A stretch of 64,000 nt of DNA from Mobula hypostoma (lineage: Eukaryota). The translations under genes and the position numbers were made by a program. The stretch covers positions 9,424,001 to 9,488,000 of the forward strand of contig NC_086108.1 of assembly GCF_963921235.1 (NCBI RefSeq). The letters run 5' to 3'. Shown here one piece after another: positions 1-64,000 of the stretch (the first letter of the stretch is position 1; the number at the start of each line of letters is the position of its first letter). The notes beneath the pieces are model-generated. The model had not been told where the DNA came from. It saw only the letters and a program-made list of their open reading frames with translations, and searched no databases.

Positions 1-256
1 GGCTTGTATAGCTGTGATCTGCCGGCTGTGAGCCTCATCCACATTTTTCAGATCCAACTTCAATACTGCCTCGTTAGCTTCAAACGCTTTGGGACCTCTC
101 AAAAGTCTTTCTTTAAATGACCTCAGCTGCAGCTGTTGAAGAACACCTGGCTGACCACGACACCCGTCTTTACAAGTACACCTGAGTGGATCTCCAGGCG
201 TGGGAGACCTTGGACTGCGTCTGAAAATCACCTCTCAGAGTGTGACATTACACAAG

Positions 257-492
257 GTCAAACAGATTCCAGATTGTTTAATGTCATTTCCAGTGCACAA
301 GTGTAAAGGAGAACAAAATAATTGTTACTCCAGATCCGATGCAGCACAAAAGAAACACAATGAGATAACACACTAATAAAAAAACACAATAAATATAAAT
401 GTATAAGATAGCTTATATACACAGATTGATTGTATGTCCATAAAGTGACACTAGGCACGGGAGTGTCTGTACATAAGGTGACTGAGAGAAAA
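257..492 (-). mobile_element. 3' end fragment of a Rex1/Babar- or L2-like LINE
   Basis: The block 'agatagcttatatac...ggagtgtctgtacataaggtgactga' recurs at ~28220-28580 and ~60810-61070. Those copies continue into 'cctcctccctgatggg', the antisense of a PSGRR-type LINE C-terminal motif. Confidence 0.55.
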
Positions 493-2040
493 TGGTGTTC
501 GGGAAGACTGTAATCAAAAGAGATGCAGGTACTGGAATCTGGAGCAAGGCTTGGCCCACTGGAGGAACTTGGATTCCCCTAGCGGATAGCCTGCTGCAAG
601 TTCAAGCACCCTGTCCAGACGTTGACCTGGCTGGGCTTGAGCACACTGCAGCCGGTGGGATCTTCTTGTTTATCACAATAGCACACAACACCACAAAAGC
701 GACCTCACTAGTTACAGGTGCAGCGAGACACCAACAGGAGACCCCGGTACTGTAAAAATGCAGCTTCTCACTGAGATTAATGCAAAGACTTTCACAGCGA
801 AGGGCATCTTTTTCGCAACAAGATATTTTTCTGCGTCAGCAACTGAGATTTGAGCCACAGTGTTGCTCTGAGTCAGTGGGCTGCAGATTTGATCCAGCAG
901 CTTGGCATCACCTACAGACCCACCCAGCCCTGGTGCAGTCCTGAGGGAATGCCACCCTGCCAGGGGAGGCCCTTAACCTTCACTCTCCAGAGCTGGTGGA
1001 AGTTCCCCAGGGCACCCTGGGTTGACACCTTAATCGCCATTACCGTAAGCTGATGATATGGCCCTTGCACACAGATTGGATTCAGCAAGTCCTCTGATGG
1101 TGATGATATGCAAAAGTTCACTTGCTCCAAAGTGTTTCAGGTGAAGCTGCTTTCTCCCGGCCTATCAGAATCACAACCCAATCCCCTTCCGTTCTATCAC
1201 CCTCTCCCCTGGAACTACTGACCACCTGCACGCACTCTCCCTACCCCTTCCCCCAGCAATCTCCCCTCCATCTGAAAAAGGGTCTCAGCTTGAAAAATCA
1301 GCTGTCCATGTTCCTCCACAGAAGCCATCCGACAGACTGAATTCCTCCAGGTTTCTGGGAGCTCAAAATGGGCAGGCTCCCCCCCACCCTCCCCACCAAT
1401 AAAATGGGACAGGCTCCCCCACTTCCCTCCACCCTCCCTACTAATAAGTCTGCTCCCCTCACACCTTCCCACTGCCCCCAATCTCTGCAGGATCCCACAC
1501 CCATCCTCTCTGCTGGAACACCACCTCATCTGCCTCTTCCTTGGGATCTTCTTTCCCCCGAGATCCCCGTTCTCCAGGCCAGCCATTCCGGGACCCCCGG
1601 TCATCGCCCCACTGAGCAGGGACCCTTGACCAACGGCTAACCATTCCAGGACCCTCAGTCACTGCCCCAGTCTCTCAGAATTTCTCCTCCTCCCCCCCCC
1701 GAACCCAACAAATGACCACAAATTGGGGAAACACAAGGGTACAACAGGGAGAGCGTTGCCACACAGTGCCAGAGACTGGAATTCAATATGGAGCGCACAT
1801 GTTCTCCCTGGGTGCTGGTGTGTGGGGTCCCCCATGCCTTCTGGCTTCCTGACAACATGCAGGGTTCAAGAATGGTCGTCCCTTCCCCCATGTGTGGGTC
1901 TGGGGTAGATTTTGGGCTCTGTGTGTGAATGGCTGGATGCCAGTCAGTACAGACTCTGTGAGCCTGGCTCCCTGCTGCTTCCCTCTCCGGGAGATGTCCG
2001 TGGGGCAGGAGGGGGTGGGGTGGAGGCAGGACAGGCCCCA

Positions 2041-3932
2041 TCACTTCAGCGACTCGATGTAATCGAAGTTCTGGTGCAAGAAGATGATCCGGTTGATGTC
2101 CTCGGGAGACAGTGCCGCCCCAGTGTCGTCCGGCAGCCGGCCGGAGGTGAGGAACGGCCGGCCGGCAGTGGCGGGCACGGCCAGGTAGCGACGGGCCAGG
2201 CTGGCGAGGGCGGGGAAGCGGTGTGCGTTGTCCCGCCACCACTGGAACGGGTCCGTGTGGCGCTTGCGGAGGGGCTCGGCCAGATAGCTCTCCATCTGCT
2301 GGTGGAGCTCCGGAAGGCGGTCCACCGGGTCCTCGCCAAACAGGAGATCGTACTCGCTGGGCTTGGGCTCGGCCGAGGCCCGCTCGCCCTCCGAGGAGGT
2401 GCTGGGCGAGCGCGGCTCCGGGAGCGCGGCGGAGAGCAGCGCCTTCACCCGCCGCTGCACCTGCTCCCGGGACCGGGCGCTCAGGAAGCGCAGGTCTTTG
2501 AAGCGGGGGTCCAGGAAGGAGGCGAGGACGGCGGGGTTGTCCGGCAGCTCCTCGTCACGCTGCAGGCGCCAGCGTTGGCTGATCTCAGAGCGGATCCGGG
2601 CGCAGACGGCGCCGCAGGCCGAGCAGGCCGAGCTGGCCTCGACCGGCTGCTGCCCGAGGGCGGCCAACACCCCGTGCAAGCAAGGCAGCAGGGAGGAGAC
2701 GGAGGCGTTCTGCGGCTCGCCCAGGAAAGACAGGGCCACCTTGAGGGGCTTCAGAATGGGCAGCAGGTTGCGCAGAAGCTCCCACTGGGCATCGGAGAGG
2801 TCGGGCACCGTTGGCTCCCCACCCTCCCACTCCTCCTCCTGTTGCAGAGCATCCCTGAGCGCCCAGCGTGTGTCCAGCAGCCGCCGGCACATGTCGAAGG
2901 TGGTGTCCCAGTGGCACGGGGTGTCGAGCAGCAGGGCTGGGCCCGGGGCCTCGGCGCTGCCCTCGGCCAGCCGGTCGTCGAGGCGGGCAGTGGCCCGCGG
3001 GTCTTGTTGGAAGTGAGCGACGAGGCGGCGGGCCGACAGCAGGGCGTCCTGCACCGCCTCCGTCCGCAGCCCCTGCTTGATGCACTGCTGCAGCGTGCGG
3101 GCGGCGCAGGAGAGGTGCGGGCAGTTGTCGGCCGGCCGCTCCCCGGCCCCGCCGCCGTCGCGCACCACGCAGCTCACCGCCTGCCACGGCACGCCCAGGT
3201 CGCCGAGGGCCGAGCGCAGCAGCTCCCGGCTGCCCGTGGCCGCGGGCCCGGTGCTCAGCACGCAGCGCGCCGGCCTCCAGCGGCCGTCGATGAAGTGCGC
3301 CGACACGGTCAGGTAGGCCCGCCGAGCCGGGGTGCTCCAGCCGTGCGTGGAAAGGGCCATGCAGGGCACGGCGCGAAGCTGGTGGGCCAGCCGCAGCTTG
3401 CACAGCGTGTACCTGTGGCGCAGGTGAGCGGCCAGCTGCGTCCCCGACGGCAGCCGGTAGTTGGGCTCCAGGAAGCCCAGCAGCCGCCTGAAGCCCTGGT
3501 CGGTGACCAGCGAGAGCGGCTGCAGGTCCCGGAACACCATCCCGGTGATCAGGTCGTCGATCGCCTCGTCCCGCTTCTCGACCGCCATCTCCGCGCCGTG
3601 AACCGCCATCTTCTTCAGTTCGGGCTCCTGGCCCATGGACTCCGAGGACGAGGAGCCCTCGTCGGGGAAGGGGCGCCCCTCCGCGTCGCCGAGGTGGTGC
3701 TTGCGCCGCAGGTGCTCCCGCAGGCTGGCCGTGCTGTTGTGGTAACAGAGCTGCTTGCGGCACAGGCTGCACTCCACGCAGCGCTCGTTCAGCCTCCGGA
3801 AGAAATCCCAGGCCTGCGCCCAGTCCTGGCCGCCGCCGCCCGCGGGCAATGCCCGCTTCGTCTTCAGCTCTGCCGCCCTGCGCCTTCCGCCACTGCCCAG
3901 CGGGTAGGAGCGCAGCGCCATGGAAATATCGT
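2041..3932 (-). CDS. Last and largest coding exon of a ZBED1-like hAT transposase-derived gene (BED finger 2, hAT RNase H-like core, C-terminal hAT dimerisation domain)
   Basis: Uninterrupted frame to TGA at 2043-2041. BED motif AWDFF..CSLC..YHNSTASLREHLRRKH; hAT segments DLQPLSLV..GF, AYLTVSAHFID, LASFLDPRFK, WW..RFPALASLARRYLAVPAT, LSPEDINRIIFLHQN. Acceptor ccgtctccggcag|ACGAT at 3933/3932, with a CTAAC branch point (~3974-3970) and a long pyrimidine tract. The first ~89 aa of the tracked 719-aa ORF are translated intron. Confidence 0.92.
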
Positions 3933-5259
3933 CTGCCGGAGACGGGGAGGGGAGCCAGGAGGTAGGTAGGTTAGAGGGCGCAGGTGGAGGTGAGGGAGGG
4001 AGGGTCAAGGGAGTGAGGGGAAACGAGGGAGAGTGAGGGGGTGAGAGAAGGGGAGAGAGTGGGGGGTGACAGTGGGGGTGAGAGAGAGGATGAGAGCAGG
4101 GGAGGGAGAAGGGGAGAGGGAAGGGGTGAGAGTGGGGGAGAGAGAGTGAGGGGGAAGTGGGGGGAGAGAGTGGAAGAGAGATTTCAAGTTTAATTATCAT
4201 TTAATCATACACATGATCATAGCTAAATGAAATACGTCCCTATAGGGCCAAGACAAAACAGAGAACCAACAGCACACAGTGCATAAAGCACATACAGTTA
4301 CTGTCACAGATAAACATAGTTATAACACAAAAGTCTCGCCCAAGTCCCTGAGTGTCATGATGATACCCTGGAGCCAATTTTCTGCAAGAACAAGCCTGCA
4401 GCAGTTCCTCATCTCACACAAGTGCCAGCCGCATACGAATGCGTTCCAGCTTGTCTGCCGAGCGAACACTGGAGGGCAGCACCCATGGTAGTGATCAGTA
4501 TCCAACCTCGCACTGTTACTGTGTATCAGCCTCCCACCTGTGATATTGGCTCAGCTCAGATTATCTCGTGGGAGTGGAGCTTGTCCCCAGCCTGACTTGC
4601 CACGATCTCCCTCTTTAACGGCTCCCATTCACTCACTGTCTCAATAACCTTGTCTGCAGCAAATCCTCTGTCAGAGACCATGAGACACAGCAGCAGAATT
4701 AGGCCATTTGGCCCATCGATTCTGCTCTGCCATTTCATCACAGCTGATCCATTTTCCTCTCAACCCCAATCTGCTGCCTTCTCCCCGTAACCTCTGACAC
4801 CTTTACAAATCAAGAACTTGTCAAACTCTGCTTAAATATACCCAATGTTATGGCCTCCACAGCTGCCTGTGGCAATGAATAACACAGATTCACCACTCCC
4901 TGGCTAAGGAAATTCCTTCTCATCTCTGTTCTAAATGGATGTTCTTCTGTTCTGAGGCTGTGCCCTCTGGTCCTCAACTCCCCTGCCATACGAAACATCC
5001 TCTCCACATGCACTCCATCGAGGCCTTTCAACGTTCAATAGGTTTCAAAGAGATCGCCCCCCCCAGCCACTCTTCTGAACTCCAGTGCATACAGGAACAC
5101 AGCCATTAAACACTCCTCATCCATTAACCCTTTCATTTTTGGATGTCTCCTCAACATCCTCCCTCCATAAGATCCTTTTCTGATTCAGGTCCTTTGAGTT
5201 GACATGTTAACTCCATTTCACTCCCTGTTTCCTACAACTGATGCTGCCGTCACTTGCGA

Positions 5260-6200
5260 CTCCTTCATTTCTCAGACATGTGGGCTCACCCCACCTTCCT
5301 GCTACTGTAACAGAGATAGAGTTCCTCTTGTCTTTGCCTACCACCCCATGAGTTTCCACAACCAACACGTCATCCTCTGCATCTCCAAAGGGATCCGACC
5401 ACTAAACACATCTTGACCTCTGCCCCTCTCTGCTTTCTGCAGGATTGCTCCCTCCACAATTCCCTTGTTCATCTGTCCCTCCCCACTAATCTCCCCCTGG
5501 CAATTATCCCTGCCACTGGCTAAAGTGCCTCACCTCCCTCACCCCCATTCAGGCCTCCAAACAGCCCTTCCAGATGAGGCAACACTTCACCTGCGAATCT
5601 GTTAGGGTCATCTATTCTGTCTGGTGCTCCTGATGTGGCCTCCTCTACACTGGTGAAACTCTTCGGAAATCGGGGAGACCACTTTGCTGAGCACCTCCGC
5701 TATATCCACCAAAAGCGTAACTTCCCGGTGGCCAAACATTTTAATTCCTAATCTCATTCCCATTCCAACATGTCGGTCTTGTTCCGCGATGAGGCCCCCC
5801 TCAGGGTGAAGGAGCAACACCTTATGGGTGGCCTCCAAACCGATGACATGTATATAGATTTCTCTCCCTCTCTTCTTCTGTTCCCCACTCTGGCCTTTTA
5901 GCTCTCCTCACCTGCCTATCACCTCCCCGTGGGTCCCCTCCTCCGTCCCTTTCTCCAATGGTCCACTTTCCTCTTCCATCAGATTCCCTCCTCTCCAGCC
6001 CTTTACCTTTCCCACCCGCCTGGCTTCATCTATCACCTTCTGGCTAGCCTCCTTTCCCTCCTCCTACCTTCTTATTTCTGGCACCTTCCTCTTTCTTCCT
6101 CAGTCCTGAAGAAGGTTCTGGGCCCAAAACGTTGCCTGTTTATTCCTTTCCACAGATGCTGCCTGACCTGCTGAGTTCCTCCAGCACTTTGTGTGTGTTG
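5260..6200 (+). mobile_element. Degenerate Penelope-like element, 3' portion (GIY-YIG region and tail)
   Basis: Colinear with 35600-36600 (RDRVPLV..YHP, aacacttcacctgcgaatct, gctgcctgacctgctgagttcctccagca tail); frameshifted. Confidence 0.8.
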
Positions 6201-6320
6201 CTTCTCTCTCCAGATTGAACCTGACCTGCTGCAGAATACTTTAGCCTCCTTGCAGTGTTCTGAGGGGCCCTGAGTGCTGCCTAGGGTTAATGTAACAGGA
6301 CACAGTGAGCCACGCTGTAC

Positions 6321-6456
6321 CTTCGATTACTGGAGGGTAGGTGTCACCATCTCCCAGGGCGGAGTGCCATTCCAGTTCCTCACCTTCCTCGAGCTGGGCT
6401 GCACACTCCCGCAACATGTTGGAAATCCTCTTACTGCTCTGCGAGGTGTGGGATGC
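6321..6456 (-). CDS. Internal linker exon of the ZBED-like gene (ASHTSQSSKRISNMLRECAAQLEEGEELEWHSALGDGDTYPPVIE)
   Basis: Acceptor ttctttcgttcattctccccag|GCA and donor GAAG|gtacag (alternative GAAG|gtgagg ending at 6384). The 136-nt exon is open and runs phase 0 to phase 1, exactly bridging the phase-0 donor at 10941 and the phase-1 acceptor at 3932. Confidence 0.7.
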
Positions 6457-7904
6457 CTGGGGAGAATGAACGAAAGAAGATCAGTCCTTCCCTTGCAGGC
6501 CCGGCCCTGGGACAGGGTAAGGAACGGCATTGTGTCTGTGCATAGCAGAGGTGAGAGTTGGGGTTAAGTTGCCTACACAGACTGGAGGGCGTCAAATTGA
6601 CCATCAGCTGAGCTTCATGCATCATTAAAATTGGCGTAAATTAGAACTTGGAGTAAAATAACACCACAGTCTTTCTCCAACTGGGTTGAGGGTTTTACAG
6701 GTGTTCTGCCCTTCGGGAAATTCATTTATGTTTTTCTATGTGATTGAGTACATTCAACTTTTATATTAATGAGCAGTTTCTGATCTGTATTAGGTCACTT
6801 TCTGTGCAGAGAGGATAGCACATTAGCTGGCAAAAAGCCAGAGGTTTATGGTAGGCGCAAAAGAAGTTTCTATCTGAAGCCACCCTGTTATCTCCCCAGC
6901 AGAAGCATTGCTTGTAAGTAGATGTTATATTGTTTAGAAGTTAATGTAAATGTATCAATAAGATTTTGCTGAAATAGAATAGGTATTACCGGCTGCTCAT
7001 AAGACCATCCACCACCTGCTCCCATGGCTTCACCGGACCCTGATTGGGGAGGCTAAGCAGATGCTACACCTTGCCCAAGGGTGACCTGCAGGCTAGTTGA
7101 GGGAAGGAGCACCTTACATCTCCCTTGGTAGAGATGTATCTCCACCCCGCCACCCTAATGTGGTTGAGAGCGATAATTAATCAGACATGATGGAATGATG
7201 GAGCAGACTCACTGAATTGAATGACCCAATTCTGCTCCCATGTCTCATGCTTTGAAAAAAAAAACACTTTCAAGTTGTGCCAAACTAACTAAGGATCAAC
7301 TTTATTCATCCAATCCCTACTAACCGCCTGTTACGCCAGTGGCGTTTAGGGCCGCAGTGAAGGCCCTCCATGTCTGTCTGTATAGAAGGTTTCTTCATTG
7401 CTGTTTCTGTAACAATTTTATTTGACCAGTCAGGGTTGTTGGCCCGGAGCTGAACACCAGAACCTGGAGGACTGGTGGACCACTCTTAGTCTGGCCTCTA
7501 CCCTTTGACCTGTTTGGCATGGGTGACCCTACCAAGAGCCAAAACATAAAGCCCTGACTCCAGACAACATAGTTCTCTGGGGCATCGAGGCATACCAGCC
7601 TCCAAACTACGGCTAGGTTATGGTCCTCTTGGGGAATTCATCATGTCTCTTTACATTAGGAATTTGCTGTGATGTGTTGGTTAGGGCGCGACATGCAACA
7701 AAGAACAAAATTCAACAGTTATAAGAAAAAGGATTTAAATTAAAAAAATAAACACGTTAAAGCATGGAATAAAATGTACACAAATACATAAATGTAAACA
7801 ACATTATAAAGGGAGATTTGGAGTGTTTACAGTGCACTGCAGTGACAGACTAATAGAGCTCATGATACGTAACTAAATGAATCCCTTCTGTCTGCACATG
7901 ATCC

Positions 7905-8420
7905 ATATCAGAATCTGGTTTAATATCACCAGAATGTGTCGTGAAATTTGTTAACTTTGCCGCAGCAGTTCAATGCAATACATGATAATATAGAAAAAAC
8001 TGTGAATTACAGTAAGTATATAGATATATAAAATAGATAAATAAGTGGCATAAAAATAGAAATAAAAAGGTAGTGAGGCAGTGTTCATGGGCTCATTGTC
8101 CATTCAGAAATCTGATGGCAGAGGGGAAGAAGCTGTTCCTGAATCGTTGAGTGTGTGCCTTCAGGCTTCTGTACCTCCATCTTGATGGTAAGTGAGAAGA
8201 GAGCATGAACTGGGTGATGGGGGTCCTTAATGATGGACGCTGCCTTTTTGAGGCATCGCTCCTTGAAGATGTCCTGGAGGTTACAGAGGCCCGTGCCCAT
8301 GATGGAGCTGACTGAGTTTACAACTCATTTTGATCCTGTGCAGTAGCCCCCCCCAATACCAGTCATGACGCAGCCAGTTAGAATGCTCTTCACAGTGCAT
8401 CTGTAGAAATTTGTGATAAA
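7905..8420 (-). mobile_element. Rex1/Babar-like LINE 3' fragment
   Basis: Minus translation RCLKKAASIIKDPHHPVHALFS, followed by an A/T-rich tail. Confidence 0.7.
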
Positions 8421-9458
8421 TCTGTCTTCGCTACATATTTGAGTGTTTCTAAGAACATTTTAAAAGTTTCTATTGTACCTACCTCCACCGCCATGCCTGG
8501 TATCTACAGTACCACTGTGTAAAAAAAATTTTGTGCATCTCCCTCTCTCACCTTAAATGCATGGTCATAGGGGACTACAGTGCAGAAACAGGCCCTTTGG
8601 CCCATCTAGATCATGCGGCACTGGTTTTCTATCTACCCGCTCTGCACCATAGCCTCCCATACCCCTCCTATCCATGACCCTGACTAAACTTCTCTTAAAT
8701 GTTGCAATCAAACCCGTATCCCACCACTTCCGCTGGCAGCTCATTCCACACTCACACCACCCTCTGAGCGAAGACATTCCCCTCATGTTCCCCTTACGTA
8801 TTTCACCTTTCACCCTGAACCTATGACCTCTGTATAAGGGGGAAAGCCTGCAAGCATCTACCCTGTTACAGAATCCTGAGAAAAAAATACTGTCTACTCG
8901 ATATATCAACGTCTCTAATAATCTTATGAACTTCTATCAGGTCTCCTCTCAACCCTGGCTCTCCAGAGAAGACCCACAAATTTGTCCAACCTCATACCCT
9001 CTAATCCAGGCAGCATCCTGGTAAACCTCATCTGAACCCTCTCTGAGGCCTCCACACTTTTCCTGTACTGGGGTGACCAGAACTGAATGCAATACTCCAG
9101 GTATTGGGTGATGGACAGGGTGGAGATACGTCTCTACTAAAGGAGGTGTAAGGCGCTCCTTCCTTCCACTAGCTTGCAGGTCACCTGTCTTGTAAAGACA
9201 CTACCCAGATGAAGGCAATGGAAAACCACTTCTGTGGAAAAATTTGCCAAGAAGCATGACGACCACGATCATACGACACGGCTTGTAATGATGATGTCAC
9301 CTGGCATGGCCCATAAAGATGATGATGATGCGTAAACAAAGACAGACAAACAACCAGTGTGTAAAAGAAGGCAAATAAGAAATAAGCAAATAATACTGAG
9401 AACGTGAGTTGTGGAATCCTCGTAAAATGAGTCTCTACGTTGTAGAATCAGTTCAGTG

Positions 9459-10217
9459 TTGTGGGGAGTGAAGTTATCCACACTGGTTCAGGAGCCTGAT
9501 GGTTGTGGGGTGATAACTGTTCCTGAACCTGGTGGTGTGGGACCTGAGGCTCATTGTGGTGAGTGAAGTTATCCACACTGGTTCAGGAGCCTGATGGTTG
9601 AGGGGTAATAACTGTTCCTGAACCCGGTGGTGTGGGACCTGAGGCTCATTGTGGTGAGTGAAGTTATCCACACTGGTTCAGGAGCCTGATGGTTGTGGGG
9701 TAATAACTGTTCCTGAACCTGGTGGTGTGGGACCTGAGGCTCATTGTGGTGAGTGAAGTTATCCACACTGGTTCAGGAGCCTGATGGTTGTGGGGTAATA
9801 ACTGTTCCTGAACCTGGTGGTGTGGGACCTGAGGCTCACTGTGCTGAGTGAAGTTATCCACACTGGTTCAGGAGCCTGACGGTTGTGGGGTAATAACTGT
9901 TCCTGAACCTGGTGGTGTGGGACCTGAGGCTCATTGTGGTGACTGAAGTTATCCACACTGGTTCAGGAGTCTGATGGTTGTGGGGTAATAACTGTTCCTG
10001 AACCTGGTGGTGTGGGACCTGAGGCTCATTGTGGGGAGTGAAGTTATCCACACTGGTTCAGGAGCCTGACGGTTGTGGGGTAATAACTGTTCCTGAACCT
10101 GGTGGTGTGGGACCTGAGGCTCATTGTGGTGAGTGAAGTTATCCACACTGGTTCAGGAGCCTGATGGTTGTGGGGTAATAACTGTTCCTGAACCTGGTGG
10201 TGTGGGACCTGAGGCTC
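9459..10217. repeat. 95-bp tandem repeat, 8 copies, derived from a LINE 3' coding end
   Basis: Unit 'gtgaagttatccacactggttcaggagcctgatggttgtggggtaataactgttcctgaacctggtggtgtgggacctgaggctcattgtggtga' starts at 9468, 9563, 9658, 9753, 9848, 9943, 10038 and 10133. Copies are near-identical and have no spacers. Confidence 0.95.
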
Positions 10218-10637
10218 CTGTACCTTTTTCCTGAGGGCAGCTGTGAGAAGAGAGCATGTCCTGGGTGGTGGGGGTCCCTGATGATGGATACTACTTTCTT
10301 GTGGCAGCACTCTGATCATTAAGGACCCCCATCATAGGAAACTAAGTACCCCCTCCTTTTCTGATATCAGGCCATGAGGTGCCCAGACCAGTTACATACA
10401 TCCAGTTCTTTAGCCAGGGAGTGGTGAATCTGTGGAATTCATTGCTGCAGGTGGCTGTGGAGGCAAAGTCTTTATGTATATTTAAGGCAGAGGATGATAG
10501 ATTCTTGATTGATCAGGGCATGAAGGGACTCAGGGAGAAGGCAGGAGACTGGGGCTGAGAGGGATAAAGGATCAGCGGTGATGGAATGGCAAAGCAGGCT
10601 CGATGGGCCAAACGGCCTAATTCCTCTCCTATGTCTT

Positions 10638-10942
10638 ATGATCCACAGTTCACATGTTTATATTTGGGGTAAAGACTCACAGTACACGTATGATGCACTG
10701 TACACATGTTTATATTTGGAATAAAGACTCAACAGTACACGTATGATCCACAGTTCACATGTTTATATTTGGGGTAAAGACTCACAGTACACGTATGATC
10801 CACTGTACACATGTTTATATTTGGAATAAAGACTCAACAGTACACGTATGATCCACAGTTCACGTGTTTATATTTGGAATAAAGACTCACAGTACACGTA
10901 TGATGCACAGTTCACATTTATACTTGGAATAAAGACTCACAG
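10638..10942. repeat. 52/53-bp minisatellite, ~5.8 copies, alternating variants
   Basis: Unit atgatccacagttcacatgtttatatttgg(gg/aa)taaagactca(a)cagtacacgt; the last copy abuts the BED exon donor. Confidence 0.9.
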
Positions 10943-11201
10943 AGCTATCAATGCCAATAAGTTCAGTGATCTTCGGACACCTCTCCTTCACACTGACAGT
11001 CTTCTCTGCCGTGCTGTGGGCGGCGGGCAGGTCACCACGATCGCTCTCCTCTGTGAAGTGGATGTGATGATTCCGTTGCAGGTGTAACCGCAGCACTGTG
11101 CTGCTGCCGGAACACACCAGCTGGGCGCCACACACGTTGCAGATGATGGCTTTGTCGTCCCTCCGCGTCACGTACTTCCAGACCTCGCCGACGCGGGGCA
11201 T
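10941..11201 (-). CDS. First coding exon of the ZBED-like gene (BED zinc finger 1)
   Basis: gagccATG Kozak context. MPRVGEVWKYVTRRDDKAIICNVCGAQLVCSGSSTVLRLHLQRNHH fits the BED W..C-x2-C..H-x3-4-H pattern. Donor TCT|gtgagt after 87 codons; candidate upstream acceptor ccctctttcag at ~11234. Confidence 0.8.
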
Positions 11202-12699
11202 GGCTCTCCACCTGTGACTCCGCGGTCACGTCACTGAAAGAGGGTGATGACATCACACTCCCGCAAATGCCCGACCGCAGCACAGACCTCCAGCCAGCAC
11301 CTCGCCTCAGCATTCCCACATTCCCTCCATCCACCTCCCTCTTTCTGGAGGCCATCTTGGAGCTAGAGGCCTGTGTAAGCGCACGTGGGTGGGATGGAGG
11401 GACAGGGTTTTCTTTGTGCTTGTTGTGTTCTGCCGAGCATTGTGGCATGCTGTGTTGGCGCTGGAACGTGTGGCGACACTTGTGGGCTGCCCCCAGCCTG
11501 TTCTTGCCTGTGTTGGCTGTGAACACAAACGACGCACTTCACAGCAACACCCACAAAATGCTGGAGGGACTCAACAGGTCAGGCAGCATCCGTGGAAAAG
11601 AGTAAACAGGCTGAGACCCTTCAGTGGGGCTGGCAAGGAAGGGGGAAGATGCCAGAATAAAAAGCTGCAGGGAAGGAGAAGATGAAGCCATGATAGGCAA
11701 AGGGCTGGAAGAGGAAGAATCTGATGGAAGAGATTGGACCATAGGAGGAAGGGACCCAGGGGGAAGTAAGAGGCAGGTGAGAAGAGATAAGAGGTCAGAG
11801 TGGGGAATAGGAGAGGGGGGAGAATTTGTTCAGCGGAAGGAGAAAACGATGTTCATGCCATCAGGTTGGAGGCTACCCACATGGAATACAAGGTGTTGCC
11901 CCTTCACCCTGAGGGTGGCCTCATTATATCACTCTATGTTCCGATGCACGTGTGATAAATAAATGAATCTGAACCTTTCTTTTGATCTGGCTTAGGTCAG
12001 TCTTTTTATCCGTCCTACTTGATCATTCCCTGGACCTCTCAAACTCTCATCGTCTTCCCACTACCCTCATCCCTCCTCCACTAACCCTCCATTTCTCCCT
12101 ATTCCCCTCAGCTGCTTACTTCATTGTACACCCCTCATTCCATCCCCCTTTACCTCCCACCACTCCATCTCTCTGTTCTCCTTGTTACCTTTCACTGTTC
12201 CATTCCCTCGTTTTTATCCATCTTTCTCATTCCCCTCATCCACACTTTTCAGTCCACCCCCCCCCCCCAATTAGGGTGCATTCTGGAGATATAGAATATA
12301 GCAAATAGTAATTTTCACAGCAACCAGTCTCAGATCTGAATGTGGATTGTAGATTGAATTTAAAATGCAGCTCGGGAAACACCCAAATGACCTGACATGT
12401 CCATATTTGCATGAATGCAGCTCAGAGACAACAATAATTAACTTTTCATTTTGGGTGTGTTGGTGTGAAGATCTAGGTACATATTTGAAAAGTTACATGT
12501 AACTTATGAATACTGTACAGTGTAGCTATAGAAATTTACCTGTTACCTTTGTCCTTTAACATATAAAAATGTGCTGTGTTGTTGGGTCTGGGAGTCTCTC
12601 GAGTGCCTCCAAAGGCTGTCAGCTTGTGTGTGTGTGATGAATAAAGGTTTTTAAATCTACCAGCTACATCTCTCCAGTGACTTCATTCATGGTCACAAC

Positions 12700-13555
12700 A
12701 ATCCTCACCCTCATGGCTTCCATTCCTCCTCCACTCCAATTACCCCATTTCTCAAATCCTCAAACTTATTCCCTTCCACTTCCCCTCTCATTCCCTTCCT
12801 CCATCCCTTTCCCTGTCCCACCCATTCCCTCCCAATCTTCCCCCTTTCATTCTTTATTCCCTTTATCCACATTTCTCATTTTCCAACTCCCTCCACCCTT
12901 ATTCTCTATCCTCTCATGATCCTCCTTTCATTCCCTCCATCCTTCCTCCTCTTTCCCTCAACCCTCCCTCCTTCTGACCTGTTAGTCATTTCCTCCATCC
13001 ATCGCCCACTCCCACCCTGTCGCTCATTCCTCCCTCCCTTCCTCATTCCCTCCATCCCTCCGTCATTCATACCCTTTATCCACATTTGCAACTCGCTCCA
13101 CCCTTGTTCTCTATCCTTTCATGGTGCTCCTTGTTCATTCTCTCCATCCTCCCTCCCCTCTTTCCCTCAATCCTCCCACTTTCCTACCTGTTACTCATTC
13201 CCTCCCTCCTTTACTCACCCCCACCCTCCATTACCCATCCACTCCATCACTCATTCTCACCCTCCTTCACTCATCCCTTCCCTCCCTCCATCACTCACAC
13301 ATTCCCTCTTTCCCTTCCTCCCTCCCACAGTCACTTTGCATCAGTCACCCCCCGCTGTCACTCAATCCCTCCTTCCCTCCCTCACTCATCCCCTCCCTCA
13401 CGCATTCCTTCCTTCCCTCCGTCACTCATTCCCTCCCTCCCTCCTACAGTCACTTTCTGTCAGTCATCCCCTCCCAGTTATGGATTCACTCACTCACTCA
13501 TCTCCTCCCTCCCACAGTCACTCATTCATTCCCTCCATCACTAACCCATTCCCCA
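12700..13555. repeat. Pyrimidine-rich low-complexity tract (CCCT/CATT/CACT motifs)
   Basis: Strongly C/T-biased plus strand over ~850 bp; a similar tract lies at ~12020-12270. Confidence 0.85.
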
Positions 13556-14100
13556 GATTGCGGGGGTGGGCGGTCCTACCTACATCGCGGTCCGGGAGCC
13601 TGCGCTGCGGCCGCCGGTCAGTGGTCGCCACTCTGACCACAGGGCCGGGCGGGGGGAGCGGGAGGCCCGCCGAGACTGAAGATTCAGATCCCTGCGCCCC
13701 GCCCGCGCTCAGCGGGATCGCGTTTCGAAAACGCGGCCGGCCGCCCCGCCTCTTGTCCGCCCGCCGCCGCCGTCCACCTCCTCTCCGTCGCCATCGCAAC
13801 GCGGCCTAGTCCTGCTTCGAGCCCGACTTCAGTCGGAAAGAGCCTCGGGGTCGATTAGCGGTTGGTCTCCCTGGGTGATAACGGAGGGGAATTTTATCGT
13901 GGGCCGGTAGTCGCGGGATGTGGGAGGAGGTTGGGGTCGGGGCTTCAGTTTGCTCCGACAGGCTGGTGAGGACGGTCGATCATGAAGTGTCGGTGCCGGC
14001 AGTGGAGCAGCGGAGACTGGGACTGGGGTTGGGGTGTGGGAATTCGGTGCGGAATGGGTTTGAGGGAGCTTGTGGACGGGGACCTCAGGTGAGGAATGGG
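13555..14100. promoter_or_regulatory. CpG island; candidate bidirectional promoter for the ZBED-like gene (minus) and MRPS12 (plus)
   Basis: Dense CpG with several GC boxes (GGGCGG/CCGCCC near 13568, 13647, 13699, 13741, 13757). The plus strand is C-rich to the left of ~13810 and G-rich to the right. Candidate first-exon donors: minus TAG|gtagga at ~13579; plus CTG|gtgagg at ~13966 and CAG|gtgagg at ~14089. Confidence 0.75.
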
Positions 14101-14249
14101 GATGATTGATTCTGGCGTTTAAATTCGTTCCGAAGTACGGAAAGAGGCTCAACAAGCTACGTTCCCCGGCAATGCTCCCCAGCTCTTCCTGTGCTGCATT
14201 GACTGCCGCATTGGTGCTGCTTCACGGACCCAGCCGTGCTCGTTGTCTT

Positions 14250-15545
14250 CGTCAGCTTTGTCTCCAATTTCCCACCCTGTCCTTAAATTCACTTGGTCCA
14301 TTTCTGACCACCCTCTCCCCTTTCATCGTCTCCAATCTCTGGAGACAAACTGGCCACCGATATCTTTTATAAACCTGATTGCCATGGTTATCTTGATTAT
14401 ACTTCTTCCCACCCTGTCTCCTGTAAGAATGCTCAATCCCTTTGTCTCTGCTGCACCTGTTCCCACGTTGAGGATTTCCTTTCCAGGACATCAGAGATGT
14501 CCTCCTCCTTCAAAGAACAGAGTTTCCATTCCTTCGCTATTGATTCTGCCCTCATCCGCATCTCTTCCATTTTCTGGACATCCGCACTCACCTCATTCTC
14601 CTGACACCATAACAAGGAGAGAGTTTCTCTTGTTCATCTTCCTACCACCCAATGAGTCTCTGTATCCAACAAATCAGCCTCCACATCATCAGCCATCTCC
14701 TAAGGGATCCTGCCACCAAACATGTCTCTATCTCCTTCCCTCTCTCCGCTTTCTACAGGGATCGCACCCTCTGTGATTCCCTTGTCCATCCCCACTAATC
14801 TCCCAGCCAGTGACCTAAGTGCCACACCTGCCCGTTCACCTCCTCTTTTACCCCTCATTCAGGGCTCCAAACGGTCCTTCCGGGTGAGGCAACACTTCAC
14901 CTGTGAATTTGCAGGGGTTGCCCTCTGCTCCTGATGTGGCCTGCTCTCCATTAGTGAGGCCTGTCATGAATTGGGGACCGCTTTGTCGATCACTTCTGCG
15001 CCATGCACCAAAAGCAGGATTTCCCAGTGGCTACCCATTTTAACTGCTATTCCTGTTCTCATTCCCATTCCAATGTGTCGGTCTACGGCCTCCTCTTGTG
15101 TCACAATGAGGCCACCCTCAGGGTGGAGGAGCAACACCTTGTATTCGATTTCCCCTCCCGGTCAACAAAAATTTCCTTCCTCCTGCCCTGCTATTCCCCC
15201 CACTGGCCTCTTAGCTCTTCTCATCTGCCCATCGCCTCCCCCTGAGTCCCCTCCTCTTTCCCTTTCTCCCATGGTCCTCTCTCCTCTCCTATCAGATTTC
15301 TTCCTCTCCAGACCTTTATCTTCCCCACACTCGTGTCTTCACCTATCACCTTCTAGTTAGCCTCCATCCCCTCCCCCCACCTTTTTATTCTGGCATCTTT
15401 TCCCTTCCTTTCCAGTCCTGAAGAAGGGTCTTGGCCCAAAATGTCAATTGTTTATTCTTTTCCAAAGATGCTGCCTGACCCCTAACATTTTCTGTGTATG
15501 TGTGTTGCTCTGGGTTTCCAGTATCTGCAGAATCTCTTGTGTTTA
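14250..15545 (+). mobile_element. Degenerate Penelope-like element (RT C-terminus, GIY-YIG, tail)
   Basis: Colinear with 35270-36600 (HPVLKFTWSISD; GSKRSFRVRQHFTCE). Confidence 0.8.
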
Positions 15546-15656
15546 GACACAACACTTGTTGCCTCACAGTCGTTTTGTTAAGGGTTGATAGAACAGAGGC
15601 CAGGAACACAACAGTGACAGGGGCCTACTACTTGGAAAAGAGAAAAACAAAAGAGG

Positions 15657-16310
15657 AAACACAAGGAAATCTGCAGATGCTGGAATTTCAAGCAACACAC
15701 ATAAAAATTGCTGGTGAACGCAGCAGGCCAGGCAGCATCTCTAGGAAGAGGTACAGTCGACGTTTCGGGCCGAGACCCTTCGTCAGGACTAACTGAAAGA
15801 AGAGATAGTAAGAGATTTGAAAGTGGGAGAGGCAGGGGAGATCTGAAATGATAGGAGAAGGCAGGAGGCCTGGGGGAGGGATGGAGCTAAGATCTGGAAA
15901 GTTGATTGGCAAAGGGGATATGAGAGGATCATGGGACGGACGGGAGGCCTAGGGAGAAAGAAGGGGGGAGGGGGGGAAGCCCAGAGGATGGGCAAGGAGT
16001 ATAGTGAGAGGGACAGAGGGAGAAAAAGGAGAGAGAGAGAAAAAATACATATGATAATAAAAGATAAATAAATAACGGATGGGGTACAAGGGGGAGGTGG
16101 GGCATTAATGGAAGTTAGAGAAGTCAATGTTCATGCCATCAGGTTGGAGGCTACCCAGACGGAATATAAGGTGTTGTTCCTCCAACCTGAGTGTGGCTTC
16201 ATCTTTACAGTAGAAGAGGCCGTGGATAGACGTATCAGAATGGGAATGGGGTGTGGAATTAAAATGTGTGGCCAGTGGGAGATCCTGCTTTCTCTGGCGG
16301 ACAGAGCGTA
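15657..16310 (-). mobile_element. Penelope-like element 3' fragment
   Basis: LRSVRQRKQDLPLATHFNS..RLEEQHLIFRLGSLQPDGMNIDFSNF; very similar to the copy at 44693-45290. Confidence 0.85.
15754..15791 (-). ncRNA. Minimal type I hammerhead ribozyme motif in a Penelope-like element tail
   Basis: Minus strand AGTC-CTGACGA-A-GGGT-CTCG-GCCC-GAAA-CGTC-GACT. It has both core boxes, helix II, helix I (AGUC/GACU), a palindromic ACGU helix III and a GUC cleavage triplet. Confidence 0.75.
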
Positions 16311-17523
16311 GGACAGAACAAAAGAGAGCATCTAGCATAAAACTGCTATTTTTAAACTACTGTGATAAGGAAAATTCCATTCAAATTTGTAGATAAGGGA
16401 CAACCAATAAGAAAGTACTCATTCCAATAATGCAGTACCAAGTTAACTAATGAGAAAGCACTTCTTCACTTCATGCAGAAGAAAGAAACTTCCAGAGCTT
16501 TCCAAAACTTTACTTTGTATAGCCACTATTAAAAAAAAACTTTTTAAAATGCAAGCAGAAAATTAATTGTTAAATTGCAAAACAATTAAACAGGCTAATC
16601 TAAGAATTAGACCATCAAATCAAATAGGGAGGAGGAAGTGGTGGAGGAGGATTTGGGACCTTCATTGGAACATGAATTCTCAGATTTGCTCAGTTAGCAT
16701 GTGAGTGATACTGGTGTTGAGGAGGGCAGGGAGGGAGGCTGCCGGCGAGGAGGGTGAGGGAGGGAGGCTGCCGGCGAGGAGGGTGAGGGAGGGAGGATGG
16801 TTGCTGGTGTGGAAGGTGAGCAAGGGAGGTAGGGTGGTTGTCGTCAAGGAGATCGAGAGAGGGAGGAAAACTGCTAGGAGGGAGATTAGTGGTGTGGGAT
16901 GAATGGACAAGGGAAAATTCAGAAATCGGAGATGCAAAGGTATTTGGGAGTCCTTGTGCAGGATTTCCTAAAGGCTAACTTGCAGACTGAGTTGGTGATA
17001 AGGAATCAACTGCAGTGTTAGCATTCATTTCAAGTGGACCAAAAGACAAAAGCAAGGGTTTGATGCTGAGGCTTAACAAGGTATTGGTCAAACCACACTT
17101 GGGATATTGTGAGCCATTTTGGGTCCCTGATCTGGGATGTGCTGGCATTGGAGAGGGTCCAGAAGAGGTGATCCCAGGAATGAAAGAGTTAAAGTTTGAT
17201 GGTTCTGGACCTGTACTCGCTAGAGTTTAGAAGAATGAATTGCGGGTGCGGGGGGGGGGTGGATCTCATTCAAACCTATCAATATTGAAATGCATCGATA
17301 AGGTGGATGTGGAGATGGTGTTTCCTATAGTGGGAGAGTCTAGGGCTAGAGGGCACACTACCTCACTACTTTTTTTTCCACTATTTTATATATATTAAAC
17401 CTGATTCTGATTCTGAAGCTGAACCTGAAGTCAGCAACCCACTTTGCCCACCTCTCATTTGATCTGTCCTCCCTTACTGTGCAGGACTGAAAACGTCAGG
17501 CTTCCTTGTACAGACCTAAAGAG

Positions 17524-17572
17524 ATGTTTCCTGTGGGTGCTGTTCGGACCTGGGTATCTTCGTTGTCTGCAG
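17524..17572 (+). CDS. MRPS12: MRPS12 first coding exon (start of mitochondrial presequence, MFPVGAVRTWVSSLSA+G)
   Basis: ATG at 17524, 49 coding nt, strong donor GCAG|gtgaga in phase 1, matching the phase-1 acceptor at 31262. Upstream acceptors at 17484 (cccttactgtgcag) and 17513. A short first coding exon agrees with the mammalian gene as I recall it. Confidence 0.72.
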
Positions 17573-17795
17573 GTGAGAGATTTAGTCAGGAAGTTCAGGT
17601 TCAGATTAATTTAGTTATCACACGTACATCGAGACAGACGGTGAAAAGTGATGCTTGCGTCAACGACCAACACAGCCTGAGCACGTACAGAGGGCAGCTC
17701 ACAAGTGCTGACATTTTGTTGGTTGTCGAGTTGGTTTGGGATTTTGGGGTTGGAATGTCGGATATTGCCCCAACCCTGTCTTCCTGAGAACTATC

Positions 17796-19010
17796 CATAG
17801 AAACATAGAAACATAGAAAATAGGTGCAGGAGTAGGCCATTCGGCCCTTCGAGCCTGCACCGCCATTTATTATGATCATGGCTGATCATCCAACTCAGAA
17901 CCCTGCCCCAGCCTTCCCTCCATACCCCCTGACCCCCATAGCCTCAAGGGCCATATCTAACTCCCTCTTAAATATAGCCAATGAACTGGCCTCAACAGTT
18001 TCCTGTGGCAGAGAATTCCACAGATTCACCACTCTCTGTGTGAAGAAGTTTTTCCTAATCTCGGTCCTAAAAGGCTTCCCCTCTATCCTCAAACTGTGGC
18101 CCCTCGTTCTGGACTTCCCCAACATCGGGAACAATCTTCCTGCATCTAGCCTGTCCAATACTTTTAGGATCTTATACATTTCAATCAGATCCCCCCTCAA
18201 TCTTCTAAATTCCAACGAGTACAAGCCCAGTTCATCCAGTCTTTCTTCATATGAAAGTCCTGCCATCCCAGGAATCAATCTGGTGAACCTTAGTTGTACT
18301 CCCTCTATGGCAAAGATGTCTTTCCTCAGATTAGGGGACCAAAACTGCACACAATACTCCAGGTGTGGTCTCACCAAGGCCTTGTACAACTGCAGTAGTA
18401 CCTCCCTGCTCCTGTACTCGAATCCTCTCGCTATAAATGCCAGCATACCATTTGCCTTTTTCACCGCCTGCTGTACCTGCATGCCCACTTTCAATGACTG
18501 GTGTATAATGACACCCAGGTCTCGTTGCACCTCCCCTTTTCCTAATCAGCCACCATTCAGATAATAATCTGTTTTCCTATTTTTGCCACCAAAGTGGATA
18601 ACTTCACATTTATCCACATTAAATTGCATCTGCCATGAATTTGCCCACTCACCCAACCTATCCAAGTCACCCTGCATCCTCTTAGCATCCTCCTCACTGC
18701 TAACACTGCCACCCAGCTTCGTGTCATCCGCAAACTTAGAGATGCTGCATTTAATTCCCTCATCCAAGTCATTAATATATATTGTAAACAACTGGGGTCC
18801 CAGCACTGAGCCTTGTGGTACCCCACTAGTCACCGCCTGCCATTCTGAAAAGGTCCCGTTTATTCCCACTCTTTGCTTCCTGTCTGCTAACCAATTCTCC
18901 ACCCACACCAATACCTTACCCCCAATACCGTGTGCTTTAAGTTTGCACACTAATCTCCTGTGTGGGACCTTGTCAAAAGCCTTTTGAAAATCCAAATATA
19001 CCACATCCAC
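17796..19010 (-). mobile_element. CR1 LINE, 5'-truncated, well preserved RT C-half
   Basis: ORFs with YLDFQKAFDKVPH, GVPQGSVLGP, KFADDTK, LVRPHLEYCVQFWSP; (CATAGAAA)n 3' tail at 17796-17820. Confidence 0.93.
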
Positions 19011-19161
19011 AAATGGATGTGGAAGGGGAACGGGTGCAACTTGGATGTGAAGCTCCTCACCCTAAGAATTCTTGTTGAAGAGAGCACAGGTTATGGTTAC
19101 TATTCTATAGATTTATTGAGTATACCCACGAGAAAATGAATCTCAGAGCCGTATATGGTGA

Positions 19162-22100
19162 TATAGAAACGCAGAAAACCTACAGTACAATACAGGCCCT
19201 TTGGCCCATAAAGCTGTGCCGAACATGTCCTTACCTTAGAAATTTCCTAGGGTTACCCATAGCCCTCTTTTTTTCTAAGCTCCATGTACCTATCCAGGAG
19301 TCTCTTAAAAGACCCTATTGTATTCACCTTCACCACCGTTGCCGGCAGCCCATTCCACGCACTCACCACTCTGCGTAAAAAAAAAAAGTACCTGACATCT
19401 CCTCTGTACCTACTTCCAAGCACCTTAAAACTGTGCCATCTCGTGCTAGCCATTTTAGCCCTGGGAAAAACCTTCTGACTATCCACACAATCAATGCCTC
19501 TCATCATCTTATACACCTCCGTCAGGTCACCTCTCATCCTCCGTTGCTCCAAGGAAAAAAGGCTGAGTTCACTCAACCTATTCTCATAAGGCATGCTCCC
19601 CAATCCAGGCAACATCCTTGTAAATCTCCTCGGCACCCTTTCTATGGTTTCCATATCCTTCCTGTAGTGAGGCGACCAGAATTGAGCACAGTACTCCAAG
19701 TGGGGTCTGACCAGGGTCCTATATAGCTGCAACATTATCTCGGCTCCTAAACTCAGTCCCACAATTGATGAAGGCCAAAGCACCATATGCCTTCTTCACC
19801 ACAGAGTAAACCTGCGCAGCAGCTTTGAGTGTCCTATGAACTCGGACCCCAAGGTCCCTCTGATATTTCACACTGCCAAGAGTCTTATCATTAATGCTAT
19901 ATTCTGCCATCATATTTGACTTACCAGAATGAACCACCTCACAGTTATCTGGGTTGAACTCCATCTGCCACTTCCCAGTCTAGTTTTGCATCCTATCGAT
20001 GTCCCACTGTAACCTCTGACAGCCCTCCACACTATCCACAACACCTCCAACCTTTGTGTCATCAGCGAATTTACTAACCCATCCCTCCACTTCCTCATCC
20101 AGGTCATTCACGAAGAGTAGGGGTCCCAGAACAGATCCAGACCAGAGGCACACCACTGGTCACCAACCTCCATGCAGAATATGACCCGTTTACAACAACC
20201 CTTTGCCTTCTGTGGGCAAGCCAGTTCTGGATCCACAAAGCAATGTCCCCTTGGATCCCATGCCTCCTTACTTTCTCAGTAAGCCTTGCATGGGGTACCT
20301 TGTCAAATGCCTTGTTTAAATCCATATACAGGTTTCCCCCGCCATCCGAAGGTAGAGTGTTCCTATGAAACGGTTCGTAAGCCGGAATGTCGTAAAGCGA
20401 AGAAGCAATTACCATTAATTTATATGGGAAAAATTTGTGAGCGTTCACAGACCCAAAAATAACCTACCAAATCATGCCAAATAATACATAAAACCTAAAA
20501 TAACAGTAACATATAGTAAAAGCAGGAATGATATGATAAATACACAGCCTATACAAAGTAGAAATACTTTTCCACAATCATTGCCTGCACTGTTCTCCGT
20601 AGCGAAAATCTCACGCAAGCGCTCTCCAGTAACCTTTAAGCTATGAAGGTGCCAAATCATACCAAATATCACGTAAAAATACACAGCCTATATAAAGTAG
20701 AAATAATGTATGTACAGTGTAGTATCACTGACCGGAATTGGGACAGTGCCGAGCACACTGATGATGGTGTGTTAGGCTGAGTCGTCGGAGGCTGGGGTGG
20801 TGCAGTGGCAGTGAACCGATACCGATCCGTGAAGAATGCAGGGGTACAGCGGTGGCTGGGACGCACCCAGCACATCTTTAAGAAAAAAGCTGAAAAGAAC
20901 AAGCTAATTAATTAGGTGCTGCCCGGCACGTAAATGTCGGCCCAGATCAGAGGTGAAGCAATCAGCAATCGCCTCTGATCTGGGCCGGCATTTATGTGCC
21001 GGGCGGCACCTATTTAGTAAGCTTGTTTATTTCGGCTTTCTTTCTTAAAGATGTGCCGAGTGCGTCTCGGCTACCACAGCATTCTCCGTGAATCGGTATC
21101 TGTCCGCAGCCCGGGTATTGGGGTGGTGGGACACTGGGGTGTCATCTCATCGTCAATCAGGGCAAGCAGGTCATCTTCTATGTCTGCCTGCCTCGATGGC
21201 GAAGGTCGAGGTTCGTCGTCTGCTGTGGCTGATGTGGAAGTCTTGCTTGACTGCTTAGCCTCGCGCATTTTTAGATCATACAGTTCTTTGTAAGCACTCA
21301 AACCATCCTGCAAATATGCCCTAAACCAACGTACACTTGCAAAGTTAAAGTTGTACTTTATCATTGCAGCGAAAATCTCACGCAGTTGCTTCACGTTCAG
21401 TTCCTGGACGACTTCACTTTCGGTCCGTTCGCTACTGCATTCGGTTTTGATTGTTATCCTTTCCTCTTCCAATTGCATCAGCTCTTCATCTATCAGTTCT
21501 TGGTCATGGGATGCCAAAACCTCTTCAACATCATCTTTGTCAACTTCCACAAGCCAAACTCACTTCGTCCTTACTTCGTTCACCACGATCAAAATGCTTA
21601 ATTATGTCTAGTTTTACGCTAAGTGTAACACCCTTACGAGCTCTTTTAGCCTTTTCCGATACCTTAGAACTCATCTTGCTAGTGGCTGCTCACAGGCACG
21701 TGATTAAGCAATGCTGGCGAGAATGCAGTTCCGAATCCGGGAGAGAGCGGCTGCTCAGGGCGTGCGCTGCTTTTTTTTTAATCACGCGCTGCCTTTTCTC
21801 GTAACAGTGAGAACACATTCTGTTAGTGAAAACAGGTAACTAATGTAGGTCTTTCGTAACAGTGAGATTTCGTAAAGCGAACGTTCGAAAAGCAGGGGAC
21901 ACCTGTACACTATATCTACTGCTCTTCCTTCATCAATGTGTTTAGTCACATCCTCAAAAAGTTCAATCAGGCTCGTAAGGCATGACCTGCCTTTGACAAA
22001 GCCATGCTGACTATTCCTAATTATATTATGCCTCTCCAAATGTTCATAAATTCTGCCTCTCGTGATCTTCTGCATCAGCTTACCAACCGATGAAGTAAGA

Positions 22101-22505
22101 CTCACCAGTCTATAATTTCCTGGGCTATCTCTACTCTCTTTCTTAAATAAGGGAACAACGTCTGCAACCCTCCAATCCTCTGGAACCTCCCCATGGATGA
22201 TGCAAAGATCATCACCAGAGGCTCAGCAATCTCCTCCCTCGCCTCCCACAGTAACCTGGGGTACATTTTGTCTGGTTCCGGTGAATTATCCAACTTGATG
22301 CTTTCCAAAAGTTCCAGTACATCCTCTTTCTTAATATCTACATGCTCAAGCTTTTCAGTCCGCTGTAAGTCATCCCTACAATCGCCAAGATCCTTTTCTG
22401 TAGTGAATACTGAAGCAAAGTATTCGTTAAGTACCTCTGCTATCTCCTCTGGTTCCATACACACTTTTCCACTGTCACACTTGATTGGTCCTATTCTCTC
22501 ACATC
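19162..22505 (-). mobile_element. Degenerate CR1 LINE interrupted by a Tigger-like insertion
   Basis: RT fragments LVRPHLEYCAQFWSP, KAFDKVPH, SQHGFVKGRSCLT, AEVLNEYFASVFT. Removing 20329-21907 rejoins the VYMD codons, as in the uninterrupted copy at ~51790. Confidence 0.9.
20329..21905 (-). mobile_element. Internally deleted Tigger/pogo-like (Tc1/mariner superfamily) DNA transposon
   Basis: TA duplication at 20327-20328 and 21906-21907; imperfect TIRs CAGGTTTCCCCCGC / CAGGTGTCCCCTGC. The N-terminal MSSKVSEKAKRARKGVTLSVKLDIIKHF (HTH_psq-like, from ~21674) abuts the acidic C-terminal EVDKDDVEEVLASHDQELIDEELMQLEEE; no DDE domain is present. Confidence 0.88.
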
Positions 22506-23164
22506 ATATATATGTCCTTTGATAATAAATTTACTTTGAACTTTGGTACCTGAAGATCCAGACCAGTCAATAGACCTGGGGCAATCAAAGTTCAAAGTAA
22601 AATTTATTATCAGAGTACATACTTGTCACCACATACAACCCTGAGATTCTTTTTTCCTGTGGGCACACTCAGCAAATATAAGGAACAGTAACTGTAAACA
22701 GGATCAATGAACAACAAACTGTGCAAATACAAATATAAATAAAAAGCAATAAATAACAAGAGCATGAAATAACAAGATAAAGAGTCCTTAAAGTGAGCCA
22801 CTTAGTTGTGGGAACTCCAGAAATAGAATGAGTGTAGGTATCCTCTTTTGATGAAGAGCCTGATGGTTGAGGGTTCTTACCAGGTTTGTGTCTTTTAGCT
22901 TCTGGGGAAGATACCAGACCTTGACTTAACAGAACAGCTTCTCCCCACTGTTTTTAGACTTTTGAACCAGTCACCTCTCTCATGTCCCCTTCCACTTTCA
23001 AGGAGTCTATGATTCATGTTCTTAGTAACAATTTATGTTCTTAACAAGTTTTTAAAAGTTTGCAAGATTTATCATCGTTTGCACAGTAGTTGTTTGTCAG
23101 TCTTTGTTTATTTATGGCTTCTCATAAATTCAACTGTATTTCTTTATATTCCTGTAAATTGTAG

Positions 23165-23655
23165 AGGTTGCAGAAGAGATTTATCAGGATGCCGCCTAGT
23201 TTAGAGGGCATGTGCTATCACGAGAGGCTGAATAATCTTTGGTTGTTTTCTCTGGAGCACCAAAGGCTGAGGGGAGATCCGACAGAGGTTTACAAGATTA
23301 TGAGAGGCATAGACAGAGTGGACAGGAAGAATCTGTTTCCCAGGGTTGAAATCTCTAATACCAGAGGGCATGCATTGAAGGTGAGAGGGGTAGGTTCAAG
23401 GGGGATGTGAGGGGTAAATGTTTTACTCAGAGAGTCTTGGATACCTGTAATGCACTGCCTGGTATGGTGGTAGAGGCAAATATATTAGAGGCTTTTAAGA
23501 GACATTTGGATAGCCAAATGAATGTAAGGAAGATGGGGGGGATATGGACGTGGTGTAGGTAGGAGGGATTAGTGTCTGGGTGTTTTTGATTCGTTTTTTT
23601 AGCTGGTTCAGTACAACACTGTGGGCTGAATGGTCTGTTCCTGTGCTGTACTCTT
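23165..23655 (+). mobile_element. CR1 LINE 3' fragment
   Basis: QKRFIRMPP..RLRGDPTEVYKIMRGIDRVD..TRGHALKV. Confidence 0.8.
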
Positions 23656-24059
23656 CTAAATGCCTGCAAGAAAATGAATCTCAGGGTAGCATATAGTGAC
23701 ATACATACTTCGATAACAATATAGAAAATGCTGTTCCCAGTGGTGCTGCCATGTTCTTGGATTCTTAACCCTCCCTCTTTTTACACACTTCTGACGGCAC
23801 TGGGATCGTTGCATTGTTCAGCTGTGTGAGCTTGCTGTTGTAGTTATTACCACGTATATACCGCTCACTCAGCGAGCAGACAATTACCCTGTGGTGTATC
23901 TGACAATGGTTCCATTTATATATGCCAAGATGGTGTCATGTACGGCAGCTGTGTTGTGTACTCTGAATCAGCATTGTAATTTTCTGCTCATCTCTCTACT
24001 TACTTCCACATTTCTCTTACAAGAAGCTGAAAGTCTCATCAGGTGTGATTGATTGACTC

Positions 24060-26590
24060 TTTTGAACATCGGAAAGATGGCGTTCAGTCATAACGTGCCA
24101 CCTCTCTACCACTGGGACCCCCTGCTCGCATGAACCACGGGAGGTTCGTTCACCATACTGGCATTGCTGAGGAAGCGTTGCTGGAGGTGAGGGAGAAGAG
24201 CTGGCGTCTTGGTTAGGTTAAGATGGCGTGCAAGTCGGCCACTGCTCCCTAGCATACTCCTGGACAGTCCCTGGACAACAAGCTGTGTGAGCTGAGAGCC
24301 AGAATATCCTACCAACAGGAAACAAAGCACTGTAATATCTTATGCATTACCGAAACTTGGTTGTCGGAGGAAATACCAGACCAAGCCATCGAACCCATCG
24401 GGTTCTCTGTGTTCCAAGCGGACAGGTCTAAAGATCTCTCTGGGAAAAGTAAAGATGAGGGAGTATATTTCATGGTGAACAATGCTTGGTGCGACCCCAG
24501 TAGCATGCACACCTTCAAATCCTTTTGCTCCCCGGATCTGGAGTACCTCATACTGCTACGTCGACCTTTCTGGATGTCCAGAGAATTCATGTCTGTTATT
24601 ATTACAGTTGTGTACATCCCACCACAGGCCAATACCAACCTGGCTGTCAGTGAACTTTGTGAAACCATCAATATCCATGAAACCACAGCCCCAGAGGCTG
24701 CTTTCATCATCGCTGACCAGCGCTCACCCGAAGTTCTGCCAACACATCGAGGTGAGGATATGGGGAGGAAGCATACCCAACCACTGCTACTCTCCCTTCC
24801 ACAATGCCTGCAAAGCACTTCCCCGCCCTCCATATGGAAAGTCTGATCATTCCTCCATCTTGCTCCTGCCCGCCTACAGGCAGAAATTGAAGCAGGAGGC
24901 AGCCATAGTGAAAACCATCCACTACTGGTCCAACCAATCAGACACAATGTTACAAGATTGTTTTGGTAGTGTCACCTGTGAGGTGTTTCAAGCTGAGAAC
25001 ATCTCTTGAGTACCCGGAGGCGGTCACAACTTCATTTACAAGTGCATTGAAGACTTTGTTCCCCAAAAATCGATCCGGGTCTACCCAAACCAGAAGTCTT
25101 GGGTAAATAGTTCAGTGCGTGTTGCTCTCAGCACAAGGGATAAAGCTTTCGCCTCCGGAGACCAAGAGGAGCTCAAGAGATCCCACTATGATTTATGTAG
25201 AGCCATCAAGGTGGCAAAATGGTAACACGGGGACAAAATCCAGTCACAACTCTGTGACAATGATACATGCAGCATACAGCAAGGACTGCACACCATCCCA
25301 GACTTCAAGAGGAAACGCAGCAGTACAGCCAACATTGCTGCCTCGCTCCCGGTAAAGTTAAACGTTTTTTACGCTGAATTTGAGGTTGATAGGATTGAAC
25401 CCCCGAGGAGAGCCATCGATGAGACCTGCGCCTTGGTCATTTCCGAGGCTGAGGTACGGAGAACCCTCCAACGTGTCAACAGTCGCAAAGCAGCGGGGCC
25501 GGACGGCATCCCAGGGCACGTCCTCAAAGTGTGGGCTGAACAGCTGGCTGGTGTGTTTACAGACATCTTTAATCTCTCCCTCTCCCAGTGTGTAGTACCC
25601 TCCTGTTTCAGATCATCCATCATTGTCCCTGTAGCTAAGAAAACCAAGGTAACATGCCTGAACGATTGGCGTTCTGTCGCACGCATCTCAATAATAATCT
25701 CAATAATAAGCAAATACTTTGAGAGGTTGGCTGAAGATTATAGCCACAGGATTACACACCGTTCTAACTCACCTGGAGAAGAGGGATGTGTATATTAGAA
25801 TGCTGTTCCTGGACTACAGTTCAGCATTCAACACCATAATTCCCTCCAGACTTGACAGGAAGCTCAGAGACCTCGGCCTTCACCCTGCCTTGTGCAGCCA
25901 GATCCTGGAATTCCTATTGGATCACTGATAGGTGGTAAGGATGGGCTCCCTCACCTCTGCCCCTCTGACCCCCAACACAGATATCCCCCAGGGTTGTGTC
26001 CTAAGTCCCCTCCTTTACTCCCTTTACATTCAGGACTGTACTGCGGCACACAGCTCTAATCTGCTGATCAAATTCACCGATGACACAGCTTTGATCGGCC
26101 TTGTTTCCATCGGTAATGAGACAGCCTACAGAGGAGAGGCTGACCCCCTGACACTGTAGTGTCAGGATAGCAACCTCTCCCTCAATGTCCAAAAAACAAA
26201 AGAGCTTATTGTGGACTACAGGAAGAACGGAGAGGCTTGGTCTGATCAACATCAATGGGCCTGGAGCTGAGTGAGTAGTTTCAAGATTCTCAGTATACAC
26301 ATCACCAGTGATCTCACATGGACTGTACACATCGGCTTTGTGGCAAAAAGAGCACTACAGCGTCTTCCACCTCAGGTGACTGAAGAAGTTCAGCATGGGC
26401 CCCCAAATCCTCAGGACCTTCTACTGGGGCACATTGAGAGCATACTGCCTGGTACGGGATCTGCACCAACCTTGATCACTGGGCACTGCAGAGAGTGGTA
26501 CGGACAGCCCAGCGCATCTGTGGATGTGAACTTCCCTCCGTTGAGGTCATTTATAGCAGCAGGTGCAGAAAGAAGGCCTGGAAGACCCAC
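24060..26590 (+). mobile_element. Degenerate near-full-length Rex1/Babar-like LINE (AP endonuclease and RT)
   Basis: Frameshifted pieces ETWL, VYIPPQA, GKSDH (APE); [42 protein letters not shown] (RT). Confidence 0.88.
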
Positions 26591-29424
26591 AAGGCAAGCA
26601 ATAACAAAGCTGCCAAGAGTGACCTTAGTCTGCAGTCCAACAAAAACTATTGAACAATTCGACATGTCACAGGCTCCCTCTCTCCCTATCAACGGTCAGA
26701 GAGGTGTCACCCTTTCATAGTGACAGGGGAGATCAACAAAACAAAACAAAACAACTCACTGATTATGATATTACAGTCTGCTGTGTCACTTTTATTCTGA
26801 GTTTTTCTGACTCAAGAATCAGCAGCAAACTCTACCCCACCATCAAGACAATGTAATCCAATTTAATAATTCAAATATTCATCACTGGTTGGTCAGCGTA
26901 AAGCATATTTTCCACTTTCTTACCTTTGCCTGTTTACCCGTGGAGATTCAGAATGGATCCCGGAATCATGGCTTGCAATTCCACTGTGGACCTGGGGAAC
27001 TCAATATATAAATTGCAGGTTTACCTGAGGCCTTGCTGAGACTGCTCCTGGGGCAGACATGTTTCATGCGCTGACCTATGAATGGGTGGACTTGAGCAAG
27101 GATTCACCACGCTGGTTTCTGCAAGGGTCGGCTTCCTTAGTCAGGCGGTAAAGTAGACTGGGATTCTCTGGAGTCTGGAGGAACGAGATGGTCAGATTCA
27201 AGCTCTCAGAGGGTTCGACAAGGTGGCTGCAGATTTCCAGCATCTGCAGTCTCTGTGGATGCACAGAGGATGTTTCCTTTGCCGGAGGAGTCTGGCCTTG
27301 GCTGAGTCTCTGGTTTGCCTGGGATCAGGAGGATTTGCAGACTCGGGGTGTGGTGAACCTTTGGAAACTTGTAGCCCAGGGTTCAGTCTCAGGCTTGCCT
27401 GGGACCAGGAGAATTTTGAAAATGGAGTATAGTGAATCTTTGGAATTGTGTAGCCCAGGGAGAGGCTTAGTCACCGACTGCCTTCAGCAAAAAGACCAGT
27501 GCATTTCTGGCTAATTAAGTGAGGGACTTGGCGATGGTGAAGGGCATTGGTTAGCTGTGATTGCAGTGAACAGCAGGTTACGTACTGCTTCACACCAATG
27601 TGAAATCCAGTGGAGGGGGTGACTTGTGCATCTTGAACATCAGCCTGATAAAATATCATGTAAATAAATTCCCTGTGGGATGTGGACATCACTAACAAAG
27701 GTTACTGTCCCTCTCCAGTGACCCTTGACACAGTGAGTGGTTGAGTCAGTTATGAGGATGACTGGATGTGGAGTTGCCAAGGATCAGGACAGCAGATGAT
27801 TGTCAGTAAATCACAGGGTTCAAAAGGTTCAATTTAATATCAGAGAATGTACGCAGTATACAACCTGAAATTCTTACTCTTCACGGGCATCCACAAAACA
27901 TAGAATGAATGATAGGAACATTAGAAGCCAAAAGCCCCTCTCCTCCCACGCACAGTAGCAGCACAAGCACGACCCCTCCCCCCCTCCACCATGCAGGCAA
28001 TAGCAAAAGCCCTCCCACAGACACCTTGAGCTAGAGTTTTAGGAGAATCAGAATCCGGTTCAATGTCATTGGCAAACGTTGTGAAACTTGTTGTTTTGGG
28101 CAGCAGTACATAGCAATGCATAACATTAGTCATAATGAAGTAAACAGCTGAGGGATAGTGAGGAGGTGTTCATGGACCAAATGGTGGAGGGGAAGAAACT
28201 TCCTAAAACATTGAGTGTTCAAGATTGTTTAATGCCATTTCCAGTAAACAAGTGTAAAGAAGAATGAAATAATCGGATCCAATATAGTACAACAAAAACA
28301 GAATAAGATAAAGAACACAATAATAATTTAAAAAAACACAATAAATATAAATATATCAGATAGCTTATATACATTGAATGTATGTCCCTAAAATGATGCT
28401 AGACACAGGAGTGTCTATACATAAGGTGACTGACAGGAAGTTATAAAGTTGTGGTGGGGTGGGTTAGTGGGTGGAGGTGTTGATCAGCCTTACTGCTTGG
28501 GGAAAGTACCTGTTCTTGAGTTGGTGATCCTGGTGTGGATGCTATGTAGCCTTCTCCGTGATGGGAGTGGGACAAACAAATATTGCCTTGTCATTCTGCT
28601 GTTGTTGTGGTGAGTGTAGGCACTTCAATGTCTTTCCTGGTATATTCTCATAATTAACCCACTATTTTCCCTTGCTACACACATTCAGAGTCAGACAGTT
28701 CAGTTTAATTTTATTCTTTATTTGTACATAACTGTAAGTGTGTAATTGTGTTCAGCGTCCTGCTGTTTCATGCTGTCATTTCCCAGTAGTTCCACGGTGT
28801 CTGGATTATAGAACATAGAACAGTACAGGACGGGCACAGACCTGTGCTGAACCAGCTAAAATACAAATGAAAAACACCCAAAAACTAATCCCTCCTACCT
28901 ACACCATGCCCACATCCCTCCATCTTCCTCACATCCATGTGCCTATCCAAATCTCTCTTAAAAGCCTCTATTGTATTTGCCTCTACCACCGTATCAGGCA
29001 GCACATTCCAGACATCCACCACTCTCTGAGTAAAAAAACTTACCCCTCACATCCCCTTTGAACCTACCCCCGTCACCCTCACAAACAGAAGTATCTACCT
29101 TAAGTACAGTATACAAACAACATATACACATTTACACTGCATACTGTATTTAAGGTAGATACGTCCATTTATTTTCTAATATAGTTGTAACTACATTGTG
29201 GGGTGCATCATATTCTAATTCATGTGTAGTCTTAAGTTAACTCTGTGGGTAATTAAGGATGGTATGTCCTGGTGTAATAAAAAAGCTGATCGCCCTCCGT
29301 AAGGGAGAGAGTTGGGGGCCGCCGTGAGTTCATACTGGACAAGAATAGGTATGGAACTATTATTGTGTTTCTTGTAGATATCTTTTTGTGAATATTGGCA
29401 TTTTTTACTAGTTTCACTAATTTT

Positions 29425-30944
29425 TGCAAGTTTTTTTTTCAATCTTTTTATTAATATCAAGTTGTTAAATATAACAGTATTAATACAAAGCTATTGGGAT
29501 TACATTGTTAATAATTAACATATAAAAATATAAACTCAGTTGGCACACAGGTATTAAACCTCCCAAAATCGTACAAAATATGAATATAAGGTACAAAAAA
29601 ACCCAGAAATAGCATGAAAAAGGAAAAAAAAACAAAATACCCCAGAAAAAAACTAATCTAAACAATGCTAACCAACTAACCTAAGGAAAAGAAAAAGACA
29701 CGGGCTGTTGTGTAACGCCAAAAAGAACCATTAGTGTCATTGACTTCGCATCTCTCTGCATATATTTAAAGGAAATAGAATAGGTTTGGAAAAGGTCAAA
29801 TTACATCATATGGAAGTGTTGAATAAGTGGCCTCCAAGTCTTTTCGAATTTAATAAAAGGATCATAAATGACACTTCTAATTTTTTCTGAATTTAAACAC
29901 AACATAGTTTGAGAGAACCAATGAAATGTGGTGGGAGGATTGATCTCTTTCCAATTCAGCAAAATGGATCTTCTAGCCATGGATGTGAGAAATGCAATCA
30001 TCCGACGAGCTGAAGAGGTTAAATGATTTGATTCTATCACTGGTGAACCAAAAATTGTGGTAATAGGGTGAGGTTGTAAATCAATACCCAGAACAGTTGA
30101 AATAAAATCAAAGATATCTTTCCAGTATTTTTTCAAAAAAGGACAAGACCAAAACATATGAGTTAAAGAAGCTATCTCAGTGTGACGTCTATCACACTGG
30201 GCAATTAACATTCAATATTTGAAACTTTTGACATGGGACTTGGACATAATTTCAAGTCCACATTGAATGTAAATCTGTACAAGGGTTTTCACTGGGTTCT
30301 ATCATAGGGATTTCATTTCCCTTTGCTCTTTCTAAATCGCATAAACAAATGGATAATCCATTAGTTAAATATACTTTACAAATAAGGTTTCAATTTTGAA
30401 ATTTTTTTGGGTTGAATCAATTTATTCTAGCAAGTCCTATTATTCAATTTTTTTTTCAACCCTTTATTATGGATCAAGCCTATTTGGCTTGGAAAACCAA
30501 AGGTATATTACGATTTTTGTGATCTATTTTTGGATAATTGTTTCATGTCCTTTGAACAATTATCTAATAAATATAATTATATATAAATATAATCCCATTT
30601 CTTTAGATATTTACAGATTAGAAACTTTTTAAATACTGCTTTTCCTATCCTGAATCTATATCCAATAGGTATTTTGGAAAAAATTTTAGATTTAAATCTT
30701 TTTCAGAAAGGTGTAATAGCAACTATTTATAATATAATTATGAAAATACGTCCAGACGTGTCTAATAAAATTAAGAATGATTGGGAAAGGGAACTTAAGT
30801 TTACTTTACCTATTGAAAAATGGGAAAAAATTCTCTATATATGCTAAACATGTGTTGATACAGTTTAAAGTAGTACATATATGTCTAAGGATAAATTAGC
30901 TCGTTATTACTCCCATATAAATCCTTTATGTGCAAGTTTGTTTT
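29425..30944 (-). mobile_element. L1-clade LINE, 5'-truncated with 5' inversion
   Basis: Minus 30196-~29434: CDRRH..HMFWSCP..ARRSILLNWK (L1 C-terminal cysteine region), 3' UTR, AATAAA and A-tail. Plus 30198-30932: upstream ORF2 pieces WAINIQYL, HFFRYLQIRNF, NDWERELK, LIQFKVVH, YYSHINPLC. Flanking direct repeat TGCAAGTTT. Confidence 0.85.
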
Positions 30945-31261
30945 ATGACACACCTAATATACACCCTTGCATTAAAGTGCTAAGTGACTCCAGCTATTTT
31001 TTCTCTGGTAAAATTAAAGGTTAAAACCCACGTCTTTAGCGTTCCTGTACCTCCTCCCTGATGGTAGCAATAACATTTCCCATGTGTGAGGGACCTCAGT
31101 AATGAATGTCGCCTTTTGTCTTTGTTGGTGGAGAGGTTATAGTTTTAGTTTTAGAGAGAGGTATCGTATTTAATGAACTGAATTTAAATTCCCCATTAGT
31201 TGTGGAGAACTAGTTCAGTACTTTGGTTCTAATTCAATAACTTCGCTGTCTTTCCCTCCAG

Positions 31262-31698
31262 GGGCAGTGAGGTTGGCGGGTTCCTCACCAACTTCCCTCC
31301 TCCAACGGGTGCTGCCATCGCCAGGGTTGACGTCGCCCCCTGCAGCTCAGTGGCAGAATAGCCGGTGCATGGCCACCCTCCACCAGATGCACAAGGCAGG
31401 CAAACCCAAGAGGCCCCCTCCCAAGCTGGGCCCCACCTTCGGGCACCCCCAGCTCAAGGGTGTGGTACTCAAAACCATGATCCGCAAGCCCAAGAAGCCC
31501 AATTCGGCCAACCGCAAGTGCGCCCGGGTCCGGCTCAGCAACGGCAAGGAGGTGATCTGCTTCATCCCCGGAGAGGGCCACAACCTCCAGGAGCACAACA
31601 TCGTGCTGGTGGAAGGGGGGAGGACGCAGGACCTGCCCGGCGTCAAGCTCAAGATTGTGCGGGGGAAGTACGATTGTGCCCACGTGCAAAAGAAGTAG
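31262..31698 (+). CDS. MRPS12: MRPS12 main coding exon, mitochondrial ribosomal protein uS12m
   Basis: [91 protein letters not shown] carries the uS12 signature with the mitochondrial-type C-terminus. Acceptor ctgtctttccctccag|GG. Confidence 0.97.
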
Positions 31699-32359
31699 TG
31701 AGACCGTTCCGGGACTCGGTGTGAACTTTAAATGGTGTTTGTATTTATAACGGGAACAGCTGCTTCCTTGGACTTCCTCAAGGTCAAATATATTGTGAGC
31801 TGACTGTACAACCAAATGAAACAACGTTCCTCTGGTCCACAGAGCATCCACAATACATATATCTCACACAGCACATAGAACAAAATATTGCCATAAATAA
31901 TTAATAAAATTAAATTAAAATGCATGTAGTTATTCAGGTACTTACTGACTGCCATTACACCGCTGGCCTTTAGAGCTGCAAGGAAGGCCCTCCACTTCTG
32001 TCCGTATGGAAGGATTCTTGTTGCTGTTTCTGTAACAATTGGATCACTCTTAGCCTGGCCTCTACCCTTTGACCTGTTTGTTATGGGTGACCCTACCAAG
32101 CGTCAAAGCGTAAAGCCCTGACTCCAGCCAACATAGCTCTCTGGGCCATTGTGGTTATGTCAGTGTTGAACCTTGACCTCAGACACTATCTCAAAGACTG
32201 ACATAATCACAGGGGGACAGCTCCAATGACCCTCACCTGGAGTCCTGTTGGCATGGAGTCTGTACTCTCCCTGGGACTGCATGGGTTCTGCAGTTTCCTC
32301 CTACGTCCTGATACTGTGTGTTTAATTGCCACTGTCCGTTACCCTTTAACCCCTGTGAA

Positions 32360-33580
32360 GGGATTTGGGAATGCTCGTGCAGATTTCCTAAAGGTTAACT
32401 TGCAGGTTAAACCAGTGGTGAGGCAGGCAAATGCAATGTTAGCATTCATTTCAAGAGAACTAAAATATAAAAGCAAGACACACAAAATGCTGGGGGAGCT
32501 TGGCAGTCAGGCAGCATCTATGGAAATGAATGAACAGTCAACATTTCGGGCCGAGACTCTTCAGAACTGAGAGGGAAGGGGGGAGGGGAAAGAGGCCGAC
32601 TGGAAGATGATAGGTGAAGCTGGGTGTGTGGGAAAGGTCAAGGGCTCGAAAAGAAAGAATCTGATAGAGAAGAGTGGACCCAGGGAGAAGTTCTAGGCAG
32701 ATGAGAAGGTCAGAGTGAGGAGTAGAGGAAGGGGTGGAAGGAAATTTGTATGCCGGAGGGAGAAATCAATATTCATACCATCTGGTTGGAGGCTACTCAG
32801 ACGGAATACAAGTAAGTTGCTCCTCCACCCTGAGCGTGGGGTCAGCTTCGGACAAGAGGAGGCCGAGGATCAACACGTCGGAAAGGAATGGGAATCGGAA
32901 TTAAAATGTTTGGCCACGGATGTAAAGCTGAGGCTGTATGAGGCACTGGTGAGGCTACACTTGGAGTATTGTGAGCAGTTTTGGGCCTCATATAAGAAAG
33001 GACGTGCTAGCTTTGGAGAGGGTTCATGAGAATGATTCTGGGAATGAAAGGCTTATCATGATCAGCGATTGAAGGTTCTGAACTTGTACTCACTGGAATT
33101 CAGAAGAATGTGGGGAGATTTCATTGAAACCTATCAAATGTGGAAAGGTCTTGAAAGAATGGATATGGAGAGGATGTTTCCCATAGTGGGGGTAGTCTAG
33201 GACCAGAGCACAGCCTCAGAATAAAGGGATGTCCATTTAGAATGAAGATATTAATAAATAATAAATATTATAAATTCGGCCAATATTAATAAATATAATA
33301 GATATTAATATATATTATATAATATGAATATAATAAAGAATTTCTTTAACCAGAGAGTGGTGAATCTATGGAATTCATTGCCACAGACGGCTGTGGAATC
33401 ATGACATTGGGTGCGTTTAAGATAAAGGTTGATAGGTTCTTGATTAGTCAGGGTATGAAAGGTTACGGGGAAAAGGCAGGAGATGGGCTGAGAGGGAAAT
33501 GAGTTAGCCAAGTTGAAATGGTGGAGTAGACTCGATGGGCCAAATGGCCTAATAATGCTCCTAGGTCTTGTGGTTCTTGG
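32360..33580 (+). mobile_element. CR1 3' fragment with a nested antisense Penelope-like fragment (~32478-32917)
   Basis: The CR1 sequence tataaaagcaa|ggatgtaaagctgagg is split by the PLE tail (acacacaaaatgctgg...tttggccac). Confidence 0.78.
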
Positions 33581-33669
33581 CAAGTTTCAGGGGTCATCTG
33601 GGATATAGTAGAATTGTGAGAAGGGTGGAAGGAGTTGTCGGTAATGGGAAGAATAAGATGGGATTAGTG

Positions 33670-33750
33670 CAGCAGTTCCCAACCTCTTTGTACGCTATGG
33701 ACCCCCACCGTTAAGCAAGGGGTCCGAGGACCCGAGGTTGGGAAGCCCTG
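33670..33750. mobile_element. 81-bp hAT-type MITE
   Basis: Imperfect TIRs CAGCAGTTCCCAACCTC / GAGGTTGGGAAGCCCTG; 8-bp TSD GATTAGTG (33662-33669) / GATTGGTG (33751-33758). Confidence 0.7.
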
Positions 33751-34799
33751 GATTGGTGTAAATGTGATCGTTACTGTGGGTACAGAAGGTGTCCCAGCCA
33801 GACATGGAGACTAACACCAGCCCTGTTGCTGTGTGTCAGGGACAAAGACATTTCTCTGAATCAAATTGTAACAGTTGCTGAAATAAGCATTTTATTTGTT
33901 CATTTAGAGACACTGCGGAATAAGCCCTTCCAGCTCTTCGAGCTGCACCACCAGCAATCCACCAATTTAGCCTAAACGCAGGACAATTTGAGCTGTCCTA
34001 CGATCTTCACAATCCATTTGCAAACGTTTCATCACCATACCAAGAGACATCATCATTGCACTGATGTCTCCTCGTATGTTGACAAAACGTTTGCAAGTAA
34101 ACTGCCAAGATCAGAGCACAACTCAACCCAACCATCAATCAGCTGAGCAACATGTCTTCCGAGTAATTTCCAACAGGACAATTTAAAATGACCAATTAAA
34201 ACTACCAACTGGTACGTCTTTGGCTGAGGGAGGAAAACCCATGTTGTCACAGGGAAAACGTATAAACTCCTAATAGGCAGTGGCGGGAATTTGACCTGGG
34301 TCACTGATATTGTAAATCATTGTGCTAACCACTACACTACAGGCTTATTCCTGTGTATTCAGTTAACAGAGTTTAAGTGCCTGAGTTGTCATGGAGTGAT
34401 TGGACTTGTGTTGGGATCACCAGTGCTAGTGCTGTAATCTGCAGTAGTCACGGTGCACTCACTTGAGTGGAGTATGATGTTTTCCTGAGGGGTTGTCTAT
34501 TGCTGGGTCCTCAGGTGATCTGAGATCCACATTTTCTGAGGGGCTTCCAGACCTCACAATCCTTGCCTTGAGCAATCACCATAGAAGTTCTATTCTTTGC
34601 CACTTGCTGATCGCCACAGGACTTGATCCAGGATACTAGGATGGATTCCCTTAATGGAGGACGCCTGTGCATGACTTTGTTTAACGTGGGGAGGCTGATG
34701 GAAAGGTTAAAAGTTTGAGAGAGCCATGGTTTTCAAGGGATATAGGAAGTATATATACATACATACATATATATATATAAAGGATATAGGATATAGACT

Positions 34800-36605
34800 C
34801 CATTTTGTCACCCATAGTTCAGTCCCTCCCCACCTACATCCGGGATACATCCCATGCCCTCCACCTCTTCAATAACTTCCAGTTCCCCGGTCCCAACCGC
34901 TTCATTTTCACTATGGATGTCCAATCCCTATACACCTCCATTCCCCATCGAGAAGGCCTCAAAGCCCTCTGCTAGTTCCTGGATAATAGACCTCACCAGT
35001 TCCCCACCACCACTACCCTCCTCCGGTTGGCGGAACTGGTTCTCACACTTAATAACTTCTCTTTTGGCTCTTCCCACTTTCTTCAGACTAAGGGTGTAGC
35101 TATGGGAACTCGCATGGGACCCAGTTATGCCTGCCTCTTCGTTGGTTATGTGGAACAGTCTGTGCTCCAAACCTATTCCGGTACTGCTCCCCAACTTTTC
35201 CTTCGGTACATTGACGACTACATTGGTGCTGCTTCCTGCACCCATGATGAGCTCGTCAATTTCATCCACTTTACTTCAAACTTCCAGCCAGCCCTCAAAT
35301 TCACTTGGTCTATCTTGGACACTTCTCTCCCCTTTCTCGATGTCTCGGTCTCCATCTCTGGAGATAGACTGTCCACTGACATCTTCTACAAGCCCACTGA
35401 CTCTCATAACTACCTCGACTATACCTCTTCCCACCCCGCCACATGCAAAAATGCCATTCCCTATTCCCAGTTCCTCCGTCTCCGCCGCATCTGCTCCGAG
35501 GATGAGGCTTTCCATTCCAGGACATCTCAAATGTCCTCTTTCTTTAAGGATCGTGGTTTCCCTTCTACCGTCATCAATGATGCCCTCACCCGCATCTCCT
35601 CCATTTCCCGCACTTCGGCCTTCACCCTATCCTCCCGCCACCACAACAGGGACAGAATTCCCCTTGTCCTCACCTACCACCCCACCAGCCTCCGGATCCA
35701 GCACATTATCCTCCGCAACTTCCGTCACCTTCAACAGGACCCCACCACTAAGCACATCTTTCCCTCTCCACCCCGCTCCGCTTTCCGCAGGGATCGGTCC
35801 CTCCGTGACTCCCTTATCTGCACGTCCATCCCCACGGATCTCCCACCCGGCACTTATCCCTGTAAGCGCAAGTGCTACACCCGTCCCTACACCTCCTCTC
35901 TTGCCACTATTCAGGGCCCCAAACAGTCCTTCCAGGTGAGGCAACACTTCACTTGTGAGTCTGTTGGGGTCATCTATTGCATCCGGTACTCCCGGTGTGG
36001 CCTCCTCTACATCGGTGAAACCCGACGCAGATTGGGGGACCGCTTCGTCGAGCACCTCCGCTCAGTCCGCCACAACAGACAGGATCTTCAGGTAGCCACC
36101 CTCTTCAACTCTGCTTCCCACTCCCATTCAGATATGTCCATACATGACCTCCTCTACTGCCATGATGAGGCTAAACTCAGGTTGGAGGAGCAACACCTCA
36201 TATACCGTCTAGGTAGTCTCCAGCCCCTTGGTATGAACATAGAATTCTCCAGCTTCTGGTTAATTCCCTCCCCCTCCCTTCCCCTATCCCTATTTCACTT
36301 TGCCCTCTCCCCCAGCTGCCTATCATGGTCTCATGGTCCCGTCTTCTTCTACTACCCATTGTTTTCCTGCCTATGACATCCCGGCTTCCCTTCCCCCAAC
36401 CCTTTGTCTTTCAAATTACTGGTTTTTCAACTGAACCTACAAGCATTCTTCAAATCCTTCCCCTACTTCTTTGTTCAGTCCTGACGAAGGGTTCCGGCCC
36501 GAAACGTCTACTCATCATTTCCACTGATGCTGCCTGACCTGCTGAGTTCCTCCAGCATGTTGTGAGTGTTGCTTTGATCCCGGCATCTGCAGATTATTTT
36601 GTGTG
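34800..36605 (+). mobile_element. Penelope-like retroelement, 5'-truncated, RT plus GIY-YIG endonuclease largely in frame
   Basis: ORF 35027-36376: QTKGVAMGTRMGPSYA, RYIDD, FLDV, YKPTDSH (PLE RT) and VIYCI..LLYIGETRRRLGDRFVEH (GIY-YIG). There is an in-frame stop at ~34973 upstream. Confidence 0.93.
36476..36513 (+). ncRNA. Minimal hammerhead ribozyme motif (near-intact) in a Penelope-like tail
   Basis: CAGTC-CTGACGA-A-GGGTTCCGGCCC-GAAA-CGTC-TACT; cores and GUC are intact, with one helix I mismatch. Confidence 0.65.
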
Positions 36606-36606
36606 T

Positions 36607-38600
36607 AAGGGATATTGGAAACTTGGTTCGGAAAAAGAGAGGGATCTACAATAAATATTGGCAGCTTGGAGTTAATGAGGTGCTCGAGGAATATAAAGAA
36701 TGTAAAAAGAATCTTTAGAAAGAAATTAGAAAAGGTAAAAAAAGATACGAGGCTGCTTTAGCAAGTAAGGTGAAAATAAATCCAAGGGGTTTCTACAGTT
36801 ATATTAATAGCAAAAGGATAGTGAGGGATAAAATTGATCCCTTAGAGAATCAGAGTGGACGGCTATGTGCGGAGCCAAAAGAGATGGGGGAGATTTTGAA
36901 CCATTTCTTTTCTTCGGTGTTCACTAAGGAGAAGGATATTGAATTGTGTAAGATGAAGGAAACAAGAAGGGTAGTTACGGAAAGTATGATGATTAAAGAA
37001 GAGGAAGTACTGGCACTTTTAAGGAATATAAAAGTGGATAAGTCTCCGGGTCCGGACAAGATATTCCCTAGGACCTTGAGGGAAGTTAGTGTGGAAATAG
37101 CGGGGGCTCTGACAGAAATATTTCAAATGTCATTAGAAACAGAGATGGTGCTGGAGGATTGGTGTATTGCTCATATTGTTCCATTGTTTAAAAAGGGTTC
37201 TAAGAGTAAACCTAGCAATTATCGGCCTGTGACTTTGACATCAGTGGTGGGTAAATTGATGGAAAATATTCTTAGAGATTGTATATATAATTATCTGGAT
37301 AGACAGGGTCTGATTAGGAACAGTCAACATGGATTTGTGCATGGAAGGTCATGTTTGACAAATCTTATTGAATTTTTTGAAGAGGTTACTAGGAAAGTTG
37401 ACGAGGGTAAAGCGGTGGATGTTGTCTATATGGACTTCAGTAAGGCCTTTGACAAGGTTCCACACGGTAGGTTAGTTAGGAAGGTTCAATCGTTAGGCAT
37501 TAATATCGAAGTAATAGAATGGATTCAGCAGTGGCTGGGTGGGAGATGCCAGAGAGTAGTGGTGGATAACTGTTTGTCAGGTTGGAGGCTGGTGTGTAGC
37601 AGTGTGCCTCAGGGATCTATACTGGGTCCAATGTTGTTTGTCATATGTATTAATGATCTGGATGATGTGGTGGTAAATTGGATTAGTAAGTATGCAGATG
37701 ATACTAAGATAGGTGGCGTTGTGGATAATGAAGTAGGATTTCAAAGCTTGCAGAGAGATTTAGGCCACTTAGAAGAGTGGGCTGAAAGATGGCAGATGGA
37801 GTTTAATGCTGAAAAATGTGAGGTGCTACATTTTGGTAGGACTAATCAAAATAGGACATACATGGTAAATGGTAGGGCATTGAAGAATGCTATAGAACAG
37901 AGGGATCTAGGAATAATGGTGCATAGTTCCCTGAAGGTGGAATAGGGTGGTGAAGAAAGCTTTTGATATGCTGGCCTTTATTAATCAGAGCATTGAGTAT
38001 AGGAGTTGGGATGTAATGTTGAAATTGTATCAGGTATTGGTGAGGCCAAATTTGGAGCATTGTGTACAGTTCTGGTCACCAAATTATAGGAAAGGTGTCA
38101 GTAAAATAGAGAGAGTACAGAGGAGATTTACTAAAATGTTGCCTGGGTTTCATCACCTAAGTTACAGAGAAAGGTTGAACAAGTTAGGTATTTATTCTTT
38201 GGAGCGTAGAAGGTTGAGGGGGGACTTGATAGAGGTGTTTAAAATTATGAGGGGGATAGATAGAGTTGACGTGGAAAGGCTTTTTCCATTGAGAGTGGGG
38301 GAGATTCAAACAAGAGGACATGAGTTGAGAGTTAAAGGGCAAAAGTTTAGGGGTAACATGAGGGGGAACTTCTTTACTCAGAGAGTGGTAGCTGTGTGGA
38401 ACGAGCTTCCAGCAGAAGTGGTTGAGGCAGGTTCGATATTGTCACTTAAAGTTAAATTGGATAGATATATGGACAGGAAAGGAATGGAGGGTTATGGGCT
38501 GAGTGCAGGTCGGTGGGACTAGGTGAGAGTAAGAGTTCAGCACGGACTAGAAGGGCTGAGATGACCTGTTTCCGTGCTGTAATTGTTATATGGTTATATG
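36607..38600 (+). mobile_element. CR1 LINE, 5'-truncated, RT nearly intact
   Basis: ORFs 36770-37945 and 37947-38522 with KSPGPDKI, NYRPVTLTS, QHGF, YMDFSKAFDKVPH, KYADDTK; (TTATATGG)-type tail. Confidence 0.94.
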
Positions 38601-39789
38601 ATGCATGGGTAGCCACCGTACAGTCCTCATAGATCAGGGTCCAGTGGCCTGGAACGCAAGACGACTGGGGACCCTTCATTGTTACTGTGATGTGTCAACA
38701 TCTTCCGCCAGCTCCACCGTTGAGGTCTTGGCTGGATTGCTCCTTGTCTGGAAGCTCCCCCTTGACCCTACCCCCATGGATGACCCTACCAGGAGCTGAG
38801 CATCAGACAGACTCGTTCCCAGGATCTCTCAGGCCTCTCCACCATGACAAGGTGATGATCTCTGGTGAAGTTACTATTACTTCTGCAGTAATATACCAAA
38901 TGTGTGACACAGATATTGTTGTACACCAGTCTGCCACTCTGTAATGAGTTTGCACTACTGGTGATTATGGCTTTGTCAGTTTCACAGTGGGGGCACACCA
39001 CCACGCGGAGGGTGGATGTGTCCCTGTATAAGATGGAGCAGTCGGGTGGTGTTTGAAATCCAAGATACCCGACTGTTGGGAGAATCAAATTGTACAGGAT
39101 TAATGGTTGATTCACGCTGACACCCTATTCCTTTTTATGAGCTAAATTTTACCACTCCAGCCCAGGTTAAACTAGAAATGACAAAGGGATAATGAAACAA
39201 AGATCAGAGGCATAGGCTCCTTGAAATAGTAATTTTATTTTATTTAAAGTATAATGTAGAACAGGCCCTTCCAGCCCTCTGAACCACGTCACCCAGCAAC
39301 CCACTATTTAACCCTGGCCTAATCACGGGACAATTTACAATGACCAATTAGCCTACTAACCCGTACGCCTTTAGACTGTGGGAGGAAACCCACGTACACA
39401 CGGAGAGAACATACAGTCTTACTGACAGAAGATTCCGGAATTGAACTCTGACCTCTGATGCCCTGTGGCAACCCAGTAATCTGCCTCTGTGAGACTAGAC
39501 AAAAATCAAACCACATTTTTAGATGCATTTGGATAAGAAATCTCATTTGAATAAGAAATCTGTTTTATGATTGCCAGCACACACAAAACCTGGAGAAACT
39601 CCAAGTCAGGCAACATCAATAGAGGGAATAGACACCCCTCATTAGCACTGGAAAGGAAGGGGGAAGAGGCCAGAATAAGGTGAGGGGAAGGAATACAAGC
39701 TGGTAGGTGAGAGGTGAGACCAGGTGAGAGGGGAGGTGACTGGTGGAAGAGGTAAAGGGCTGAAGTAAGGGAGTCTGACAGGAGAGCAA

Positions 39790-40975
39790 ATTCAAAATTC
39801 TGAGGTGCAAGGAAACTCGGGAGTCCTCGTGCAGGATCCCTAAAGTTAATTTGTAGGTTGAGTCTGTGGTGAGGAAGGCAAATGCAATGTTAGCATTCAT
39901 TTCAAGAGGACTAGAATATAAAAGCAAGGATATAGCGTTGAGGCTTTTATAAAGCACTGGCGAGCAGTTCTGGGCACCTTGTCTAAGAAAGGATGTGCAG
40001 ATATTGGAGAGAGTTCAAAGAAGGTTCATGAAAATTATTCTGGGATTGAAAGACTTATCATATGAGGAGCATTTGATGCCCCTGGACCTATACTCACTGG
40101 AATTCAGAAGAATGAGGGGTGATGTCAGAATTAGAATCAGGTTTTATTATCACTGGCATGTGTCATGAAATTTGTTAACTTAGCAGCAGCAGTTCAATGC
40201 AATACATAATCTAGAAGAAAAAAAATAAAATAATAATAATAAGTCAATAAATAAATTACAGTATATGTATATTGAATATATTTAAATCATTGAAAAACAA
40301 ATAATATACATTAAAAAAGTGAGGTGGTGTTCAATGTCCATTTAGGAATTGGGTGGGAGAGGGGAAGAAGCTGTTCCTGAATCGCTGAGTGTGTGCCTTC
40401 AGGCTCCTGTACCTCCTCCCTGATGGTAACAGTGAGATATGTTGGGACCAGGTTAGATCCTCAGAGATCTTGACACCCAGGAACTTGAAACTGCTCACTG
40501 TCTCCACTTCTGATCCCTCTATGAGGATTGGTTTGTGTTCCTTCATCTTACCCTTCCTGAATTCCGCAATCAGCTCTTCCGTCTTACTGACGTTGAGTGC
40601 CAGGTTGTTGCTGCGACACCACTCCACTAGTTGAAACCTATTGAATATTGAAGGGCCTCAATAGAGTGGATATGGGGAGGATGTTTCCAATGTTGGGGAG
40701 TCTAAGACCAGAGGACACAGCCTCAGACTGGAGGGACATCCTTTCAGAATAGAGATGAGGAGGGATTTCTTTAACCAGAGGGTGATGAATCTGTGGAATA
40801 TGTTGTGGGGTCCAAGGTTATTGGGTATACTTAAGGCAGTGGTTGACAGATTCTTGAGTGGTCAGGGCAGAGGGGTTATGGGGAGATGGCAGGAGATTGG
40901 GACTGAGAGGGAAATAGACCTGCCATAACTCGATGGGCCAAATGGCCTGATTCTGCTGCTATATCTTATGGTCTG
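39790..40975 (+). mobile_element. CR1 3' fragment with a nested antisense Rex1/Babar-like fragment (~40126-40630)
   Basis: CR1 'ggtgatgtca|ttgaaacctat' is split; the insert encodes WCRSNNLALNVSKTEELI..LLPSGRRYRSL on the minus strand. Confidence 0.78.
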
Positions 40976-42984
40976 GGAGAGGTCAGTTGACCAAGGGAGA
41001 AAGGGGAAGAGGAGAGAACCAGAGGGAGATATTGGGCAGACAAGGGGTTAGAAGGGAGCCAGAGAAAGAGAGAAGGGGAAGGGGGATGTGTGGGGTGGTG
41101 GTGGAAAGAGATGTTCATGTCAGGTTGGAGGCTGCTCAGATGGAATGAGGATCTGCTCCTTCACCGAGTGGGGCCCCATCGTGGGAGAAGAGGAGGCTTT
41201 AGGCAGGCATGTCGCAACGGGAATGGGAAGCAACTTTGAAACGGATTGCACCAGGAAATCCCACCTTTTGCAGCAGATGGAGCAAAGGAGCTCGATGAAG
41301 CAGCAGGTCTCACTGACACAGATTATACCGGATACAGCTGATGATCCTGACAGACCCGTGGGTGAAGGGGCAGGAGTAGCACCTGTCCCACTTGCAGAGA
41401 TACGGGTCAGGAGGCAGGCCAGTGGAGAGGGACAAGACAACAAGGGAGTCACGCAAAGCATAAAGCATAGCACGACGGGAGATGTGCTTCGTGATAGGAT
41501 CCCGTTATACAGGGAGTGATGTGTTGGACACAGAGTTTCGTCGGGCAGCAGGTAAGGCCAAGGGGAATTCTATCCCTGTGAGCTGTGGGGGTGGGATGGA
41601 GATTTTTGAGTTTGCAATCTGCCAGAAACAGAGGATAAAGGTGCTGAGAACATGAGTATATGAAATTTTCCAGCTAAAGTGCAGATCCAAGAGTACTGTT
41701 CTCTGAAACTGCAAACATCCAGCCAGCATTCTAGGGTAAATGAGCAAACATCACTGCAGCAGAGGTGAAGAGATCTATTCCTCCCTTTCATTGTCCCAGT
41801 CATTATAGACCCTCAGGAGATGAGGAATGATTTTTATACAATATTTGTCTTTACAGCACTATGACTTTTGTTGTTTACTTTTTGTGAATGTTGTGTATTT
41901 GATGCCAAGTGTCTGGGATGGTGCTGTAAGGTAACGTTTTTTTAATTGCACATGTGTACACCCATATTTGTACTTAAACTCAACTTTGAAAAAGGTCCAT
42001 TTCAGGAGAAACACCAGGTCATGGAGAACTTCCTTCAAATGCCTCTTAATATCAGAGATTGTATACAGTATACAACCGGAAATTCGTACTCTTCACAAAC
42101 GTCCACAAAACAAGAAACCCCATAGAATGAATGAGGATAACATCGAAGCCCTAGAACACCCCTCCCCCACCATTTGTGCCCGCAGAAGAACCAACCCCCA
42201 CCCCCGCTCCACCATGCAATTAGCAGAAGCCCCCAAAGAGACCTTCAAGACTACAATCCACAACCAAGCACTTCAGTGCCCATGGAGGGAGAGAGAGAGA
42301 TCACTTCTGCAACAACGAGAGCAGATACCAGCAACTCGCTGTTCCAATGTTACAATCTTCCACAGGATGGTGATGCTGAAAACTTTCTCCACTTTGCTGC
42401 AAAAGGCAGATTTCCTGTCTCCACCTATTTCAATTCGAATTGACATTCCCATTCCAACATGTCCTCCTCTACTGCCATGATGAGGTCAAACTCATGTTGG
42501 AAGGGCAATGCCTCACAATTCCAGTAATTTTGCCATCTCCCTCCTCTTCCCTAATTCTACTCCCCATTCTAACTTCCTCTCAACATTTCCCTTTCTTACC
42601 TGCCCACCACCTTCCCCTTGTGCTGTTCCTCCATCCCTTTCTTCTACAGTCCTCTCTCCTCTCCAGTGAGTTTCTTCCTTCAGTTCTTTATCTCTTCCAC
42701 CTATCACCTCCCAGCTTCTTACTTCATCCCCCCTTCGCCCTCACCATGTCTCACCTGTCAGCTGCCAGTTTGTACTCCTACCCCTCCCCTCCCTTTCCAG
42801 TGCTGATGAAAGGTTTCTGCCCAAAACCATTCCCCTCTGCAGATGGAGCCCGAATTATTGAGTTCCTCCAGCATTTTGTGTATGTTGCGCTGGAAACTTC
42901 CATTGCTCCCCCCTCGTTCGTAATTCAAGTGACAACGTGCACTCCTAAGAGCTGGAGACTGTCTGCACAAAACTTTCAAGTTCT

Positions 42985-43530
42985 TCCTCATCCTTGTGCC
43001 CTTAACTCCTGGTGGAGTCGTCAGGGTGTCGTCATGACAAGCTTTGCGCTAGTCTGTTCCATCTGTCGCGGTTGTGTGCCAGAGCCTGGGTCACCGCAGA
43101 TGTTTTCCCTGTCCATTCTTTAATGTTGTCCTTCCATCTTTTCCTCTGTCTGCCTCTCCTTCTTTTCCCCTCCATAGTTCCTTGTTGAACGGTCTTTGCA
43201 AGGCCACTGAATCTTGTTACGTGGCCGCACCATCTCAGCTTTCTTTTCTTCACCGTTGTGAGAAGGTCTTCATGGGGGCCAATGTGGTGCTGGATGGTCT
43301 CGCGGACCTGCTCGTTTGTGACGTGGTCCAAGTATGAGATGCCCCAGATGTTGCGACAGCATTTCATTTCCAATGCCTGTATCTTCCTCTGTGGCTCTGC
43401 TGTGAGGGTCCATGTCTCACATGCGTACAGGAAGATGGAGAGTACCAGTGCATGCAGGAGTCTGATCTTGTACTTCCATATTGTTGCTGTCCCTCCATAT
43501 TGTCCTGAGTTTGGATAGTGCAGTCAGCGT
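42985..43530 (-). mobile_element. RTE-clade LINE 3' fragment
   Basis: EMKCCRNIWGISYLDHVTNEQV..KRKLRWCGHV..GTMEGKRRRGRQRKRWKDNI is the typical RTE C-terminus. Confidence 0.85.
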
Positions 43531-44692
43531 ATCACTGTAAAAAGTACATTTTCCTGTGATGCTGCCTGTGCTTTCTTGGGTTAAAAGGTAGTTATACTTT
43601 TAAATACAAGTTAAAACAAAATTGTTGCCAACCATGGGATTTGAACTGAGCTGGACGGCTGCACTCTGCACTTGCAAATTTGTGCAGGTGGGGAGCATTC
43701 TAACTGGCTGCATCACCATCTGGTATGGGGGGGGGTGCAGATCAAATTAAGCTGCAGAGTTGTAAACACAGTCAGCTCCATCATTGGCACTAGCCTCCGT
43801 AGTATCCAAGACATCTTCCAGGGTTGATCCTCAGTTAGGACCCCCACCACCCAGGTTATGCCTTGTTCTCATTGCTACCATCAGAGCCCTGGAGGCACGC
43901 ACTCCGCTTCTTCCCCTCCACCATCAGATTTCTGAATGGACATTGAACCCATGAACACTACCTCACCACTTTTTCTTTCTCTTTTTGCGTGATTATTGAA
44001 GGAGAATATTTAAGTGATTATTTAACTTTTTCTTAAAGGAGGCCGTGGACAGACATGTTGGAACGGGAATGGCAAGTCGAATTGAAATGGGGGACCACCG
44101 GGAGATGCTGCCTTTTGTGGTGGAATGGAGTCACTGTCACTATTCCGTGGAAGACATAACATCAGAACAGTGGGATGCTGCTATCCGCTCTCGTTGTTGC
44201 CGGGCAGTGACCTCTCTTCTCCTTTGACGGAGAAAGATACCCAAAGTGCTGGGTTGTGGAAAGGAGCTTTGATGGACTCTGGATCAAAGTCTGTTTTTTT
44301 TTGGGGGGGGTGGAAATGAGGGTGGCTTTTGCTGTAGTCTGCGTGTGCAGGAGAGTGGGGTCAGTGCTTCCGCTGGTGCGAGGGGTTGGGTGGAGGGGTT
44401 GGCTGATCCTTTTGCTGCTGCTTGTGGGGGCTTTGACATTGTTTTCTGTATGTCTACATTTATGTATACTTACATCGATCTATGAGTATATCTCTATATA
44501 TTACATATACAGTATATACTTAGTGTCAATATGGTTGTTGTGACGAGTCTAGTGTGGTAGTGTAGTGAGTAGTGCTCGTCACTCTCACGTTCAGCTTCCA
44601 GCGCTGGCTGGCAGTCTTGCGAAAAAGAGAGTTGAATGTGTCAGTCTCCCCCTGCCAGCACATTGCCTGTCCAACAGCAAGCCTCATGTAGT

Positions 44693-45983
44693 AACACACA
44701 TCAAAGTTGCTGGTGAACGCAGCAGGCCAGGCAGCATCTCTAGGAAGAGGTGCAGTCGTCGTTTCAGGCCGAGATCCTTCGTCAGGACTAACTGAAGGAA
44801 GAGTGAGTAAGGGATTTGAAAGTTGGGGGGGGGGATCCAAAATGATAGGAGAAGACAGGAGGGGGAGGGATGGAGCCAAGAGCTGGACAGGTGATAGGCA
44901 AAAGGGATATGAGAGGATCACGGGACAGGGAGAAGGAAAAGGGGGAGGGGGGGAAGCCCAGAGGGTGGGCAAGGGGTATAGTCAGAGGGACAGAGGGAGA
45001 AAAAGGAGAGTGAGAGAAAGAATGTGTGTATAAAAATAAATAAATAACATATGGGGTGAGGGGGAGGTGGGGTATTAACAGAAGTTAGAGAAGTCAATGT
45101 TCATGCCATCAGGTTGGAGGCTACCCAGACGGAATATAAGGTGTTGTTCCTCCAACCTGAGTGTGGCTTCATCTTTACAGTAGAGGAGGCCGTGGATAGA
45201 CATGTCAGAATGGGAATGGGATGTGGAATTAAAGTGTGTGGCGATGGGGAGATCCTGCATTCTCTGGCGGACAGAGCGTAGATGTTCAGCAAAGGTCTCC
45301 CAGTCTGCGTCGGGTCTCGCCAATATATAAAAGGCCACATCGGGAGCACCGGACGCAGTACATCACCCCAGTCGACTCACAGGTGAAGTGTCGCCTCACC
45401 TGGAAGGACTGTCTGGGGCCCTGAATGGTGGTAAGGGAGGAAGTGTAAGGGCATGTGTAGCACTTGTTCCGCTTACACGGATAAGTGCCAGGAGGGAGTG
45501 GGGAGGGATGGGGGGGACGAATGGACAAGGGCGTCGCATAGGGAGCGATCCCTGCCGAAAGCCGGGGGGGGGGGAAGAGGGAAAGATGTGCTTAGTGGTG
45601 GGATCCCGTTGGAGGTGGCGGAAGTTACGGAGAATAATATGTTGGACCTGGAGGCTGGTGGGGTGGTAGGTGAGGACCAGGGGAACCCTATTCCTAGTGG
45701 GGTGGCAGGAGGATAGAGTCAGGGCAGATGTGCATGAAATGTGGGAGATGCGTTTGAGAGCAGAGTTGATAGTGGAGGAAGGGAAGCCCCTTTCTTTAAA
45801 AAAGGAGGACATCTCCCTCGTCCTGAAATGAAAAGCCTCATCCTGAGAGCAGATGCGGCGGAGACGGAGGAATTGCGAGAAGGGGATGGCGTTTTTGCAA
45901 GAGACAGGGTGAGAAGAGGAATAGTCCAGATAGCTGTGAGAGTCAGTAGGCTTATAGTAGACATCAGTAGATAAGCTGTCTCC
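44693..45983 (-). mobile_element. Penelope-like element (RT C-terminus, GIY-YIG, tail)
   Basis: LSTDVYYKPTDSH..FSQFLRLRRIC; VMYCVRCSRCGLLYIGETRRRLG; the tail has a hammerhead-like motif at ~44753-44790. Confidence 0.9.
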
Positions 45984-47393
45984 TCGCTGGCGATACACAG
46001 TAACTGAACTCCTTTTGGACTCAGGCTGGACTACAGAGTACTGGGAGGAGGTCTGGCCCCTGCACACACACCACACAGGCCCACTGGTGCTCGTAAACCA
46101 GATCGCCAGTTATGGGTAAATAGTCCCAATGCCTTGTGGGCAGCCTCAGGAGAGACCAAGGCTACGGGAGTAAACCCGGACAACAAATTCAGAGTGGAGG
46201 CCCTAAGGCGGCTGGACGTCATTGAATATCCTTCCGGCAGCTCCTGCGGCCGAGCTGGTGCCAAACGTATTGCTTCATAAACTTTCCTTTGGTCTACACC
46301 GGTGAGGCTGAGAGGGGGATCTGGACGAATGGGTATCTCAGGATCTCCATACCTTCCACCCAGGCATGCGATGATGATCATAGTCACCCATTCTCCTTCA
46401 AGTTAGATGGATACCAACAACATTATATACTTACTGTAATTCACAGATTTTATTATGTATTGCAATGTACGGCTGCCACGTAACAACTGATTTCACAACA
46501 TATGCCAATGATATTATACCGGATTCTGAAGTTAACAATGCTTCCACAGTCTGCTCGCTACATGTTCATCATTCTGGATTATGAACGCTGTCACTAACAT
46601 CTCCACAGTAGGAGGCATCAAACCTTCCACTGAAGAATTTCCAAACTGGGAAGTCCAAATATTTCAGCTCGTCAGAAGTATTAAAGGCTGGCACTTTCCT
46701 TGTGGCCCTTATGTATCATATGAAAAAAGATAAATATTTAAAATGAAACAAAACTATTAAGCAGCCGTTTTCAATCACCACAAGAATTTGGTCTTGGCAG
46801 AACAGAAGGTTACTGCTGAAATATTTTCCAGACTCACATTACGCAGCCCCTTCACAAAGCAACATTAGTTCAGAATAAAAATCTGTACAGTTGGCTGGGG
46901 ACTAATATTGCCCAATAAATATTTGGTCACTCACCAAAGTGAATTCAGCCCCTGGTCCACCCCAACCCCACCTTCCTCCCATCCACCGCCTCCCCTTCCT
47001 GCACGCCCACGTGGCATCATTCTCTCTCCACAGAGAATACTGTAAATCCAGAGGCTGATGTTGGCTCTGAAGAAATACACAGATGTAGATCTCTACGGTA
47101 CAGGCAGCTCGCTGGAAAGTCCATCAGTGAAGTTTGTTCCTCAGGACCACAACAGGCAGATGGACAGCACAGTGGCTTAGAGGGTAGATCTGTTGCCCTA
47201 TGGCGGTTTCTACCTTGGCCTCAGATGCTGTCAGGTTCTCCGTATGACCAGGTGGGATTTTCTGGATGCCGTGGTTTCCTCCCAGATCTCAAAGATGAGA
47301 CAGTTGGTTCATTTAACAGACTATCAATTACCCCTAGGTCCCTTAAGTTTGTTATAGCTGGGGGTGGTAATGGGGATAAGCTCACACTACCTA

Positions 47394-47886
47394 CGAGGGG
47401 TGATTGATAAGTTCGTGACCTAAGGTAGAAGGAGTCAATTTTAGAAAACCTAGCACATTTATATTTCAACATAGTCCCCTCCTACATTTACACACTAAGT
47501 CCAGCGGTCGTGGAGCATACAGATCTTGGACCTCCAGAAAGTGCCCACAGCAGGGGTGACTGATAAGTTTGTGGCTGAAGGTAGGAGATGAGTTTTATAG
47601 CTTTCGTTGCATGCATGTGCAGTTCAACTCTGAGTGATTATGCAGAAAGTTTGAAGTTAATAACTCATCTCTGTCTACCTTAGGCCACAAACTTATCAAT
47701 CAGCCCTGCTGTGGACCACTTTCTGGAGGTCCAAGACGCCAACTTCTACAAAGGGATCCGTATGCTCCACGACCGCTGGACTAAATGTGTAAGTGCAGGA
47801 GGGGACTATGTTGAAAAATAAACATGCGAGGATTTCTAGAATGGACTTCTTCTACCGTAGGCCACAGACTTATCAATTACCCCTCG
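47394..47886. mobile_element. Mariner-derived fold-back non-autonomous element (493 bp)
   Basis: TA|CGAGGGGTGATTGATAAGT...ACTTATCAATTACCCCTCG|TA. Both arms carry the mariner transposase C-terminal end (right arm GIRMLHDRWTKCVSAGGDYVEK*). Confidence 0.88.
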
Positions 47887-48589
47887 TAAAAATGCTCCCA
47901 ATGGTGTGCACCTCAAATAGCCTCTGACAACCAAGTTCCCTTCCCGGCCTTCATGTGTGGCTTAGCTATCAAGCCAAGCTGAACCATTTCTATTGACAGT
48001 CTTAAAGCCGGTTGCTTCACGCAGATGGAGCTCAACAACGGTGGATGGCAGCTCATTTAGGAGAAGGAAAACTCTGATGTCTTGAGGCTATACCCACTCA
48101 CAGGGAACTCCTTGGGAGTGAACCCCGATGGAAAGAAATCAAAGAGCTGGAGTCACTTATGCAGTGCTACGTTGAATTCAACGGTGACTGGCAACTCCTA
48201 CGACACTGCTAGTGCCTAACTGTATCGGTCTCAGCCGTTCCTTTGATGCATGGAGATGGGGAGCTTGCTACATGGGCAACAACTTGCTCTCCATATTGTA
48301 CTGCCCTGGCTTGCATATCTAGACAGCTAGGACACAATATCCATGGTCGACCCTGACCAACTGAGGCCTCCAAATTACCCCTAGAGTAGGCAAGCAGTAG
48401 AATTTGGGGAGAACAGGATCAGCCAAAGATAACCAAGACCACCACTTGAGTGGAGGTCAAGTGAGATTGACTAACCCAGTATGGGCACTGGGGTTGTTTC
48501 AGTTTGTTATTCTACCCATTTTTAACATTGGTAGAGGGCGAAGTTCCCAAATCAATTAGGGTATGAATATCACAGAAAATAGAGTGTTA

Positions 48590-48893
48590 GCGCGTGGCCA
48601 AGTGGTTAAGGTGCTGGTTTACTGATCTGAAGGTCGCTAGTTCGAGCCTTGGCTGAGGCAGCGTGTTGTGTTCTTGAGCAAGGCACTTAACCACACATCG
48701 CTCTGCGATGACACCGGTGCCAAGCTGGATGGGTCCTGATGCCCTTCTCTTGGACAACATCAGTGGCGTGGAGAGGGGAGACTTGCAGCATGGGCAACTG
48801 CCAGCCTTCCATACAACCTTGCCCAGGCCTGCGCCCTGGAAACCTTCCAAGGCGCAAATGCATGGTCTCACGAGACTAATGGATGCCTATAAA
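48590..48893 (+). mobile_element. tRNA-derived SINE
   Basis: A box TGGCCAAGTGG and B-box-like GTTCGAGCC, followed by a SINE body (ttgagcaaggcacttaacc) rather than a tRNA 3' end. Confidence 0.75.
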
Positions 48894-49087
48894 GAGTTAG
48901 AAACGTTGGGTGGGCTTGGAGCTGGATTTCTCTACAAGGCCCCGCTCCACAAAGTGAATGCTCATTTTCCAAAGGAGCTCTCTCCAATACACGCTCACTT
49001 CATGGAGACAGATCACACTTCAAAAACAGGTTTGTTAAAGCAATCTGCAAAGGCAGATTCTGTTAACTATGATAACGTATTCAGAAA

Positions 49088-49670
49088 GCAAATGAGGTTG
49101 TATAAGGCATTGGTGAGGCCGAATCTGGAGTATTGTGTTCAGTTTTGGTCACCAAATTACAGGAAGGATATAAATAAGGTTGAAAGAGTGCAGAGAAGGT
49201 TTACAAGGATGTTGCCGGGACTTGAGAAACTCAGTTACAGAGAAAGGTTGAATAGGTTAGGACTTTATTCCCTGGAGCGTAGAAGAATGAGGGGAGATTT
49301 GATACAGGTATATAAAATTATGATGGGTATAGATAGAGTGAATGCAAGCAGGCTTTTTCCACTGAGGCAAGGGGAGAAAAAAACAGAGGACATGGGTTAA
49401 GGGTGAGGGGGGAAAAGTTTAAAGGGAACATTAGGGTGGGCTTCTTCACACAGAGAGTGGTGGGAGTATGGAATGAGCTGCCAGACGAGGTGGTAAATGC
49501 GGGTTCTTTTTTAACATTTAAGAATAAATTGGACAGACACATGGATGGGAGGTGTATGGAGGGATATGGTCCGTGTGCAGGTCGGTGGCACTATGCAGAA
49601 AATGGTTCAGCACAGCCAAGAAGGGCCAAAAGGCCTGTTTCTGTGCTGTAGTTTCTATGGTTTCTATGGT
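49088..49670 (+). mobile_element. CR1 LINE 3' fragment
   Basis: RLYKALVRPNLEYCVQFWSP..FFTQRVVGVWNELP; (TTTCTATGG)2 tail. Confidence 0.9.
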
Positions 49671-50651
49671 CCCAATACAGAGCAAGTGTAAACCTTACCC
49701 TCAAGGCAAACAAGTGGGCAAAGCATCCCATTTAGCACCAAATGGCCAGCACCATTTTGTAGATAATTGTAGGATATCCACATTGCCAACTATAAAAAAT
49801 AACCTTAATTCATTAGGCATATTATATAGGAGCAGATTAAGGCCATTTGGCCCATTGATTCTGCCCCCCAATTTCATCATGGCTGATCCATTTTCCCTCT
49901 CAGCCCCAATCTCTTGCCTTCTCCCCATATCCCTTCATGCCTTAACTATATCAAGAATCTATGCTTTAAATATTTATTTTTAAATCAAGGTTTTCAGTCT
50001 TCCCTGCTACAGAGACTATTTGGATTTTCAGCTTGCAACCACACACCCACCAGAGATCAGCACCCACCTATTAACACTGAAACACAACTTAGCAGATGCA
50101 AATTTAGAGTTTGAATTTAGAACATAGACCAGTACAGCACAGAAACAGGCCATTTGGCCCGCAGTGTTGTCCTGAACCAGCTATAAGGCTTTTCAAAAAC
50201 ACCCAAACACTAATCACTCCTACCTATACCATGTCCATATCCCTAAACTCACCCTTCCCACCTTCCTCACATCCATGTGCCTATCCAAACGTCTCTGAAA
50301 AGCCTCTAATGTATTTGCCTCTACCACCACACCAGGCAGCGCATTCCAGGTATCCAAGACATTCTGAGTAAAAAAAAACTTACCCCTCACATCCCCCTTG
50401 AACCTACCCCCCTCACCTTCAATGCATGCCCTCTGATATTAGACATTTCTACCCTGGGAAACAGATACTCCCTGTCGACTCTATCTCTGCCTCTCATAAC
50501 CTTATAAACCTCAATCAGATCTCCCTCAGCCTCTGGCACTCCAAGGAAAACCCAAGTTTGTCTAGCCCTCTAAACCAGGCAGCATCCTGGTAAAATTCTT
50601 CTACTCCTTCTCTAAAGCCACGACATCCTTTATAAAGAGCATCTAACGGTT

Positions 50652-53600
50652 CATAGAAACATAGAAAACCTACAGCACTATACAGGCCCTTCGGCCCACA
50701 ATGCTGTGTCGAACATGTCCTTATTTTAGAAATTACTTAGGGTTGCCCATTGGCTTCTATTTTTCTAAGCGTCATGTACCTATCCAAGGGTCTCTTAGAA
50801 CATCCTATTGTATCTGCCTCCACCACCGTTGCCAGCAGCCCATTCCACACACTCACCACTCTGCGTAAAAAACTTACCCCGACATCTATACCTAATTCCA
50901 AGCACTTTAAAACTGTGCCCTCACACGTTAGCCATTTCAGCCCTGGGAAAAAGTCTCTGACTGTCCACACGATCAATGCCTCTCATCATCTTATACACCT
51001 CTGTCAGGTCATATCTCATCCTCCTTCGCTCCAAGGAGAAAAGGCCGAATTCACTCATAAGGCATGCTCCCCAATCCAGGCAACATCCTTGTAAATCTCC
51101 TCTGCACCTTTTCTATAGTTTCCACATCCTTCCTGTAATGAGGTGACCAGAACTGAACACAGTACTCCAGGTGGGGTCTGACCAGGGTCCTATATAGCTG
51201 CAACATTACCTCTCAGCTCTTGAGCTCAATCCATGGTTGACAAAGGCCAATGTACCATATACCTTCCTAACCACACTGTCAAACTGTGCAGCAGCTTTGA
51301 GTGTCCTATGGACTCGGACCCCAAGATCCCTCTAATCCTCCACACTGCCAAGAGTCTTACCATTAATACTACATTCTGCCATCATATTTGACCTACCAAA
51401 ATGAACCACCTCACACTTATCTGGGTTGAACTCCATCTGCCACTTTTCAGCCTAGTTTTGCATCCTATAGATGTCCCGCTGTAACCTCTGACAGCCCTCC
51501 ACACTATCCACAACACCCCCAACCTTTGTGCCATCAGCAAATTTACTAACCCATCCCTCCACTTCCTCATTTAGGTCATTTACAAACATCACAAAGAGAA
51601 GGGGTCCCAGAACAGATCCCTGAGGCACACCACTTGTCACCATGCAGAATATGACCCATCTACAACCACTCTTTGCCTTCTGTGGGCAAGCCAATTCTGG
51701 ATCCACAAAGCAAGGTCCCCTTGGATCCCATGCCTCCTTACTTTCTCAATAAGCCTTGCATAGGGCATTTTATTAAATGCCTTGCTGAAACCCATATACA
51801 CTAAATCTACTACTCTACCTTCATCAATGAGTTTAGTCACATCCTCAAAGAATTGAGCAATCAGGCTCATAAAGCATGATCTGCCTTTGACAAAGCCATG
51901 CTGACTATTCCTAATCATATTGTGCCTCTCCAAATGTTCATAAATATTGCCTCTCAGGATCTTCTCCATCAACTTACCAATCACCGAAGTAAGACTCACT
52001 GGTCTATAATTTCCTGGGCTACCTCTACTCCCTTTCTTTAAGGGAACAATATCTGCAACCCTCCAGAACCTCTCCCGTCCCCATTGATGATGTAAAGATC
52101 ATTGCCAGAGGCTCAGCAATCTCCTCCATCTCTTCCCACGGTAGCCTGGGGTATATCTCGTCCGCTCCCAGTGACTTATCCAACTTGATGCTTGCCAAAA
52201 GCTCTAGCACATCCTCTTTCTTAATGTCGATATGCTCAAGCTTTTCAGTTCGCTGTAAGTCATCCCTACAATCACCAAGGTCCTTTTCCGTTGTGAATAC
52301 TGAAGCAAAGTATTTATTAAGTACCTCTGCTATCTCCTCCAGTTCTATACACACTTTTCCACCATCACACTTGATTGGTCCTATTCTCTCACGTCTTATC
52401 CCCTTGCTGTTCACATACTTGTAGAACGCCTTGGGGTTTTCCTTAATCCTGCTCACCAAGGCCTTCTCATGACTCCAGGCTCTCCTAATTTCATTCTTAA
52501 ACTCCTTCCTGCTAGCTTTTCTAGATCTCTCTCATTACCTAGTTTTTTGATCCTTCCGTAAGCTTTTCTTTTCTTCTTGACTAGATTTTCAACAGCCTTT
52601 GTACACCATGGTTCCTGTATCCTTCCATCCTTTCTGTTTCATTGGAACATACCTATGCAGAACACCACACAGATATCCCCTGAACATTTGCCACATTCCC
52701 CTGAGAATATCTGCTTCCAATTTATACTTCCAAGTTCCTGCCTGATAGCATCATATTTCCCCTTACTCCAATTAAACACTTTCCTAACGTGTCTGTTCCT
52801 ATCCCTCTCCAATGCTATGGTAAAGGAGATAGAATTGTGATCACTATTTCCAAAATGCTCTCCCACTGAGAGACCCGACACCTAACCAGGTTCATTTCCC
52901 AATACCAGATCAAGTTCAGTCTCTCTTCTTTAGACTTATCTAAATATTGTGTCAAGAAACCTTCCTAAACACACCTAACAAACTCCATCCCATCTAAATC
53001 TCTTGCTCTAGGGAGAAGCCAATCAATATTGGGGAAATTAAAATCTCCCATCACAACAACCTTGTTATTATTGCACCATTCCAGAAACCGTCTCCCTATC
53101 TGCTCTTCGCTGTCCCTGTTACTATTGGGTGGTCTGTAAAAAACACCCAGTATGAACCCCTTCCTGTTTCTAACTTCCACCCGGAGACCCAGTAGACAAT
53201 CCCTCCATGACTTCCTCCTTTTCTGCAGCCACGACACTATCTCTGATCAGCAGTGCCATGCCCCCACCTCTTTTGCTCCCCTCCTTGGCCTTTCTGAAAC
53301 ATCTAAAGCCTGGCACTCTAAGTAGCCATTCCTGTCCCCTAGCCATCAAAGTCTCTGTAATGGCCACAACATCATAGCTCCAAGTATTGATCCACGCTCT
53401 AAGCTGATCCACTTTGTTCATGATATTCCTTGCATTAAAATAGACACATCTCAAACCATGTCTGAGTGTATCCTTTCTGTATCACCTGCCTCCCTCTCAC
53501 ACTGTCTACAAGCTTTCTCGATTTGTGAGCTAACTGCCCCTTCCTGTCTCTTCAATTTGGTTCCCCCTCACTCCCCAGCAATTCTAGTTTAAACTCTCCC

Positions 53601-53870
53601 CAATAGCCTTAGCAAACCTCCCCGCCAGGATATTGGTCCCCCTGGGATTCAAGTACAATCCATCCTTATTGTACAGGTCACACCTGCCCCAGAAGAGGTC
53701 CCAGCGATCCAGAAATCTGAATCCCTACCGCCTGCTCCAATCTCGCAGCCACACATTTATCCTCCACCTCATTCTATTCCTATACTTACTGTCACGTGGT
53801 ACAGGCAGTAATCCCGAGATGACTACCCTTGTGGTCCTGCTTCTCTGCTTCTTTCCTAACTCCCTGTAGT
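50652..53870 (-). mobile_element. Degenerate long CR1 LINE including APE, RT and the end of an esterase-type ORF1
   Basis: YFNARNI..AITET, FYRPPN, MGDFNFP, GNSDH (APE); QHGF, PQGSVLGP, KFADG (RT). Upstream VVISGLLPVPR..WDLFWGR..DGLYLN resembles the SGNH esterase of CR1 ORF1. (CATAGAAA)n tail. Confidence 0.9.
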
Positions 53871-54174
53871 TGTTTTCAGGTTCCCTGGTAGTTTGTTAAT
53901 AATTTAACGAACCTCAGTGGTTTTAAATCTGGCAATTTCAGTGATGAACTGCATGTCTTATTTCCCACTCTCTGTGCTGCACGTGCTTGTGAAAGTGGAG
54001 GAGACAAGTCCTCAGTCCCCAAGTGCTCCCCCCCTCAACCCCAGCCATGGCAGAATCAGAAAACAGAAAGCACCTGAAATTTAGGCCAAGGTTAAAACTG
54101 ACCAAACAGACAGCCACAGTCTTTAAATAAAAACAGGGCAGTGCAGGCAAAGCAAAGCAAAGAAAACTGCAACA

Positions 54175-57100
54175 CTTACTCACTTTTGCATATTTATTGT
54201 TTAGTAAGAAAATTATTTTCGTGGCATCAGACAGAACACAAAGGGATGTCATAACTTTACACCAGAGCTGAGATTCCTGGTTTCATGGAGAGGCTTCAGC
54301 CTGCATAGGGGTGGATATTTTTGAAGTTTAGCAAATTAATAATATTAGGGTCAAATTCCAGAATCAACAAGGGTAAAGAACTCACAATTTGTTTCAATTT
54401 TTTTTTTAATTTAAAAAGAACAGGTGTGGGGAGTGCCTTTTAAGTTTTATTCCACAGAAAGTCGTTCAGTCCAAATTTCACTGCATCTCTAGAAGGAACT
54501 GAACTCTCTCTCCCCACCACCCCCCGACTCCCAACAACACACAAAACAAAGTAACGACTGGAACAGTAATATTTTATTTCTCTTCTTGTCGTACAGCAGC
54601 CAGCCAGTTGATCAGATAACCAAATGGGCAAGTGTCAACAGATGGGCTGAATACTGTGGGTGGCACGGCTTGGCCCAACACTATTCACACCCGACACCCA
54701 AACTGGCCCTTACTGGACTGAAGGAAACTGACTGGGAGGTCTAGGAAGCCTGTTAATTACTCAGTTCAGAACTACCACCAGCCCATGGGCAGCTGAGGTA
54801 TCACACTTGTGACAGTTCTGATTTCTGTGGGTGAGGTGCAGTTACCAGTAGCATCCTGAACAAGACGGGATCCTGCAGGGTTAAATCAGGCTGAGAGTGG
54901 GCAGAGGTAAATGAATGGCTACACCACAATGAAACAACCTGTTGCCTGTTATCCAGGACTGGAAGTTACATGCAGGAGGTAAAAGGCCCCACAGTTCAGC
55001 AGTGCCCTCCCAGAAATGGATATTTTCCCAACACATTTGATTGCCAAGGTGCTAAAAGAAAGGGAACAAGTGAAACCTTAGAAACCAGGAATGAGTCCGT
55101 TCCGGTCTTGGAAAAGTAAATATTTAAGGAACAGGCATATTCCAAAGATTGGCTATTAAATTTCCCCTCCCTGCCCAGCAGCAAACATCGCTGCTACAGA
55201 CCTCAATCTCTTCAACACCAGCTCCAACTTTACTTCGGTATTTCCACCATTTCTTTATACATCAAGCCCTCCCCCCTCCCTCCCATACCCCATCCAATTC
55301 TGTCTCGAGAAGTACAACTTCCCTTTTACACGAGGAAGCAAACCTGCTGCAAAGGCTTTTTAATAATAATCGTGTAATAGAAAAAAAGGTTACTTAACTT
55401 GTGTTTTAAACATGTATCGTAGCTTGTAAAAAAAAAGGGTGAAGTTTGAAACACAACAAACTTTAAATGACTTTGGCTTAGACCCCCATCTGGTGTGACT
55501 CATTCCAGATCTTAAACCCCAAATCTACAGTTAAGTAGATGCCCCGCTTGATGTACACCGCACAGTACAAAAGGCACACAACCCAGTCACATCTAGAAGT
55601 CAAAAGCGGGCAAATCCTCTTGACTTGCATCCCCCCCCCCCCACAAAAGATACTTCTGAGAGGGTTTCTAGAGTAGTCCACTCCCCAGTCCATTCCTGGA
55701 GCGAGTACATAGGCCCGGCCAATCACTCAGGTGCAGCTTGGCATCCACTGAAGGAAGTCACAGAATTCCGTCCCGTCCGAGTTACTGTCGACAGATTTTG
55801 AATTCCAGACAAACCAACTGGGTGTTAATCAAACCTCTCAAACTTCATACATTTTAATCGCTGTCTTCAGCAGGTTTAGAATTATTTAAAAGTACCAAAA
55901 CGACAAAGCACTGATTTCCAAGCCAGTGTGTTTTATACAGGATAACACAGGATACTGGAAAACAGATATCCCCGTAACTAGAGATTACAAATAGATTTTA
56001 GCAGTGTTTTAATCGACCAGTTAAATAATCTAAATGCTGCTGCAAAGCTATGAAATGGGAAGACTCAGGTGCTTGCTCAGGATGACGTTACTTAGAGCCA
56101 TGCACTGCTTCCCTGAAGGGGCCTATACACACCAGACCCTCAAGCACACAGGCCACAGCTTGTGTGAACAGGACTGAACCACATGGGAGGGTGAGGGTTG
56201 CTCAAATCGCTCACTTTGTGTTGCACTGAAACAGGAAACTGTTGCTATAGTAGCACCTCATCAATTGTGCAGCAGTTGATACCCAAAAAAAAATCTCCAA
56301 CACTCACTAATACACCCGAGACAGTAATGTGGGCTATTTATAAACCTAGTCCTCACCTTGCTTTGACTGAATAGGGAGAAGGGACAATACTGGCTGAATC
56401 CGTCAGGATGAAAGCCAGCATGTGTTGAACCTTGATACTGAGTGAGAGTGAGTGTGGGGGTGTGGGGGGGGGGTGATATTAGTCCCGGACAGGCCGAAAG
56501 CAGCAAGGTAAATAACTGAATTTGGATTATACAGAGCTATGCAATTCCTCAGTGACAGATGAGTGATTCAAGATTGCTGTTGGAATTCTCCAGACAGAAA
56601 AGCAGCCCATCTTTCATCAGATTCCAACTTCAAAGTGTTTTTTGCTGAAAATGTAATGAGCTGTGCCATGGGATGCTACCTTGCATTACAAAGGAGGCAA
56701 AGTGTTCCCCTAAACTGTTCTCTGTGACAATCACCACTGCCTGTATGCTTTTATCTTCCAAAGAAGAAAAGCAAATCCTTCATAGAGAACTATTAATAGA
56801 ATATTAAACCTACACAAAGTTTAGTCATGACCTGTAGCATCAACAACTTTGCCACAGATCAGAACATTTAACGAACAAAGTATTTTAGTTAGTGGAAAGG
56901 GTTAGATTAATGTCTTGGGTAGCTGTCCTCAGTTTTGTAGCTTTGAATTCAGCTGAGGATGTTAGATCACGCAGCCTCGTGTCCTTCTTTCCCAGATGGT
57001 CACAGGTCAGACCTTAGAGCCTGCAGACAGATCGGCCGGGGGTGACAATGCTGGCGAGCCAGGGATGAGTGACTGGAGTCCAACGTGTAGGGAGAGGGAC

Positions 57101-60100
57101 AGAACTGATGGAGTTGGGACAACCCAAGAGGCAAGCTTCAGATAGCCTCACTGTTCTGGCACACTTACAATGCAGGGGCTGCAGCACAGGATGAGAGTTA
57201 CAGCTCATTTAAGGAGAAAAATAAAACTAACTGAAGAGTGAAGTCCTTTCATGGAGTTTGCAACATTGAGTTGCAATTTGGAAGATGTTTGCCAAACACA
57301 TGCATTCTTCCAGGAACCAGCCACACTTCCAGTTTCAATAACATTTAACAGAAATGATGGCAAGATGTACTGGTTCAGCGGAGACTGATGGAAGCCTAAC
57401 TTAAATAATTTATCGAGGTGCATGTTTAAACAGACCCAAGTGTAAACATGCTCTAACACAGCTGGGCTAGGGTTCCCTGTACCAAAGAAACAACTTCAGC
57501 ACCCAACTGGAGTCTAGACTATCACAGGTAGAGAGGGCCAGCACAGAAAACAGCGAGAGACCCTTTACCAGAAAGCAAGCAAGCAAAACAACTAAAAGAC
57601 AACCCTTCTACAAGTAAATGCACTGACACAAGGACAGAAAACACCAAGGGCATCTCACTTTCACAGAATGAGAGGAGCTTAGGTACCAAAAAAAAGGGCA
57701 AGTGAAGTGGGGACATTCTTGCTTAGAGGATAGTTCTGTGTCCAGTATATTTAGGACGGACAAAGCCTTTTGAATGCTTGTCAAAGTCGAGATAAACCAC
57801 AAGGTAAACAGAAAAGACAAGGAGCATCTATGCACTCTGCATGCTGCCTGGAATAACAGACCAACTCTCAGGTATAAACCCTGGCTTAAAATAAAGTCCC
57901 CGTGGTATTTGTTATATCAACTTCAAAAATACAATCCATGTGACTCTGCAACAGGGTAGAAGAAGGGGTTGTTGCTAATACACATTTTGTGCTCAGTTCA
58001 GATCTGAAGGTACAAATTTCAGCTGAGATTCTTCTTGCTAATGTGGAATTTTGTCAAAATTTTGCTTCTGTTTGAATGCTGCAAAGGAAATGTATCTCAG
58101 TTTGCTGATGCTGAAATCAGCAAAGCAAATTGTTTTGCAGGAGCCTGGCGACTGAAGAGCATGAAGATATGTAGGATGATTTGGCGTCCCATTCAAGTGG
58201 ATTATTTGTGAAACAGACAGAAATAAATTTGTGGCTCTCCAATTCCATAGTTGCCTTTTTCTTTTACAAAGTGGATTTCTGCCAGCAGGTGAGGGCAATC
58301 CTTTCCCACCATCATGGTATCACTGACCAAGCCCAGACAACACAGTGTTTGATCGTTTGAGATGGCCGCCTTGTGCACGCCTCTTCAAGATGACAGCTTC
58401 TTACCAAATGGACAAATTTGGAATAATTCTCTTGACGAGAACCACTGAAATCCAAAGTCATTTAAAGCCATGCCTGTGTTATACATGCCCCCTCTTCCCT
58501 CTTAAAATGTAAACACATAAAAGTCCTTTTACTACTGAAGCCACAAGACTCCAGGCAAAAAAAGTGATTCATATAAACAGGCCCTTATAGCACTGAAACC
58601 CTTTCAAGAATTATTCTCACTTTTCCATACATACGTTCACTATATACATGAAACCATTTTTCTTTGAACATACACACCCCCCTCCCCCATTCTGTGCCTC
58701 ATGCTAGAAAGTTATGACCCATGAACTCTTAAATGTAACTAAGCAACTGGGAAGTTACAAATACACAACTCCCAAATACTTTGCTTTGTTAACTTTTTCC
58801 AGCAAAAAATGTTTATCGTTCTTTACATCAAAAGAAATATCGTGTTCTGAAAGCATCATTACAGAAGAACTTTCTTTTCCTTGGTAACATGTTGCATTTT
58901 GTTTAATTGGGGCGAGAAATTGTTCAAAGGCAAGACTGATTTTTTGGCTTAATTAGTCCACATTCCCACTGATATGTAGTAACACTTCTCATCAAAGCAA
59001 AGGCACAAGAAGAAACTTGTCTGCAAATATGAAACATCCACGTCAATTTTACGCAGACAGTTCTGCATTTAGGATGCAAACACAGAAAGTGGAAGTTTTC
59101 AGTTTGAAATATTTCAGTGAACACATTCTCTCTCTCCAATGCCTTTTGCTGGTTGCCAAAGTGAACCTGCAGATGTTGGTCTTTCCCTGGCATGTTGCTG
59201 TTCAATGGCATGTGGGTGGGAGCATTCTCTGGGGTTGGATACATTACAGGTGATCTGTAAGACCTTGGTAGAAAGATTTTTTCTGCTGCTCTGGTACAAG
59301 AACAAGAGTTCAGGAAATGAAAAAGTTTCACTCTGGGTTTCAGGGGGTTAACATGTCAGTGATAAGCCGTAAAGAATCAGGGAGATGGTGGGACACAGGT
59401 GAAGGGGGAAGGGAGTGCATTGCCTGCTTTATGCTTTGAAAGGACTGATGTTGTCTCATGGGTCAATGACAGAATCCTTCAGCCGCTTGAAGTTCAACCA
59501 TTGGATCCAGTCCCAGACCATCTGCAGATTGTTTATCCATGTTTCTAGGTGTTGCTCCTTAAAGCATCACCAGCCAACCCAATACAGGGACTTTTTTTCC
59601 CCCAAACTGTTACACCGCTATGGAAATTACAACTAGGGTCTGCATCTCTTGCTTGGTGTTCCAAGAATCAGCCACCCTTTTCCAGAAAGATCACGGCAGC
59701 CTTCACGGAATTCCAAAGTAAACCAAATGCTCTGGGGTAAGACTCTTTCAAGATCTCAGTTAAATTGAAAGCAACCAGGATGGGCTGGATGGGAAGGCAG
59801 CGAGAAGTGCATCAGAAAGAAAAGGAGATAGTTGGCTCCTGTTACAGGTCCACAGCGTAGAAATTGGACATACAATATCAACCGTAAAGTACAAGAGTAA
59901 ATTCAGTCCAAACAGTGCTAACTTGGAGTTGTGTAAATGTATTTTTGCCATCAATACAAGCACAAATGCACAGATATAACCCCAGAAAAAATGTCAGTTA
60001 TTTTTCTCCACTTTCTTCAGCCCCTCAATGAATATGCTGGAGCTGTTTCGCGAATGCAACCATTGTTTTATCTAGTAATGCGTGCTTCAGAACAGAACAT

Positions 60101-60652
60101 CTCTTAGATAGTTTAAATTTCTTAAATGGTTAACTTGCTTGCATCACTTTGACCAGAGATTTTCTGTTAAATTAGTGACAGACAGACAAACTCCAGATCT
60201 GCACAGCTGCTAAGTACTGCATGCATCGGTACCAGACCTGAATGACCACACAGTAATTAACGCATGCAGGTTTCTATTAAGACCATTATATCAGTCCAAG
60301 AGTTCCCGTCTCTCCTCTGTCATGAGCACTGCTCAGCACCTTGCACTGTCAATCACTAATTTCATATTAGTTCCCAGTTTTTTTTTAAATTAAGTTGAGC
60401 TAAATGTATTTGTACCGGTGCTGAACCTTTAACCAGATGGATACTGAAGAAAAAAAAGTTAAAGTAAAAAATATAATGGGAAACAGACTGAAACTAGTTT
60501 GGCTTTCAGTCTGATTCCCCTGAGGTTAAATAAAGATCAGCGAAAATATACATTGTAAGGTGTAGTGACCCCATCAAACATCAGTGGCATTTCCTGCAGC
60601 TGTTGTGTAATGTCAGTCTCTCAACAAGTGTTCACAAGCGGAATACGGCCGA
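54175..60652 (-). other. SAMD4B: Long 3' UTR of the SAMD4 (Smaug) gene
   Basis: Continues from the stop at 60655-60653. No transposon recognised over ~6.5 kb. Minus-strand AATAAA at 54578-54573 and 54198-54193, each followed by a GU/U-rich downstream element. Confidence 0.65.
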
Positions 60653-60681
60653 CTAAATAGTTGACGTCTTGTCCACTCCAT
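60653..60681 (-). CDS. SAMD4B: Terminal coding exon of a Smaug homologue ((D)GVDKTSTI*)
   Basis: Acceptor gctgacataatttcctttcactttaacag|AT with a CTGAC branch point; phase 1 fits the upstream exon; matches the SAMD4 family C-terminus. Confidence 0.88.
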
Positions 60682-61810
60682 CTGTTAAAGTGAAAGGAAA
60701 TTATGTCAGCGGTATCACTGTAAGACAGTTCCATCACTACTGTTTCTTGTCTAAACTTGCCTCTGCCACCTGACAAATGGGTTTTATCTATGCAATAATA
60801 CTCAACACAATACATATAAGATAGCTTATATACATAAATTGACTATGTCTATAAAGTGATGCTAGGCACAGGAGTGTCTGTACTCTGTACATAAGGTGAT
60901 TGACAGGAAATGATAAAGTAGTGGTGGCTGGGGGTGTGGTGGGGTGGGTCAGTGGGTGGAGGTGTTGATCAGCCTTAATGCTTTGGAAGAAGAACCATTT
61001 TTGAGTCTGGTGGTCCTGACATGGACGCTACATAGCCTCCTCCCTGATGGGAGTGAGACAACAGGGTATTTATTTATTGAGATACGAGCCACGCCACCCA
61101 GCAATCCCTCGATTTAATCAAAGGACAATTTACAATGACCAATTAACCTACCAGCTGATACATCTTTGGACTGTGGGAGGAAACCAGAGCAACTGGAGGA
61201 AACCTATGCAGTCACAGGGAGAAGGTACAAACTCCTTACAGGCACTGGCACAAATTGAACCCACGTTGCCTGTACTGTAAATTGTTCTGCTAACCACAAT
61301 GCCACCATTACTGGCCCTATTCCAGCACCTTTCTGTATATATGTCTTTGATGTGGGGGGGGCGGGGAAGGGGAGAGGTTGGTGATGCATTAGGCAGTTTT
61401 GACTACCTGCTGTCTGCTGCAGTGCAGTTTCACTACCAGGCAGTGATGCAGCATGTTGGGATGCTCTCTACTATGCATCTGCACAATGTGAGTATTGATG
61501 TGCATACTCCAGCTCTCTTCAGAAAGTAGAGGCATTGGTGAGTTTTCCTGACTGTGTAGGATGTGTTCTGGAACGAGAGGTCGTGTGAGAAGTGCACTTG
61601 CAGGAGTTTGAAACCTATATATTGAAGAACCATTTTCAGATCAAATTATCACCAAAGCATTAACATTGTATAAAATCATTTTTTCCTCCAATCAAATTCA
61701 CACTCCCTTAACCAATAGGTTAAGGGCTCAATAGCAATTGTTTAATCTATTATTACAGCTGGCTCTGAAGGAACACATCTAAAAATGAAGTTTAAAGTAT
61801 ATATTGTATG

Positions 61811-62170
61811 GTACTGTGCCTATATATTATAGGCACATGTAAAAAACTCTGTAATGCAAAAATGATTTCAAAATTAATGAAAAGTTTCAAATATCAAAAA
61901 ATTACTATAAAGAGCAATAAACAGCAAAAAAAAACTAAATCAAATCAAAATTTGGTGTGACTACCCTTTGCCTTTAAAATTGCATCAATTCCCTTCGGTA
62001 CACTGTCGTGCAGTTTTATAAAAAAGTCAGCTGGTATGTTGTTCCAGGTACCTGGGAGAACCTGCCACAGATCTTCTGCAGACTTTGGCTGATCAGGGCT
62101 CTGTGGAGGCCATACCACCTGAAACCTTGTTAAGCAAAAATCTAGGGTGCCTAAGACTTTTGCACAGTAA
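61811..62170. mobile_element. Tc1-like non-autonomous remnant
   Basis: Right end gtgcctaagacttttgcacagTA and a degenerate left end TActgtgc..aggcac. Confidence 0.45.
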
Positions 62171-63374
62171 TGTATGTCCCTGCAAGTCTTGGCATTCTGG
62201 GTTTCACAGAGGAAGCTTGCTCCTCAGGTGTGCAACCACTACAGCAGCACATACACTGTTGCTACAAAATAGATTTCAATCTTTACAAATCTGATGGCTT
62301 CGGGAGGGTCATTTGGACAGATGTAAAAGAGAGCTGAGATGTAACCTCTTTACACAGTACTCGGAATGAGCTGCCAGAGGAATGGTTGAGGTGGGTACAA
62401 TTCCAAAATTACGATAGGTACATAGACGGACTGAATGTGGGCAACTGACACTAGCAGGCAAGACTGCTGTGGGCAGCGTGGACCAGATGGACCTGTTTGC
62501 TTGCTGTGTGACTCCAGGACTCTGCTTCCTACTGATTTGTTAAAACTGGAAGTGGTGGTGAAGCGAAGAGAGAAAGAACTACATTGTGGTAACATTAGTA
62601 TATGTTGAATACATTCAGATCCAATCCTTGTAGGTTAATATCTTCAGAATACCCAAGAAATTGTAACAATCTCCCCAAACGCAAGTCATAGATAAAGCTC
62701 GTTTATCCTATGGTCACTACAATTTCCCTTTAGGACTTCTACATCTTCATTGAGGTGACGTTACACCACAACAATTTTCCCATAAATACACTACCAGCAT
62801 TTATTGCCCAGCCAATATGGTGATGATTAACTGGAGTGTTGAACCTTTGCAGCTTTCAGTGAAGGAGTGGTGCTCCAGCACTTAGTCCCCTAATCAATAT
62901 GTCCAAGCAGAAAATCTGAAGGTGAATGTGCAGGTGAAGGATTTCCTCATCTGCACCCTCCTCAGTAGCGGCTGTCAGAGACCCCAGTAAGTAACTGTGG
63001 TGTGTTCTATACATAGCACTACAGGAAGTGAATATTTAGGGTGACAGTGCTTTTTTCCTGCCCTGGATGGTACCAAACACATTATTGTCGAGTAACTATG
63101 AACAGTTTCCGCCAATATTCACATCACTTCACCTTACAGATGGAGGAATGACTGAAGAGTGAAATGAGGAATGACTGGGTGCTCAAGTGAGACACTTGAG
63201 CACCCAGCTTCTGACCTGCTTCTTTATCCAGTGTGTCTATGCTTGATGCAGTCAACTTTCTGTACAATGGTGTAATCTCAAATTCTGATGGGCAGTAACA
63301 ACATACATCCTTTTCCCAAGTGATTTCCACTCAGCCCGTAGAATTCAAGGTGGAATCCATGGTGGAAGACCTAC

Positions 63375-63458
63375 CTCCTAAGGCATGCTCTGTCATACTG
63401 AGGCAAAGGGACTCCAATCTCGTGTTAATCTCCGGTTCCGTCACTGGCACTTGACATT
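63375..63458 (-). CDS. SAMD4B: Penultimate coding exon of a Smaug homologue ([27 protein letters not shown])
   Basis: Acceptor ttttttgctattttaccag|AA, donor GGAG|gtaggt, 84 nt phase 1 to phase 1. [14 protein letters not shown] is the conserved SAMD4A/B C-terminal motif. The B assignment rests on linkage to MRPS12. Confidence 0.9.
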
Positions 63459-63774
63459 CTGGTAAAATAGCAAAAAAACCTTAGTAAACCAAAACAGTGA
63501 ATACCAAAATCTGTCCTGTCCTTCCGTTTCTGTGGTCAAAGGCTGCTGAGTATTCTGGGATTTATTTCCAGTGATGTTAACAGCTGTTCTTTCTGGGTGA
63601 AACAAATCTGAGTCCCTTAGAAGGTGCAAATACAGTCTGATTATGCACGGAGCGTTTTGCATGTGATTAGCTTTCTGGTGCAGATTTTCATCTGATCTAC
63701 ATCTCCTCAGGTTCCCCAATATCAAACTAAAACCTCTCAACTTTCTACTCTACAATGGAACATCTCACTCCCTC

Positions 63775-64000
63775 TGTGAATGGTGCTGCAGCAAAAGCCT
63801 TGCACTCAACGTCAGTAAGACAGAAGAACAGACTGTGGACTTTAGTAAGGGTAAGACAAGGGAACACACATCAGTCCTCAGAGAGGGATCAGAAGTGAAG
63901 AGAGTTAGCAATTTCAAGTTCCTGGGTGTCAATATCTCTGAGGATCTAACCTGGGTCCAACATACTGATGCAGCTACAAAGGCAGGAAAACAGCGGCTAT
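63775..64000 (+). mobile_element. Rex1/Babar-like LINE RT fragment, runs off the window
   Basis: LALNVSK..EGSEVKRVSNFKFLGVNISEDLTW. Confidence 0.75.

Follow-up and report, generated by a model that had tools for sequence, protein, structure and literature searches.

The window analysed here is a 64-kb stretch of Mobula hypostoma DNA, in which an initial annotation, made from the letters alone, had proposed a three-exon minus-strand gene encoding two BED zinc fingers and a domesticated hAT transposase. When the three exons were joined by script (261 + 136 + 1892 = 2289 nt, phases 0 then 1) and translated, they gave 762 aa plus a stop with 0 internal stops, confirming the proposed exon coordinates, GT-AG ends, phases and product. 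The features at the locus are, in window positions:

13601..14000, no strand: CpG-island-like stretch, GC 0.68, CpG observed/expected 1.08
11202..11233, minus strand: 5' untranslated part of exon 1, behind an acceptor-like tttcAG ending at 11234 (putative exon boundary)
10941..11201, minus strand: coding exon 1, 261 nt, aa 1-87, with start codon 11201-11199, BED finger 1 and donor GTGAGT at 10940
11067..11186, minus strand: BED zinc finger 1, aa 6-45 (Pfam zf-BED, E 4.1e-10, 40 bits against a cut-off of 20.6)
6457..10940, minus strand: intron 1, 4,484 nt, GC 0.45
6321..6456, minus strand: coding exon 2 (linker), 136 nt, aa 88-133 with a split codon
3933..6320, minus strand: intron 2, 2,388 nt, with a 3' end made of a ~240-nt CT-rich tract (3960-4200) plus CAG
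2041..3932, minus strand: coding exon 3, 1,892 nt including the stop, with BED finger 2, an RNase-H-like hAT core and a dimerisation domain
3697..3816, minus strand: BED zinc finger 2, aa 172-211 of the 762-aa protein (Pfam zf-BED, E 1.8e-7)
2740..3582, minus strand: hAT transposase-like core, ~aa 250-530, which aligns with the catalytic domain and the insertion domain of Hermes (hand-converted coordinates)
2068..2295, minus strand: hAT C-terminal dimerisation region (Pfam Dimer_Tnp_hAT, PF05699, E 1.9e-9, 37.6 bits against a cut-off of 21.4)
1460..2040, minus strand: 3' untranslated region, at least (contig X1 record 2, gapless over 1460-2816 with 0 mismatches)

Read on the minus strand, the start codon lies in the context gccATGc and exon 1 ends in AGCTCT/GTGAGT, with the donor G at 10940. 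Exon 2 follows the acceptor ttctccccAG (first base 6456) and ends in GAAG/GTACAG with its donor at 6320, while an alternative in-frame donor, AAG/GTGAGG, is found within it at 6383. Exon 3 (GC 0.71, GC3 0.93) begins at 3932 behind a long CT-rich tract and cggcAG, and its stop codon occupies 2043-2041. The first finger, with its CxxC...HxxxH motif at aa 21-46, does sit on an exon of its own, 7,009 nt upstream of exon 3 (the initial annotation had said 7 kb), and intron 1 holds tandem arrays of a 95-bp unit repeated 8 times (9459-10217) and of a 52-bp unit (10637-10942) that abuts the exon-1 donor.

Evidence of splicing came from assembled contigs of public runs, compared with window positions 1-12500; that these runs are RNA was deduced from the contigs that skip introns, the run label being a guess. 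The deepest contig, X1 record 3 (2,017 nt, depth 102, 0 mismatches), matches 3527-3932, then carries 135 unplaced letters that correspond to the 136-nt exon 2 minus one ambiguous base, and then matches 10940-11235. In addition, X4 record 25 joins 3932 exactly to 6321-6456, and a contig from a second organism, X2 record 10, has 3932 linked to 6321-6453. Both predicted junctions (10941/6456 and 6321/3932) are thus present in run contigs, and these contigs do not stem from a retrocopy, since the genome contains only one full copy of the gene. The matches of X1 record 3 and X2 record 13 both end at 11235 and are followed by ~1,000-1,180 letters that are absent from window positions 1-12500, which, together with the acceptor-like tttcAG at 11234, indicates that there is at least one further upstream non-coding exon. 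The gene is therefore transcribed and spliced, with at least three coding exons and at least one upstream non-coding exon. The CpG-island-like stretch at 13601..14000 is a candidate promoter or first non-coding exon. As a separate observation, contig X1 record 2 lacks 73 nt of exon 3 (2817-2889), a stretch that does not have GT-AG ends.

The initial annotation had described this gene as hidden, but the 762-aa model is letter-for-letter identical to RefSeq protein P0048, "E3 SUMO-protein ligase ZBED1 isoform X1 [Mobula hypostoma]". The gene model is correct and already known at the database level, and its discovery value is small, the exact protein being in RefSeq and the gene being of a well-known kind (domesticated hAT/ZBED regulators). 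RefSeq also holds an isoform X2 (P0003, 662 aa), which is a suffix of the 762-aa protein that starts at a Met in exon 2 (6417-6415) and carries finger 2 only. It may be asked whether the main product is a protein with a single finger (of 662 aa, or of 626 aa if begun at Met137), the BED1 exon being a minor or non-productive 5' alternative. Besides isoform X2, the annotations of Mobula birostris (P0049), Hypanus (P0004) and Scyliorhinus (P0009), which contain short forms only, point in this direction, as do the ray-finned-fish proteins, which begin at a Met aligned to Met137. Moreover, the exon-1 donor lies inside the 52-bp tandem array, where extra GTGAGT motifs at 10890, 10785 and 10680 would break the frame, and two contigs read through it into the intron (X2 record 13 over 10837-11235 and X3 record 20 over 10762-11043), showing either that exon 1 is not always spliced as modelled or that DNA or pre-mRNA is present. 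However, the deepest contig joins exon 1 through to exon 3 (contig depth being a poor measure), the first finger has been kept from chimaera to rays at 35-91% identity and, in a very small sample, the sole change within the finger in the second organism is silent (T35) compared with three changes in the spacer behind it. We thus consider it unlikely, albeit worth keeping in mind, that the one-finger protein is the main product, and we retain the two-finger protein as a genuine product of the gene.

The initial annotation had also suggested that the gene is restricted to one lineage, with introns, a linker exon and an additional finger acquired by a separate domestication. The phylogenies contradict this: in an IQ-TREE analysis of 37 rows, all 22 candidate orthologue rows formed one clade (SH-aLRT 100, stem 0.73), and in a FastTree analysis of 71 rows, 27 rows formed one clade with a support of 100. 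The branching order within this clade is that of the species tree, both in its cartilaginous part, (chimaera,(sharks,batoids)), and in its bony part, ((Polypterus,(Polyodon,(gar,teleosts))),(coelacanth,(amphibians,(turtle,lizard,(alligator,birds))))). The 115 orthologue hits include birds, alligator, turtles, tuatara, squamates, amphibians, coelacanth and ray-finned fishes, with 0 mammals among them, which hints at a loss worth checking. Members share ~100 invariant columns, with BED2, core and C-terminal motifs in common and a nearly invariant BED2 column block in the alignment. The ray protein is 36-56% identical to its orthologues outside rays, and the ray members of the clade combine a very high GC content with fast evolution (batoid stem of 0.40 plus long tips versus 0.04-0.09 for sharks). 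These orthologues bear the database names ZBED1-like, ZBED4-like, zbed4l2 or si:dkeyp-117b8.4, some being "uncharacterized", and our literature search found no paper naming or discussing the zbed4l2 / si:dkeyp-117b8.4 gene family. One-to-one orthology to catalogued genes, which the initial annotation had regarded as speaking against its reading, is thus found at the database level, and the tree places the window gene as the devil-ray orthologue of an old jawed-vertebrate gene rather than as a lineage-restricted invention.

The linker exon is not a novelty either, since lobe-finned fishes and tetrapods have an N-terminal stretch that aligns over it. The N-terminal BED1 exon alone seems confined to cartilaginous fishes, being present in each of the 10 full-length models examined from this group compared with 0 of 18 sarcopterygian models, and BED1 together with the linker is conserved among the proteins of shark, ray, skate and chimaera. 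Since the chimaera has BED1, this finger is at least as old as the common ancestor of living cartilaginous fishes. The extra finger on its own exon is thus the part of the lineage-specific proposal that stands, while the gene itself is not lineage-restricted. Although this distribution of BED1 and the position of the clade apart from the ZBED1 of the same genome would fit a recent domestication in one lineage, the species-tree order of the hits across vertebrates, the alignable sarcopterygian linker and the BED1 of the chimaera make such a scenario very unlikely, and we rejected a lineage-restricted origin in favor of a jawed-vertebrate gene. In both trees, its clade falls among ~600-aa hAT-like proteins, with a lamprey protein among its nearest neighbors, but with a support of only 85-91 for the joining branches, which leaves a separate domestication as a possible reading. 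Tentatively, the clade could go back to a so far unrecognised domestication of its own, in which an Ac-type hAT transposase was recruited at the base of jawed vertebrates or earlier, separate from the ZBED1 and ZBED4/6 events and kept since except apparently in mammals, with a BED exon added in cartilaginous fishes that would allow one- and two-finger isoforms; we regard this as a possibility rather than as our expectation.

Considering that most source names read "E3 SUMO-protein ligase ZBED1(-like)" and that the domain order, BED plus hAT, is the same, the gene could be taken for the ray orthologue of ZBED1 (hDREF), acting as a SUMO E3 ligase and transcription factor. However, the same genome has a ZBED1-type locus on another contig (C21, L002), an intact single ORF of 667 aa that is 26% identical to the window protein. 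Compared with 2ct5, the solved BED domain of ZBED1, the BED finger of L002 gives a match of E 3.4e-33, whereas the family profile of the window gene reaches E 1.4e-4 only, and the two genes lie far apart in both trees. Since other members of the clade are called ZBED4, zbed4l2 or "uncharacterized", these names are automatic best-hit labels, the RefSeq name being one transferred by similarity and no mark of orthology. Orthology to ZBED1 is thus highly improbable and was rejected, in agreement with the initial annotation, which had held the two genes to be distinct. The public name is misleading for a gene whose clade is a distinct ZBED paralogue.

The relation to hAT transposases is clear from the family profile (A1), which matched Hermes chains at E 4.2e-19 over profile positions 263-540 (core plus insertion domain) and also at the C-terminus. 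Three residues of the window protein, H, D and G, align to Hermes chain positions 180, 248 and 572, which we take to be the catalytic Asp-Asp-Glu residues: a His stands in the first Asp column (ALSTHGW), the second Asp is retained (VVRDG) and a Gly stands in the Glu column (PATAGRPF versus ASSAASERTF). Elsewhere in the clade, these columns read D-D-T in sharks and E-D-D in gar and teleost rows; since sharks keep Asp at the first two positions, it is less evident for some members than for others that catalysis has been lost. A genome search, whose stricter first look may have missed weak matches, found one full copy (100%) plus five matched segments at three other loci with 22-33% identity, and none of the 16 inverted-repeat pairs in 1-12500, which are interspersed repeats in introns, brackets the ORF (2041-4200) as terminal inverted repeats would. 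The single copy, the lack of flanking terminal inverted repeats and the replacement of D-D-E by H-D-G identify a domesticated gene, as the initial annotation had proposed for this intron-bearing, two-finger hAT/ZBED locus. Despite its BED plus hAT architecture and its ~30% similarity to many ~600-aa hAT-like proteins, there is next to no chance that it is simply a copy of a hAT transposon, either still active or immobilised in recent times, with an ORF joined to nearby exons by chance, considering these three features, the spliced transcripts and a frame intact across the whole jawed-vertebrate tree, and this explanation was rejected.

Two copies of residues 270-762 were predicted to form a homodimer, with an ipSAE of 0.49 compared with 0.00 for the best of 3 controls, a contact agreement of at least 62% between model runs and a partner pLDDT of at least 74. 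The mark used for such predictions was reached by 21 of 30 microbial proteins solved as one-chain pairs and by 0 of 23 solved single chains; among eukaryotes, 17 of 29 pairs attained it, yet only 1 of 7 without an older solved relative, and the result for the ray protein may reflect the memory that the model has of solved Hermes assemblies. The predicted interface (527-557 and 659-690) coincides with the invariant family motifs SFL.E.N..S and YD.L.G.DP. Altogether, the window gene is very probably a host gene with an ancient origin in a hAT transposase of the Ac/Hermes type. It would be the devil-ray member of the zbed4l2-type orthologous group of jawed vertebrates, and it encodes a putative non-cutting, dimeric DNA-binding regulator. 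By analogy with characterised ZBED proteins, its product would no longer cut or move DNA but would act as a dimeric, sequence-specific DNA-binding regulator, the BED fingers reading DNA and the dead core plus C-terminal domain serving as a dimer scaffold. Including or omitting the BED1 exon would then alter the DNA-reading module, and this exon, with the annotated one- and two-finger isoforms, may offer a case of a domesticated transposase gaining a DNA-binding module via an exon.

The coding regions of ZBED4, ZBED6 and ZBEDX are intronless. Among known systems, ZBED1 (hDREF/TRAMP) is described by Hayward et al. (2013, PMC3606216) as a domesticated hAT transposase with a BED finger, a hAT-derived core and a dimerisation domain, an organisation shared by the window gene. 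The ZBED1-type ORF of the same genome differs from it by having one finger and a single-ORF coding region instead of two fingers and introns and, by eye, by keeping the Asp (..TADMW..) and the Glu (..SERLF..) at the sites that His and Gly occupy in the window gene. Hayward et al. report a DDE triad conserved across ZBEDs, unlike the H-D-G of the window gene, and list two BED fingers ahead of the hAT core in ZBED6, a DNA-binding repressor, two in Xenopus ZBEDX, which lies upstream of LRRC61, and four in ZBED4. Multiple fingers before a hAT core are thus shared with these three genes, a comparison made by description only. Concerning ZBEDX / ZBED6CL (C7ORF29), the window gene has the two fingers, no LRRC61-like ORF was found among the four other large window ORFs scanned, and an MRPS12-like ORF is the only other non-repeat gene recognised in the window. 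Hermes and other Ac-type hAT transposases resemble the window protein over core, insertion domain and C-terminus and in the predicted homodimer, whereas the gene differs from them by its triad, its single unbracketed copy, its introns and its vertical inheritance, in species-tree order, from the ancestor of jawed vertebrates onwards. Its closest match is the zbed4l2 / si:dkeyp-117b8.4 group, with which it forms one clade sharing BED2, core and C-terminal motifs, the cartilaginous-fish members differing by their extra N-terminal BED finger exon.

When the three exons of the minus-strand gene (11201-10941, 6456-6321 and 3932-2041) were joined by script, their 261+136+1892 = 2289 nt gave 762 residues without internal stop, with the following start codon and splice borders:

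Start codon and splice borders of the three-exon gene
11201-11199, minus strand: start codon, context gccATGc
10941, minus strand: exon 1 end, donor AGCTCT/GTGAGT (sequence reading)
6456-6321, minus strand: exon 2 borders, acceptor ttctccccAG and donor GAAG/GTACAG (sequence reading)
6383, minus strand: alternative exon 2 donor AAG/GTGAGG, 63 nt before the main donor, in frame, giving a 73-nt exon 2
3932, minus strand: exon 3 acceptor, a ~240-nt CT-rich tract then cggcAG (sequence reading)

The exon-1 peptide carries a Pfam BED finger (BED1; E 4.1e-10), and exon 3, whose large frame runs uninterrupted for 719 codons, carries a second BED finger (BED2; E 1.8e-7) and a hAT dimerisation region (E 1.9e-9). 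When the exon-3 product was used as query in a protein search, a match of 100% identity came up, the 662-aa "E3 SUMO-protein ligase ZBED1 isoform X2 [Mobula hypostoma]", which starts at a Met within exon 2 and spans the 6321/3932 junction exactly; its 90% cluster also contains the 762-aa "isoform X1" (XP_062919681.1), which equals the three-exon model letter-for-letter. Searching for longer proteins with the exon-1 peptide, a short query with too few words, gave only 2 matches among 51 candidates. Splice ends, frame, domains and the identical RefSeq isoform X1 all bear out the three-exon, 762-aa, two-finger hAT gene of the initial annotation, which had also called this gene hidden, a description that does not hold for a protein already in public annotation: the gene was correctly read from raw sequence, but it is already annotated and of a familiar kind. 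Exon 3 is extremely rich in GC (GC 0.71, GC3 0.93, CpG obs/exp 0.8-0.96; introns and flanks have a GC of about 0.45-0.51), and a 686-codon frame is open on its opposite strand (1909-3969, plus strand), surely a by-product of high GC and not a gene.

Four of 13 listed public sequencing runs (X1, X3, X4 and X2, the last from a second organism) were mapped to positions 1-12500; all 13 runs are labelled "RNA? (a guess)" and none is on record as RNA. The predicted 6321/3932 junction is seen directly in two assembled contigs, X4 record 25, where 3674-3932 is joined straight to 6321-6456, and X2 record 10, which has a few differences and joins 3510-3932 to 6321-6453. Exon 1 and exon 3 are both carried by X1 record 3 (2,017 nt, depth 102, 0 mismatches), which covers 3527-3932, then 135 unplaced letters, then 10940-11235; the middle piece is unlisted, and its length is that of the 136-nt exon 2 minus one base fitting both sides. 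The 73-nt exon 2 made through donor 6383 misfits this 135-letter gap, and that donor was used by no listed contig piece (longest pieces shown, 4 runs). Because the own genome holds a single copy of the gene, we read these intron-free joins as spliced RNA and not as a retrocopy.

At its 5' side, X1 record 3 and X2 record 13 stop matching the window at 11235, immediately after a tttcAG, and run on for ~1,000-1,180 letters; therefore, the gene has at least one upstream non-coding exon. A CpG-island-like stretch lies ~2.4 kb upstream of exon 1 (13601-14000; GC 0.68, obs/exp 1.08) and is preceded by long CT-rich low-complexity DNA at 12650-13450; we infer that this stretch could be a candidate for such an exon or for a promoter. 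Two results fit the splicing model less neatly. The exon-1 donor was read through into the intron by X2 record 13 and X3 record 20. X1 record 2 is without 73 nt inside exon 3 (2817-2889), with neither GT-AG ends nor a flanking direct repeat, and the right edge of this gap is crossed by X4 record 23; we treat the skip as an assembly quirk or a rare variant.

The exon-1 donor is abutted by a 52-bp tandem array (10637-10942, 5.9 copies, or 2.9 copies of a 105-bp unit) with GTGAGT copies at 10940, 10890, 10785 and 10680, the first of these four being the donor used. Beyond exon 1, the read-through frame stays open for 17 codons before a stop, and a Hemitrygon RefSeq model (P0050) contains 18 residues of exon-1-type read-through. 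Also in intron 1, a 95-bp unit repeated in 8 copies (9459-10217, 96% matches) yields a ladder of spurious 67-aa minus-strand ORFs. More generally, remnants of retroelements crowd the window, and the ZBED introns are filled by the same repeats: RVT_1 fragments are many (17800-19800, 21800-22500, 34976-38522, 51637-52531 and elsewhere), and one ORF has a GIY-YIG match (E 7e-4) that does not reach the Pfam cut-off. An ORF at 31177-31698 (plus strand), apparently mitochondrial ribosomal protein S12-like (Ribosom_S12_S23, E 5e-27), could serve as a synteny anchor for the ZBED gene.

The initial annotation had also suggested that the gene may be lineage-restricted. A HMMER search of the full library found 9,628 relatives at E ≤0.001, the top 14 matches having E 7e-93 or better, followed by a clear gap to the next at 2e-67. 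A search with the falcon member listed 115 matches, with birds, alligator, turtles, tuatara, squamates, caecilians, salamanders and frogs among the taxa and, among fishes, coelacanth, bichir, paddlefish, gar and many teleosts; mammals are absent from the named rows of these 115 matches, some rows being unnamed and the search word-limited, which is only a hint that the clade is absent from mammals. The orthologue group was recovered with support 100 both in a FastTree tree of 71 rows and in an IQ-TREE mixture-model tree of 37 rows, the latter made of 22 clade members spanning taxa and 15 others (the closest proteins outside the clade, longer proteins with names and two paralogues from the own genome). 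In the IQ-TREE tree, the clade has a stem of 0.73 and its internal order is that of the vertebrate species tree. The gene is thus not lineage-restricted but belongs to a jawed-vertebrate-wide clade. The closest proteins outside it, one from a lamprey and others of ~600 aa that are unnamed and lie on short contigs, join it with a support of only 85-91, so that a separate domestication, as proposed in the initial annotation, is no more than a possibility for this clade. Shark proteins are slow-evolving in the IQ-TREE tree, while those of batoids sit on long branches and deviate in composition; taken with the GC content of exon 3, this pattern suggests that the gene has undergone GC-biased evolution in rays.

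Clade members bear the names ZBED1(-like), ZBED4(-like), "Zinc finger BED-type containing 4-like 2" and "si:dkeyp-117b8.4". The other hAT-like loci of the own genome are placed elsewhere in the tree:

Other hAT-like loci of the own genome
L002, C21:173.17 Mb: ZBED1-type single ORF, 667 aa
L003, C58:15.47 Mb: BED+hAT ORF, 675 aa, with SER.F kept at the aligned Glu position; nearest relative an unnamed 20-member cluster
L004, C67:2.89 Mb: 511-aa ORF, dimerisation domain only, no BED finger; one TAA in the matched region outside the ORF

The BED finger of L002 matches the solved ZBED1 BED domain 2ct5 with E 3.4e-33, compared with only 1.4e-4 for the family profile of the window gene. Given this match and the separate tree placement, the RefSeq name ZBED1 reflects no more than the best database hit; the window gene is not orthologous to ZBED1, and its database label is misleading. 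No literature was found under the clade's database names (zbed4l2, dkeyp-117b8.4, zbed4l), and this jawed-vertebrate-wide clade is apparently without any; a zebrafish "ZBEDX" paper (PMC9859435) concerns a different gene, Zgc:161969.

A linker exon and a second finger had been put forward as novelties. In 45 proteins we looked for the signature C-x2-C-xn-H-x3-5-[H/C] and, using BLAST, for matches to the exon-1, exon-2 and BED2 segments:

BED fingers by group
Cartilaginous fishes, full-length models (10 rows): two fingers in 10/10
Sarcopterygians (18 rows; coelacanth 1, amphibians 6, reptiles 7, birds 4): one finger in 18/18
Ray-finned fishes (14 rows): 9 with one finger, 4 with two (Denticeps, two cyprinids and a sucker) and a sturgeon model with none
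Outgroups (3 rows): not relevant to finger count

Left out of this count were short cartilaginous-fish models that start in exon 2 or at an exon-3 Met and have one finger by annotation (the 662-aa isoform P0003, Hypanus P0004, Mobula birostris P0049 and Scyliorhinus P0009). In the family alignment, the N-termini of sarcopterygian proteins can be aligned with exon 2 and the first part of exon 3 (..KR.S..L....E...YPQ.V.EEISMVF..), and ray-finned-fish proteins start at a Met aligned to ray Met137. The linker is thus no novelty, sarcopterygian proteins having an alignable N-terminal counterpart. The second finger fares better: it has its own exon and is found in all full-length cartilaginous-fish models and in no sarcopterygian row, although four ray-finned rows also have two. 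The extra N-terminal BED of these otomorph teleosts (P0056, P0024, P0032, P0312), a possible homologue of ray BED1, has similar BLAST identity to BED1 and BED2 (33-41%). BED1 on its own exon is either a gain in cartilaginous fishes, in which case it would date back at least to the divergence of chimaeras and elasmobranchs, or ancestral and lost or unannotated in bony vertebrates. What is left of interest is this BED1 exon, apparently specific to cartilaginous fishes, together with the misleading ZBED1 label and the apparent lack of literature on the clade.

By analogy with its family, the protein would bind DNA via its BED fingers and may work as a dimer; whether exon 1 is included or skipped would then decide between a two-finger and a one-finger protein, each reading DNA with a different module, and two protein forms are annotated. 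A two-copy fold of residues 270-762 gave an ipSAE of 0.49 versus 0.00 for the best of 3 controls, with at least 62% contact agreement between runs and a partner pLDDT of at least 74. The ipSAE mark was reached by 21/30 proteins solved as one-chain pairs and 0/23 single chains in a microbial benchmark, and in eukaryotes by 17/29 pairs, with only 1/7 among those without an older solved relative. The fold predicts a symmetric interface (527-557 and 659-690) at the site of invariant motifs of the clade. Because Hermes assemblies are solved, the dimer pass may reflect likeness to them rather than binding.

Could the locus be an ordinary transposon? A six-frame search of the own genome (3.48 Gb) yielded a single full copy plus three further loci (5 matched segments) at 22-33% identity; being a stricter first look, it may have missed weak matches. 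The 16 inverted-repeat pairs in 1-12500 are interspersed repeats within the introns, and none of them brackets the ORF; the arms 4676-4911/10406-10643 and 5789-6202/11543-11924 were rejected as element ends, being high-copy interspersed repeats with run depths in thousands. A profile of 16 family members does match Hermes transposase over the core and C-terminus (E 4.2e-19). By column count in the alignment, positions 180, 248 and 572 of Hermes, which we take to be the catalytic D-D-E, stand opposite His (ALSTHGW), Asp (VVRDG) and Gly (PATAGRPF) of the ray protein; the corresponding residues are D-D-T in sharks and E-D-D in gar and teleost rows. Single-copy, spliced, with a degenerate triad and without bracketing inverted repeats, the window locus is a gene and not a transposon. 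Conservation of the DDE triad across ZBEDs is stated by Hayward et al. 2013 (PMC3606216), whereas the triad is not conserved in the clade of the window gene.

Follow-up and report, generated by a model that had tools for sequence, protein, structure and literature searches.

The mitoribosomal protein gene MRPS12 of the ray Mobula hypostoma and the hAT transposase-derived gene zbed4l2 constitute a head-to-head pair on a single CpG island. Both genes are located in the 64-kb stretch of DNA analyzed here, which is referred to as the window throughout, and both first exons fall into the 281 bp between positions 13580 and 13860 (Table 1). Two features by which bidirectional gene pairs are recognized were found, i.e., divergent transcription from opposite strands, documented by GT-AG splice joints, and a CpG island that overlaps both first exons. 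We consider it likely that the two genes are served by a shared two-way promoter and that their pairing represents the state of one lineage in a gene-dense, reshuffled region.

Table 1. Positions of the elements of the MRPS12-zbed4l2 locus within the window.
Feature	Position	Strand	Basis and remarks
CpG island	13401..14300	.	GC 0.61, o/e 0.85; core 13580-13860 with both first exons and the likely shared promoter
GC-box hexamers (five)	13568, 13647, 13699, 13741, 13757 (13568..13762)	.	pattern count
RFX X-box-like near-palindrome, candidate core element	13787..13800	.	two mismatches to 14-base consensus
zbed4l2 exon 1, non-coding	13580..13746	-	contigs; donors 13580/13579 and 13584/13583; 13746 is the limit of cover in X3
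zbed4l2 exon 2	10941..11233	-	translation and contigs; 32 nt of 5' UTR, ATG 11201, first BED zinc finger
zbed4l2 exon 3	6321..6456	-	translation compared with annotated protein
zbed4l2 exon 4	2041..3932	-	translation, Pfam, alignment; second BED finger, hAT core, dimerisation domain, stop
MRPS12 exon 1, non-coding, short	13832..13860	+	donor 13860/13861; joints in X1, X2, X4; 5' limit is cover in X1
MRPS12 exon 2	17485..17572	+	contigs, translation; ATG 17524, 49 coding nt
MRPS12 exon 3, coding part (uS12m)	31262..31698	+	translation

Evidence for transcription in both directions stems from contigs of four runs (X1 to X4) of eight listed, originating from two studies, that were aligned to positions 10950-17700. 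That the runs consist of RNA is only a guess, X1 being flagged as "probably DNA"; X1 and X3 belong to one organism (organism A) that differs from the organism of X2 and X4. In all four runs the end of the ZBED exon at 11233 is spliced to a minus-strand exon on the island. The donor of this exon is 13580/13579 in X1, X2 and X4 and the tandem donor 13584/13583 in X3; both donors are GT and both are used with the AG acceptor at 11234/11233. On the plus strand, donor 13860/13861 is joined to the MRPS12 exon at 17485 in three of the four runs (X1, X2, X4), likewise with GT-AG borders. A single contig that is free of differences bears both joints in X2 and X4. As its splice signals are located on opposite strands it does not represent one transcript; cover is continuous over 13580-13859 and that of zbed4l2 exon 1 merges with the MRPS12 contig. 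No cover exists in the intron bins on either side, 12984-13209 and 13888-14113, the latter being empty in all four runs. In organism A, cover of zbed4l2 exon 1 reaches 13722 (X1) and 13746 (X3), and MRPS12 exon 1 in X1 comprises 28 letters before the joint with the 5'-most cover at about 13832. The 5' ends of the two first exons, which are contig ends and not start sites, are accordingly at most about 85 bp apart (13746 in X3 vs. about 13832 in X1) or overlap. Contig depth in X1 amounts to 186 at the MRPS12 joint and to 7 for the ZBED contig, values from which we derive no ranking of the genes. Differences within zbed4l2 exon 1 in organism A (0 of 143 and 1 of 163) are fewer than elsewhere, but not significantly so (P 0.05-0.43).

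These findings bear directly on a first-pass annotation of the same DNA, which had described a single CpG island with first-exon donors facing both ways. The donors 13580/13584 on the minus strand and 13860 on the plus strand are indeed seen spliced, and neither of the two outcomes named there as contrary to the prediction, i.e., ZBED transcripts starting independently at about 11.3 kb or a minus-strand exon splicing only elsewhere, appeared in the four runs. The interval 13555-14100, to which the annotation had assigned the promoter, needs to be narrowed: its left part holds both first exons and the likely promoter, and its right part is read as MRPS12 intron 1 because bin 13888-14113 has zero depth in each of the runs. 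None of the contigs is spliced at the two best-looking plus-strand donors (GT at 13966 and 14089), an absence that does not show these donors to be unused.

The extent of the island was set by sliding windows. Between 13561 and 13860 the GC content is 0.72 and the CpG o/e ratio 1.13, as compared to a CpG o/e of 0.38 for the whole window. As also described there, it is the sole CpG island between the ZBED exon with its ATG at 11201 and the MRPS12 exon at 17485; the ZBED exon itself carries a weaker one (10901-11450, o/e 0.66). Patterns for the CGCG element, hDRE, DRE, TATA, ETS, NRF1, ZNF143, E2F, CRE and E-box are absent from the island and the ETS/NRF-2 hexamer is absent from 13501-14200. The earlier statement that CCAAT/ATTGG does not occur in 13561-14100 is true, yet it describes a chance-level result, with 0.65 occurrences expected and 51% of 2000 shuffles equally devoid of the box, so that only the contrast with mouse, where the promoter has four such boxes, lends its absence any weight. 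GC-box hexamers number four in 13580-13860 vs. 1.07 expected (P 0.018). The X-box-like site is located between the two shortest observed 5' ends. Its level of match is reached by one of 3000 local shuffles; it is the single match in 64 kb, where 0.34 are expected and 28 of 100 whole-window shuffles reach one. The motif was picked after inspection of the sequence, and on account of this post hoc choice and of the 28 matching window shuffles we treat the site as a lead only. Literature on RFX, the X-box and bidirectional promoters yielded nothing bearing on it.

In the reading that we favor, a compact TATA-less and CCAAT-less CpG core at about 13580-13860 would start transcription both ways, the rightward output being the short non-coding MRPS12 exon 1 and the leftward output the non-coding exon that is spliced over a 2.3-kb intron to zbed4l2. 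The same elements, most likely the GC boxes together with the X-box-like site and not NF-Y, would drive both directions, and zbed4l2 would thereby gain a housekeeping-like expression. The divergent slot of MRPS12 would have had varied occupants, and zbed4l2 itself abuts another housekeeping 5' end, that of napaa, in zebrafish.

With regard to the leftward gene, the coding segments 11201-10941, 6456-6321 and 3932-2041 yield exactly the annotated 762-aa Mobula hypostoma protein (P0164, 100% identity). Pfam analysis detects PF02892 (BED) twice as well as PF05699 (hAT dimerisation), and the frame is intact. In the alignment the catalytic glutamate of Hermes finds no counterpart in zbed4l2, this third catalytic residue being missing across the family, and the first catalytic aspartate is also replaced in rays. 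Judged from these residues, the product is predicted to be a catalytically dead two-finger DNA-binding protein. The tandem donors that close exon 1 (13580-13587, minus) are 4 nt apart; the longer form of the exon, present in three runs, retains a terminal ATG-stop element that the shorter form (X3) drops, and the donors could tune translation. A 36-codon upstream ORF (13794-13684, minus) is part of the zbed4l2 5' UTR only if transcription starts to the right of 13794; we also considered that it might be left over from the first exon of a different gene, a view that no test supports. An annotated short isoform (P0004, 662 aa) begins in exon 3 and does not contain the first BED finger, and a single BED finger is also found in many tetrapod and fish zbed4l2 records. 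The large ZBED exon (2041-3921, minus; GC3 0.93) is itself a 2.3-kb CpG island with an o/e of 0.80. Tandem arrays in intron 2 at 9420-10220 and 10640-10940 have units of about 108 and 59 bases as judged by eye.

Homologues of this protein are named zbed4l2 or si:dkeyp-117b8.4, and many records carry the label "ZBED1-like". Orthologues occur in rays, sharks, the elephant shark, coelacanth, amphibians, turtles, crocodilians, squamates, birds and ray-finned fish. Among the 40 and 116 hits of two homologue searches, each with 8000 candidates scored, none was mammalian, and neither search returned an orthologue from jawless vertebrates; mammals may have lost the gene. In a quick tree that includes two outgroups, the 27 vertebrate rows are grouped as in the species tree, with values of 100 for actinopterygians and 94 for sarcopterygians; the chondrichthyan node is unsupported (19) and the batoid branches are long. 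As the tree follows the species tree, zbed4l2 is best described as a domesticated, vertically inherited single orthologue whose domestication, judged from this tree, predates the split between cartilaginous and bony vertebrates. The duck gene model P0296 fuses zbed4l2 with a cytochrome P450 domain, which suggests a CYP neighbour in birds. Our literature search, which covered mainly openly accessible papers, retrieved no paper naming zbed4l2 or, judged by title and abstract, dealing with the MRPS12-zbed4l2 pair, and none on MRPS12 plus SARS2 synteny or on partner turnover.

We considered and rejected the possibility that zbed4l2 is the orthologue of ZBED1/hDREF. The two share a BED finger and the hAT dimerisation domain, and the automatic annotation is named after ZBED1. 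On the other hand, zbed4l2 has two fingers and MRPS12 as its neighbour, whereas ZBED1 has one finger, its orthologues sit at DHRSX (PMC3606216), and it is not among the bidirectional genes listed by Kalitsis and Saffery (PMC2777200). Frog zbed1 bears a scaffold-B identifier and frog mrps12 is located on scaffold 8. The match of zbed4l2 to the ZBED1 BED domain structure is weak (E 0.009); the quick tree was computed from sequences other than human ZBED1.

Synteny was assessed by proxy: we compared the lengths of the chromosomes on record for the individual proteins and, where these had been retrieved, the accession numbers. Some lengths belong to the representative of a cluster, and the order of accessions follows position only roughly and reveals neither orientation nor strict adjacency. 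By this measure, the synteny comparison proposed in the first-pass annotation speaks for the pair in cartilaginous fish, MRPS12 and zbed4l2 residing on the same chromosome in eight of eight elasmobranchs with comparable records (Scyliorhinus torazame, with records from different assemblies, was left out), and against it in ray-finned fish (five of five: gar, bichir, two loaches, zebrafish; two scaffold-level species left out), lizards (nine of nine) and the one bird, in which the genes are on different chromosomes. The accessions are 1 apart in Hypanus and Hemitrygon, 2 in Callorhinchus and 3 in Rhincodon, i.e., 1-3 apart in four chondrichthyans including the elephant shark, and they are not consecutive in Heptranchias (11) and Heterodontus (59). 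The pairing looks old in cartilaginous fish. In a table for the little skate (PMC10115646), the id of a BED+hAT gene differs by 14 from that of Mrps12, the ids of Nova, Ahnak-like, Spint2 and Plekhg2 fall in between, and no Sars row is among the rows listed; if these ids are positional and the BED+hAT gene is zbed4l2, the pair would be broken in this species.

Among the remaining vertebrates, coelacanth has both genes on one chromosome with accessions 62 apart, hardly further than the 59 of Heterodontus, so that adjacency is possible there. The same chromosome is recorded in 15 of 15 amphibians, with 106 accessions in between for axolotl and a large distance for Bombina, and in the chromosome-level assemblies of turtles, where distances of 35-382 accessions make the genes look non-adjacent (two scaffold-level species were left out and some accessions were assigned to species by numerical closeness). 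For zebrafish, the coordinates tabulated in PMC5690287 place zbed4l2 on chromosome 5, sars2 on chromosome 15 and MRPS12 on chromosome 21. According to the same table, which does not give the strand of zbed4l2, this gene overlaps the 5' end of the minus-strand gene napaa by about 870 bp. Zebrafish sars2 is listed as overlapping si:dkey-260j18.2 by about 200 bp at chr15:14.70 Mb, a possible change of partner, and zebrafish MRPS12 at chr21:25.52 Mb is situated beside npas4b. Translocation, or retention of a copy from whole-genome duplication, may account for the MRPS12 of ray-finned fish; "S12-like" is the name given in many records from fish, sharks and coelacanth.

Positions given for Xenopus tropicalis scaffold 8 (PMC6593175) are 54,652,764-54,673,683 for sars2, 54,681,256-54,696,577 for fbxo27 and 54,696,644-54,700,517 for mrps12. 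The gap between fbxo27 and mrps12 measures 67 bp, and sars2 follows beyond fbxo27 at 23 kb from mrps12. The narrow gap suggests a head-to-head fbxo27-mrps12 pair in a table that lists no strands. Frog mrps12 is listed with fbxo27 and the pak4 side as neighbours, and the genes on either side of frog napa are gltscr1 and kptn. Xetro.H01101, an unnamed, maternally abundant gene, is found 84 bp from fancf at scaffold_8:54.44 Mb, 250 kb from mrps12. Taken together, MRPS12 has zbed4l2 as its near neighbour in the ray and SARS2 in mouse and human; in Xenopus this place is probably taken by fbxo27, and zebrafish differs again. The human genes FBXO17 and FBXO27 are presumably situated on the other side of MRPS12. 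The supplements of Lovell 2014 contain no rows for SARS2, MRPS12 or FBXO17. With fbxo27 as a third neighbour in the frog, SARS2 cannot be assumed to be the ancestral partner of MRPS12, and its pairing with MRPS12 looks derived. The first-pass annotation's wording that zbed4l2 is present "instead of SARS2" is therefore correct in relation to mammals, but need not apply as an ancestral contrast.

In mouse and human, Mrps12 shares a bidirectional promoter with Sars2, the conservation of which Zanotto et al. claim "at least amongst mammals" (PMC1802594). Like that of the ray, the mammalian promoter described there is a TATA-less CpG island with starts less than 200 bp apart, and the mammalian Mrps12 exon 1 is similar to ray exon 1 in being short and non-coding, its donor following the start after about 40 nt. 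The ray differs by having zbed4l2 and not SARS2 as partner, no CCAAT box vs. four in mouse, no ETS/NRF-2 hexamer, and an intron 1 of 3.6 kb vs. 211-277 nt (PMC1802594). The ray promoter is thus unlike the NF-Y-driven type, having no CCAAT array in 13561-14100 and, with splicing to ZBED in all four runs and no SerRS match in a low-power search of the window, no SARS2 seen as divergent partner. A tamed transposase on a bidirectional CpG promoter is a published pattern, of which the ray pair is a further example. Among the transposon-derived genes surveyed by Kalitsis and Saffery, 23 of 63 in human and 12 of 45 in mouse are members of bidirectional CpG pairs vs. about 10% genome-wide, including TIGD1-EIF4E2 and, in their table, the hAT-derived EPM2AIP1-MLH1 (PMC2777200). 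These pairs and the ray locus have in common that a domesticated gene of DNA-transposon origin runs antisense to a housekeeping gene and that both first exons lie on one CpG island, and the ray layout is that of their model D(iii), in which a non-coding upstream exon is spliced to the element. In contrast to the mammalian pairs, the ray gene, a cartilaginous-fish case, is of the Ac type, has several exons and two fingers and is much older, and the insertion can be dated to the promoter for TIGD1 but not for zbed4l2. The ray pair reveals no new mechanism; by direct splice evidence it extends the mammal-based model of transposon domestication to cartilaginous fish, and it indicates that SARS2-MRPS12, a textbook pair of "functionally related" genes, is not the general vertebrate state. 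In a related context, Yang et al. state that many human bidirectional promoters arose after the split from fish (PMC2423431).

How the pair came into being can be read in different ways. Chances are about even that it was assembled in chondrichthyans after zbed4l2 had been domesticated. That it is ancestral instead, a hAT element having landed by the MRPS12 promoter in the jawed-vertebrate ancestor, taken over the antisense exon and become domesticated in this manner before bony vertebrates lost the pair, is possible though rather doubtful. Such a capture is consistent with the new upstream exon and intron of model D(iii), with a pair that appears to reach the elephant shark (accessions 2 apart), and with the fact that the two genes share a chromosome in coelacanth, in 15 of 15 amphibians and in several turtles, which implies that they were at least linked in the ancestor. 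It is weakened by the fact that no bony vertebrate among those placed was found with an adjacent pair, frog mrps12 lying beside the fbxo27/pak4 side, turtle genes being 35-382 accessions apart and zebrafish zbed4l2 occupying the napaa 5' end; moreover, the homologue searches, having returned no jawless orthologue, provide no outgroup for the direction of change. The claim that zbed4l2 captured the MRPS12 promoter consequently holds for the head-to-head arrangement with a transposase-derived gene, and capture would be a possible but rather doubtful route to domestication, the gene having been a domesticated single orthologue before the split and not lying beside MRPS12 in the placed bony vertebrates. 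Displacement of SARS2, with SARS2 as ancestral partner, zbed4l2 coming between the two and SARS2 located just left of the window, strikes us as unlikely. Only 2 kb of the window lie to the left of zbed4l2, and the listed distance of 23 kb with one gene in between in X. tropicalis makes the linkage of sars2 and mrps12 at least as old as tetrapods. However, in each of the four runs the path from exon 1 to the ZBED exon shows no branch in the contigs (rare forms being dropped), the documentation of direct pairing in PMC1802594 does not extend beyond mammals, and zebrafish sars2 is listed on another chromosome, where it overlaps a different gene. As the first-pass annotation had noted, no SARS2 exon was found in the window, though by a search of low power that had no vertebrate positive control: E. 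coli SerRS against six frames gave a best E of 2.2, and seven short SerRS motifs, only two of which match E. coli SerRS itself, gave no hits.

A shared promoter also has to be weighed against two independent promoters that are merely close in a gene-dense region and have neither shared elements nor co-regulation. About 10% of human genes are reported in such pairs (PMC2777200), and the changes of partner between lineages indicate that the pairing is dispensable elsewhere, but at most 85 bp between the 5'-most cover in organism A and the continuous cover in X2 and X4 leave little room for two separate units, and we regard this reading as quite improbable. Still much less probable is feedback, i.e., binding of the ZBED product to the shared promoter and regulation of MRPS12 in the manner of ZBED1/hDREF, as the first-pass annotation had speculated. 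ZBED1 is described as a regulator of ribosomal protein genes (PMC3606216), zbed4l2 possesses two intact BED fingers, and the island contains a short palindrome at 13723-13730. Nevertheless, the gene is zbed4l2 and not ZBED1, given the DHRSX locus of the latter and the location of frog zbed1 off the scaffold of mrps12; hDRE-like sequences with up to one mismatch number zero in the island and seven elsewhere in the window vs. 6.5 expected, and 8-bp palindromes are at chance level (three vs. 2.4 expected). Returning to the shared two-way promoter, we tentatively propose, without rating it as probable, that the MRPS12 promoter is an ancient two-way socket whose other side was occupied in succession, by a hAT gene in cartilaginous fish and by FBXO27 in frogs, with SARS2 as a late arrival. 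The socket of cartilaginous fish would possibly be the site of the first domestication of zbed4l2, the SARS2 pair and the NF-Y/CCAAT array would be derived in mammals, and zbed4l2 would have survived by moving from one bidirectional housekeeping promoter, that of MRPS12, to another, that of NAPA in zebrafish. The locus thereby offers a natural comparison for asking whether proximity came before co-regulation and if SARS2 brought the CCAAT array with it.

MRPS12 itself is encoded by 17524-17572 plus 31262-31698 and comprises 161 aa. A metagenome search with MRPS12 returned 80 loci of 47-76% identity, none of them vertebrate-looking. In the part of the window from 32000 to 64000, no host-gene exon was recognized among ORFs of at least 100 aa and GC-rich segments, and this part consists mostly of LINE-like fragments.
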